Shown here one piece after another: positions 1 through 64,000 of a stretch of DNA of 64,000 nt. The translations under genes and the position numbers were made by a program. The stretch is from the NCBI RefSeq assembly GCF_902652985.1, contig NC_047018.1, forward strand, positions 29,140,001-29,204,000, given 5' to 3'. The number at the start of each line of letters is the position of its first letter. Positions within the stretch are counted from its first letter, which is position 1. Below the pieces are notes generated by a model. The model saw only the letters and a list, made by a program, of their open reading frames with translations. It made no database searches and had not been told where the DNA came from. The stretch comes from Pecten maximus. Taxonomy: Eukaryota.

Positions 1-3000
1 ATCCATTGCACATTTCCATATTGTTGATGCTTCTTTTAGCAAAATACGTTCTGCTACTTTATAGAATTTTCCCTCCATAGCTTTCAGCAAACATTCGCAG
101 CATCCATGAATGAACTTGTCGTTGTCGCTATTGTTGGAATGTGTGTCGATGAAAACCTTTCCCAGATTTATCCCTTCGTCTATTAGTTGGCAAGCATTAT
201 CTTCTATCTTGGATTTAGATAATATTCTCCTTTTTAGGTCATACTCTTCTGACATAATTTTTCCAAGCGAAGTAATTTCTGGAAACGACCGCTTCGGTAT
301 ATCAAATTGTAGATAGCGCCTATTTGCCGGATGCTCTGTCTGGGTACCTTGTGTGTTTTGTTCAAACATCTCGGGATACAGTTTACTTATCAGTTTTATC
401 ATATCCACAGTGATATGTGGACTTCGACAAGCAATATCTAGCAAAATGCGTTCGTCCATTTCGTCCTCTTCTTTGTTTTCATCGTCATCATCTTCGTCCT
501 CATTTTTGTCTTTCTTCTGAGAGGAGATTTTCCTTTTTATGGCCTCTAGCATTGAATGGTGTCCCTTGTAAGCAGCCAACATTAATGACACAGATTTACC
601 TTTTCCTGATTTATCTAAAACCAACTTGAATAAGTCTTCATCGTTGTTTCTCACAACAACTTCTAATGGAGTATAACCCTTTAAGTAGCATTGCCTGTGA
701 CAGAATTTACCCTTTTGAATTGAACAGCCATCGTGACTTACTTTCCCTGTCTCCAACCTTTTGTCAATGAAGTGCCCTTTAGCAATCAGCGAGTTAAGTA
801 ACATCTTACGTGTATTGTCGTTCTTGTTCTTTTTCTTTTGCAAAAGGACTCTATAAACTAGTCCTGGATTCGGCTTCGTTTGTTGCAACTCCAGCAATAC
901 TTGTACCATTTTCACAGATCCTCGATCAATGGCTAGTTCTATTAAAGTCCTACCCAAGTTATCCGTTTCATTTATGTATTCTGGGTCAAACTTCAACAAT
1001 TTCTTTACCAACACAACATTTCCTGTTTTCACGGCGTTAAATACAGGCGATATGACGTCTTGCTGAAAAACAAAATGGTGCTTAAAAGCTTTGTGAACCA
1101 CCCTGCGTATTTCACCTTCTCCTTCATGCTGTCGGATCCCTGCTAATGTACACCTGTGAGGTCTGGGGGAAAAAAAACAACGTCATTACTAAATTTGTAT
1201 ATTTTCAATAGGTCACATTTGTATAAAATGTTTTCTACCTCTTTTATAAAAGAATAAGTAAATAAATAGAAGTAATAAGTTTGTACTAAAAATACAATTA
1301 ATCACAAAATCTGACATATTTCGTTGAGAAAAGAACTATATTTCAGCATTTCACTTTAATATATTTATAATTATTTTTTAATAAAACCACACGACATGGG
1401 GAAATAGATGTAAATGAATAGTTACCCTCGAAAAGCCGAGAGCTTGCCTACGAAATCCTTGCATCTCGTACACTCGTTGATTTCCATCTTCGGTGACTTT
1501 CCCAGGCTCAAAGTTGTAGAAGATTCGACGTCGCTCCTTGAATTCCACGACGCAACATGAAATCCATTATTGAAAGGTCCTTCCAACTTCTCGCCAGTCT
1601 TGGAGTCCGTATAGTATACTTTTCCTGTTTCCAAATACTTGTCTAACCACGTTGCACGGAAGCGAGAAACAAGGATGTGTCGAGACCAAGCAGAGTGTTT
1701 TACTGAATCCGACCACAGAGTTCTCTTGAAACATTTTCCTGTTTTAGTTTTTTCGACCGACGAGTATTTTGTGAGGACAAGATCAACTACTTTTTCCGGC
1801 ATTCTAGTCAGGTGATGAAGAATACACTGGCCGGAGCTATCAGTAGCCGTTATGTTGATGCCATTTATATGGCTATCAACCATATACTGTACTACTTCAA
1901 ATTTCCGAGAATACGCAGCTTCAAGTAGTGGTGTTCTTCCACTTGCATTTTGATTGCCGGCTTCAACATTTTTATTTGAGCCCATGAGTAGTTTTACGGA
2001 CTGCAAATGTCCTTTTGCGCAGGCATAATGAAGTGCACTACTTCCTCTCCAGTCAACAGCATTCGGATTGATATTTTCTTTCAAAAGGATACTGATAGCT
2101 TTACCGCTATTTCGCTCTGCTGCTTCATGCAATGGCGATCTCCCCATGAAATCTCTGTCGTTGAAACTTGCTCCGATCGACTTCAGCAGTGTCAGGGCAT
2201 CTGATAGGTTGTGTCTGGCACAATCGTATACGTACGTCTCCAATACACCATTTTCATTTTGCAACAGCGGAATGACGTTCATTAGAATGTTTTCCCAGTC
2301 TTTCAGTTCTTTTTCTCTGCTCTTTCCCTCTTTGCTGACTTTGCTGAGCATTGTGTCAAGGTGTTGTATAATGGTACACACTGAGCTTTCGTCCATAACC
2401 AGAGATGGCTTCTTCAAACGCATTTCTGAACATATCGTGTAACAGTTATGTTTCACTGCCAGGGATACCCCATTGCATATATCAGAATCTTCTATATCTG
2501 GATATAGAAGTAAACATGCAATTTCCTTGTTTCCTTTGGCACATGCTCTGTGGAATGGCAAATACTCTTTTACATCTCTCTTTGATAAGTCAAACTTATT
2601 TGAAATCAGTTGTTCTACTACCACCCTATCACCCATGTCAGCCGCTACATGAAGTAAATTCTCTCCCAATTTGTCTTCAGCACTAGGCTTAACGCTCTCA
2701 GTTAATCTCCTGGACGCTTTTATATCTCCTTTCTTCAATGCGAACCAAGCGAGATGGTATCTGAGGACATCGTCAATGCAGTCTATTTGGAGTTTTGAAA
2801 TGATGAAATCCATGTCCTTGGAAGACTGCTGGTGTAATAGATCCATGCATGTATTTCCATATATATCTGGTCGTATTAAGTCAGAGTTCAACTGAAGGAG
2901 ATATACACTAGTCTGCATCTTTCTCCTATACAGAGCACAGTGAAGAGGAGTCTTTCGGTTCACATCTTGCTGATAAATGAGATCTTTACCAATGGTAGCT

Positions 3001-6000
3001 ATCAATATCTCGCATATCTCTAGGTGTCCATTCTCTGCGGCGTAATGGAGAGGCACAGCTCCTCTCTGATCTTTCATGTTCTGCACATAGACAAACTCAG
3101 GAAGTTGGTGGATTGCAGTCTTTAACTCCTTCATTTGGTTGCATGCGGCATAACCATGGATAGTTGTAGCCCGACTCTCTGAAATAACATTATTAGGGAA
3201 TTACTATTTCTCCTTATTATTCAAATAAAGATATGAAAACAAAAGAAGAAAGAGTAATAACGGAAATATATAGATTAACTTTATATAATAGTATAAACAA
3301 ACAAGTAGATTTGCAAGGAGATCAATGGAAAAAGTACAAGGAGAATAAGACAAGGTGCTATGAAAGAGTGAGGATCTTTTGCATCTTCGACAATTTAGGC
3401 TATACAAACCTATGTCAAATCCGGGTTAGTCACATTATCAAACTGAAAACTAAGTTGGTGACAACGCATCCACTTGGCATATGAACAAGCATCGAACACA
3501 TATACACGTCTGACTTGATATCACATAAGAAAATAGATTATTTCTATATGAAGTCATGATGACGACCATCAAACTTTCCCGTGATCTTTTTAACAAAAGT
3601 TTTAAAGTATAGTATTGTTATGCAACCAATTCATTAATAACAATGTAGAATGAGAAATGTAGCATCTCGAAGTTGACATGTATGAGTTATTTACCGACAA
3701 GTTTCTCCTTCCAAGACATTATATCACTGGGAATGAAGCTAAAACCTTCTAGCATGCCGGCACTGAGTTCCTCTTGGAGTTTGTCCGGTGGCCAGTGGCT
3801 GACCTTACTCCGCTCAAACAGGAAAACCACGCACGCACACATCGCTAAATGACGCCTTCCATCGATATCATATGACAGCTGGAATAAGAATTAGGAAGTT
3901 ATATCGCACATTCTTTATAATCAAAACGGGCATGTTCTTTGAATCGATCAATTTGCAGAATTTTTGCTGATATTTTTAGTCTTACCTCCTTGTATTGCAC
4001 GCCTGGGTACATAAAGTTGTCGGTGGGAAGTCTTCGCTGCCTTCCTTTTCTCATATCACTGTCCATTGTTTCGAGATTGGGTAGCTTGGGGAGGATATCA
4101 AATATCGTGAGCTGTCTCTCCTTGTCCTTGATTATCTCTTTGGTTTTGCACAGGAAAATGAAGCCTCCGTCGAAGTACGTTTTGAAGTGCGCGTTGATCG
4201 GCCTTCTGATGTCGGAGAGCTTACTATGTAGTTTGACCGACATGTAGTGAAATGCTACGCAGGGCTGAGTCCGACTGACTAGCTGAAACCTCACCAGCAG
4301 ACCTTTACGATCCCCGGGAGTGGTGGGGCGCGAGGAGTACGTATACACACTCTCTTGGTCCTCGTCTCGCTCCACCCCTCTCGTCCTCTCAATCACCCTG
4401 GATGAAAACAATTATAACATGTCAGCGATCTACATATTATTATAAGTCTCACCGTAACATAACTGTACTATTTACCTCGGAACTCGGCGTACAAACACTG
4501 TCGGTCAAGGTGTTGTCACTGTATGACACAACAGTCAGAGTGATGTCACATATGGGACAAAGGTTATGGTGACGTCATTATGGGTCAAAGGTAAGAGTTT
4601 TGTTGCTATGGGACAAAGGTTAAGGCGATACTACTATGTGGAATAAATATCTATTTAACAATTATGATTCTTTTTCTTAAAGTACTATACAAAGACAAAC
4701 ATCACTGCACTCGAATATACGTATTGTAAGGTAAATATGTCTTTATATCATCCATATTGTATTGACGTTAAATTGTTTATGTATGTGTAGAATGTCATTT
4801 AACGACAAATATACCGTTAACTATATGTTCCAATAAAAAAACCCAAACACATATACAGTATATACAATATATTGATTAAAATACTGCCTATATATTGGAT
4901 ACCGAATTGTGGAGTAGATAGTTTATGCCGATACATTGCTCATAAATTATGCCTGTCATTGAACAAACATGTCATACTGTCTCCCCTAGACGGTAGTCTT
5001 GACAGTAACGCGGGTAATCGTTCAAGTAATTCATCAATTACGTAATATATATTTACTTTCCGATATCCGTTTTACAATGTCCAACGTTATTCTATTTCTA
5101 TAGAATCTATCGATAGTACGGAGCAGGCATTGTGTAATTAAAATGTAATTGTAATTTATTGCAATGCATCACATTTTTAAGTGATTGAATGCAATGTGTA
5201 ATTGAATGCAAGTTCAATTACATGTAATAGTACTTTGTTCAATTACATTAAAAATGACGGTAACACCAAATTACATTTCAGTTATATTCCAATTACATTT
5301 CAATGACACATCGACAGACATGGCCATACCTTGAAGATGACGAGTTTAATAAGTCTGAACCATTTACAGTTGTTGTGAAGCTGTATGCTTTATGTAAAGA
5401 CTGAATAAGTGTAAACTGATGTACAGTAAGTAACTTCGCATTTCTGCTGTATCTAAGTGTTAAAAAAATAATTGATATATATGTAAAAGTGTTTTACATC
5501 AATCTTATTTTCCTTTAAATCATATTTTAAAAATTTCAGACTTAAAACTTTCATAATTTATCGATAAATTTACAATAAAAGTCATGAAAATGCAACATTT
5601 TTGAAATACATTGATACTATTGTTACGTGTCCTCCTAGAATATTTCTTGCATAGAATATTTTTATCAAATCAAATTGTTTTTAAGGGACACTTCTTAAAG
5701 TGTATCTTTATGGTACAGGTGTAAAAATAAAAAATATATATAGCAAGAGTCAAAAAGTTGTCTTCCTTCGTCATTTGTGTTACTATGTTATATATATATA
5801 TTTTTTTCATATCTTGGGTAAACAGGTCCCTCCCTTGACCCTTCCTTTTTCTAAAAAAATGATATTGTCACTGTCAAATCGATAATGTTCAAGATGTCTC
5901 TTTGCCCTCACACTTTTCCATTTCCCATTGTCATAATTGCAAAGTCTAATAGAACCGTTCACCCCCTTGGGGTGAGACGGGGGAATTTAAACCCGAGGGG

Positions 6001-8907
6001 GGAATTATTAAGTTGCCAAACATAAGGCTTGCCGAGTGTTTGGCAGCTTAAGTATCTTGACCCGGAGGTTGAGATTCCCGTCTCACCCCTAAGGGGGTGA
6101 ATGCTTTTTTTAGCATCTTATGTTTCTAATATGGATGTTACATCAATACAAGGAAATGTTGACATGACGTGATTGGATTGTCGCCGTGACGTCATGGAAT
6201 TGTTGACGTGACGAAACGCAATTGTTGTAGCTTGTCTCAACCTAGGATGAGATAAGAAAATCTCACACAATGACAAAATTATCAATATTGCTTCATAGCT
6301 TTTCCCAGGTTAACAATACAAAGTCCCATGTGCAAATAAATCTATTTCTGATTCCATATAACCAAAGTATGAGACAACTGGAGCGCTAGATATTTCAACG
6401 AACAGGGAAAATATGCAGTATCATATCAGCTTCTAAAAGAGTGACAAAGGCAAGTGAGGAAATACAAGAAAGGGAACACATGGAAAAGACTGGCACAACT
6501 GGAAAACACAATGTGTTCCGTTAGGATTCGAGCTATCAAGTAGATACAAAGGAGATGTTAACCAGTTGGTAACCTAGTGTACGGGACATGTAATCAACGT
6601 ACCAGAAAAACATATTTACCTTTACATTGTGTTTATAAACAATCACAAACACAGTATAACAAAGACACAGTATACATATGAAGAACAAAGTAAACGATAC
6701 ATAATAGTTGTCGACAAAATGTAAACAACCACATACACATCTTAAGTGTTCCTGATATTGTTCAAAGAGATCTGATAGAGTTCAGATTACTGCGGTCGAA
6801 TTTGGCCCAAAGTATATTTAGAGAGCTTGACCAAAGAGAGATGAACATTTTAGGTTTATCGTGCACGTACAGAAAATCATGTTTCTAAATATGCTCAAAC
6901 AAAATATATCGATGGGGAACAGTACCTAGTATCTGCCTGTTAACATATCCCTAATATCTATAAAGGGATAAGGGAAACAGGAATAGAGATGATTGATTGA
7001 TGGTTGAAAAGTAAGGCATTCCAGAAAATTTCATCATATGCCTTTCTACACACTATAGTTACGCGTATATATAAGTATATGATTCAGTAAACGTAAAACA
7101 ATATTTGTGACACTGTGTGAGTTCCAAATAACCGAGGTAAAATCCGGATTTACGATGGATTGTTCTACTAAAAATATTGATCAATAGATGATGTACATTC
7201 TTAATCACAATAATATCAAATGTAAACAAAGCTAAACAGTATGTAAACACCATTAATACAAATACACAATAAGCTAACTTTGTGTGCTTTTTAATTGTTA
7301 AATTTAGCATTCAGCCGCTCATAATACGTTCGTGGCGACGGTAAAATACAGTGCGTTGTCGATTAAATAACATGTGTCCATGTGTGTTAACGTTAATGTA
7401 TTTTTTTATTTCGTTGTTGATAAGTGTATGTTGTCAAGATACAAAACGGAACTGTATACCTTGAATATGGCGACCAAGGTTTAAACTCAAGGTCATATAC
7501 ATTGCCTTAAACTAAACAGGTTTATTTAACTCACCATGTTATTTAAAGTTATACATAGGTTAACATTTAATGTCAAGATAATTTTAATCTTTATACAGAA
7601 AATAGCCTAAGAAATGAATCAATACTTCAAAACGATATACATGTATAAAATAGTATGTTTGTTCAATCGGTAAAAACTTTAAACTTTAAACAGAAATACA
7701 AATATACAGATTCCTTTCAAGCACGACCGTTTTCTACATTACACATTGTATTTTATAAAGCTCCTGTATTATACCTCTACATGGAACATTACAATACTGA
7801 GCAGTGTTGTGTCATTATGGTATGTTATGTAGTGGTGTATGTATACGCTAACCGACAATGAGGCCTGCCTATAATCTATCGGGATCTTACTGTCTGACGA
7901 GTTTCCTTATATACAACAATAGTTTTAGACAGGTAATGTCATTATATACAGTATACAATGTTATCATCTTGCTTGATAGTTCATTCTGAATAAAAAGTTA
8001 TGAAACAAATGTTTATCAGTCACATAGACTATCCGTCTGATCAATGTCAGCTCCTGTCAAAATAAAACTGAAGAACAAGCGGGAAATCTTCAGTTGGGGC
8101 ATATGAAGGATTAATCTTAATTTCATTTTTTTCATATTTAAATATATTGGATACTGAAAAATGTTATTGAGTTACTGTCACGTACACTGGTATTGAGAGG
8201 CATTAATTCAACAAAGATGCATGAAAAATCGATATCAATCGATACAGAAAGATTACTTCACAACAAAAGAACGTTTCAGAGATGTTTCTTTAAAAAGACA
8301 ATTTGTTGGTGCTTGGTACAAACTAGCCTCAAACGCTATTTATCGAAATAGATAGTCGGTACTCTGGGTCAGGACTGGATGTGGGCCTTATCTACGTATA
8401 ATCTTGACACTAGCTCTAATGTACTGTGAAACAACTATCTTCAGTAGATAGATAGCTTCCTGCTTAGAGGTTTATTTGACCGGTGATACTTCTAAATCCC
8501 AATAATTAAAGCAATGTAATATATGAACTAGTTGACATCACTAGCACATGATACGACTTACAGGGTGCAATTTAATTAAGGAAAGGATTAGACGTATTCA
8601 ATGCTTTTAAAATAATCAAAAGTACATAAAATTATAATTGATTAATGCATACATTTGTTACAATGTTAGTCAAAACCGTACCTATTTAATATATGCACGC
8701 CCGTTAATACTTGTTTATTACGTTGTTGTTAGTTTTAATCACCGCATGAATGGTTAGTTAATATCTTGAATTATAATGATAATAAAGCATGGCCTTACAT
8801 TTTATACTCTTAGAGGCGATCTTTATGTGATATGACAGTACAATTTCTTTTTCAATACTCTGAAACTAAAAGCGCAAAAAAATAATTAAAAGTTTAACAT
8901 ACCCCAT
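1..8907 (-). CDS. Large ankyrin-repeat protein with N-terminal ubiquitin-like (beta-grasp)-type domain; 3' end runs off the window
   Basis: Phase-consistent GT-AG exons on the minus strand: 8907-8903 (ATG GG|gtatgt; least certain), 4397-3986, 3878-3695, 3178-1426, 1162-<1 (frame open to the edge). Many ankyrin motifs: GAVPLHYAAENGH, RKTPLHCAL, GENLLHVAADMG, GRSPLHEAAERN, GSSALHYACAKGH, GRTPLLEAA, GYTPLEVVV. Confidence 0.85.
5958..6101. mobile_element. ~145-bp imperfect palindrome, MITE-like
   Basis: ttcacccccttggggtgagacggg at 5958 is the near reverse complement of cccgtctcacccctaagggggtgaa ending at 6101. Inner arms (aagttgccaaaca / tgtttggcagctt) flank a ggcttgccgag centre. Confidence 0.6.
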
Positions 8908-9280
8908 ATTGAGAGGGAAATGTCAGTATCAGCTGTAAATTTGCTTCTTCTTCACAGCAGACTCCGCCATTTTGTCGACCGAATACACAGCGAGTCTCAG
9001 TAGAGCGTCGCCGTTACCATTGACAGTAGTTGTTAAAGATATTCACACTATTTATAGACAATTAATTGAGCATTCCTCGCCCGGGTGGAAAGACACAATA
9101 CTTCTTTTACAGTTCATTGTCTTATCCCGTACCGTTTCTCAGCCTGGCCACTAGGTACTAATGTGACGAATGTGTATGACTTCTTCTGGACACTCCGGGA
9201 CGTGCCTGTACACGGTCAGTATCTACAAAACAAGGAAGTAATATGCTACAGGTGTCTTGGAAGCAAATTGTAACAACAAG
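8908..9280. promoter_or_regulatory. Putative bidirectional promoter and first exons of the two head-to-head ankyrin genes
   Basis: CpG-richer patch with minus-strand donor gtatgt at 8902, plus-strand donor aag|gtaaat at 9281, YY1-type CCGCCATTTT at 8964-8973 and an X-box-like GTTACCATTGACAG at ~9013. Confidence 0.5.
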
Positions 9281-10269
9281 GTAAATATACTTATGTTTTA
9301 TTGAACTTCGTTACTCGCTCGCTGTTATGTTTGACAGGGTTATATCAATCCGATTATCAGGGGACTACTTCCATTCATATTTAATGTGTATTGTTGACTT
9401 GTGTCTCTGAACATGATTAACTCCTGTGACGAGGAATAATTATATGAGCTGTCGACACTCTTGATGGACGATAAGAAATATACAAGACAAACGGTTACCT
9501 GTAAGTGACAGATCTGTTAACAATACTCGACCAATAGAAATATTTCCTAGCCTATCTGCCAAATATTGTGTAGTGTATACCAAGACTACGACGGTCAGTT
9601 ATTGTCATACTAACATGGAAATCAATTTTGTCTCTGGTATTACAGGTCGGCCCTAGATCCTGGTTTATTTGGAAGTGTAACAGTGTCATTCCTTTGACTG
9701 GACTTACTTACGGTATTAACCAGGTACGTAATTGAAACTGAAGATATTAAAGACATATAAACAGTAGAAAATGTATCAAGCAACCTACATTGTATGCCAA
9801 CACAGTGCTTGTCTGTTTGCCATGTTCTGTGATAGAGTCAACACCAGTAGTTTAGCCTTGTGTATCTGGTTACCTGAGCCGATATCAAACATTTGTAAAA
9901 CTACTTAACAAGGTGCAATAGAGGGAAATATATACCATGTCGTCTATAGAAATGATCGAAACTTGACGTACTGGTTTGTTCAGTAATACATTACCTAGAC
10001 AAGCAGACAACCAAAGGATTCTCTCAGAATGCATGGATTCGATTGAATCCACTTATATGGATTTCAGGACTTCCGGTCAATACCATGAGATATTTGTATA
10101 TATTTTTTGAACTTGCATACAGAAAAAACTCAAATATGATATTCTATGAAGTAGGTGCGTATACAGTATTAAGGAAACATAATAATGTGAAGACAAACGT
10201 CTTGAATAGTCACCATAATATACTACGCCAACTCAAGCACGATTTGGTTTGTACTTGTTTAACGTCCTA

Positions 10270-10850
10270 TTAATAACTTTGAACATTTAAAGACAGCCTG
10301 TGTGCGAGATACATGTTGGTGTGGGTGTGTGTTGGGAGTCTGCAATAGTTTCCCTGTGAAAGTGCGAAACTGATGCTGATTTCATAGTGTTACCTCACTG
10401 AAACATACTGCCTGTCACATTATACTGACCAACATACTGAGCGTTAAGCAAAAGTAGCAACTGTTATTGCTATAGACTGTGGAATAATATATTTTCTCTT
10501 TTATAGAAGCAACTTTCTTATTATAACTCCTTTGATCAACATTGCCTTAATTTTGAGCTTTAGTTTCGCCCTGTGAGGAAGGTGTTGGGCTCTGTCCCCT
10601 GGCTGAGACATGCTAGTCTATAAAAAGGAAGTTGCTACTCCAATTAAACGTTCAGAAAATTGGGAGTGTGACGAACTGTTACCCGTTGTCAGTTTAATTT
10701 AATCGAGTGAGGTGTCCTACTGGATGTCTTTGACTGTATGTTTCAGTGAGGTAGCATTTTAAAGTGGAAATCAGTTTATAAGCATACCTAAATACTACAC
10801 TCATGCACTATATCTGTTGATAGAACGTTAAACAATACAAGACAAAATAA
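10270..10850. mobile_element. Two decayed copies of one tRNA-derived SINE in inverted orientation (~10270-10480 minus; ~10555-10850 plus)
   Basis: tacctcactgaaacatac (~10391) is the reverse complement of gtatgtttcagtgaggta (~10736); agtagcaact pairs with agttgctact. The plus copy ends in the SINE-type tail ctgttgatagaacgttaaacaatacaa. Confidence 0.55.
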
Positions 10851-11111
10851 AGTCTTTTTGAAATCTCACATCATTACCCGACTCTCTTATTATGATTAGT
10901 ATGATGAAGACTATATTGCTCCATATCATCTACTTAGCCTTGCACTGGATTTAGATGGGAATCTTGAACTATAGCATTAACACTGTTTACTTGATCTTTA
11001 AGATATAAGATCGGACAAAGATTGGGGCACTAACGATATGACACATATTTGTTTCATTATATGTTCCAGTAAAGTAATGTTGCATTGGAGATGTTGTAAG
11101 AAGTAGCCAGG

Positions 11112-14100
11112 ATGCACGACGTCAACTACCGACTGTATGATGCAGTCGTCAAAGGTCAGACGGGCAACGCGCTCAAGTTCCTCAGACTTGGAGCAGATGT
11201 CAACAAGCGTGATGTGGTAGGTGCTTCTAATTAATGGACCGGCAGGGGTGGAGATAGAATCCGATCCCAACACCTTTTTTCACCATGAAAATAGCCGCAA
11301 TTGAATGCATTCCGCCGAGTCCATCATCAGTGAGAGTGATAGGATATGATAAACATAGGCTAGTTAAGACACACTCTATGAATAATATTCAAAGTGAATA
11401 TGCTTTTGAGAGGTTTTTGGTTCTAATGCATGTTATTATATTGATTTTCTTTCGTTGTGATTTAATTCTTACTTTTTCGTAATGTTTTATGAATTTTCAT
11501 TCATTCTGTAGTGCATTATATCATTGTATAACTCTTGTAATTTAATGTCACTAAGGTCCTATATTATACCACATACTATCAATCATTATAATTAAGCAGA
11601 AAAATCAAATAACCTCGAGATTAAAATGGTACCCTAATCTACTGCTAACCCGTAATGTAATTTGGAGAGTACTTGTATGGTAGGTTTATCAATTAGTCCT
11701 CACACAATGATGCTGTCTAACATTATCTGCCGTTACAGATTGATGGCATGACACCTTTGCTAAAGGCTGCCCGTCGGCGCAACTTCGTAATGATGAAACT
11801 GCTGCTGTTTCACGGTGCGAAACCAAACACGAGAGACAGAGTAAGTGCATATACCTGAAAATGGTGTTCGAGTCAACACTACTAGTATAGGATGTTAAAC
11901 AGACTCAATTGAGTCGAATGACGGTGATTCTCTGTATTAATGCCACTCGTTTCGTTTGCCACCTTAATGAGTGCCAAGCTTTTCTCACTGATCATCTCAG
12001 CGCAGTATATCCAGATGAGTCGGTATAAAAATTAAACCCTATGGGATCAGGCAATACAGACCGACACATGGTTTAGTACCCTGTACATAAAGCTCTGTTA
12101 GCTTAAACTCTCAACAACAGTCCATACTTCAAGATGTATTAAACGTATTTTATACTTGCCACGACTTAAAATTATGTTCTGGCCATATTAAGGTTCATTT
12201 ATAGAGGGATGAACTCTTGAAAAAAACAAACAAACAAAACCGAATGTTGTCGTTAGGTTAAGTAAAGGTTATACAATATGACCCGTAAGCTGACTGGTAC
12301 ACTTTAAATCAACTGATTTGCCTGTTAAGAATTTACTGTATATACAAACATTTAATCTCACAATACCACTTACATACACGTACGTCACACTTACCATAAA
12401 TCATTACAGACGTGTCTCTTGGTAATTAGTTTCCCTGAGAACATGCACCACTGTTTAATCTAAAGTTGTGGGTAAACAAACAGGTAGCGGCTTGTGACCT
12501 CCTCGGCATGTATTAAATTGGTCTCGAATTAAACCAATGTATGTAACAAACGATTTGTACAATTACTAGTCTACTTAGGAAACGTAAAACTGCAGTCTAT
12601 GTTTCACATAGTTGCTATAGTCATCTCGGTGAATATATTTATTTCAATTCTAAAAAACAACATTTAAAAGGCTCTAAGAAGGATATCAAGGTTCAAGACG
12701 AATACCCCGCTACTTTATTAGTGTGACTATTCAACTTGAAGTAGTACACCTAGTCACGCCGATCGACTGATACGAGTAGAAATGTAGATAGAGTTCCTAT
12801 TGTATTGTCTGTGTGTGATGGCCTTGGTACACAGGCCTGAATTAACAACTCAGCAGTTTAGCAGGTCTACAAATCGCCAATACAGATATGTTTGTGGTAA
12901 TACATAACTTAACACTTGGTCTACTTTATGCAAATACCAAAACATTTTACAGTGTATCGATGCATATTACTTCATTATTAAGTATTGGCATTACATACTT
13001 CAGTTCAGAACATTACAGAATAGGTTTTACACAACATTATATAATTATAAGGTGCATACAAGTCGTATTGGGGATCTTCTCCAATATAAATCAACATCAC
13101 TTGATATACAAATGTTTATTGAATACTGTATGCATGATTGACGAGGTAGCTGAATGACGCATGGGTCACACCTCACTGAAGATGTGGGATAGTATTACAA
13201 GCTAATTTTAGGTATTACTAAGACTCTACAAATGTAAACACTGATTCTAGACAGCATTTCTGTCCCCAGGTTAAATAAGTTCTTATTTTATATATATGCA
13301 AAAAAAAACATATACAGCTTTCATTTTCATATCAGTGATGAAAGGCCTTCAATAGTAATCGCATATTAATTCATTAACAAAACGAATTTGTATATATATA
13401 TATATATGTATCTAAGCTGCATGTGCGTCACAATAAAATATTGTACAAAAGACACCTGTTGATAATATTTACAATTAAAGCAATAAATAAACGTACTCAC
13501 CATTGTTAAACACTGTATTGCTCAAACTTACCGACTATAGGACTGTATTTTATTACCTGTGTTGATAAGAAATGAGTAGTATATTACATTAGTAATACGT
13601 ACCTATTGTAACTATGTCACCATCTCGCACACTAGTCCCTGTCTGTTGTTCCTTGTTGGCTCGGTATAATACCTGTTATGTAAATAACAATACATTGACG
13701 CCACATGAAGTAGGAAAGAGAGATACGTCCGTGTTATATATCGTCACTGATTGCAGTACATTGTGTAAGAAGAGTAAATAATTATGATCGTGTTAAACAT
13801 TAAAGTGCCTGATTTAGTGTTAGCTCGCGTGCTACATCCGCTATGAGCATCCTCCGTTCATCTATATATATAGATACTATACTACGGTAAACCTGTTACT
13901 TCCTGTAGTCACCCACTGGGCCAGCCGATACTTAGTTGCAAACGGTTTCATCATCACCGGGAGTTTCCTCTACTACGACTTTATACATTTATGAATCCGG
14001 TTAATGATAATTACGCAAACAACGCACAAAGACCAAACACCACTTGACTATAAAGAATTCACTAAACATTAACAATACAAAGGGTCACACACTCACAAGA

Positions 14101-17100
14101 TATACAGTATATATATATCTATAGTCATTAACACTAGTGGAACGTTTAGTGTTGTTTCAGACAATTTTAACTGATTCAGAGGCTCCGTTTATTTTACTCG
14201 CTAGTTTTCGTCTCGATGAATTAATAAATGAGGTACCAGTGTGATGATGTCTGGACAAACATCTCTGCTATTTACCTTGTATTGTGGTTTCTGTGTGGTA
14301 GGATCGGGGCCTAACAGCGATGCATTACTCGGCGGAGGCGGGGGACACGGAGAGCATGATGTTACTGCTAGCTTTTAATGCCAATATGGACAGTACGGAC
14401 TACGTGAGTAAATCAATCAATACTTCTGTAGTAGCAGTAGTAGTACCTCTGTGGGTCGGCCGCTTACTTTCCAAAATGATAGACTTGGTGCAATGATATA
14501 GGTATGATTTAAACGATTGTGTTATGGTATATAGGGTGTAATAATGTAGGTATGATTTAAACGAATGTGTTATGGTATATAGGGTGTAAAAAGGTAGGTA
14601 TGATTTAAACGAATGTGTTATGTCATTTGTGCACGATAGATTGGGTGTAATGATGTAGTGTGATGTGTGTATGATATACTGTAAAGTGCTTTAATTTCGC
14701 GGTATAAAACATTCGCGTTTGGGTACCAAGAACTTATCCGCGGGATCTTAATTTCGCGCTACATTGGTTTCGAACGGTGCAAAATAGGGGTTAAAATCAA
14801 ACCTTGTGTATTTTAAAATGGATCTATATAAATCACTGAAGAAAAAATCATGTGTGCATGTATACATACGCAATAGGATGTTCATCGGTACCCATACGTA
14901 CGCTCATCAAATAATGATAGTGAATATGGCTGACATGTAAACACAATTTTCGCTGGTGTTTTGAATTCGCGCTTTGATAGCACACCGTGAATATAGCGAA
15001 ATGTAAACCCTCCGCGAAATAAAAGCACTTTACAGTATAGGGTGTAATGATGTAGGTTTGATATAACCGAGAGTGCTATTTGTATGACATATAGGGTGCA
15101 ATGATGTAGGTTTGATAAAAAAGAGTGTGCTATCTGTATGACGTATATGGTGTGATGGTGTAGGTTTGATATAACCGAGTGCTATCTGTATGACATATAG
15201 GGTGTCATGATGTAGGTATGATATAAATGAGAGTGCTATGTTTATGACATATAGGGTGTCATGATGTAGGTATGATATAAATGAGAGTGCTATGTTTATG
15301 ACATATAGGGTGTCATGATGTAGGTATGATATAAATGAGAGTGCTATGTTTATGACATATAGGGTGTAATGATGTAGGTATGGTATATACGAGCGTGCTA
15401 TCTGTATTACATATAGGGTGTCATGATGTAGGATCGATAAAAAAAAGAGTGCGCTATCTGTATGACGTATATGGTGTAATGGTGTAGCTATGATAAAGAT
15501 ATAGGATGTCATGATGTAGGAATGATATAATCGAGAGTGTTATACATATGGCATATTGGGTGTAATGATGTAGGTATGATATAAACGAAATTGCTATGTT
15601 TATGACCCATAGGGTGTAATGATGTAGGTATGATACACACGAGTGTGCTATTTGTATGACATGTAGGTATCTGATGTATGGTATGATGAACATGAATATA
15701 TCGTGCATATAACAGGTTGGATGCACTCCGCTTCATTACGCCTCTAACCGGAACCATACCAGAGCTGCAGACTTACTGGTATTCTGTGGATCTGACGCCA
15801 CCGTACAGAACACGGTAATAGGCTTCCCGACTCTCAACTAAAACACATGTTTACACCTATGTTGTATTTCATTTAAAACTAAAATACCAAAGTTTGAATA
15901 TCATGATCCGGTATTATCAACCATTTGTTAAATTTGCCTTTTCACGCTTTTAAAGTATCAATATATAAAGTCTATGCGTTTATTGATATCGATCGCTTAT
16001 TGATTATATCTTTTTATAATAACTCTAAGAGAAAAGAGACACCAATATCGATTTGCGAAAATGAAGATCTAGAGGAGATTCTACAAGAGTCAAAACGAGT
16101 TGTGAATGGAATGATAAATAAGTAAGTGCATTAAATAGTTGTTTTTGATAATGAAATTTTCCCAATTTATTGATATTTACTATCATTTACCTTTTGACTG
16201 GAATCATTCTTGCGCATGCATTGAAACCAGTGTTATAAATGAATTAATGATCATTTTTATGTTAGACTTTTAAAACAATAAGTTGCTCATCGAAATAATG
16301 TCTTTCTGACATTTTTACTAATCTAAAATCCTATGTTGTCACTTGTTCACTTCATCTAAAAGTCTCCTTTATTATTATTTTTCCAGTGATGTCTTCATAG
16401 AGCACAGACAACTGGAGACTGATTCCAGAACGCCATTCGATAAGATAGGACTTGTCGTATTTACACCACCTACCTTCAGCACCGACAGTCTAAGCTTTCT
16501 TTGTCGTCGCGTCAGACCTGAGTACAGTGACAACATTCTCCGTCCAGACCGACAGGAACTCCTCATCAGTGATACATTCCAGTACCGACTTTCTTCCTCC
16601 CAGTCAGACGGCATCGTTTGGTTGGAGATTCCTCTCTACAATCACCCTGACCCGTTTGAGGATGTTTACATGAAGACAGACACTCATCCGAAAATCAACC
16701 CCGACAACAAAATACTTGATATCAAAAGAATTCGATGTGAAGTAAGTCAAGCGTGAAAAAAAAAAAAACAATATGAAGTGATGTATGCTGCATCACATTC
16801 AGCGTGAAGTCGCATGCTGGCGAAAAACATGAAATTGTGTAGATGTTTCGATGAAAGCTTATTTTCTTTTCTATGTTTCAATAATTTATATAGGAAGGCG
16901 TAACTTTTGTGACAAAGGCTTGTACAAAAAATCACACTAGTGAAGAGCACCTTTAATACATACAATTACATCATATAAAGCTGGTATATCCTGTTTGGAC
17001 CCGTCAGAAATGCTAGATGCTAAAATCAATGAATACCCTTTATTCATTACCGATTTCTTACATGCTGATTTAGAGAGTGAACAGTTCCTTCTATAATGAT

Positions 17101-20100
17101 ATAAGTTCAGAAAGATGAACAAGTTATGTATATTTTCAGAAAGGCCAGAGTGATTATAAATGGGTATGTTACACAGAGGTAGACATCACAGCAATGTCTG
17201 CCTTCTGCCTCGTCACTGTTCCGAGAGTAGAGACGTTCAATATACCTCCAGAGGGAACTACCGTGACGTCAGATGTGGACCAGTTCGTGCAGATCTCTGT
17301 TCCTCCAAATACATTTGATTCTCCAAAAAGTGTAATATCTTTAGAGGTAAGGAACGGAATAAAAAAGAGTTTCGGTTGTTTTCCAGGATATGATATGGCT
17401 AAAGTAAAATGAAATTAGTTTTATTTATGAATGTACAATTTCAACCAAACTTTTAACGGGAATAATTGAAATAAGGTAAAAGTATACTATCATCTGAAAA
17501 AAATCAAAACTGAATACATTTCATCATAGGTAATGCCCAGTCCGGTGTTTGATCCCCAAGACTTCGACAAAATTGTGTCTGTCAGTCATTTTTATGACCT
17601 GAACCATAACCATTGCGAGCGTCCCCAGAAGGAAGTGGGTTTGAAGGTGCCACTTCCACAGGACTACGACGGAGAAGGCAGTCTTTATATCCTTGGGGCC
17701 GAACTCAGCAGCCAGGTCTATTTGGATATGGAAGATGGAGAAGAAACACGGAAAGACATTCTGGAACGCTGGAGTATTATAGAGAAAAATCCTGTAACGG
17801 TCAAAGGCTGTATAAAATGTCCAGTCACACATTTCTCCTAGTGAGTCTATCTGGAACTAATTGGCAAAAATGAATTACAATTCAACTTTAATTTTTATAG
17901 CATTTAACTTTATAATGAAAAGAGCGGGTTTTTTGTTTTAAATATCGTCTACTTAATGAATATCACTCCAAAGCAAAGAATATATGTTGCTAATTGTAAG
18001 GTTGCCTTTGAAGGAAGCGTAATTATATCATTAAAGATTAAACTCCATGGAAAAATATCAAAGCCATACTGCATTTCAAATATTAATCTGAACTATTGTT
18101 TAACTAAGGACCAAAATCATAAAAAGTGTAATCTTTTCATATTGCTAAGGTATTGATAACTAGATATGCAAACCATGGATTGTTTCAGCTACGTAGCATC
18201 CGAGGCCCAACAGAACATGTCAGAAGAGGCGGTGATAGCACATACGTCAACACTCTGTAAGAGGGCATCGCTACGAAAACAACATGTGAAACTCATTGTC
18301 ATGCTGAAACCATTGGGTAGTGAAATGTACGACGTCGTCGTAGAGATAGTAATAGCCAGAAAAGCGGAGGACAGGCTTAATCAATGGAGAGGATGCAGAT
18401 ACTTAGATCAAAAGCCCAGTGTGTCACGAGATTTTGAATCGGTTCCAAGAAAAAGATATTGTATAACACTTAGTGACGAGATTGAAAAGCATGGGGGATT
18501 CCCCACTACCCCATTAGACTTTCATCCAAAGCGGTTTAATTATCAACTGTTTCAAATATGCCGGAAAAAAAACGTTGAGCTGAACTTTGGCTCGGTGATC
18601 TTGACTGATGAGGAAACTGGAGAGGAGATTGCTAGACTAACTGTTCACTTAACGGGCTCTCCGTTTCTTGAGGATTTAGGCGAGTTTGAAGACGGATTTC
18701 CAGGTGAGCGAGGCACCAGTTACTTTGTATTCAGGGAATATTTGGTGTATAATAGATACCATCACATTTTCTTTCAAATCTAGCTTCTGATATAACTAAC
18801 TCTTATCAATCATATCATGTTCGTGCACTTTTAACACTCTGATTGTCTCTCCTATGTGTCATGTCGAATAATCAATATAAAACTGCACCAAAGAATTGTT
18901 TGATAAAGAATTATAATGCTTAAACCAATGTTTATTTGGTTAACCGATTTTCGACAAATTATAAAGCTTAACAAACTGGAAAACTATCATATTGTTGAAC
19001 TGGAGTACGGAATCAGTGGTGACACGTTGCTCTATAAGAACCAGAAATTTGACTATGACTATGCTGTTAAGTTAATCACGTCGTTTATCATCCAATTTGG
19101 TTGTGAAGTTCATATCCTAGTAATGTAAGCAAAATATGTTCAGATATTGTATATTGAATACAAGTAATTCAATTTAGAACTGGTATTTATTTGACAGTTC
19201 TTCCATTGGAATTGTCTGTTGTTAATATTGCTTATGGTTTTGTTTAGATATTTTATCTTTAAGGCTAAAATCTGACTTTCATTTTAGGTTTCACAAGGAA
19301 CAGTTTACTTAAACACATAGCGAGAGAGCTTGGAGATGAGTGGATTAAAGTAAGCGTCCTCTTGGGCCTGACATATCGCACTGTAGAGGAACACTCCAAG
19401 CTTCCCAATAAGACAATTACTGAGAAGAAATTTAAGGTAATGTGTCCATATGGAAGAACTTCCTAAATAATAAAAAAGATAATGATATATCGAAAGTAAA
19501 ATGAGTATAATTAACATAATATGTAGTTAACGTTCTTGTGATAACGTGTTAAATTGAATAAAGGAAAATTGAGTATAGGTTATCACCACACATGTATTGT
19601 ATTCCAGTTATTTATCATTTGGGTACTTCAAATCAGGCTAATTTGCACAGTACATGTATTTATTATGTATGTTAACAACGCAGACTAATACTTCTGTCTT
19701 GAAATTTTTTCACGATGTAAATTGGTAAACTTATCTAACTTTCAAGTTCTCATGGTAAAATATGTCAACTATAAAAATGTATTTGTTAAGTAAACCAAGA
19801 ATGATAAACATTTTAACGGAATGGTTACACTCCTTCCAGATTCTACAACTGTGGAGAGACTTCAGTAAAAACCGCCACGACTTAGGTGTACCAGACCTCT
19901 TGTCGGCCCTGGGGAAGACCAAACGTGATGACGTGGTGGAGTATGTCAACACGCAGCTCAAAGCGTGGTGAGCATCTCATGTGGAAAATAATTAATTTTA
20001 ACCAAAGGCTGTTATTCTTAGTTCAAATTTATGAATTGATCAACAAAATGTGCGTTAAAGCAGTGTTCATATTATCCTCTCAATGCTTTGATATGCCAAT

Positions 20101-23100
20101 TTTATATTACGGTATTCAACATCATAAATTGTTAACATTTGTTTAACTGAATTAAGGTTTTAATGATATATATAAATCATCTGGCAGGCTTCAAGAAAAA
20201 AAAGATCAACCTGACCGTTTCTATACCTGGTTAGAGGAAGCTCTCCAAGGCCCTAGCACGGACATCCTAGAAACCAACAGTTTGTACTAACTTTATATCG
20301 GGAACACACAATCTACCAACATGTGTTTTACACATAAAAGTACATACACATGTTGTGTTGTATATATACGTACTGTATTGTACATACACATGTTGTGTTG
20401 TATATATACGTACTGCAGTGTACATACACGTATTGCATTTTACATACACAGACTGTATTGTACATACACGTGCTGTATTGTACATACACGTGTTGTATTG
20501 TATATACACGTACTGTATTTTACATACACAGACTGTACTGTACATGCACGTACTGTACTGTACACATACAGACTATATTGTACATACACAGACTATATTG
20601 TACATGCACAGACTGTATTGCACATACACGTACTGTATTGTACATACACGTACTGTATTGTACACACACGTGCTGTATTGTACATACACGTGCTTTATTG
20701 TACATACACGTGTTGTATTGTACATACACAGACTGTATTGCACATACACGTACTGTATTGTACATACACGTGCTGTATTGTACATACACATGCTTTATTG
20801 TACATACACGTGTTGTATTGTACATACACGTACTGTATTGTACATACACAGACTATATTGTACATACACAGACTGTATTATACATACACGTGTTGTATTG
20901 TACATACACATACTATATTGTACATACACGTGTTGTATTGTACATACACATACTATATTGTACATACACGTGTTGTATTGTACATACACAGACTATATTG
21001 TACATACAGACTGTATTGTACATACACGTGTTGTATTGTACATACACAGACTATATTGTACATACACATACTATATTGTACATACACGTACTGTATTGTA
21101 CATACACATACGGTATTGTACATACACAGACTGTATTGTACATACACAGACTGTATTGTACATACACAGACTGTATTAATTGTTCATACATGTGCTTTAT
21201 TATATATACACGTGCTGTATTGTGAATACAGATCAGTAGACAAACCTGTCTGTTGTTAACGTATACATTGAAGACATTTCCACAGAACAGAACAGATCAA
21301 TGCTCCTCAACTCTTGAGTCTGGTAGTAACGCAATGACAACCTGTTAAAAGCGGTCAAAATAGAAACGTTCACTGATTATCGTTCACTATGCATTAGGTA
21401 ATAAGAAAATCAATCGGCGCCTATATTACTCACGGAATAGTGGTACACAATCCTAATGAAGTCATGATGTTGTGGTTTAAGGTCACCCAGAACCCATGAC
21501 GGACCAGTTCTACGTCCTTCTGGTGGAGAAATGTGGCATCAATCTCAGGTCAACCGGAAGTCACCTTAACCTGTCAAAACCGGAGTTGGATGGATTATTC
21601 TCAGACACATTGATCAGCAAGGATGAGCATAAACTACTGCATGTAAGCTAGTTCCAAATATGGCGCCAAGTTAATAGTTAAATATTAAACAATGTTGATA
21701 TGATCAGTGCCTTGCTGAGAAGATACTAACAACTGCTTGATTCTGAAAACGTAGTCTACGATCGATAACCAGCAGCACCTTCTCGCGTGATAGTACAATA
21801 GAGACTCCTACAGTGATACATTTTTTGTGTGTTTTGGCACATTCATTGTTATTGATATAAAGTATGCTTGAGTGGATTTTATTCCTCTGGGCTTATCCCG
21901 TCAAATGAGCCATTAATTAGCAACTGATATTTGATAAAACAACATTACATGTATTTAAACATTTAACAGAATCTTGTTATTCCGGAACGCCTGGTTATGC
22001 TTCAACTTTTTCAAATGTCTCCTTATCAATCGAATCCATCCTTTGTTGATTGTTTTTCAGTTTTATCTAAACATTTTGGATTGGGACTGATGTATTGTTT
22101 ACTCGTCGATTCTTATACAATCTAGAAAATTCGTTAGTTCAAACCTATGTCTTCGAGTTCAACTTGTCCATATTAAAAGTAATTCTTGAAAGACACGATT
22201 AAGTAATCAATTGTTTTCTACTTAAGAAAAGGTAAATATACTTATGTTACGGAATACTGATATCTAACACTGTGAAAGATTTATGAATGAACCCTTTTTT
22301 ACAGTCCTTGGGTCAGTTTTATGACCTGTGTTCGGCAGAGATAGAGGAAATTGTAGCCTACCCTATCGGACATGGACATAGGTTACTGAGGGTAACTTGT
22401 ATAAATGCATGCTCTACTGATATTACCATATATGCCATAGCTAGGACTGTGTATTCCTCAGCCACCCTTTCCTTATTAGTTTGCATTCCCTGTAACTGTA
22501 TCTACTACTGTAAAAATTAGCTCGGGCATGTACTTCTGTACTTCCACTCATTGTAACCTGTATATGCAATTCTATCTTCAACTGCATCCATCCCTGTATC
22601 AGGGATCTTTTAGCCTACACCAATTTGCTGTAACATCAACACCATGTATTTTCTATCAGCAATTCTATCATTCAGTGCATTCATACCTGTATCAGCGATC
22701 ATCAAGCCTACACTCACTGTTGTAACATCCACTCCATGTAACATCAACTCTATGTATCATGTACCATCCTTGTATCAGGGATAATTAAGTATACACCAAC
22801 TGTTGTAACATCAACTCCGAGTATCATGTACCATCCTTGTATCAGGGATCATTAAGCCTACACCAACTGTTGTAACATCAACTCCGAGTATCCTGTACCA
22901 TCCTTGTATCAGGGATCATTAAGCTTACATCCACTGCTGTAATCAACTCCATGTATCCTGTACCATCCTTGTATCAGGGATCATTAAGCCTCCGACAACT
23001 GTTGTAACATCCACTCCATGATTCTGTACCATCTTTTGTATCAGGGACCGCTAAGCTTACACCAACTGCTGTAACATCAACTCCATGTATTCTGTACCGT

Positions 23101-26100
23101 CCTTGTATCAGGGATCATTAAGCTTACATCCACTGCTGTGTATCAAGTACCATCCTTGTATCGGTGATCATTAAACCTACACCAACTGTTTTAACATCAA
23201 CTCCGTGTATCATGTACCATCCTTGTATCAGGGATCATTAAGCCTACACCAACTGTTACATCCACACACCAACTGTTGCAACATCCACTCCATGTATTCT
23301 GTACCGTCCTTGTATCAGGGATCATTAAGCCTTCACCCACTGCTGTAATCAACTCCGTGTATCATGTACCATCCTTGTATCAGGGATCATTAAGCCTACA
23401 CCTACTGTTGTAACATCAACTCCGTGTATCATGCACCATCCTTGTATCAGGGATCATTAAGCCTACACCTACTGTTGTAACATCAACTCCGTGTATTATG
23501 CACCATCCTTGTATCAGGAATCATTAAGCCTACATCAACTGCTGTAACATCAACTCCGTTTATCCTACATCCACTGTTGTAATTCGTATCTCCGGTGTTC
23601 TAATCATGTATCTAATATCACCTGTGTCGTTCAGACATATTGGTATCCGCTTCCTTATTACCTGACGCTGTAGTATGTAGGTATATCCTTCAATGTCCCA
23701 ATGCACGCTCATTGACATTTATTAGCGTCACTTTATATAGCTTGATATACGTTTCAATCCCTGCCTTGAACATCTTTTCAAATGGAATCCTATTATTTGA
23801 GACTGTATTTTATTACATTTGAGCTACACAGCGAGTAAAATCGCAATGCTCACACTCTGTGTGATAGAACATCCAAATGTACAGCCTTGAGATGCCATCC
23901 ACCATAAAATACTAAGCATGTTTTCAAACTTACAAAAGTTATAACTACAGTATATAGCATGCTGATTAAACGTTTTCTTTACAACGTTATTTTCTAATTA
24001 ACAACACAATGAGGTATTCTTTAAAACGTGTTAACTTATGGTACCATTATTGTTTTATAACTGCGAACGGTGATCGAATTCACTTTTTCTAACATTTTAC
24101 GGCCATTCTCGTGTTTTGGTTTTTCTTTGGCTCGTTTGATAACGTCTGCTAAATGTTTACTTATCTAAAGGATAAATCATTTATTTTGTTTGGTTATGTA
24201 AATGTTGGGATGTGTGATCCATTAAAACATGAAAACTTGATATATAGTTGGCAAATGAGGAGTTCGTATAACTGAAAGTTCAGACATGTGGAATTCTACA
24301 GTGCATCAAAATAACTTTAACCGAATGGCACTAACAACAGTAGTACTAACGTATGTTTGGTACTGTTTCTGCTGGAACAGACTGCATCAATTAGATATTC
24401 TATACATAACAATTTCTATGTTGATAAAGGAACCATCTCGTTTTTTCGTCGTGTTAACCTAAAAAGACCATTATCCTTTCTTAAGATTTTATTCGAATTT
24501 CTCATAATTACAAATTATTTCGTATGTCTAAGATGCTGGTGGTTGCCAGAGAAAAGAGTGAAAGCAATATCGAGGCATTCAAGATGTTGATAGAAGCTTG
24601 CAACACGGTGGGGCTGACAGAGGCAAAACAGTGGATACTGGACATGTCGAAGGAATGGTAAGATCTAATTTGTATTGTAAAAGTTCGTGCTGTGAAATGT
24701 AGGAAGATTTGGTAAATCATCGTGTATTTATTAAACCACGTTATACATTCGACCCCGAATATAGAAATCAAGTTATCCCTTTAGTACAGATATTTTTCAG
24801 TAAATGCATAATTTTCAACCCAACTTCAATATTTCTTTCCGCACCGATATGTAATTAAGGATATTGTTTACAAACCTTGCCAACTCGATACTGTTTCTAC
24901 AATTTGGACCAACGTCAACAGAAAGTTAGCAAATAAACATAATGTGTTAAAGTATATTAGGAGTTTTTAGTTCCCAAATGGCATCTGTTTTGACTGTGGG
25001 CGCAAATTTACAAATTGCAACGCTCTAGGGTTTGGCCTTTAAGCGACAATTAAGCATAAATTTAGTCCTTTTGACAGCCAATTATTATGACAATCAGACT
25101 GTTGTTTTTAAAATAATCCATGTAGCCCAAACGGTATTTTTCGATGTTTAACTCCGTAAAAATAATTCAATTGATAGTAATGTTGAACCATGTTTTGAAC
25201 CACACATATCATGTTGGTCATTTATCTGGTTAATCTAAATGATAAAGAAACAGATTCTCAAAATGAGATGTTATTTGTTCTTCTTTACCGTAATTGAAAT
25301 GCTGGTATTGGTAATAGTAATATTTGCCAATATTGATATTTCTTCTAATATGAAGCGCATACATATGTGTGTATCTAAAATGTTTGTGTTAAGTTTTAGT
25401 TGCCATTGATATATCAAAATTGAATATATATTTTAAAATTTCGTCCAAATCCAGTATTAATATGTTAATGATTAAATTACGATTCTATTGTTGTATTTGT
25501 ATCCCAAGAGATAGTGCTTGTACAGAATTGCCTTTTGCCTTATTCTCGTTAGATCATTTTCATTTGATAAAACATTTTTGAAACAGAAAGTAAATCTTGT
25601 TTCGGCCACAATTGATGTTGACCATCCGATAGCCACACGATTTCAATTGGTTCACTATTGCCCACACGTGAAACACCGTACGTCCCAAAGCGGTGCAGTC
25701 AGGTTACCTATGTCCTAATAAGAACCGCTGATCATCCCAAAGCCTTAAAATTTAGGCTCACCGTGCACGAACCGTTGCAGACCACAAAGTCGTATACAAT
25801 ATGTTGGCTAGTTATCATCCCCATAGGAGCCAGTGCACATTCCAAATATTTACCATTAAGCTCACCGTGCACGAACCGTTGCAGACTCCCAAAGTCGTAC
25901 AGTATGTTGACTCTCTATTGTCTCCATAAGAGCCGCTGCACATCACAAAGTCGTATACAATATGATGGCTCGCTATCGTCCCCAAACTCGTACAATATAT
26001 TGGCTTGCCATCGTCCCCATAGGAGCCACTGCACATCCCAAAGTCGTACAAGAAATTACACTGTCAGGTTTGAATACTGTTCAATCAATGTTTTGCACAG

Positions 26101-26239
26101 GTTGATGGGCGATCCGGAGGCAACCGATCCTTTCAGAATAGCTGTCCAGGAAGTGATCGAATCGGTTGAAGGTCATTATATGCAGCATTCCGACCATAAC
26201 AACACTGATGAATCTACTGCCGATCTCAATGACCATTAA
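11112..26239 (+). CDS. Ankyrin repeat-ZU5-ZU5-UPA-death domain-death domain protein (PIDD1/DTHD1/ankyrin-like), ~893 aa; possible short isoform of ~755 aa ending at 20290
   Basis: Phase-consistent exons: 11112-11216, 11739-11840, 14302-14403, 15716-15814, 16030-16121, 16387-16741, 17140-17346, 17530-17840, 18189-18703, 19288-19436, 19840-19967, 20188-20279 (or to stop 20290), 21482-21642, 24533-24657, 26101-26239. Ankyrin repeats are one per exon (GMTPLLKAA, GLTAMHYSAEAG, GCTPLHYASNRN). ZU5 start IPPEGTTVTSDVDQFVQISVPPNTF; ZU5 end VTHFSYY. Death domain LKHIARELGDEWIKVSVLLGL...ILQLWRD...DLLSALGKTKRDDVVE. Confidence 0.85.
14480..15690. repeat. 54-bp minisatellite in intron, interrupted by a MITE
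   Basis: Unit gtatgatataaatgagagtgctatgtttatgacatatagggtgtcatgatgtag. It explains the 18-aa periodic pseudo-ORF 15030-15512. Confidence 0.9.
14679..15035. mobile_element. Non-autonomous Tc1/mariner-type MITE
   Basis: Terminal inverted repeats ctgtaaagtgcttt(a)atttcgcgg / ccgcgaaat(a)aaagcactttacag flanked by TA on both sides. Confidence 0.85.
20325..21225. repeat. 20-bp minisatellite (~45 copies)
   Basis: Unit tacatacac(g/a)(t/g)(a/g)ctgtattg. It produces the spurious overlapping Y/C/T/H-rich ORFs. Confidence 0.95.
22590..23580. repeat. 67-bp minisatellite (~14-15 copies)
   Basis: Unit tgtatcagggatcattaagcctacaccaactgttgtaacatcaactccgtgtatcatgtaccatcct; cagggat recurs at 23381 and 23448. 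Confidence 0.9.
25725..26050. repeat. Degenerate tandem repeat in last intron of gene 2
   Basis: Recurrent caaagtcgta(c/t)a...tatgttgg, cccataggagcc and ctcaccgtgcacgaaccgttgcagac blocks. Confidence 0.6.
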
Positions 26240-27190
26240 CGTTCTGTATTAATCACCACGTAGACTACATACAAACTGTGTAATGTCCAGTGAGAATCAG
26301 TGACATTGTGATAGAACTAGAGGACACATTCTAATTTTCTGTTTATTTTTATACCGACTCATGTGAGTTTGCGTCTTATGAACACTATATCTATTGATCG
26401 AGATAAATGCTTTGAAGATCTAAATGTGCCAAAATAATATATACATTAGCGTGATATATACACGTTTGTGAAGGGGAAGGTCTATGTTTATGTACGCGTT
26501 ATCATATAGTCAAACAGTATCTGTCACAGCCCTATATCACAGGCTGTTACCCGAGTTACGATAAATGAATAATGTTATATACTAGTAAAGAAAGTAATTT
26601 CTAAGACTTTGAGTTTGCTTCTTTTTTCACAAGCGGAATCAGAAAGCAAACTTTTGTAACCTTTTATAAATACTCGTTCTAATACTGACAGAGAGATGGA
26701 CAATATATTGACATAATACCTGAAATGACATATTTAGTACACTACAAATAAGAAATTTTTATTTTACAAATAGTACTGTCGCATGGACTTGAAGATATGT
26801 TTTTCACTATTGCATTTTATAAACTTAAAAAAAGCACGTTAGGAATCACTCTTTTATTTTGCAATTCAAGCGTCACAGAGACGGATAGAGATAATTAGTT
26901 TGCGGAGTTTATTGATGCATCCGATTCACTTACGTTTCGCACATGCAAACATTCCAGCCTGGGGAAGGAACGTTTTCTCCGGGTCGGAGGTTAACTTCAT
27001 CAGAAAAGATATACATATAAATTCAGAATAAGCACATGTATATTTGACGTTCTTTTGAAATCGAATATTGAATATAATGAAATCCTTTATCGATTAAAAG
27101 GGATTTTGCAGTTCCCCGTCGTGGTTTTGACATCTTTTTCGACCTATTTAAGTCGCCTCCGATGTACCATCATTCTAGGCCAATAGCAAC

Positions 27191-27575
27191 ACTGACTGAC
27201 GAGTCCTAGAAGAACATAAACAGCTATAAGGTGTCCCTTCCATCACAGGCGAGTTCTAGAAGGACGAAACATCTATAATGTGTCCCTTCCATCATAGATG
27301 AGTTCTAGAAAGACAAAACAGTTGTATGATGTCCCTAGGATCACTGACGAGTCCTAGAGGGACGAAACAGTTGTATGGCGTCCCTACCATCACAGACGAG
27401 TTCTAGAAGGACGAAACAGCTCTATGATGTCACAAGGATTACTGGCTAGTTCTAGCAGGACGAAACAGCTGTATGGTGTCCTTAGGGTCACCGAGGAGTC
27501 ATATAACGTCAACAGCTGCATTGTGTCCCTGCAATCACAGACGAGTCCTAGAAGGACGAAGCAACTATAAAGTGC
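27191..27575 (+). ncRNA. Tandem array (8 x ~49 bp) of minimal hammerhead ribozyme motifs; unit at 27339-27380 has an intact core
   Basis: Intact unit: GATCA-CTGACGA(27344)-GTCC-TAGAG-GGAC-GAAA-C-AGTT-GTA-TGGCG, matching hammerhead core C3U4G5A6N7G8A9 / helix II / G12A13A14A15.1 / helix III / U16.1-H17. Confidence 0.85.
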
Positions 27576-27649
27576 AGTCTATTTCATTTTGTGCTCTACT
27601 GTATCTGAACTCTCAACTTTATAGAAAGGTTCTGAAATCTTGTCTTTAG

Positions 27650-28035
27650 TATTTTATCGCCCCATTAACAGTCAGGGTCATTTTGATAAGGGGTTTCCTA
27701 GTGGCGATTAGTGACAACCTCATTGAATAACATATGGAATGTCCGTCACATGCAATTCAATTCAATTCAATTCAGTTATTGACTTTAGGTCTATGACCCA
27801 TCAGTACATAAAATAATATACATGTATATATAGATGTATATATATATATATATGAATACAACATGTATTATAATAAAATTACAAAAGATGCAATCCAAGA
27901 CAATCAGTGTTTTGCCCATGAGCACAACGACGACAGCCCAGGCCGGCCCGTTTCTCAGCTTCCTGAGAAACACAAACCAACACGGGTAGGGAGCGTCGAA
28001 CTGCTGGTGGACTTATATCCCAAAAGGGAGCCTTT
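27650..28035 (-). mobile_element. tRNA-derived SINE (second copy at ~30235-30470 in the duplication)
   Basis: Minus strand has a B-box-like gcagttcgacgctccc, then gtcgtcgttgtgctcatgggcaaaacact and a 3' end aaatgaccctgactgttaatggggcgataaaa similar to the other SINE tails in the window. Confidence 0.6.
27757..27894 (-). mobile_element. 138-bp 5'-truncated non-LTR retrotransposon 3' end with (TTGAA)n tail, inserted into the SINE
   Basis: (caatt)n run at 27753-27773; ATGCAAT direct repeat at 27750-27756 and 27888-27894; absent from the duplicate copy (acatgcaatccaga at ~30331). Confidence 0.7.
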
Positions 28036-28052
28036 ACCTGTATGCCACGTTC

Positions 28053-28520
28053 TAATTCATTAGACAAATGACACGGTTCGAAATTTCAATTCATTAGAAT
28101 GGTAACACGGCTCAGAATTTGTATTCAGAAGAATAGTTACACGGTTCAGAATTTTAATTCATTAGAAAAGTGTAACGGTTCAGAATTTTGATTCATTAGA
28201 ATACAGTCATGGTTCAGAATTTTAATTAATTAGAATAGTTACACGGTTCAAAATTGAATTCATCAGAATACTAACACGGCTCAGAGTTTAATTCATTAAA
28301 ATAGTGACACGGTTCAGAATTTGAATTCTTTATAATAGTGTCACGGTTCAAAAATTTTATCATTAGGAGAGTGTCACGGTTCAAAATTTAATTCATTAAA
28401 ATAGTGTCATGGCTCAGAATTTGAATTCTTAGAACAGTGTCAAGGTTCAAAATTTAATTCATTAGAACAGTGTCACGGTTCGAAATTTAATTCATTAAAA
28501 TAGTGTCACGGTTCAGAATG
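28053..28520. repeat. 33-34-bp minisatellite (shorter copy at ~30493-30680)
   Basis: Unit aattcattagaatagtgacacggttcagaatttt; acacgg at 28071, 28105, 28139. Confidence 0.85.
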
Positions 28521-29613
28521 TTCAAGCCTATTTTAGTCACCCCATGTGTGTCAACACTTCAGGACATTATCAAATAGAAGACAGAAATAAACATTCCATT
28601 TTTTTTTCATTCCTGAATGGTATTGAGTGCTCTTTGAATAATTCTACCAAATACTAGTATCGTCTGCAAATTGTTCTACTCTGTCCAGGAAGTGATCGAA
28701 TCGGTCGAAGGTCATTATATGCAGCATTCCGACCATAACAACACTGATGAATCTACTGCCGATCCCAATGACCATTAACGTTCTCTATCCATCACCACAT
28801 AGACTACATACAAACTGTGTAATGTCCAGTGAGAATCAGTGACATTGTGATAGAACTAGAAGACAATTTTAATTTTCTGTTTATTTTCATAACGACTCAT
28901 GTGAGTTTGCGTCTTATGAACACCATATCTATTGATCGAGAGAAATGATCAAACTGGTAGCCTTGTTTAATTCTTGGAAGATCTAAATGTGCCAAAATAA
29001 TATATACATTAGCGTGGTATATACACGTGTGTGAAAGGGGAAGGTATATGTTTTTATGTACGCGTTATCATATAGTCAAACAGTATCTATCACAGCCTTA
29101 TATCACAGGCAGTTACCCGAGTTACCAAAAATGAATAATGTTATATAATAATAAAGATAGTAATTCCTAAGACTTTGTGTTTCCTTCTTTTTTCACAAAC
29201 GCAATCACAAAGCTAACGTTTGTAACCTTTTATAAATACTCGTTCTAATACTAACAGAGAGATGGACAATAAACATGCATATTTTGTACACTACGTCTCA
29301 GTGACGGATATAGATAATTAGTTTGCGGAGTTGCATTTTCGTTGTTGCATCCGATTCACTTACGCTTCGCACATGCAAACATTCCAGCTGAGGAAGAAAC
29401 TTTTTCTGCGGGTCGGAGGACAACTTCATCAGAGAAGATATACATGTAAATTTAGAATAAGCGCATGTATATTTGACGTTCTTTTGAAATCGAATGTTGA
29501 ATATCATGAAATCCTTTAACGATTAAAAGGGATTCGCACTTCCCCGTTGTGGTTTTGACATCTGTTTCGACCAAGTCGCCTCCGGTGTACCGTCATTTCA
29601 GGCTAATAGAATT

Positions 29614-30165
29614 ACTGACTGACGAGTCCTAGAAGAACGTAACAGTTGTAAGGTGTAGGATGAAACAGCTATAAGGTGTCCCTTCCATCACAGGTGAGTT
29701 CTAGAAGGACGTAGCAGCTATAAGGTGTTACTACCACCACAGAGAGTCCTAGAAGGACGTAAAAGCTGTATGATGTCACTTCCATCAGAGACGAGTTCTA
29801 GAAGGACGAAACAGCTGTATGGGGCCCCTACCACCACATACGAATTCTAGAAGGACGAAACAGCTGTATGGCGTCCCTATGATCAAAGACGAGTCCTAGA
29901 AATCAAAACAGCTGCATTATGTCCCTATCATCACTGATGAGTTCTAGAAGGACGAAACAGCTGTATGGTGCCCCTACCATCACAGACGATTTCTAGAAGG
30001 ACGAAACAGCTATATGATGTCACTAAGATCACGGGCGAGTTCTAGCAGGACGAAACAGCTGTATGGTGTCCTCAGGGTCACTGAGGAGACCTATAACGTC
30101 AAACAGCTGCATTGTGTCCCTGCAATCACAGACGAGTCCTAGAAGGACGAAACAACTGTAAAGTG
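29614..30165 (+). ncRNA. Second tandem array (~11-12 x 49 bp) of minimal hammerhead motifs; unit at 29929-29970 has an intact core
   Basis: CATCA-CTGATGA(29934)-GTTC-TAGAA-GGAC-GAAA-C-AGCT-GTA-TGGTG. Helix I CATCA/TGGTG, helix II GTTC/GGAC, palindromic helix III ACAGCTGT; predicted cleavage after 29965. Confidence 0.85.
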
Positions 30166-32102
30166 CAGTTTATTTCATTTTGTGCCCTACTGTATCTGAA
30201 CTCCCAACTTTATAGAAAGGTTCTGAAATCTTTAGTAGTTTATCGCCCCATCCCTCAGGGTCATTTTGATGCGGGGTTTCCGAGTGGTGATTAGTGACAA
30301 CCTCATTGAATAACATACGGAATGTCCGTCACATGCAATCCAGAGCAATCATTGTTTTGCCCATTGACACAACGACGACAGCCCAGACTGAGTTTCTCAG
30401 CTTCCCGAGAAACACAAACCAACACGGGTAGGGAGCGTCGAACTTCTGGTTGGCTTATGAATTAGTGAGCCTTTACATGTACACCACCTTCTAATTCATT
30501 AGAAAAATGTCATGGTTCGAAATTTCAATTCAGTAGAATGGTAACACGGCTCAGAATTTGTATTTATAAGAATAGTAACACGACTCAGGATTTTAATTCA
30601 TTAGAATAGTAACACGACTCAGAATTTTAATTTATACAATAGTAACACGATTTATAGTGTTAATTCATTGAAAAAGTGTCATAGGAAACATACTGAGAAA
30701 GAACTGATTTGAAAAGCGATCAAGCGTAGGCTATTGCCGGACATTTAACCAATAATAGGTAAATAAAATGTCAATAGTTCATGACTGTCGTAAAGTATCC
30801 TCGATCGTCCTTTTCCGTATATATTTATAGAACCAGAAAAATACATTGCGAGTACAATGGTCTTATAACCAAAACAATTTTACAAGTGACCACGCATAAG
30901 GGTCGATTGTTAATGCAGTATTATCTTTAAAAAAAGAAAGAGAAGAAAGAAAAAACAAAGGAGACTCGTAAAAACCTCATAGAAAACAGAGGTAAGCAAA
31001 TGTTACTGGTATGTAGCCCTAGACGTTTCCTGTAATGCCATATCCAACAATCGTGCCCCCTGTCTACGAGGTAAATGACACGATCTACGATACTGTGGGT
31101 ACAGACATTAATTGAAAGATTGACAATACGAAAACAATAACAAAAGTCTGTATTTGAGGCTTTAACAAATATTTAAAAATTTCCAACAATGGGAAAATGT
31201 CATTGTTACAAAATAACAATAAAATAGTTTTCGATAACGTGTTTATTAGCGCGATAATAAATCCCATAACTGACATCCATTTCAATTAATATTTTCCTAT
31301 CCTTCAACTATTATGTGCATATATTAAATATTCGGAATAGGTTCATATTTATATTACTATTTTGACATGTTTACGATTTATGATTCCGGGATGACGTGAA
31401 TATGTTGAGTTCATTCAGTGAGTTTGTATAACTACCAATCATCCATCTACCTTGCGCAGTCTTCACATACAAATACAGTGAGGTTTAGTTTAATGTGGGG
31501 GTAAAACAATATCCTTAAATTAAAAGATATGTCAAAATCTAAAACATTGTATAAAAAGGGAAAACTAAATACAAAATTATAGCCTTCAGGAACACGTGAT
31601 AAAAATGCATAAATGCACAAAAGGACTTCAAATTGACAACAAAAGCATAGCCTAGTATCAATACACGATCGTTCCTTGAAGCTACGGTTATTCGAAACAT
31701 AATTATCTAGCATTCTGGTGATATGCTTCATTATCTAACAAAATTAATGTAAACGTGTCATTCGAGGTATTCTGAGATACATAATTATTAGCCACTGCAC
31801 AGATGTGTATAAAAATCATTCTTTATCAGTTTTACACACCATATAACATTGTTATAAATGTTAATATTGTAACGGCTCCTCAAACTAACCATACATTGCA
31901 CAAGCAGGTTCGCAATCACATGGCGCCCTTTAGGTCAGATACCAGATGTAGCCATTAATTAAGTTTGGAAACATCTACTGTGATTGTGGTTACAAATTTA
32001 TGAAAATTTAAATAACATTATGCTTATAAAAATAAGTAACAATGTAAAAATGACATCACTTTATCATAGCATTAAATGTGATTTAGCTCCGCCCTTAGTA
32101 GC

Positions 32103-32993
32103 CTACATGACGCTCCACTCTGGAGGACCGTTATAAAGGTAATCGTCATCGGGATTAGGAGGAGGGTCGGGATCTATCCGAAACATTTTCTCCAGTCTTC
32201 GCATAGACTGGTCATATTTCGTATTCGCGTGAAGCACAGAGTCAGAAACTAACGCAGGTATTTCAATCTCGGGCGGCTTTTGATAGGCATATACAGGACG
32301 ATTGAACTCGGGGTTAAGAAAGTTTGTCGCCGCCGGTAAAGGTTGATGTTTCATCCAGCTTTCGTTTTTCCAATCGATCTTCTGATTGTGGTTCTTCTTT
32401 GGGGCGTTCCATGCCTTCTCATCGACCTCATGATTTTCTTTAGGTTTGGTCGGTGGTACAAACTTAGGCTGGAGACGTCCTAGCTGTGCCTTTTTGTGTT
32501 TTATCACTTTTTTATCCGATGACGGTAGACCTAGAAGATTTCGCACGTTCTCTCTGTTCCTGTCATTACAACAGGAGCACTGTAGCTGACCAATGCCTTC
32601 ATACACAGGAATGATGTGTCCGTAGGCTGCGTAGTGGAGGTAGTCCGCCACTAGACCGTCCACAAGGGTATGACTGTCGTTCGGGGTCATAGGCATCTCC
32701 ACAGTCAAGCGTGGCTTCTGCACCATCTTTGGTTGGTCTGCGTCATCGTTAGGATCAGTTCCTGGCAACGGCCTCACATGTATTCTTGGCTTACTGAGGG
32801 AAGTCGTGTTAAGAGCTGCCAGATTGGCCTTTGGTTCGTTAGAAGGTGGAACCGAGGGACCTGCCTTGACCGGTACCGAGGCGTTGGAGTAGGGAACACG
32901 AGGAGTTCGGGGAGTTGGGACAGCGAACGATTCCTCCCGGATTGGCGGCAATTTTTGCATCCGGGTGACAGAATACTTTTGTTTTGACGCCAT
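32103..32993 (-). CDS. Uncharacterised 296-aa Pro-rich protein, single coding exon
   Basis: Long GC-enriched ORF with strong context aaaATGG. Acceptor at 33048-33049 and upstream donor at 33394-33395 suggest a 5' UTR exon. No domain recognised. Confidence 0.75.
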   Translation of the reverse strand: MASKQKYSVTRMQKLPPIREESFAVPTPRTPRVPYSNASVPVKAGPSVPPSNEPKANLAALNTTSLSKPRIHVRPLPGTDPNDDADQPKMVQKPRLTVEMPMTPNDSHTLVDGLVADYLHYAAYGHIIPVYEGIGQLQCSCCNDRNRENVRNLLGLPSSDKKVIKHKKAQLGRLQPKFVPPTKPKENHEVDEKAWNAPKKNHNQKIDWKNESWMKHQPLPAATNFLNPEFNRPVYAYQKPPEIEIPALVSDSVLHANTKYDQSMRRLEKMFRIDPDPPPNPDDDYLYNGPPEWSVM

Positions 32994-34427
32994 TTTGGTA
33001 TCTTGTCGTGCTTAATCAATGGATGTGGGCACTCTGAATAGCGGTATCTGAAATATTAAAGAATTTTATGTTAAACTGCTAACTGAAATATTTAAGCATA
33101 TGATGTAATAGCGCTAAATAAAATATTAAAGAATTTGACGTATAATATCGAGTAATGTCTGCACTACATGAAATGACGTGTATTAATTAACACGTGATTA
33201 CTACCTGACACTGAATTCAAAGTTTTATATCTAGATTCCATTGTGGCAGAAAACGTGATGTTCCAAAAATAGAACAATATAATCCTATACTTATATTATG
33301 TATACAATGTACATATAAACATACTATACGTACCTAGGTATAAGAACTATTAATAAGATAGATAACATTTTAAAACTACGAGTGTGAATATTTACCATGC
33401 CCGTTGATCGTTATCCCGTGACAGTAATTAATATCTCCATGATATACAGTACTGTCCATAACTGTCCATAGCCGACTCCATTCCATAACGTCAGGAGGCC
33501 GCCATACTTGTTTAAATAGTTGTCATGACGCAGCGAGTGGTCGATTTAAAAATATATACCTGAAGGGTCTCCAGAAATACTCGGATACGTCTATACCAGG
33601 ATAAAGAGCTACACTATAGTGTTGTCTACCTAGCTGAGGTAATCGCTTCCCTATACAAATAACCTGACTGGCTTTTATATCCGTACCCAGAGTCCATCAA
33701 TAGGTTCGGGCACGTTCCGGGGACTAAATAGATCGATACCATTCAGGAGGCTACCCAATACACATACAGACAGGTGGTTCACAAGTACACGTACATAGAG
33801 TCACGCAATGTGAGTGTGGTGCTATGTTTAATTAAATCTCTTTAAACTTTATCTCGATTCACTCATTTTTATATGATGAAAGAATTTAGCTTTTAATGAT
33901 TTTCCCCGATAACATAAATATCAAATTGTTCAAAGTCTAATATTTAGCGAGCTCGACTAGTAATATTTAGTTTAACTAGAAAAACTTTTCCCGTTGATTT
34001 GCATTGGATCACTGACTTATAGAAACTGTTGTCATTTTTTTTCAATATTGACATGCAGTTCCATGGTACTATTACATATGTAACACAATGGTGTTTAAAG
34101 CCCCACACAGTTAAAATTTTAAATGAATAGTCAACGTTTTTGGTGCGTCATTATTTTTCAGCTCTATACTGACGGAGACGGAATGCCCATTTAAATCAAA
34201 CACCTGCAGGCCTAAATGTCGCTATGAATATAAAACAAATCTCCAAAATACCATTTATCTTTAGGTTCGTGATATATTGTTCACTACATATGTAATACAG
34301 AGAACAAAGTTACAAAATAATCAGCCTCCAAACTAGACAATGTACATTATCGATGTCTCTTGTTTTATATACAAAACTGCATAATCGGGCATTAATTATT
34401 TAATTACGCTGTCATTATCAAAGCTAG

Positions 34428-34703
34428 ATATTTGGTTTGGTTTATTTGTTTAAACAACGTGCCAGGTTTTGACAGTGGAGGAAAGCCGGAGTACCCGGAG
34501 CAAAAATCACTGGCCTTAGGTCAGTACCTGGTAAGTGACTCACTGGGATTCGAGCTTGCAACCCAGAGGTGGAAGGCTAGTGATGAAGTGTCGGGACACC
34601 TTTACAACTCTGCCACCGCGGCCCCTCAAATCTAGCTATATACTATAATTGTTCTATATGATAAAGTGTCGGGACACCTTGACAACTGGGCCACCGCGGC
34701 CCC
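34428..34703 (-). mobile_element. V-domain tRNA SINE with locally duplicated 5' head
   Basis: Similar to the 40137-40362 element (ggaggaaagccggagtacccggag, gcaacccagaggtgga, aagtgtcgggacacctt). TSD-like tcaaagctag at 34418 and 34704; head segment repeated at 34660-34703. Confidence 0.85.
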
Positions 34704-34772
34704 TCAAAGCTAGCTATATGACAGATGCAATCTCTTCCCCAACGGGTTATATCACAGTCTTAAAATTTAATA

Positions 34773-37700
34773 AAGGGACATGTACTGTTTATAGAGGGAT
34801 ATGTACTGTTTATAGAGGGATATCTACTGTTTATAGAGGAATATCTACTGTTTATAGAGGGATACCAACTGTTTATAGAGGGATATCTACTGTTTATAGA
34901 GGGATATCTGCTGTTTATAGAGGGATATGTACTGTTTATAGAGGGATATCTACTGTTTATAGAGGGATATCTACTGTTTATAAAGGGATATCTACTGTTT
35001 ATAAAGGGATACCTACTGTTTATAGAGGGATATCTACTGTTTATAAAGGGGTATCTACTGTTTATAAAGGGGTATCTACTGTTTATAAAGGGATATCTGA
35101 AGTTTATAGAGGGATACCTACTGTTTATAGAGGGATATTTACTGTTTATAGAGGGATATGTACTGTTATAGAGGGATGCTTACTGTTTATAGAGGGATAT
35201 CTACTGTTTATAGAGGAGTATCTACTGTTTATAGAGGAATATCTACTGTTTATAGAGGGATATCTACTGTTTATAGAGGGATATCTACTGTTTATAACGG
35301 GATATCTACTGTTTATAGAGTGATATTTACTGTTTATAAAGGGATATCTACTGTTTATAGAGGGGTATCTACTGTTAATAGAGGGATACCTACTGTTTAT
35401 AGAGGGATATTTACTGTTTATAGAGGGATATCTACTGTTTATAGAGGGATCTTTACTGTTTATAGAGGGATATGTACTGTTTATAGAGGGATACCTACTG
35501 TTTATAGAGGGATATGTACTGTTTATAGAGGGATATGTACTGTTTATAGAGGGATATGTACTGTTTACAGAGGGATACCTACTGTTTATAGAGGGGTATC
35601 TACTGTTTATAGAGGGATATTTACTGTTTATAGAGGGATATGTACTGTTTATAGAGGGATACCTACTGTTTATAGAGAGATACCTTCTGTTTACAGAGGG
35701 ATACCTACTGTTTATAGAGGGGTATCTACTGTTTATAGAGGGATACCTACTGTTTATAACGGGATATCTACTGTTTATAGAGGGATATGTACTGTTTATA
35801 GAGGGATATGAACTGTTTATAGAGGGATATCTACTGTTTATAGAGGGATATGTACTGTTTATAGAGGGATATCTACTGTTTATAGAGGGATGCTTACTGT
35901 TTATAGAGGGATATCTACTGTTTATAGAGGAGTATCTACTGTTTATAGAGGAATATCTACTGTTTATAGAGGGATATCTACTGTTTATAGAGGGATACCT
36001 ACTGTTTATAACGGGATATCTACTGTTTATAGAGGGGTATCTACTGTTTATAGGGTGATATTTACTGTTTATAAAGGGATATCTACTGTTTATAGAGGGG
36101 TATCTACTGTTTATAGAGGGATATCTACTGTTTATAGAGGGATCTTTACTGTTTATAGAGGGATATGTACTGTTTATAGAGGGATACCTACTGTTTATAG
36201 AGGGATATGTACTGTTTATAGAGGGATATGTACTGTTTATAGAGGGATATGTACTGTTTACAGAGGGATACCTACTGTTTATAGAGGGGTATCTACTGTT
36301 TATAGAGGGATATTTACTGTTTATAGAGGGATATGTACTGTTTATAGAGGGATACCTACTGTTTATAGAGGGATACCTTCTGTTTACAGAGGGATACCTA
36401 CTGTTTATAGAGGGGTATCTACTGTTTATAGAGGGATACCTTCTGTTTATAGAGGGATACCTACTGTTTATAGAGGGATATTTACTGTTTATAGAGGGGT
36501 ATCTACTGTTTATAAAGGGATACCTACTGTTTATAACGGGATATCTACTGTTTATAGAGGGATATCTACTGTTTATAGAGGATATCTACTGTTTATAGAG
36601 GGGTATGTACTGTTTATAGAGGGATATCTACTGTTTATAGAGGAATATCTACTGTTAATAGAGGGATACCTACTGTTTATAGAGGAATATCTACTGTTTA
36701 TAGAGGGATATCTACTGTTTATAGAGGGATACCTAGTGTTTATAGAGGGATACCTACTGTTTATAGAGGGATGCTTACTGTTTATAGAGGGATATCTACT
36801 GTTTATAGAGGGATACCTACAGTTAATAGAGGGATATCTACTGTTTATAGAGGGATATCTACTGTTTATAGAGGGATACCTACAGTTTATAGAGGGATAT
36901 CTACTGTTTATAGAGGGATATCTACTGTTTATAGAGGGATATCTACTGTTTATAGAGGGATACCTAGTGTTTATAGAGGATATCTAGTGTTTATAGAGGG
37001 ATATCTAGTGTTTATAGAGGGATATCTACTGTTTATATAGGGATATCTACTGTTTATAGAGGGATACCTAGTGTTTATAGAGGGATACCTACTGTTTATA
37101 GAGGGATGCTTACTGTTTATAGAGGGATATCTACTGTTTATAGAGGGATACCTACAGTTAATAGAGGGATATCTACTGTTTATAGAGGGATATCTACTGT
37201 TTATAGAGGGATACCTACAGTTTATAGAGGGATATCTACTGTTTATAGAGGGATATCTACTGTTTATAGAGGGATACCTAGTGTTTATAGATGATATCTA
37301 CTGTTGATAGAGGGATATCTTGTGTTTATAGAGGGATATCTACTGTTTATATAGGGATACCTACTATTTAGAGGGATATCTACTGTTTATAGAGGGATAT
37401 CTACTGTTTATAGAGGGATATCTACAGTTTATATAGGGATACCTACTGTTTAGAGGGGTATCTACTGTTTATAGAGGGATATCTACTGTTTATAGAGGGA
37501 TACCTAGTGTTTATAGAGGATATCTGTTTATAGAGGGATATCTACTGTTTATAGAGGGATACCTACAGTTTATAAAGGGATATCTACTGTTTATAGAGGG
37601 ATATCTACTGTTTATAGAGGGATATCTACTGTTTATAGAGGGGTATCTACTGTTTATTGAGGGATACCTACTGTTTATAGAGGGATATCTACTGTTTATA

Positions 37701-38082
37701 GAGGGATATCTACTGTTTATAGAGGGATATCTACTATTACAGAGTGATATCTACTATTATAGAAGATATCTACTATTATAGAGGATATCTACTGTTTATA
37801 AAGGGATACCTACTGTTTATAGAGGGATACCTACTGTTTATAGAGGGATATCTACTGTTTATAGAGGGATACCTACTATTACAGAGTGTATCTACTATTA
37901 CAGAGGGATATCTACTATTATAGAGGATATCTACTGTTTATAGAGGGATATCTACTGTTTATAGAGGGATATATACTGTTTATAGAGGGATATCTACTAT
38001 TACAGAGGGATATCTACTATTATAGAGGATACCTACTGTTTATAGAGGGATACCTACCATTTATAGAGGAATACCTACTGTG
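34773..38082. repeat. 21-bp satellite, ~3.3 kb (~155 copies)
   Basis: Unit gagggatatctactgtttata; produces the (TVYRGIS)n and (LLFIEGY)n pseudo-ORFs. Confidence 0.98.
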
Positions 38083-39410
38083 TATGAAGGAACATTGTTG
38101 CCAACATCTTTTTATGGTGGGTGAATTAGAGTAAAAACTAATAACAATAATACGTTGTGTCATCAGAAATCTAGCAGGGGTTGTACTATCAGGGTGAACT
38201 GAATTTCCGTTTAAACATAAAAAATTATTGCGAGTCTGGATGAAGAAAATTAATGTCCAGGTCCTGGTTTTATCAACTTTCATCTACGTAATGAATTCTG
38301 TCAAGATTTCAATAGGAAAGACCGATTGGATCAAAGGGAAACATTAGTTAAGGAACTGACCTTAAATTCTGTAATGCTTCCAAAGAAAAAAATAACTTAG
38401 AGATTTCCGTGGCAAAGAAATATTGGCGAAACTGGCCCAAGCTTTGTTAAGGCTTCTAATGGTATTTTAGTAATGGATCACAGGACATGATGGTGGTGAG
38501 TCTACAGCTTAGGTTATTTATGATGATGTTGTTATTTTGGTTCCATTTTGTTACTGTTTGACAATTTATACAAAATAGGCAGACCATGATACAAGTTCGT
38601 ATAAATTTTTACCACAGGAAACGACCTAAATAAACTCGGTTTCTCCGGGGATCCGATCTCTGTGCTTTGGCAATTGAAAATAATATGGAATATTTTAAAC
38701 TTCATAGCGAACATAAGAATGTCTCTATGATAAACATAAATGATTTTATTTTAGCTGTAATTGTCTGCGAGTCCTCAGATCGTATGTCAAATTAGGAACA
38801 CGTGGATGAAACAGGGATGAATGACCCACGATTTGAGGTGCTACGATTGTACTGTGCCGCGAATGAGAAACAATCTTTAAGGTGTTATTATTTTAATACA
38901 TGTATTTTCATACTATTAGTAATATTAATCTGACTATTTGACATCAGTAAAAGCACAAACAAAAACACCGTTTATTAACAATAATAATGCAAATATTTTC
39001 TTCCAAAATCGACCCAAGTCTGACAACCATTACGGACCAAATCCAATATGGCGACGTGCATTTCGGCTTATTGCATAAGTCGGTTAATCGGGTAAAAAGT
39101 CCCCGAAAACAGGCAACCCTGATTAAGCGGAATGCACTGTACATGATATTACATAACATTATTATCATTAATGATGGTTGGACATTAGGCCAAAGGTAAT
39201 AAAAAAAAATTGAAAAATGAAGTAAAACACAAATATCGCTCTGATTTAGACAGTTTCTTGTTGGTTATGTTAGATGACCAAAACCAGTAATGAATACTTG
39301 CTCAAATTGTCTAAATAAGGTACAACTGAATGAAGAAAGATGACATATTAAATGACAGCTAAGTTTCCATTTTAAACTTAAGATGAAATGTATTCATAGT
39401 CAGTCCATAT

Positions 39411-39990
39411 AAACAAGGGGCCCAATGGGTCTATATCTCTAAACTTATGAAGAGAATGTTATGTTGGAAAACTGGACATCATGTGTGACTTTTTAAAGTT
39501 TTAAGGTTGATCAAGGTTATTGCTAATCTCAAATTAACCCTTCTTTCATGAACCAACTTGGTTCCCCTTATACCAAAGCATGCTAATGTCAAAGAATCAT
39601 ACTATTGGGCCTCTTGATTATTAAGACGTTTAGAAGATTTTTTCATAAGTTTACCTTTGAAAGTAGGTCAAGAAAACTGTTTTAAACAAACTTGTTAGCC
39701 CTTCGTCATAACATACTGCTGACCAAATAGCATAACCCGGGGCCTCTTGGTTATTGTGAAGAAGTTGTTCAAATATTTGAAAACATTTGATCTTTGTGAC
39801 TTTGACAGGTCAAGGTCATGTATTTGAACTCACTGATTTGTCCTCCCAACAATCCATGCTACTGACACAACACCATGACTATATTGGTTATTAAGAAGTT
39901 GTTTGAAGGACAAAGTTGACACTACACAGACAATGTATGCCACACCATGGCATAAAGTCACTTGCTCTATGGGAAGGTGATCACACAAAA
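39411..39990 (-). mobile_element. Decayed Helentron-associated (HINE/pearl-type) non-autonomous element, same family as 54308-55706 in opposite orientation
   Basis: Starts aaacaaggggcccaatgggtct, the reverse complement of the family end ggcccattgggcctcttgtttt. Degenerate core repeats (aacaaacttg, gcctcttggttatt, ggtcaaggtca). Ends in hairpin aagtcacttgctctatgggaaggtgatc. Confidence 0.7.
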
Positions 39991-40136
39991 ATACATCCAA
40001 AACCAAATGACCTCTACAAACTGTTTGGTTGGTTATAACAATGAAGGTAGTAAAAAGTGCTTTGCCTTGTTAATCTTTAAGACTACAAGCTTGAGAAAAC
40101 ACAGGTATACACCAATAGCAGTGCGAGTGTCCTCAG

Positions 40137-40362
40137 GTTTAGTTTATTTGGTTTATTTTTGTTTAACGTCCTAACAGCCAGGGTCATTTAAGGACATGCC
40201 AGGTTTGGAGATGGAGGAAAGCCGGAATACCCGGAGAAAAACCACCGGCCTACAGTCAGTACCTGGCAACTGCCCCACGTAGGTTTCAAACTCGCAACCC
40301 AGAGGTGGAGGGCTAGTGATAAAGTGTCGGGACACCTTAACCACACAGCCACCAATGCCACC
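40137..40362 (-). mobile_element. Full-length V-domain tRNA SINE just 3' of the Acl4-like stop codon
   Basis: Minus strand: A-box tggctgtgtggttaagg, B-box-like gagtttgaaacc, V-domain ggtggtttttctccgggtattccggctttcctcc, tail ggacgttaaacaaaaataaaccaaa. 11-bp TSD agtgtcctcag at 40126-40136 and 40363-40373. Confidence 0.92.
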
Positions 40363-40430
40363 AGTGTCCTCAGTAAGTAGACAATATAAAACAGCTTTGA
40401 ACATAAAGTATTTATTGATTATAAATAACA

Positions 40431-43400
40431 TCAGTGCTCCATTGCTTCCCCGTTTGTTTTACTGTCTATCTCTTCATCACTGTCACTATCTAGTTCATTC
40501 ACATCCTCATCAGCAGCATCCTTATCCTCCTCCTCTTCTTCCTCACCTACAATACAAAACATGGTGATTATGAAACATAGCATTACTTCTACAGCATTGA
40601 CAAATATTCAAATATGTTTTTGGGAAAATAAAATTTGGATAGAGATACTAGCAAGGTAATATTTCTATAACCATCAACCAAAACTGGTTTTAAATGCTAT
40701 TATGACTTTACATCAGTTTTAAAGTTGTTAGGATACAGTGTTTTAACTATACTAGGGCTTCATACCAGTTTTACAGTCAAAATAAATAAAACACAAACCT
40801 GGGCCAATCTCCTCCATGAGCTCCTCAACATGTTTCAGAAGTTCTGGATCATCACATTTAATCTTTTCATACACCTGTTAATGACATACCAACACAAATC
40901 ATCACAGGTATTCTTATTAGGGATACATAGTGACAAATTGCAATACATAATAATAATTAAATAAGTATTTATAAACTAATCCGAATTTTTATGTTAATGA
41001 CCGTAGCGACTAAACAACAACTGTTCTGAATACATTATGACAAAATTAGATTATCTGACCACACGGGAACAGTGTACGATGTTTACTTGCCGAAATATAC
41101 GCATTTTAATTCCAATCCAAACCGCCTCACAGCTTCGGGTCGCCATCTTTGCTCAAATCAAAGCATCTGTGCGTTTGAAAGAGTCAGTACTGCAAAGCTT
41201 CTAAATGATCTTGTGTTACAAATTTTAAGATTATAATAGAAACGAAATATGGATTTTAAAATAATTTGATTTAAATTACTTATGTATTAGGTTAGCGAAT
41301 CGTAGCAATTATTTACAATGCACTCTAACTTTGCACCCAATACTGATCACAATGTTTTTATTTAGACATTTTCTATATCTTTCGCTTCATATCATTTTAA
41401 GAATTGATTTAGATTTCCCAGTAATTTCGAGGGAAATGCATTTGATGACGTAACCGTAAGTCTACAGGCTATAGAATCAGGCATCTATAGTCGATAAATG
41501 GAGGTTTGGAGTGGATAACACTTCGGTCCATTAGCTGTATGATATATTTCGTGGCGTCGGTTATTAGAACGTGACACGGAAAGCACAACGATAATAAAAA
41601 CAGAAGATCATTGAACATTCCCGGATTATTTTCGCAATTTTTGAGACACCAATGTGCTAAAATACAACGGAAAGTAACACAGATTTAATTCATAGCTATC
41701 GTATCGTAACCTATGTAGTTGGACTAGACCTACTTTCGTTTTACAGTTTACGGATATGGTCATAAAATAATTCATATTCTGAGCCATAGTCGATCTAATT
41801 ACTTAATTGCGGGATATTTCTATCAAGTATATTTGTACTTCTCATGTACAGGGTACATCTTTGTTTAAAATTGACTGGTCTGTAGGTCTAATCTTACTCC
41901 CTCAGCTGACCCTGACCACAGGGCCACGTTAATATCGTATCCTTTTGTAAACACCTCATAATAAATGTATCAACGGCAGAATCGTCTGGATTACACTTTT
42001 TACCGTTTAAATACTTTAATATATAAAACTTATAACCGGTTAGCTTGTAATAATAATAATAATAATAAATATTTTATTAGTGTGTCACACATTTTAAAAT
42101 ACATACATAATAGTTTTAACTAAAACAACGCATGATTTATAAAATGCCCAGCCAGTATTTGGCTTACGAGACACAGAAATTAATATACAACATAAACACA
42201 AATCAATCATGATTAAAAGAACGACGTTTTCTCATACATAAAAACACTGTTCTAGCTGTAAAACATTGCAGAGATGCCTCATTCATTAAAAATATAAATT
42301 TATCTTTCGAACACATATCTAAAAAATCTGATGAGATGTCATTAGCCTTTATAAAAAGAGGTTCCCGGATTTCATTATAATAATCACACTCGCATAAAAA
42401 ATGAATTTCAGATTCAACAGATTTAGATTTACAATATGTACACAGTCTATCACATAATTGTATTGCAGGTTTAAAATAGCGACCAGTCTCTATACATAGT
42501 GGCAAACTTCCACATCGTAGTTTAGCTAAAACGCTCCTGTGTGATCTAGGCATAATACTGGTTACATAAGTTTCAGGTATTAAATCTTTCTTAAACAATC
42601 TATAAGTTCTCAGCTTATTACCATTTTGTTGCCCACTATCTGTCCAGACCCTTGTAAACCATGACTGTTCATCTAACTTAAAAACTTTTTTAGAAATATT
42701 GTGCATGACCGCTTTCGTAGCTCCGGTAGCCCTCGTGATGATTTGGTCGACTTGGTAATGTTTTGCTAGTTTATTTGCGTTAGCATCCCAGGACTTTCCC
42801 TTCCTCTCTGACCACTTATGGACTTTATACAAAAGTCTATCACAATCCACTGATTTCAGTCTACAGCACAGTCTAAAAACCTCTATCCGCTGTTTGGCTA
42901 GACACGATATCCAACCCATATCACCGATTTTACCCGCGTTAGAAGTATTTCTGGACACACCTAAATAAATCCTCATAGCTCGGTTCTGAATATTATTTAT
43001 TAGCCTATGTTCAGTCTGTCCCCATATGGCTGAACAGTAAAACAGTATTGGTTCAACAATAGTCTCGTATAGCTTGGTAAATACTATGTACTATGTACTA
43101 TACATGTATGTAGCTACAGTATCAATTTCTCTTGTTCAGCTATTACCTTACACATCGATAATACCATACAGGTATCAGTAAATTAACAATAGACCATCTA
43201 TTGATGAATTACCTGTTAAATGTCAGTTGTAGAATCCAGCTTTGTAGCTGTAACAACACCGCTGACACATGAATTTGTCACCACCCACCTGTTTAGCCTG
43301 ATGTAGGTAGTAACGAGCATTCTCCTTGAAGTCTGAGCCCTGTAGGTAGTTGGCCCAGCCAATCATATACCAGACTTGAGGAACTTCATCATTCTCATCA

Positions 43401-46400
43401 AGTAAACCTTCCAGTACATCCACAGCTGTCTAGAATTGGTATTAACAGGACTTTCAATTAGCCAACAGGAAAGTGCATTCATCAATTTTTTAATTATTAA
43501 CAACAGTATTATAAGGAAAGAACACTGTACACACATTCTCTGCAATGATTAATCCATTTCAGCTATTCAGTGTAATAACTAACTACATGCATACCATCCA
43601 AATGCATTGTTACAAATTGCATTATTGAATATTGAACTAAAACATACTGAAATGTAACCATAAACAACCATTGTACAACATAACAGTTGTGTAAAATGAT
43701 ATTAATGAAAAAATATTTTAAATAAAATAAAAACATTTTCAACTAACCTCATATTGTTTTACTTCAGTTAAAATTTTGGCTGACGCTATCCTTGTATCAT
43801 AACTCAGAGGAGTTAACTGGAAAAGAAAAAACAAATATCAATATCTGAAAATATAACTGATGTTTTATGATAAATATTTGTATATACAAGTCATAACCTG
43901 ATTATGACATCATTAATTTAGGTCCCACTCAAATTACCTCCCTTCTGTCAAATGGAAATAATTGTTATACATGTACCTGAAACTACAGCATGAAATAAAA
44001 TTTCAAAATACCCTTATGGTGATCCCTAATTTATCTTTCATTTTTCAATAATTTACATTAGAAATAAATTTGGTGATCCCTAATTTATCTTTCATTTTTC
44101 AATAATTTACATTAGAAATAAATTAAGTGTTTAAACAACTTAACTATAAATCTTCACTGACAAGAACATAAAATTCTGCATCAATATTTTTTGACAACAC
44201 AGCTAATTCTCAGGTCCCATGGGGATGGCGTGAATGTAAAGATTACCTCGAGTGGGTTAAACTCCTCATCAGGCACTTCTCCTTTGTCAGCTGCTTTATA
44301 TTTGGGTAACCATAATGACACACTCTTTTTGATCATCTCTGCAGCCATCTAAAACAGCACACATTTAACTGTTATGTTTTAAGTGGTACAAATGTATATA
44401 GAGTTTACTTATTTATCCATTTCTTTTGTACATTGATTTGATTGATGGGGCTTAATGCCTTGTTCCAGTTAAAACAGAGCCTAGGACTCTTTTGTACAAA
44501 TACTTCATTTATATTGTAAAATTTTCTGACAAATGGGAGCAAAAAGTAAACCAACTGAATAGGTAGTGAAAGAGAGAAGCTTTTGTATCATCTTGATACA
44601 CATCACTTTTATCTTCTCATTCTCCATAAGAACTATGCTACAATATCAGGGGGTATGGAATGAAAATACTTTACCTCTTCATTCTCTTTAGAGAGATGGA
44701 AGCTGGCCATCATCTGATAGGCCTCAGCATTCTCGCTATCTATTCCTAGAGCATGGTTTATGTACTGTTCGCATCTAACGTCTGCATCCTCCTCCATGCT
44801 GCAAAGTTGAATTTTAAAAGTAAGAACCACTTTTATGATTCAATAACAAAATGCACAATTGTATCTTTATGTGTAAAACTTAACACTAGCTCAAACACAT
44901 TCGAAACAAAGTTCACATTTTCTAGCACTAAAGATGTTTATGTGAGCTGTTTGATTAATGACAACCTTAGTATCTGTACTGGTATTTAATAAAAAAAAAT
45001 ATCACCCTTTAATGAGTCTTTAAAGTAACATATTAAAGCCAAATTCCAGCAAAGTTCTACTTTGGAGCCTCACCCCTCTGTCTTCAGGGATTGGACCTGA
45101 CCCTTTTGTATAAGTAATGATTGCCATCCATAATGATGTTTCAATCGAAATATGGTTGTAATCCATTAAAGGATTAAGGAGGAGTAGCAATTTAAAGCAG
45201 AATTTCGGCTAAGTTCACCTTTTGGGGCCACACCCCTTCTCTTCCTAGGAGTCACACCTACCTCAATTATATGAAATATGATTGGCTTTCTGACAGGATG
45301 TTTCACACCAAAGTTGGTTGTAAATCAGACAAGGGTTAAGGAGGAATAGGGTTTTAAAGCAAAATTTCAGCAAAGTTCCCTTTTTGGAACCCCTCTGACC
45401 CCAGGCATCACACCAGCCTCATTTATATAAAATGATGTTTCACATCAAATGTAGTAGTAATCCACTTTGGGTTCAGGAGGATTAGAGAGTTTTGGAAGTA
45501 AAAATCTTACGCATGGCGGAGGGTGTATAATGAAGGATGAAACATTATGGCAATAGGTCATCCTGACCTCTGGGTCAGACAACCTAAAAATCTCCTTGGT
45601 CTATAACCTTACCAGCAGTCTGTCATGTAGAGCTCGGCCAGAGACAAATAGGCATTGCAAATCTCCTCACAGGAAACCCCGTCTCTTGGTCCACCTCCAC
45701 ATGCAGCTGCCAACTGCCAATATCAAATCACACTTTAACGAAGCAGAAAGTCAAAAGAGACATTGCACATGTGTTAGAACTACAATTTATTGTGTATTGC
45801 CCGCTCCTTTTGACAGCCAACATAAGTCAAAATAATTGTTTCATGAATTAAATCTGCAGATAGCATGTTACATTACATTTTGCATGGTCATCTACTACGT
45901 AATGAATTTTGAGTACAAGTACACTATCAGGGAATGATCAGATTGTATTTCCAGGTCTACCTGTAAGTTGTCTGTACTTTGTATGTAAACAGACAGGTAA
46001 ATTCAAATTTCTGATTTAAACAGCAATGTCAGCACCTGGTACTACACACATATTTCCTTATACGAGATGTATTGAATTAAATGTGAGTAGTAAATTAAGT
46101 TTTCGACAAGGCATTAGACATGGGAGCGGAGACAGTTATCATAAAAGGAACATGTATAGTTGTAATGCAGACTTTAATTTGAATGTTGTTAGCCATACTG
46201 GAAGCACATGGTATTCAGGAGGGGATCAGTTGGGCTATTTGACAGTGACTCTGAAATGTATGATGATGGGAATAATACTACGCAGTTTTCTGTATTCAGA
46301 AATTCAGTTCGCTTAGGTACAGACCGTGAGAAATAAGTGTGAATAGATATATGCTTAATAATTAAATCTATAAATGAGGTTAAACGACATTGGACTTGAC

Positions 46401-49400
46401 AAATATTTTATAGTCTACAATTTGTATGGTTTTTCGAAAACATACCAAAAAGCCCTCTTTATCACATAGCCTGCAGAAGATATTTTTAATGGTTTGAATT
46501 GTATAACCTGCAGGCAATATAAGCTATGGTTTACTTTTGACTTTCCCATGGTGTAATTTGTATCTACATTGTATTTCCAGTTGGTAGTTAAGCAATAAGT
46601 ATGCCATTCTACCAACATTTTATATTTCATCATAGTTTAGAAGTATCTGTCCAGCAAACTCATTACAAAATATAAAAAATAAAAATTAGATATGCTAATT
46701 ATACACTGCATACCTCTGTTGCTTGCTTTGCCTCGTATTCCTTCATCATCAATTCTATTCCCTTCTGGAAGCATTGCACAGCCTGCGCACCTTCAAACAA
46801 CTGTCCCAGGTACATGTATTTGGAGTGGCCTTGGTTAGGACTAACCTCCACAGCTCGACCAAAACACTGTACAGATAGTGTTATGAAATAATGATCAATG
46901 ACAACCATCCAAGGGAAGTAACCATGTATTTTACACTGGAGGTATTCTGTATTAGAAATACATTGAATACTGGTATTTTATTACAATCAAAATCATATGT
47001 CAATTTACTTTAATCCTTTCTATTAAGAAGAGTATTGCAGAATTATGTTCAGGTTTTTAATTATAAGCCTGGATACATCAGATATTTAAGTACTGATTAG
47101 TGAAGTCATTGGTTTTTAGCAGTGATCTTTAGAATTTCTTGTGGAGAATATTGGAGCACCTCAGAATATAGGTACACAGCAGAATATTGTACCTGTTTGG
47201 CTGCCTCCTGATTTCCAAGCTCTAACAAAAGAGATCCCGTTGTTTCCAGGGCCAGAATGCTATCTGGCTCCATCTCCAGAGCTCTCTGACAGAATTTTTG
47301 GGCAAGTTCATATTCAAATCTATCGATACAATCTTCTGCCTGCACAATAGAAAACATAGGACCGATTTATAAAGTAGAATATACAATATCATGAAATTTA
47401 TTTTAAGTAACAAAACTAACTTTTATAAGTTATGACAATTACTGCATAAATGAAGAATAAAAATGAAATATCAGTTTGTTAAAAGTAAAAATATGCACTG
47501 TAGTGGAATATAACTCTGAAGGTTTGTATTCTTTACTTCAGTATTCAAACAAACATTGCGTTATTATTCTGGTGCAAAGCAACAGTGATTTTGAGTTCAA
47601 CTTCTCAGCCACCAGAGATACAACTCACTTGATCCCTGAATACTTTAAAGCAACATTTGTTTGAAATTTGTTATGACTTATAAACAATAAATAATATAAG
47701 AAATATATTAATAGTGTTTAACGATTTAATGTAATACTTGTAAGTAGCACAGAGTAATTGATAAATATATTGTAGAATGGGTCCTTCCTACAGTCTACTA
47801 GTCTAATTAAAAATTATGCTCTACTAAGCGAGCTAAAAGTTATACCATTGATACATCAAACCATTATATTTCTAAATAATAATTTCGTCACTGTGATGTT
47901 TCTTAAGCACTACAGTAACCAATTGACTGCCCTTCTTCACTTTATATACATATTCTAAAGTGGATGAAGATATCTTTCGATAAACATTTCTGAAAACTTA
48001 AAACACACATTAAATGATCTTCTTTATGGTAAAAAACTTACTTTGGCTAATGATCTATATATTAATACAATATACAAGTCCATGCTTTATATAACATATT
48101 GCATACCTAGATGAGACATATTATGTTCCTGCTAGGAAGAAATATCAGGGAGCAATAGTCTACCTTTTTTTTAAAAATATGTTCTGGTGCTCTAAATTTT
48201 TAAAAGCACTTACAAAGCTCAATTTGAATAACCCTAATTTAGCCACTCTATGCAGATAAACAGTTATAGAAAATCATCAAGTCTTTAATAATGCCCTACT
48301 GATGATAGAAGGTCTCTATTTACATCATAAATTTACCTTCTCCAAAAGTTGTTCAACACTGTATTTTGGAGATTTCCCTTTCGATTCATGTGCCACTTCT
48401 CTTTTCGCCTGCTGTATACGTCTCCTTCTTTCAGCTTAAAAAACAAAAACATAAAAATATGAGGGAAGTTGTTTGCATAAATACATATCATGTAATTACA
48501 TATAATACGTTATTCGGAGATATACATATTAAACTGAAAAACACACTGTTACTGATTGAATACAGGTCTTTGGAGTGGTAATCCATGACTTTACACCTGA
48601 GCCATAGAATTATGCTCCTTCAGCTGAGTGAATACTAGGTAAAAGCCACTGGCCTGTTCCTTTCATACAAATATGGAACATTGTATTGATGTATACCTGG
48701 TAAACATCTTAAGGCCTCTATAATCAGTGGGTAGTTTCCGAGTTTTAATAGCAATTATAAAGAAGTATGGTATTGATTATCACATTATATTATCATGAGG
48801 GTATATATTCTATCATTAAACATATATGTCACGAAAACATGACAGACGTAGAGACTTTAGACTCTGTCTGATGCACAAAATTACCAAAAACCAAGTAGTC
48901 ATCAGCCAACACAACAGACATACACCAACAAACAGGCAATCAAGGCATACCCATCACAAATCATTTCAACTACCACACTGCAAAACCATGGCCAGAAAAC
49001 AATCATTTTTTTTTCAAGTACAATATTTGAGTGGAATAAGATCCCACCAGATATCATATCCTCCTGTCAAACAGCTGAATCATTTAATTAAGACTGCCCT
49101 GGCCTCCTGTCAGTATATATCCCCCAAAATTAAGTAAAACCTATATACACATCTTTCTGTTGGCTTTCTAGGAAACGATCGCGACTGCATCTCTTCTCTC
49201 TCATAACATTATCTTCAACTTGTAGAAGTTGATCATTACCATTTAGAAGAATAACATAGGGAGCTTTAAAACTTCATTGTTTATGTTATGTTTAGTTCCA
49301 TTGCTCGAAATCATAAAATACTCTTTCTTCGTGTTTATGTCAGTATATGGACAAATATACTGTATTGTATTAGAAGATATCACACTGTTCTACACCGTCT

Positions 49401-49563
49401 TATCAAGGCATTTTAAAAGCATTTTTGTTTTTTGTCGGTGTCTTATGCTACGTGTAGTCACTGTAGATATCGAGTTTAAGGACATTGAAAACTAAAAATC
49501 AGCTGCTTGTTTAAAATTACCAAGAGATCCTTCAACACTTTTCTTGAATTTCCGTTTGCCCAT
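40431..49563 (-). CDS. ACL4: TPR-repeat assembly chaperone of Rpl4 (Acl4-like), ~389 aa
   Basis: Phase-consistent exons: 49563-49521, (optional 49218-49141), 48434-48337, 47339-47193, 46866-46714, 45713-45613, 44798-44675, 44348-44247, 43816-43748, 43429-43289, 40874-40799, 40546-40431. Family-typical motifs: ELAQKFCQRALEMEP, GHSKYMYLGQL, AYLSLAELYMTDCCMEEDA..RCE, SYDTRIASAKILTEV, VLEGLLDENDEVPQVWYMIGW, acidic C-tail. Confidence 0.88.
42048..43085 (-). mobile_element. 5'-truncated CR1/L2-group LINE (end of ORF2 plus 3' UTR) in Acl4 intron
   Basis: ORF 42203-42976 has the post-RT C-terminus NKLRTYRLFK...LAKLRCGSLPLCIETGRY...RLCTYC...ESEIHFLCEC. (TTA)n tail at ~42048-42068. Confidence 0.88.
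45030..45590 (-). mobile_element. Decayed HINE/pearl-type element with ~165-bp core repeats
   Basis: Three degenerate cores (aaatttcagcaaagttc...tttgg...atgatgtttca) and a terminal hairpin aggtcatcctgacctctgggtcagacaacctaaaaa. Confidence 0.55.
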
Positions 49564-51189
49564 GTTCTCTGTATCAGCTTCAATACTTTTAGAGTAAGTA
49601 CATCTCCTAAATATTATGCTGTGCCACCGCTCACATGTGTGAGCAAATCGATGCGAACAGACGCTTGAAAAATCATCATCACCAGAAAGCTTAACTACGA
49701 CTGGTAATATTAAAACCAAATTGCGGAATGGCTCCTACAGAAAATCCGATTTTATGTAGAGTCTGTTCGTTTATGCGGACAAACCGGTTCGTGAGTTTTT
49801 AAATGTAATATTTCAAGCATATATCTTGTCTCACATGTAAATGTTAATACAGGCCTTCGAAGTCTTTGTCACTTTGTCAAGGCTCGTCTGAAAACAATAT
49901 AAAAAACGAACAACACCGGTCCAAGTGGTCTAACCGTTTGGATAGCAAAAACGAAAACGGCTTAATCTGCGTTTTCTATCTTTAAAAAAAATCTACTTGG
50001 CCTATCAAGTAAAAGAATTAGAGAGACACAAATATTTGTAAAGGACTACATAGTGCATGTATCAGAATAAGCATACACAATATGCATGTTAATTCAATTT
50101 ATCAAATTATCGGGTCCACTTTTAACATTCGCTGTAAACAAAAAGCTGTCAAAAAGCACCAACATATTCTGCGTTTTTATGTCGTACGTAATGTGACTAT
50201 AGATAAAAAAAAATCAAATGTAGGCATATATGACGTTGCATATAAAAGAGTAATGATGAAAAAAAAGTAAAAAAAAAAAAAAAAAAACCCAAAAAACCTG
50301 AAAAGCTATTCTGAAGATGAATATACATGTTTAGTGTCAACACGTGTTCTTTTCACAATATCTGGTGTGGTGTAAGGATATGACCTAATTTAAAATGCCG
50401 CTAGTTGATATGAAAAACAGACAAATTCGGACATGTATTGAACTATTACAATTTATTTTACAAATCATAACAAAATGCTAAACAGGTTTATATATATTAT
50501 AACATAAAAAACAACAACCGCTGGTGCGTTATCCTTTCCATGACATCATGAAGCGGCCTTCAAATGTTAGCCAATCAAATTGCATAGAACCACATGATTA
50601 AAAAATAGTCTTGGTCAAAGGTCACCGTACGCGTGTCAACCCAATCAAAACGTATTTCGATAGTTTATTCCACGTGTGGTATAAACTGAATGTTATTCAA
50701 CAGTTTTAATGATTATTCCATGCCTAGAGAGATGAATAGCACACACCTATTATGGTAGGAAGCGCTATATACAATGAGTTGAATGTACATTATTATGATT
50801 AGTTGCTGGGTGTGTCAGTGGTAATTTCCTGCTCCATCTGTCGTCATATCAATATAGTTATGGACAAGCTACCAAAGGATTGAAGACTTCTATACTGTCG
50901 GTTGCTGGTCTGTTTTCTCATGTGTTACCTAATTGATATTGAATATGTTATATCTTGTAAATCTTTTTATTATGTCTTTAATGTATTCTTCCATTTTTTT
51001 AGTTTTGTTTTTAGGGATTTCCAATTCGGATGGAAATCTCTATTGTTTTCGTTATATTTTTTTTCTGATTTCCACAGATTTTGAAAACAGTTCCATTCAT
51101 AAATGAATGAAGATAAAACGACCATATTATAGTGCATGACAACAACATCGAGCTGATCTTTACAGTAACATTTTGGTAACAATAAGTTC

Positions 51190-52700
51190 AAAGGTCAAGA
51201 TCACAGATCTAAAATAGATTTTTTAAAAGCGTTTTTTGAACGATCATAACATCATAAGGAATCGTTCCATTACATTCACGATGAGTGTGTCATGTAGATA
51301 ATGGTCGGGGCTAACTTTTCTCCATGCCATGTTATCAGAGAATATGTCAAGGTCACAACCTCGTTATAGGATAAACAATATGTCGGGGGGGAAAAAAATC
51401 TGAATCTGAGATTTACTTTCACCGCACATAAAAGAGCATGATCCTCTGAGGTGGACTGTGCGATTTCTTTGGTATCGGATGAAAAATGACGGAGATACGG
51501 CACTTTGAAAATAAAAAATCAAAGTTTCACGCAAAAATGCTCTTAAAATAGTTCAGCTCCTTCATATTTGCACATATAGACTTGATATTTGGCATAGCAT
51601 ATAAGATTGGCTACAAAAGATACTATTTTTCATTCAAGGTCAAATAATCAAATAAATAAAAATGTGAAAACTATTCATTCAAATCAGGTTCTTTGTCCTT
51701 TCGTTTTCTTCTTTGAACACTCAGTGCATTGCTTATTTTATGGCCGGGACTAACTTTTCTCTGAAACATGTCATTAGAAAATATGTCAAGTTCAAGGTCC
51801 TAGATCGAGGTCAAATCAAGGTCAAAGATTAAAACAATTCATTGCTTTTTTAATTGTATGTCAAAGAGCAACATTTACTGAGATGAAATATGCAAGTTTT
51901 ATGGTCGTGCAATAAAACAAATGACGTAGAAATGACACCTTTAAAAATGTTCATTTTCCCGCCAAAATTGAAATTTCTCCCACAAATGCACCTATTTTCC
52001 TTTATTTATTTATCTTCATACACATACAGTGTATGTTTGATATTTGGCATATTAACAGCATAAACGAGCGCCTACAGAGCAGATTGCTTTCAAAGAGACA
52101 GATTTACATAAGTACTTAGTACTTGTTTCTGAATCCTTTTTGAAATTATATTGTATATATTATATTGCTATGTATTTTTGAATAAAATAAAGTTTAAACT
52201 AGATTGCTTTTCATTAACCTTGACCTTCGTTCAAGGTCACGGAGGTCAAATGATCGAAAATAAAAAAAATCGAATTCTTTCAAAAAAGGTCTATTTTGAC
52301 AATATAGAAGAATATAATCTCTTGAAGATGTCTGCAACGTTTCAAGGTTGAGTCGTAAAAAATAACGCAGAAACAGCACTTTGAGAACCCTTCTCCCGCC
52401 AAAATTCAAAATTATCATCAAAATGCACTTTAAAACGTTCAATACTCTAGGCCTCATCCATACAGACTTTATAATTAGCACATTTATAGCATGAATGACT
52501 AGCAACAAAGGCATGTAAATCGTTGTTCTTGACTTCGTAGCTCAAGGTCACGGTCAAGTCAAATGACTGGTTAGAGAAAATAAGCGCAGAGAAAACGAAG
52601 AGAAAACGGAGAGAAAACGAAGGTAAAACGACCGTCAGAACGATAACATGTCTTCGATCATTTTCTAGATGGAAATCCCGTGTTTTTATCTTGAGCAAAT
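51190..52700. mobile_element. Probable decayed non-autonomous DNA transposon
   Basis: Recurrent caaggtca/tgacctt motifs and duplicated blocks (ggg(g/a)ctaacttttctc...aatatgtcaag at ~51307 and ~51746; ttgatatttggcata at ~51581 and ~52037). Termini not resolved. Confidence 0.4.
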
Positions 52701-53126
52701 CTATATTTTTTTGTTTTTTGTTTTTTTTTCTTGTTTTTTTTTTTATATTTTGATTGAGAGAGTTTGTTGTTTCTAGAGCTACATATCAGGAGAGTAAAAG
52801 TGCTTGTTTACCAGACATTTGTGGAAGATAAAACGTTTACCATTATACTACTTCCATGGAAAATGCACTGAACCTGCTTCCTTCCCAGCACTAGTTTCAC
52901 CGAGCAAACCCGTGAAACCACTGAATCACATTCCTGTTACCTCGAAACGGAGTGCACTAGGGGGATACCATTTACACAATACATTATTGTCGTAAGTTTC
53001 AGGATCGTTATATATTATTAACATGTTTCGATATTCTTTAGATAAGATAGCAGTAACGTATGGATACCGTATACTGGCACTGCGGTCAAGGTAACTCCTA
53101 CTATTTACTAGAATTCATATTCACAA

Positions 53127-53136
53127 GTCACGTGAC
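53127..53136. promoter_or_regulatory. Perfect CLEAR-type palindromic E-box GTCACGTGAC upstream of the VDE-like gene
   Basis: Exact 10-mer 115 bp upstream of ATG 53252, followed by a TATA-like ttatatag at ~53146. Confidence 0.5.
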
Positions 53137-53251
53137 AGAACACTGTTATATAGATGACCTGTTAACCTTATTATGAGCTCATGACTTCCACTATCTAAGC
53201 CCCAGACCTGGTATTCTATTGCAAGAGGTTGGACGTACAACTATCGCGGAC

Positions 53252-54052
53252 ATGTTGTCTATATTACTTTCCGTAACACTTATTCTTCTGTTGTGTCCGA
53301 ATGGAGCAAGTGGCCAAAACATCGTCTGTATGATGTTGCATTGCAAGGACGAATCTAAGAACTGTATGTTAGACTCAGACTGTCGATCGGCACTCGCATG
53401 TATCACGGGTTGTGGGACGAAAAACGAGACGTGTATGTTTGACTGCCTGTACTCCTACGAGGATGACGTGTTCGACACCTTTATGAAGTGTGCATTTACG
53501 GAATATAAATGCATCACCATGGTTTCGCCAGACCCTGATTTCCGCTGTAAGCCTCCACATTTACCTCTGAAAACTCTGCCTGCACAACAACTCAAAGGTT
53601 CGTGGTATATCGTCCTTGGACTGAATCCGAATTTCGATTGTTTTGACTGCCAAATTACCACGTTTTATCCATCGAACAATTCAAATTCTTTGTTTGTGAA
53701 CGAACATTTTGACGTGCACACCATTGATGGAAAGCTGAAGCACAAATTGGTTAACGAAACCGCTATGCAAAATAATGCATCGTTTCAAGGACTGCTGGAG
53801 TATAAGAGCATGCAAATGGGACACGAGACGACCACAGAGTGGAGAATTCTGTACCAGGACCCAAAGCTAAGCTATATGATTGGATACTACTGCGGTCACG
53901 TGGCTTCCGACTGGTACTACGAAGGGTCCGTCGTCTTCTCTCGGAATCCTGAGCTGAGTAGTGAAATTATGACAGAGGTTAAAGGTCAAATGACAACCCT
54001 CGGTCTGCCTGTCGACCAGTTTTGTGCACCGAAAACATCAAATTGCTTTTAA
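53252..54052 (+). CDS. Violaxanthin de-epoxidase family (VDE/VDL-like) lipocalin protein, intronless CDS, signal peptide, 266 aa
   Basis: Signal peptide MLSILLSVTLILLLCPNGASG. VDE-type Cys-rich N-domain CMMLHCKDESKNCMLDSDCRSALACITGC...ETCMFDCLYSYEDDVFDTFMKCAFTEYKC. Lipocalin motif GSWYIVLGLNPNFDCFDCQ (plant VDE GKWYITSGLNPTFDAFDCQ) and YYCG...YEGSVVFSR (VDE YYRG...YGGAVVYTR). AATAAA at 54069-54074. Confidence 0.9.
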   Translation: MLSILLSVTLILLLCPNGASGQNIVCMMLHCKDESKNCMLDSDCRSALACITGCGTKNETCMFDCLYSYEDDVFDTFMKCAFTEYKCITMVSPDPDFRCKPPHLPLKTLPAQQLKGSWYIVLGLNPNFDCFDCQITTFYPSNNSNSLFVNEHFDVHTIDGKLKHKLVNETAMQNNASFQGLLEYKSMQMGHETTTEWRILYQDPKLSYMIGYYCGHVASDWYYEGSVVFSRNPELSSEIMTEVKGQMTTLGLPVDQFCAPKTSNCF

Positions 54053-54307
54053 TTGTTATCGATGGATGAATAAATATTTTAGATCTTTGAAAGGTATAAT
54101 GTTGTTCCTCGATAAATATCTAAACCTATGTTATGTCAATAATATGACTATCGATATATATTCCACATGACTATGAAATGATAATGTCTACACTTGTTAT
54201 CTCAATATACGACATATACGACATCATAAATTCAACCATTGTCATATCATCATCTTTGTTTTTCGAAAACATGCCGCCCCCCTTTCCCTTAAAAACTGGA
54301 AGTATCA

Positions 54308-55706
54308 TTTTTAGCTCACCTGCCCGAAGGGCAAGTGAGCTTAGGCCGTGGTGCGGCATCCGTCGTCCGTCCGTCCGACGTCATTTTTTTCATTTAAACA
54401 ACTTCTTCTCAATAACCAAGAGGCCAAGGGACTTGATATTGGGCCTGTAGTATGCTGGGGTGAAGGGCTACCAAGTCTGTTCAAATAAATGACCTTGACC
54501 TTCATTCAAGGTCACATGGGTCAAATAGGCTATAATCTTCAAAAACATTCTTCTCAATAACCAAGAGGCACAGGGACTTGATATTGGGACTGTAGCATGC
54601 TGGGGTGAAGGGCTACTTAGTTTGTTCAAATGAATGACCTTGACCTTCATTCAAGGTCACATGGGTCAAATAGGCTATAATCTTCAAAAACATTCTTCTC
54701 AATAACCAAGAGGCACAGGGACTTGATATTGGGACTGTAGCATGCTGGGGTGAAGGGCTACTTAGTTTGTTCAAATGAATGACCTTGACCTTCATTCAAG
54801 GTCAAAGGGGTCAAATAGGCTATAATCTTCAAACAACTTCTTCTCAATAACCAAGAGGCCCAGGGACTTGATATTGGGTCTGTAGCATGCTTGCGTGAAG
54901 GGCTACCAAGTTTGTTCAAATGAATGACATTGACCTTCATTCAAGGTCACAGGGTCAAATAGGCTATAATCTTCAAACAACTTCTCAATAACCAAGAGAC
55001 CCAGGGGCCCAATATTTGGGCCTGTAGCATGCTGGGGTGAAGGGCTACCAAGTCTGTTCAAATAAATTACCTTGACCTTCATTCAAGGTCACATGGGTCA
55101 AATAGGCTATAATCTTCAAAAACATTCTTCTCAATAACCAAGAGACCCAGGGGCCCAATATTTGGGCCTGTAGCATGCTGTGGGGAAGGGCAACCAAGTT
55201 TGTTCAAATAAATGACCTTGACCTTCATTCAAGGTCACATGGGTCAAATAGGCTATAATCTTAAAACGACTTCTCAATAACCAAGAGGCCCAGGGACTTG
55301 ATATTTGGCCTGTAGCATGCTTGGATGAAGGGCTACCAAGTTTGTTCAAATGAATGACCTTGACCTTCATTCATGGTCACATGGGTCAAATCGGCTAATA
55401 TCTTCAAACAACTTCTTCTCAAACACGAAGAGGCTCAGGCACTTGAGGTTGGGCCTGTCTGTAGCATGCTGGGGTGTAGGGCTACCAAATGTGTTCAAAT
55501 GAATGACATCGATCTACATTCAAGGTCACAGGAGTGAAATATTTTTAAATCTTCTGATAGCCAAGAGTCACCAAGACCCGATATTAGGCCAATAATATGC
55601 ATTGAATAAATTGGTTATCAGCATAGTATCTGTAGAAATGACATCAATCAACTGCACATTCGCTGTAGAACTTGCTGAGCGATACAGGCCCATTGGGCCT
55701 CTTGTT
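54308..55706 (+). mobile_element. Helentron-associated non-autonomous element (HINE/pearl type) with ~8 internal ~145-bp tandem core repeats
   Basis: 5' tttagctcacctgcccgaagggcaagtgagctt hairpin, (gtcc)n microsatellite, 145-bp cores (accaagaggc at 54415, 54560, 54705, 54850...), 3' tgagcgatacaggcccattgggcctcttgtttt hairpin; inserted in T runs. Confidence 0.88.
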
Positions 55707-56359
55707 TTAAGATATTACTGAAAGTATCATTTTTTCTTTCATTTTCTAGTGATATCCATTTTGACCATCCCAGCAAACAGACCGTCGTCCTTGTTCTCCT
55801 TTCTGGTTATATCGTAGTATAGCACATGACTATATATATGTATTGAATATTGGAGAAATGGAAGTAAGCTATGGAAACTAAAAATCGATAAAAGAAGTCA
55901 TAACATTTTGCACAAATGCTTGCCCTATATGAGCTGTTATCTTCGCACTTCGCCTGAACACATCTGCCAACATCTACAGAACAACCCTGAAAGTCGTAAC
56001 AGAACACCAAACGACAAAATGACTTATCAATTATTTCAATGTTTTTTTTATTACATGTAGCTGTCATTACAACAACACCACATTTTCTGTAAAATCTACT
56101 AAGATTCATTATCCAGTTTAAGAACCAATCTAACCTGATCCACACGCAATTTAAAAAAAAATCTTGGGACTAATCAGTCCTTCGGTAACATTCCTTCAGT
56201 GTTTCGATTGGCTGGATGTTGAAATAAAGTTACCGCTGTGTGCCGTGTGTGATTTTGCGCACAATAATAGAGTGAGACAAGAGGTTATGGTACCGTTCAT
56301 TTATTCCTTTACAAAATTATGTTTACCAGTACAAAGATTATGCGATGAAGATTACCCGA

Positions 56360-59300
56360 TCAGCCCAGTGGGATCCATGAACCATTCGTGTCAGCAGTAG
56401 GTAGGGGCGTGGTATGTACGCAGGACTGAACGGGGTCACTAGAAAACAATAAAATTTCACCAATTTTGACTTTAAAGATATTTATTATGAAAATTTGTAA
56501 TAACAAATACCTTTAACTTAATTTTTTCGGAACAATGGGTCATATTCTCGTTAAAGAATGTCCCTGCATAATTCATGTAACACAGACGATCATAATGTAT
56601 GACATGTAATACAAACGACCATACAATATAGATCATGTAACACAATTGATCATACACTTGATGACATTTCACACAAACGATCATACACTTGATGACATTT
56701 CACACAAATGATCATACACTTGATGACATTTCACAAGAACGATCATACAATGTAAATCATGTAACACAAACGATCATACAATTTATGGTATGCAACACAA
56801 ATCACCATACAATGTATGGTATGTAACACAAAACATCATACAATGTATGACATGTAACACAAACATCTTACAATGTATGGTATGTAACACAAAACATCAT
56901 ACAATGTATGACATTTAACACAAAACATCATACAATGTATGACATGTAACACAAACATCATACAATGTATGACATGTAACACAAAAGATCATACAATGTA
57001 TGACATGTAACACAAACATCTTACAATGTATGGTATGTAACACAAACATCTTACAATGTATGACATTTAACACAAACATCTTACAATGTATGGTATGTAA
57101 CACAAAACATCATACAATGTATGACATTTAACACAAACATCTTGCAATGTATGACATGTAACACAAACATCTTGCAATGTATGACATGTAACACAAAACA
57201 TCATACAATGTATGACATTTAACACAAAACATCTTACAATGTATGGCATGTAACACAGATGAGAATACAATGTATGACATGTAACACAAACGATCATTGT
57301 ATTACATGTAACGGAAGAGTGGGTTATACATTCCTATACATTAATTTAGGTTGCCAATGGCATTATACGAAGCTAAAACTTACCTCAGTTCGCAGATGTA
57401 CTGGCCGTTATCGTGACAAGAAGTGTCCGCAAAGAAGAAATCCACATGGTTATATAATGCTAAGCAGTTTTCTCCGCCGAAACTGGGTTTTGGCTCACCG
57501 GTACCCCAGGAGAAGAAAGTAAGAGAATTGCGGTCAAGGTTTCTTACCCAATGGTTATCATGAGTACGCACACCGTCAATCCAGTAATAATGTCTGCTTG
57601 CTGGTGCTTTAAGAACAATAGAAAGACGTTGAATTATGTATGATATTAAGCCACAACACACTGGAGAGGGAACCCCCATAACAACATAGAGAGGAATATT
57701 TCAATTTTACAAAAAAAAGAAAAAAAGAAAAAAAATACATGCAGCTAGACTTCGTTAACTATATATTTAACCTATTACATTAACCATACAACTAACCTTT
57801 GTTATGTTAGCCATATATCTAACCCATTACATTAACCATGCAACAGACCTTTTGTTATGTTAACCATATATCTAACCTATTACATTAACCATATATATCT
57901 AGCCTTTGTTATGTAACCATACAGCTAACCATTCTAACGTTAACCATTTCTAAACTGTTATATTAAAATATAACTAACCTTTGATGTGTTTACTATATAT
58001 TCCACCTGTTATATTAACCATACAACCAACCTTCATTTTGAATACTGTATGTAAATAAAAATGATTTAGGACATAGAGCACTGTTATCAATATGAAATAT
58101 GTGTATCATATGTTGATTACATATCCTACCTCCGTTTGTCCAGAACAAAGTTACACATTATAGAAAGGTATACATGAGATACCTGTAGGAAATCGCTTGA
58201 CTAGTTTCCTGAGGAATTCCAACTCTTGATTATCGTCAACTTGAGCGAGAGTCGCATTTTCTGTCAAGCAATATATCTGTAATTAAACAATGCATGTAGA
58301 AGTATACACATGATGACATCATCCTTCAATGTCAGTAGATTATTTTGACTGGAAGATATGTCAACGGGGCGTGATACGAGGACAAACCATGTAGCTCGAT
58401 GAAAAAAAAAAAAATAAAAAACGAAAAAGAAAACCTCTGGCGACAGGTACTCCGAGAGCTATGATAATGTTGCTGGACCGCTCGCGTGTTCGACCAGCAA
58501 TCGGATAAGACATAAGTTAAAAGAGGGTTAGATGAAAGCTAACGAAGTGACGTAAATGGGTATGAGGAACTTGAGAAGCATGCGATGCGGATTATTTGAC
58601 CAAATGCTGAGATCATGTCAATGTCACGTCGGACCGGTTTGTCCATATTCCACAGGACACTTACACTGGACGATTAAGTAAAAAAAAATCACACAGGTAC
58701 ATTAAACAACATGTACTCGCCATATACACATACATGTATCGTAGTGAAAGCCTTGGTCACATACAGGCAAAAGAAATATATAATTTAACTATACGTCTAC
58801 AACGGCCACGTTTATATCCTAGGAAACCACTTGCACCTGCACATGGAAGGAACAAAATATACTATTGCATTACCCGTAACATGCCTGTGGTGTCCATCTC
58901 AATTATGTTAAACAATACAAAGTATTTAGATCAATAAAAATGATGAGCATTAAGGCTATAACTTGAAAACATTTCCGGTAGTCCCTGGGTCAGTCGTGAA
59001 AGAGAAACAAACATAATATCTAAAACAATGTTCTCTACTTCGAAATACTAAACAAATATTTCCCCAATGGACTCTTCCCTCGCGATATGCGACATGGACC
59101 AACCTCCATAACGATCTGGGGGTTTACGGACTCCCCGTGCCGACCCCCTGTCCTGGACTTATATCGAGTGTTTGTACTGACTATTCCCATAGGTTGTTGA
59201 AATGGTTACCGAAGTGACTGCTCTGGGCGTACCCATGGTATCTAGCGATACTGACCTGGAGCTGCTGGGATTTAAGCCCATAAAAACATCCCCTGTGCTT

Positions 59301-62300
59301 ATAGTAAAGGGTGGTAAATCTGGTCCCTGTCTCTGTGGAATTACATAGCGTTGCCCATCCGTACTGTTCTGTCAACTACTTGAGTCAGAATCAGATTCAG
59401 TGACGCTACCAAACTCTCCCCCCCCCCCCCCCCCCCCCCCCCCCCAGTTCATCAATGGGTGATGTTATGAAGGGCAATGACATATTCCGATGTTAAGTGC
59501 GTAGAGGCCCAGTCCCCCTTTTCGCTCCGCACCCGATAGACAGGTATCTCGGAACTAGTAATACAGACCACCCTATAAGGATCATGCTCCCATCTGTCTG
59601 CTTGTTTATGTTTCCCCTGGAAACCTACCTTCCTAACTAGCGCTCTGCCCTACCTCTATGGTTCACTCCTTGACCTTAGTATCATAGCTAGCTTTGTTTT
59701 TGTCAGCCTTGTGACCAGTTTCCTTAGCAGCTCGGTATGCATACTCCAGCTTCGTTCCGCTTTTTGTAACGTTGTAGGCATAGACCATTGAGGAGACATA
59801 TCATTTTAAGTCTGCTTTTTGCTCTTCTGCCTTTGTAGCTAGCATGTTCCCCATATTCCCCATAGGTTGATAAAGAGTGGTTAGAGTTTCCTGACTCCAG
59901 CGAGCTTACATAGTTCCCTAACAAGCTTATTCTCGAAGCTACGACCTTGGTCGCTGAAAAACTTCCCGGGAAAACCCTAGTAGACTATGAAATTTTCATA
60001 CAAGGCCTTGGCTGTGGTGTAGGCGGACTGATTACTACACGGCACTGCTTTTGCGTATCGTGTGAAATGGTCAACAATAACCAATATTTTCTCATATCAA
60101 CTTTTTGAGGCCAGTAATGTCGCTTTTGCGCAAGCCATAGCGCCTATTTTTCCCTTGATGGTCCACATCATCGTGAACACCCTTCAAGGCTTGAGTTCGG
60201 TAAGCTTTCGGTTTCAAGAGCTGCTTAACCTGGGTGTTGTCTAACATAGCTAGCTGAACTATAAAGAACGCCCTAGTACAAGGAAATGTGTCGTCGCTCC
60301 CTAAGATACTTGCGTACTTCAACAGACTCATTCTTTCACCCTTGAAAAAGGTCACTACTGAATACTCAGTCTAGTTAGAGCAGAATCTTTCCTTTACTCC
60401 AATGCCCAATCGATCTAATCAAACTCTGTGCCTGATCCCACATCCTCCCCGGCCGAAGGAGGAGCCGTCTCCTCTGACACAGAAGCAATCGATGGTACTG
60501 AAACCATGACATATTGCTTTTACTGCGTCTGAGAATAACTGTTCCAATGAAATAACTTTCAAACCCCATCTCCATTTTGGAATTCATATCATTCTCATGG
60601 GCACTAAATCTTTTCCCTAAATCTAACTTGGGCTGAATATTATGTTGCTGGGTCTTCGCATCCACCTTATAGTTTGGAGGAGGAGCACCAGCCGTAGTTT
60701 ACCCTGTAGTCTGCTTGTTGATCTATTAATTCTCCTAATCTCTCTAAGGAGTTGGTCGAACTCCTTAATTGTAGCATATCTGTGCCTCGTCTTACTTTCC
60801 AGTCTATCAGAGGATAGGTATGTCCAGAATTTATGGCGTAACATAAATACAATACTCATGTTCAACAGCGACATGCAGCAGGGTTTTAAGCCTGCAGTCA
60901 AACTCTGTGACAGACTCTTCAGGCTCTTGATATGAATTTAAAAAAAGGACATCATCATCCGACGTGCAGTGTCCCGTAACGACCTATCGACAGCCTGGGC
61001 CAGAACACTTTCTGTGACCTCTTCATCATTTGAAAGGCACTGTACCTCAAACCGCCTATTCCCGAATATGACACATTCCCGGTTATTAGAGGATCTTCTT
61101 CAGAGAAGTGTGGTATTTTCTGTACCTCTGGTGCTCGAATGAGATAAGGCTCACTCTGGAGAGTATTGTATCCGGCTGGTGGCTTTACATCGTCAGGAGT
61201 GATATTGAACCCTTCCTGTTGCACTTAAGGTCCTAATCATCGCCATCTCTATACCTTGTCATTAGCATTAGACTCCGCCATATTGACAAATCCAGTGTAA
61301 ATGAACAATACATTGTACACCTGGATACAGTCAGGCGTGGTCAATATGTACACTATCTAGAAATGGTTTGTTCTCCTTTCGCCCACTTTTTGGAGTTCAA
61401 AAGCATTATATAAACACTTGAGAACAATGGCCCACCAATTATAGTCTGTTCTGGGAAAGTCCGGTAATACATGCAGATATTTACCTGTATTTTTTCAAAG
61501 TCACACTACATCACAAAAAATATTATTATATTAGTAATTTATATTAAAATGTAACGTCTTCTTTTGTCCGTTATCAGTTAAATATTTACCAGTTAAATTA
61601 CTAACACAACAAAATTTACAATTATAAATCTTCATATTTTTTTTTGAAGAATCAACGGCATCATATGAATATGTTTCATGACAAACTTCGGAAATATATG
61701 ACAAACAGGTAATGTGGGAGAACGTACAGGTAAGATCCAGGTAAGGTATATATGAAGCAGACTATAATGACTGTCACAACATACCTGCCCCAATGTTATT
61801 TTTAAAAAGTGGGCGAAAGGAGAACACACCCTAGAAACCTAGTAACAAGGCCTATAGGCCTTAACGTAACCGGAGTTTTGAAATATTTCTGTGTCAATAT
61901 GACCCTTTTTGACCCCGCTCATCAGCCCCTGGGGCCAAATTTGCAAACCATCAAACTGCCTTCCAAAACTGTTTACTAATCAATTCCAAAATAACTCCAA
62001 CAACTGATAGTCAAAATGTGATTCCTATATAAACTATAGTAAAGTTTACCTCTTCCCCAGGGGCAAACGTAAGACTCCGGAGTCATGCAATTCACAATTC
62101 TGGTAAAGCATCTTAAGACTCTTACATCTAAAAATAGAATATTAGATCCTACCTTTATTGAGTCTTGAGAAGTAGGTTTTTGAAATTTAAGTTAATTTGA
62201 CCCATCTTTGCTCCACCAATCAGCCCAGGGGTTCAGTCAGGGCATGTCATCAAACTGCCATCCCCTGCTGATTCCAAGATGGAATGAATTCCTATAAAAT

Positions 62301-63005
62301 TCAAACAAATGAGGGTCAAAAATGTAAATTTCCCGATATAAACTAGAGTAAAGTTTATCCACTTCCCAGAGGCAAACGTGAGATCCCATTTAGGTCAATT
62401 TGACCCCTTTTGGCTCTTCCCCTCAGTCCCTATTAAAGGTGGTGACCATATGATTCACAATGGTTTTTGTTGACCTTAGGCCATTGAAGGTTTCTGCAAA
62501 ATTGCAATTAAAGCTGGTTCAGGGATTTCTGAGTAAAACTGGTTCAGTGATTTCTGAGTAAAACTGGTTCAGGGATTTCTGATGTCAGTTGTCAAGGAGA
62601 CACCATCAACCCATGTCATATGACAGTTGTCACGCAGACACCAACTGAGGAAAATAAACAACAGAAAGAACGTGTAGACAGGATAAGACAAATATACCCA
62701 GTATCTCAATGAGGTCAATTCTAAGCAGGGATCACGCAAGACATTTCCTGATTGTAATCAGGAATCAGTATTATCATCATCAACATACAGCAGGATACAG
62801 CAGGCCGTATACTTGGGCACTCCCTCACACATACATTCTGCAGGTGACCTTGCAAATAGTCGTTTCTGAACAAAGACCTATCGTAAACAATTATTGTCTT
62901 AACGTTGATAACGTACCACAGAATCGCCACTTTGGTGAAGTGTTGTGGAAATAAGGTAACAAGATTTCCCTCGACGTATCCAACCGTCTGGACACACGGC
63001 ACATA
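56360..63005 (-). CDS. C-type lectin (perlucin-like); 5' signal-peptide exon not found in window
   Basis: Phase-consistent exons 63005-62917 (CPDGWIRRGKSCYLIS), 58276-58183 (IYCLTENATLAQVDDNQELEFL), 57606-57384 (YYWIDG...FSWGTGEPK...ENCLAL...FADTSCHDNGQYICE), 56438-56360 (stop). Confidence 0.85.
56570..57310. repeat. 29-30-bp minisatellite in lectin intron
   Basis: Unit tacaatgtatgacatgtaacacaaa(a)catc(a/t). Confidence 0.9.
59000..61281 (-). mobile_element. Decayed, internally deleted Ty3/Gypsy LTR retrotransposon (PNMA-like gag plus integrase remnants)
   Basis: Minus strand gag-like KIPHFSEEDPLITGNVSYS then WRFEVQCL...VLAQAVDRSLRDTARR after a frameshift. Integrase remnants YRTQALKGVHDDVDHQG and ILVIVDHFTRYAKAVPCSNQSAYTTAKALYENFIVY*GFPGKFFSDQGRSFEN with stops and frameshifts. 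LTRs not resolved; left boundary approximate. Confidence 0.82.
61365..61830. mobile_element. 466-bp MITE with GG-initiated TIRs and 7-8-bp TSD (Merlin- or MULE-like)
   Basis: Perfect 23-bp inverted repeat tgttctcctttcgcccacttttt (61369-61391) / aaaaagtgggcgaaaggagaaca (61804-61826); flanks ctagaaat (61357) and ctagaaac (61831). Confidence 0.8.
61843..62530 (-). mobile_element. Decayed HINE-like element with internal repeats
   Basis: Begins aacaaggcctataggcctt hairpin; repeated tataaacta(t/g)agtaaagttta and ggcaaacgt(a/g)aga blocks at ~62028 and ~62337. Confidence 0.5.
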
Positions 63006-64000
63006 CTGTAAATTAAAGAGTATCAGATCACAAATATCCAAACTCATTATTTTCTAAAAGTCTAATGTTTGGTTCTGTTGTTGTAAAAGGGTAATATATT
63101 CAATGATACCTAATAGGATGTATTGGTAATACATAGTTTTGTTTATAAATATTATCATTTTAATCATTATATACTATTATAATGATTGTCATTGATGGAA
63201 TTACTCCGTTGGATTAGAAAAACGCTTTTACCTGCGCGCGAGTATTATATCAGCGTGCGCGTTTCTTTGTGTTCGTAATGTACATGTATGTATGTGTGTG
63301 TGCGTAAATAGTGGTCACCGACAGACTGGACATGTGACAGTTCTGACGGACTTTGACGAAGGTGTTTGATTGGTTGGATGTTGTTTTCGTATGTTTTAGT
63401 GAATATTTCTCTGTGTTTGGGCAGTTTTGAATTTGCCGTGGTAGACGGTGGTTTAATGGTTTATCTTGGTTTGCCCGCTATATATGTTCATCATGGGTAA
63501 GTTAGTTTTATTTGAATTAATTTATTTTTCCCCGTGTGGTTGACAATCACAAGTGATCGAATGATTAATTAAGTGTTTTAATGATCCATTGAATAATGTG
63601 TTTGATTATATACGAGTATACGTGAATACTATTCTGACATGATTGTTAAGTTGGAATAAAATCATATAATCTTATCAGTAAAGCAATCATCACGTATTTG
63701 ATGTGATATATATATTTATATGTATGAGTTATCATGTATGATATTCTGTATGATCTTTTATTGTAGTTTATATAAAAGGCGATTCTAGACTGTGACGTAC
63801 TAGGAGTGTTGTGCCTTTGTGCAAATCAGCATTGATACACGATACGTGTTGTAAGTGTATTGTTATTTTTACTGAATATGCACTGTATGATATATATTTG
63901 ATGTCATGATTTAAGATAAATCCATATATATATATAGAATAAAGTTTAAATGTCCATGTGACGGTAAATAATAATAAAATGAAAAGCCAAACACAGATCT

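Follow-up and report, generated by a model that had tools for sequence, protein, structure and literature searches.

Violaxanthin de-epoxidase (VDE) and its relatives VDL and VDR are described in a 2026 review as proteins of photosynthetic eukaryotes (PMC13181403). In plant and algal VDE (PF07137, 3CQN/3CQR), a ten-cysteine helical domain is followed by a lipocalin barrel, and a transit peptide directs the protein to the thylakoid lumen. VDL1 and VDL2 of chromalveolate algae are cofactor-independent, with violaxanthin-neoxanthin tautomerase activity and conversion between diadinoxanthin and allenoxanthin (PMC7056318, PMC9499517), while VDR of plants, green algae, and diatoms has the same two domains. 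A VDE-like protein of the heterotrophic stramenopile MAST-4 was reported to derive from green algae, and its authors suggested a lipocalin role (PMC3998028). In the literature we found, a single animal sequence is discussed, an oyster EST that was discounted as a likely contaminant (PMC2483416). Animal VDE-family proteins in databases carry automatically assigned names. Bivalves convert dietary fucoxanthin and peridinin at their epoxy, allenic, and acetylenic end groups, and the available part of the source describing this names no enzyme for these conversions (PMC6949322).

Here we describe a VDE-family gene of the scallop Pecten maximus, located within a window of 64,000 nucleotides to which all positions below refer. 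Our best explanation, in which we place slightly better than even confidence, is that it is a host gene of a separate animal VDE subfamily, that it has been inherited vertically, and that its product is secreted and binds or converts xanthophylls.

A transcribed and constrained host gene

The gene sits at 29.19 Mb on a chromosome-scale contig (C4) of the 918-Mb assembly and is the sole PF07137 match in the genome, with no paralogues beyond it. Its coding sequence (53252 to 54052, plus strand) runs uninterrupted in one exon from the ATG at 53252 to a stop codon ending at 54052, contains no internal stops, and encodes 266 amino acids. An initial annotation, made from the sequence, had assigned this reading frame to the VDE family in an animal genome and proposed a HMMER search as a check. 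We found that the protein matches PF07137 with E=2.6e-46 and 158.5 bits (cut-off 25.7), and that residues 25 to 259 cover profile positions 3 to 239 of 242, i.e., the full length. The Arabidopsis VDE lipocalin domain, 3cqn, was recovered by sequence search of the PDB (E=1.7e-12), and the match to the Pfam Lipocalin profile (E=0.0045) is below the cut-off. The profile match bears out the initial reading.

Three RNA contigs, gapless and colinear with the genome, cover the gene: X1 (53194 to 54092, depth 157), X4 (53230 to 54087), and X7 (53249 to 54066), with support from three runs in all. They define a single-exon transcript of at least 53194 to 54092 on the plus strand. No upstream coding or UTR exons were found, as the contigs follow the genome colinearly from 53194 onward and no joint involves the gene, and X1 depth is zero over the unique flanks at 51668 to 53170. 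Transcription yields a 0.9-kb RNA that is not spliced, the flanks are silent, and the intact, intronless CDS of the initial annotation stands. An AATAAA polyadenylation signal, also noted there, lies at 54069 to 54074 (plus strand), and the longest RNA contig stops 18 nt downstream, at 54092. A TATA-like TATATA at 53147 to 53152 (plus strand), found by pattern match approximately 47 nt ahead of where the longest contig begins, may serve as a promoter box.

On one side of the gene lie the exons of an introned TPR gene (43272 to 49584, minus strand), recognized as eight colinear blocks that are 81-92% identical to L007:507-7638 of the scallop Ylistrum balloti, a region carrying a 388-aa TPR gene call on its minus strand. 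On the other side is a host interspersed repeat (54403 to 55541) holding a 145-bp tandem array of 7.9 copies (TRF); it has at least 144 matches spread over many chromosomes of the same genome and is very abundant in RNA contigs. The GC3 and flanks of the VDE-family gene are host-like. The gene itself is syntenic with Ylistrum balloti, and its dN/dS of 0.055 against the Ylistrum orthologue shows that it is under strong purifying selection.

Algal DNA contaminating the assembly is the explanation once suspected for the oyster EST of this family (PMC2483416), and a dead relic would be a second way to dismiss the gene. Against these possibilities stand the position of the gene in a contig of chromosome scale, where its neighbours are an introned host gene and a repeat found throughout the host genome, as well as synteny in a second scallop genus, the intact reading frame, low dN/dS, and transcription. 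We therefore consider either possibility negligible. Contamination and pseudogene status are ruled out by locus position, RNA, synteny, dN/dS, and the host repeat, in agreement with the initial annotation, which had judged contamination unlikely from the host setting.

Predicted targeting, fold, and cavity residues

Sequence and hydropathy predict a signal peptide at residues 1 to 21 (53252 to 53314, plus strand), with cleavage between ASG and Q. The N-terminus, MLSILLSVTLILLLCPNGASG followed by Q, combines a hydrophobic core (mean Kyte-Doolittle 2.78) with a small-x-small cleavage motif; hydropathy revealed no second hydrophobic segment elsewhere in the 266-aa protein, and the N-termini of orthologues are hydrophobic too. 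As read from the sequence, this 21-aa hydrophobic pre-sequence, in an animal that has no plastids, does not have the make-up of plastid or thylakoid-lumen targeting, in line with the initial annotation, which had proposed an ER signal peptide instead. The scallop protein in this respect differs from VDE, with its lumenal transit peptide, and from VDL, which is plastid-targeted. The four N-glycosylation sequons noted there are likewise present (NET58, NNS142, NET168, and NAS175), a further difference from VDE, and NET58 is kept as NxT across molluscs and amphioxus.

Behind the signal peptide, alignment to VDE defines a Cys-rich helical N-domain at residues 22 to 99 (53315 to 53548, plus strand), with model helices at 24 to 84. 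All ten VDE cysteines are kept: C9, 14, 21, 27, 33, 37, 46, 50, 65, and 72 of Arabidopsis correspond to C26, 31, 38, 44, 50, 54, 61, 65, 80, and 87 of the scallop protein. An AlphaFold2 model (pLDDT 92.9) folds residues 100 to 266 (53549 to 54049, plus strand) into a lipocalin barrel of eight strands with a C-terminal helix. Its top Foldseek match in the PDB is the 3cqn VDE lipocalin domain (E=4.3e-13, target-normalised TM 0.84, rmsd 2.6), so that VDE is the best match in both sequence and structure. The next matches are the binding lipocalins apoD, bilin-binding protein, sandercyanin, and crustacyanin (E 1e-8 to 1e-10). Crustacyanin and apolipoprotein D share with the scallop protein a secreted eight-stranded lipocalin barrel, but they lack the Cys-rich N-domain and VDE motifs, and their sequence matches are non-significant. 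The Glu-rich C-terminal domain of VDE is absent, as had been noted initially: the last conserved cysteine is C265 of 266, with one residue before the end. VDL similarly has a short or absent Glu-rich tail. These features are best explained by a protein that enters the secretory pathway, is soluble, rich in disulfides, and N-glycosylated, and would comprise the two core VDE domains.

In plant VDE, Y198 is a catalytic residue in contact with ascorbate, W179 binds substrate, Q153 is a cavity residue, and H121 acts as a pH switch. D177 is the proton donor, its mutation inactivates the enzyme, and the roles of VDE residues including D177, W179, and Y198 have been described (PMC13181403). We found that the equivalents of D114, D117, C118, Q119, F123, W179 (W197), and Y198 (Y213) are retained in the scallop protein. 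The Tyr213 codon lies at 53888 to 53890 (plus strand), and tyrosine occupies this aligned position in 130 of 141 family members. The position of D177 is Thr195 (53834 to 53836, plus strand), on which HMMER against 3cqn, MAFFT, and hmmalign agree, with no gap up to the invariant W197. Across the alignments scallops have Thr at this position, with Ser in its place in oyster, Pinctada, and ark clam; the carboxylate is missing from all pteriomorph sequences. The residue is Glu in heterodonts, abalone, chiton, and amphioxus, as in VDL and VDR. The pH-switch positions are altered as well, with H121 and R138 replaced by T136 and D154, and H124 is also changed. The threonine at the D177 position was overlooked in the initial annotation.

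Since the D177 equivalent is Thr195, canonical de-epoxidation by the scallop protein is doubtful, and the idea of a de-epoxidase enzyme put forward initially is weakened, for scallops specifically, by loss of the catalytic carboxylate. A true ascorbate-dependent de-epoxidase, which would share the mechanism of plant VDE and, in a digestive compartment of acidic pH, turn dietary violaxanthin or diadinoxanthin into zeaxanthin or diatoxanthin, could draw on the retained fold, ten N-domain cysteines, W179, Y198, D114, Q119, and F123. The proton donor whose mutation kills plant VDE (PMC13181403) is nevertheless a threonine here, the pH-switch residues H121 and R138 are gone, the Glu-rich domain is absent, and the protein lies outside the VDE clade in our tree. 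We consider this explanation quite improbable.

A second acid is found at the cavity position of plant Gln153, which is Glu169 in the scallop protein by HMMER, MAFFT, and hmmalign (53756 to 53758, plus strand). The position is acidic in all pteriomorph bivalves save a divergent sequence (P0018), and in a chytrid that likewise lacks the 177 acid; Glu here is also a feature that several members share with VDL. The 169 acid accompanies loss of the 177 acid (22 of 32 versus 20 of 109 sequences) in several lineages, though not all; family-wide, this association is suggestive, and its counts are not phylogenetically independent. Purely as a hypothesis, Glu169 might substitute as catalytic acid for the one lost at the D177 position.

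The same loss would also suit a lipocalin without catalytic activity that carries or stores carotenoids or another lipid, functionally similar to crustacyanin or apolipoprotein D, with an ancestral catalytic activity lost in pteriomorphs. The cavity carboxylate at the D177 position is gone from every pteriomorph sequence, the next-best structural matches are binding lipocalins, and a role in binding would accord with the strong purifying selection. However, a redox-sensitive Cys-rich domain, Y213, D129, and the buried Glu169 are all kept, which goes beyond the needs of simple binding. We give a carrier of this kind a fair chance, though well below even.

Orthologues and descent

Among bivalves, both pteriomorphs and heterodonts have orthologues, as do abalone, a chiton, amphioxus, and a chytrid, so that three mollusc classes are represented. 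The orthologues lie on chromosome-scale records in Ylistrum, Pinctada, Tegillarca, Crassostrea, Mercenaria, Mactra, Mya, Haliotis, Liolophura, and Branchiostoma. Homologue searches that were word-based and followed by alignment contributed nothing further except heterodont bivalves and amphioxus paralogues, and the blanks of these searches are uninformative for other phyla. Proteins of the animal type share a length of approximately 260-290 aa, a signal peptide, the ten N-domain cysteines plus C99, DCFDC and YYCG motifs, and a C-terminal FCxPxxxxC, a pattern into which the scallop protein fits. The chytrid homologue is labelled 'Vitamin D3 receptor' in GenBank, apparently through a mix-up of the acronym VDR.

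In a maximum-likelihood tree, the animal-type clade has a support of 89/97. Bivalves form a clade (99/94) in which Heterodonta are sister to Pteriomorphia, as in the species tree. VDE (with plant Sarcandra; 98/97), VDL (100/100), and putative VDR (with Closterium; 100/98) are each monophyletic without animal sequences. The putative VDR clade, an assignment that we infer, is separate and well supported, with long N-terminal extensions and WSW replacing GxWY; its domain starts at residue 118-310 in 4 of 5 sampled members (84 in P0131), compared to residue 22 in scallop. VDR nevertheless shares Glu at the D177 position with the animal members other than pteriomorphs. The chytrid falls beside abalone instead of outside the animals, with weak support (93/57) and a long branch. 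By AU test, mollusc monophyly is not rejected (p-AU 0.29), a clade of molluscs and amphioxus without P0051 is borderline but not rejected (p-AU 0.086), and an animal clade sister to VDL is not rejected (p-AU 0.31). All three tests leave the deep branching among subfamilies unsettled. A separate animal or opisthokont subfamily within the VDE family, which we propose here, is the best explanation of these relationships.

We questioned whether the gene was passed down or acquired. Its relatives in molluscs of three classes, in amphioxus, and in a chytrid, together with the species-tree-like branching of bivalves, disfavour a recent or bivalve-specific transfer, and the tree carries no sign of recent algal transfer. 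On our best explanation, inheritance has been vertical at least since the bivalve ancestor, and probably since the mollusc ancestor. The initial annotation had offered ancient retention or horizontal acquisition and had looked to nesting within algae as support for the latter; the clade instead falls outside the monophyletic VDE, VDL, and VDR, so that recent acquisition loses ground while ancient retention and ancient transfer both stay in play.

An ancient transfer into the mollusc ancestor is possible because most of the mollusc genes lack introns and the distribution among animals is patchy. Introns are absent from the gene in scallops, oyster, abalone, and chiton; amphioxus has four exons, and Mercenaria and the chytrid have two each. 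These introns are lineage-specific, and no position is shared among the three, which is uninformative on common descent. In its fuller form, this explanation has the gene acquired horizontally by the mollusc ancestor, and in separate events by amphioxus and by the chytrid, from algae or other protists that they ate or parasitised. It accommodates the presence of only molluscs and cephalochordates as named animals in the clade, the missing introns and unshared intron positions, and the placement of the chytrid with abalone, however weak. It has to contend with a clade outside every sampled plant or algal group, bivalve branching that follows the species tree, mollusc monophyly that is not rejected, host-like GC3 and flanks, and no donor lineage that can be named. 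We give it a substantial chance, if clearly below even. Our data fit ancient retention and a very old transfer alike, and the two cannot be told apart.

A proposed role and its meaning for the family

The function of the scallop protein is one that we infer. For a vertically inherited, secreted member of an animal subfamily, we propose export into an oxidising compartment, likeliest the digestive lumen or the lysosomal system. The barrel would take up a long hydrophobic isoprenoid, most plausibly a xanthophyll from eaten algae, which the conserved W197 and Y213 would hold. Because lipocalins bind many ligands, a carotenoid is the default of the family only. The ancestral animal form would have used a buried Glu at the D177 position to protonate and open a 5,6-epoxide, as in VDL and VDE. 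This Glu became Thr or Ser in scallops and other pteriomorphs, and the pteriomorph protein would therefore either rely on a different acid of the cavity, for which Glu169 at the Q153 position is the candidate, or have become a carrier instead of a catalyst. VDL is similar to the ancestral form in its Glu at the D177 position, which the scallop protein lacks, and the reactions of VDL take place at epoxide, allene, and alkyne end groups, those that bivalves modify in dietary carotenoids (PMC6949322). Handling of dietary epoxy-xanthophylls by the scallop protein, as proposed initially, is plausible.

Each named heterotrophic holder of the family either eats algae or lives on them as a parasite: molluscs, amphioxus, a chytrid parasite of Haematococcus, and the vampyrellid Leptophrys. 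This link is drawn from a handful of named taxa. MAST-4 is a further heterotrophic holder tied to algae (PMC3998028); set beside scallop by description only, its protein is similar in belonging to the VDE family, having no N-terminal extension, and coming from a non-photosynthetic grazer. A speculative reading, to which we give little credence, is that the VDE family is not a photosynthetic invention but an older group of lipocalin enzymes, secreted and rich in disulfides, from algae-eating heterotrophs, with an animal branch that remodels dietary xanthophylls. If so, the older holders would be molluscs, amphioxus, probably sponges, chytrids, vampyrellids, and MAST-4, and the animal branch would remodel the epoxide, allene, and alkyne ends of fucoxanthin, diadinoxanthin, and peridinin into the typical carotenoids of marine animals. 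In pteriomorphs, the catalytic acid would then have left the D177 position and be found instead at the Q153 position, as Glu169.

An animal VDE-family gene that is chromosomal, expressed, constrained, and common to three mollusc classes and amphioxus alters the known range of the family. The natural swap of Glu for Ser or Thr between heterodont and pteriomorph bivalves offers a ready comparison for studying mechanism. For bivalves, the scallop gene is a concrete candidate for the transformation of the epoxy, allenic, and acetylenic ends of dietary algal xanthophylls (PMC6949322).

Predicted protein and fold

We found that the violaxanthin de-epoxidase (VDE) family coding sequence, running from the ATG at 53252 to the end of the stop codon at 54052 (+), is an open reading frame of 266 amino acids without an internal stop. 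The Pfam VDE family, PF07137, matches the protein at E=2.6e-46 and 158.5 bits (curated cut-off, 25.7 bits) with nearly the full profile covered, which upholds the intact VDE-family gene of the initial annotation. By sequence, the sole significant solved relative is 3cqn, the lipocalin domain of Arabidopsis VDE (E=1.7e-12). An AlphaFold2 model built from a 70-sequence alignment (mean pLDDT 92.9) predicts a helical N-domain (helices within residues 24-84), followed by a barrel of eight strands and a helix at the C-terminus. Four VDE lipocalin chains take the top Foldseek ranks (3cqn_A: E=4.3e-13, TM 0.84 by target, rmsd 2.6 Å), followed by the ordinary binding lipocalins apoD, bilin-binding protein, sandercyanin, and crustacyanin. 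Sequence and structure agree on the VDE lipocalin domain noticed at the outset.

The hydrophobic N-terminus (MLSILLSVTLILLLCPNGASG, followed by Q) reads as a predicted signal peptide, and neither a second hydrophobic segment nor an ER-retention motif was found in the protein sequence. N-glycosylation sequons occur by sequence pattern at NET58, NNS142, NET168, and NAS175, and the NxT at position 58 is kept throughout molluscs and amphioxus. The mature protein has a pI of 5.1, and the scallop chain lacks a Glu-rich tail, stopping 1 residue past its last conserved cysteine (C265 of 266). A TATA-like box lies at 53147 (+) and an AATAAA at 54069 (+), both recognized as sequence patterns. The ER-type signal peptide, four sequons, poly(A) signal, and missing Glu-rich C-terminus of the initial annotation are thus all borne out. 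With 16 Cys in its mature chain, the protein would form many disulfides as it folds in the ER; it would also be glycosylated and leave for a lysosomal or extracellular compartment.

Transcription and genomic setting

RNA contigs colinear with the genome span the gene in runs X1 (53194-54092, depth 157), X4 (53230-54087), and X7 (53249-54066); the library of X1 is annotated as RNA-Seq, and X4 and X7 are presumed to be RNA. No joints were seen within the gene in these contigs, and the unique flank at 51668-53170 has zero coverage in X1. These data fit an unspliced mRNA of approximately 0.9 kb that ends 18 nt past the AATAAA, its ends being approximate, and the depth no measure of expression level, as both derive from contigs.

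The gene is the one PF07137 match in the assembly (918,306,378 bases, 3,983 contigs). Upstream, eight blocks at 43272-49584 (81-92% identity) are colinear with the exons of a Ylistrum balloti TPR gene, which adjoins the VDE-like orthologue in that species. Downstream, a 145-bp tandem array (54403-55541; 7.9 copies, 89% matches) sits within a dispersed host element (approximately 54173-55842) that has at least 144 matches across many chromosomes of the same genome. The Pecten and Y. balloti VDE-like genes share 82% DNA identity, and their comparison gives dN 0.072, dS 1.30, and a dN/dS of 0.055, which is only approximate since dS is near saturation; purifying selection is clear. Contamination and a pseudogene are both excluded by the RNA coverage, the syntenic TPR neighbor, the host-wide repeat, and the dN/dS value. 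The host setting originally claimed is confirmed by both flanks, and we consider it nearly certain that the gene truly belongs to the animal clade of the VDE family.

Several other features of the window were observed. RNA contigs over the tandem array reach very high depth. An uninterrupted 570-amino-acid open reading frame at 1422-3134 (-) contains many ankyrin repeats (Ank_2, E=2.2e-43). Three long open reading frames at 34649-36987 (+) give low-complexity matches (Antimicrobial_3, DUF6095), GC skew is strong at 34-38 kb (0.24-0.39), and repeats or low-complexity sequence probably make up the 34649-36987 stretch.

Relatives, gene structure, and phylogeny

HMMER, run exhaustively against 1.84 billion representatives, returned 568 relatives at E≤0.001. 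Counted from chromosome-scale records, named orthologues are present in pteriomorph bivalves (Ylistrum balloti, 86% identity; Pinctada imbricata; Tegillarca granosa; Crassostrea/Magallana), heterodont bivalves (Mercenaria mercenaria, Mactra antiquata, Mya arenaria), gastropods (Haliotis rufescens, H. cracherodii), the chiton Liolophura sinensis, cephalochordates (Branchiostoma lanceolatum, with two paralogues, and B. floridae), and the chytrid fungus Quaeritorhiza haematococci, the nearest to the Pecten gene being that of another scallop. Some were auto-named 'violaxanthin de-epoxidase, chloroplastic-like' by the NCBI pipeline, and that of Mya is a 'VDE-like protein'. In GenBank the chytrid protein (P0021; L012:6001-7120) has 'Vitamin D3 receptor' as its product name, which looks like confusion over the acronym VDR (VDE-related). 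The deposited T. granosa protein (P0010) is wholly unlike all orthologues beyond approximately residue 200, probably owing to a frameshift or gene-model error in the record.

No intron interrupts the coding sequence of either scallop or of oyster, abalone, and chiton, while amphioxus has four exons (placed using the database protein) and Mercenaria and the chytrid two each, at non-corresponding intron positions. The gene has thus resided in each of these genomes for a long time, which fits ancient retention with many losses as well as old independent transfers.

In a maximum-likelihood tree (IQ-TREE, LG+C20+F+G4 by PMSF; 68 rows, 267 columns), animal-type sequences form a single clade (89/97). 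Within it, bivalves (99/94) divide into sister Heterodonta (100/100) and Pteriomorphia (92/90), matching the species tree, alongside a polytomy of chiton, abalone with the chytrid (93/57, long branch), amphioxus with P0051 (98/94), and a Tara Oceans sequence. The animal-type clade falls outside the clade with land-plant VDE (98/97), a clade of chromalveolates that includes Haptolina and Octactis (putative VDE-like, VDL; 100/100), and a clade of proteins with extended N-termini that includes the charophyte Closterium (putative VDR; 100/98), where the VDL and VDR labels derive from taxon content, architecture, and Glu at the D177 position per PMC13181403 rather than from reference sequences. Clades D and E, both made up of short proteins, are also separate, and E holds the algivorous amoeba Leptophrys vorax. 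AU tests rejected neither mollusc monophyly (p 0.29) nor an animal clade sister to VDL (p 0.31) and were borderline for molluscs plus amphioxus without P0051 (p 0.086), so several deep topologies are compatible with the data. The initial annotation had proposed an anciently retained or horizontally acquired gene; no nesting of animal sequences in a photosynthetic lineage was found among those sampled in the 68-row tree.

Two metagenome contigs carry further relatives. On one, a tandem pair of intronless genes (L004:1526-2320 and 6054-6848; 264 amino acids each) places inside the pteriomorph group, lacks an acid at the D177 and Q153 positions, and has C33 replaced by His. On the other, of 392 kb, a clade D gene (L009:10001-10910) adjoins Death-domain genes; the ESM Atlas cluster closest to it in size (291 amino acids) is labelled 'commonest Porifera', and sponges may hold another animal branch of the family that is unrelated to the first.

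Active-site residues and proposed function

Residues are numbered by mature Arabidopsis VDE, checked against a plant VDE from our search, with roles per PMC13181403. The scallop protein keeps ten of ten N-domain cysteines as well as D114 (scallop D129), D117 (D132), C118 (C133), Q119 (Q134), F123 (F138), W179 (W197), and Y198 (Y213). Altered positions are H121 to T136, H124 to Y139, R138 to D154, Q153 to E169, F155 to A171, and D177 to T195. In the proposed mechanism D177 donates a proton to the epoxide; plant VDE mutated at this residue is inactive, and VDL and VDR have Glu there (PMC13181403). The T195-D177 equivalence is concordant across three alignment methods and gap-free up to an invariant Trp. 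In our alignments heterodont bivalves, abalone, chiton, amphioxus, and the Tara sequence carry Glu at this position, the chytrid carries Thr, and all pteriomorphs carry Ser or Thr save the divergent P0018 (Leu). Two further features are common to pteriomorphs: His191, which is specific to the lineage, and an acid where plant VDE has Q153. Judging from strand parity and homology to Q153/F155 of VDE, the latter position should face the cavity. Among 141 non-independent family members, an acid at 153 is present in 22 of 32 without the 177 acid versus 20 of 109 with it. We hypothesized that the catalytic acid relocated from position 177 to 153, and put this no more strongly because several lineages lack both acids and the counts are non-independent.

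The barrel would hold a long hydrophobic ligand, for which the family default would be a xanthophyll. All named heterotrophic holders of VDE-family genes are algal feeders or parasites. Bivalves are documented to transform fucoxanthin and peridinin from their diet at the epoxy, allenic, and acetylenic end groups (PMC6949322), and VDL enzymes perform this type of end-group chemistry without cofactors (PMC7056318). We consider a dietary carotenoid the probable ligand of the scallop protein; catalytic activity on it is possible but somewhat less likely than not, and a canonical ascorbate-dependent de-epoxidase is improbable.

Coesel et al. 2008 noted one Crassostrea virginica EST, which was unplaceable and suspected of contamination (PMC2483416), the Manila clam genome paper lists the VDE family without comment, and a VDE-like gene has been described from the heterotroph MAST-4 (PMC3998028). 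A 2026 review still treats VDE and its relatives as a family of photosynthetic eukaryotes (PMC13181403). Since no paper characterizing animal VDE-family genes was found in the literature searched, which covered a minority of subscription journals, we count the animal branch as new. Our data indicate that it is a distinct animal branch of the known VDE family, caught by automatic annotation and unrecognized in the literature.
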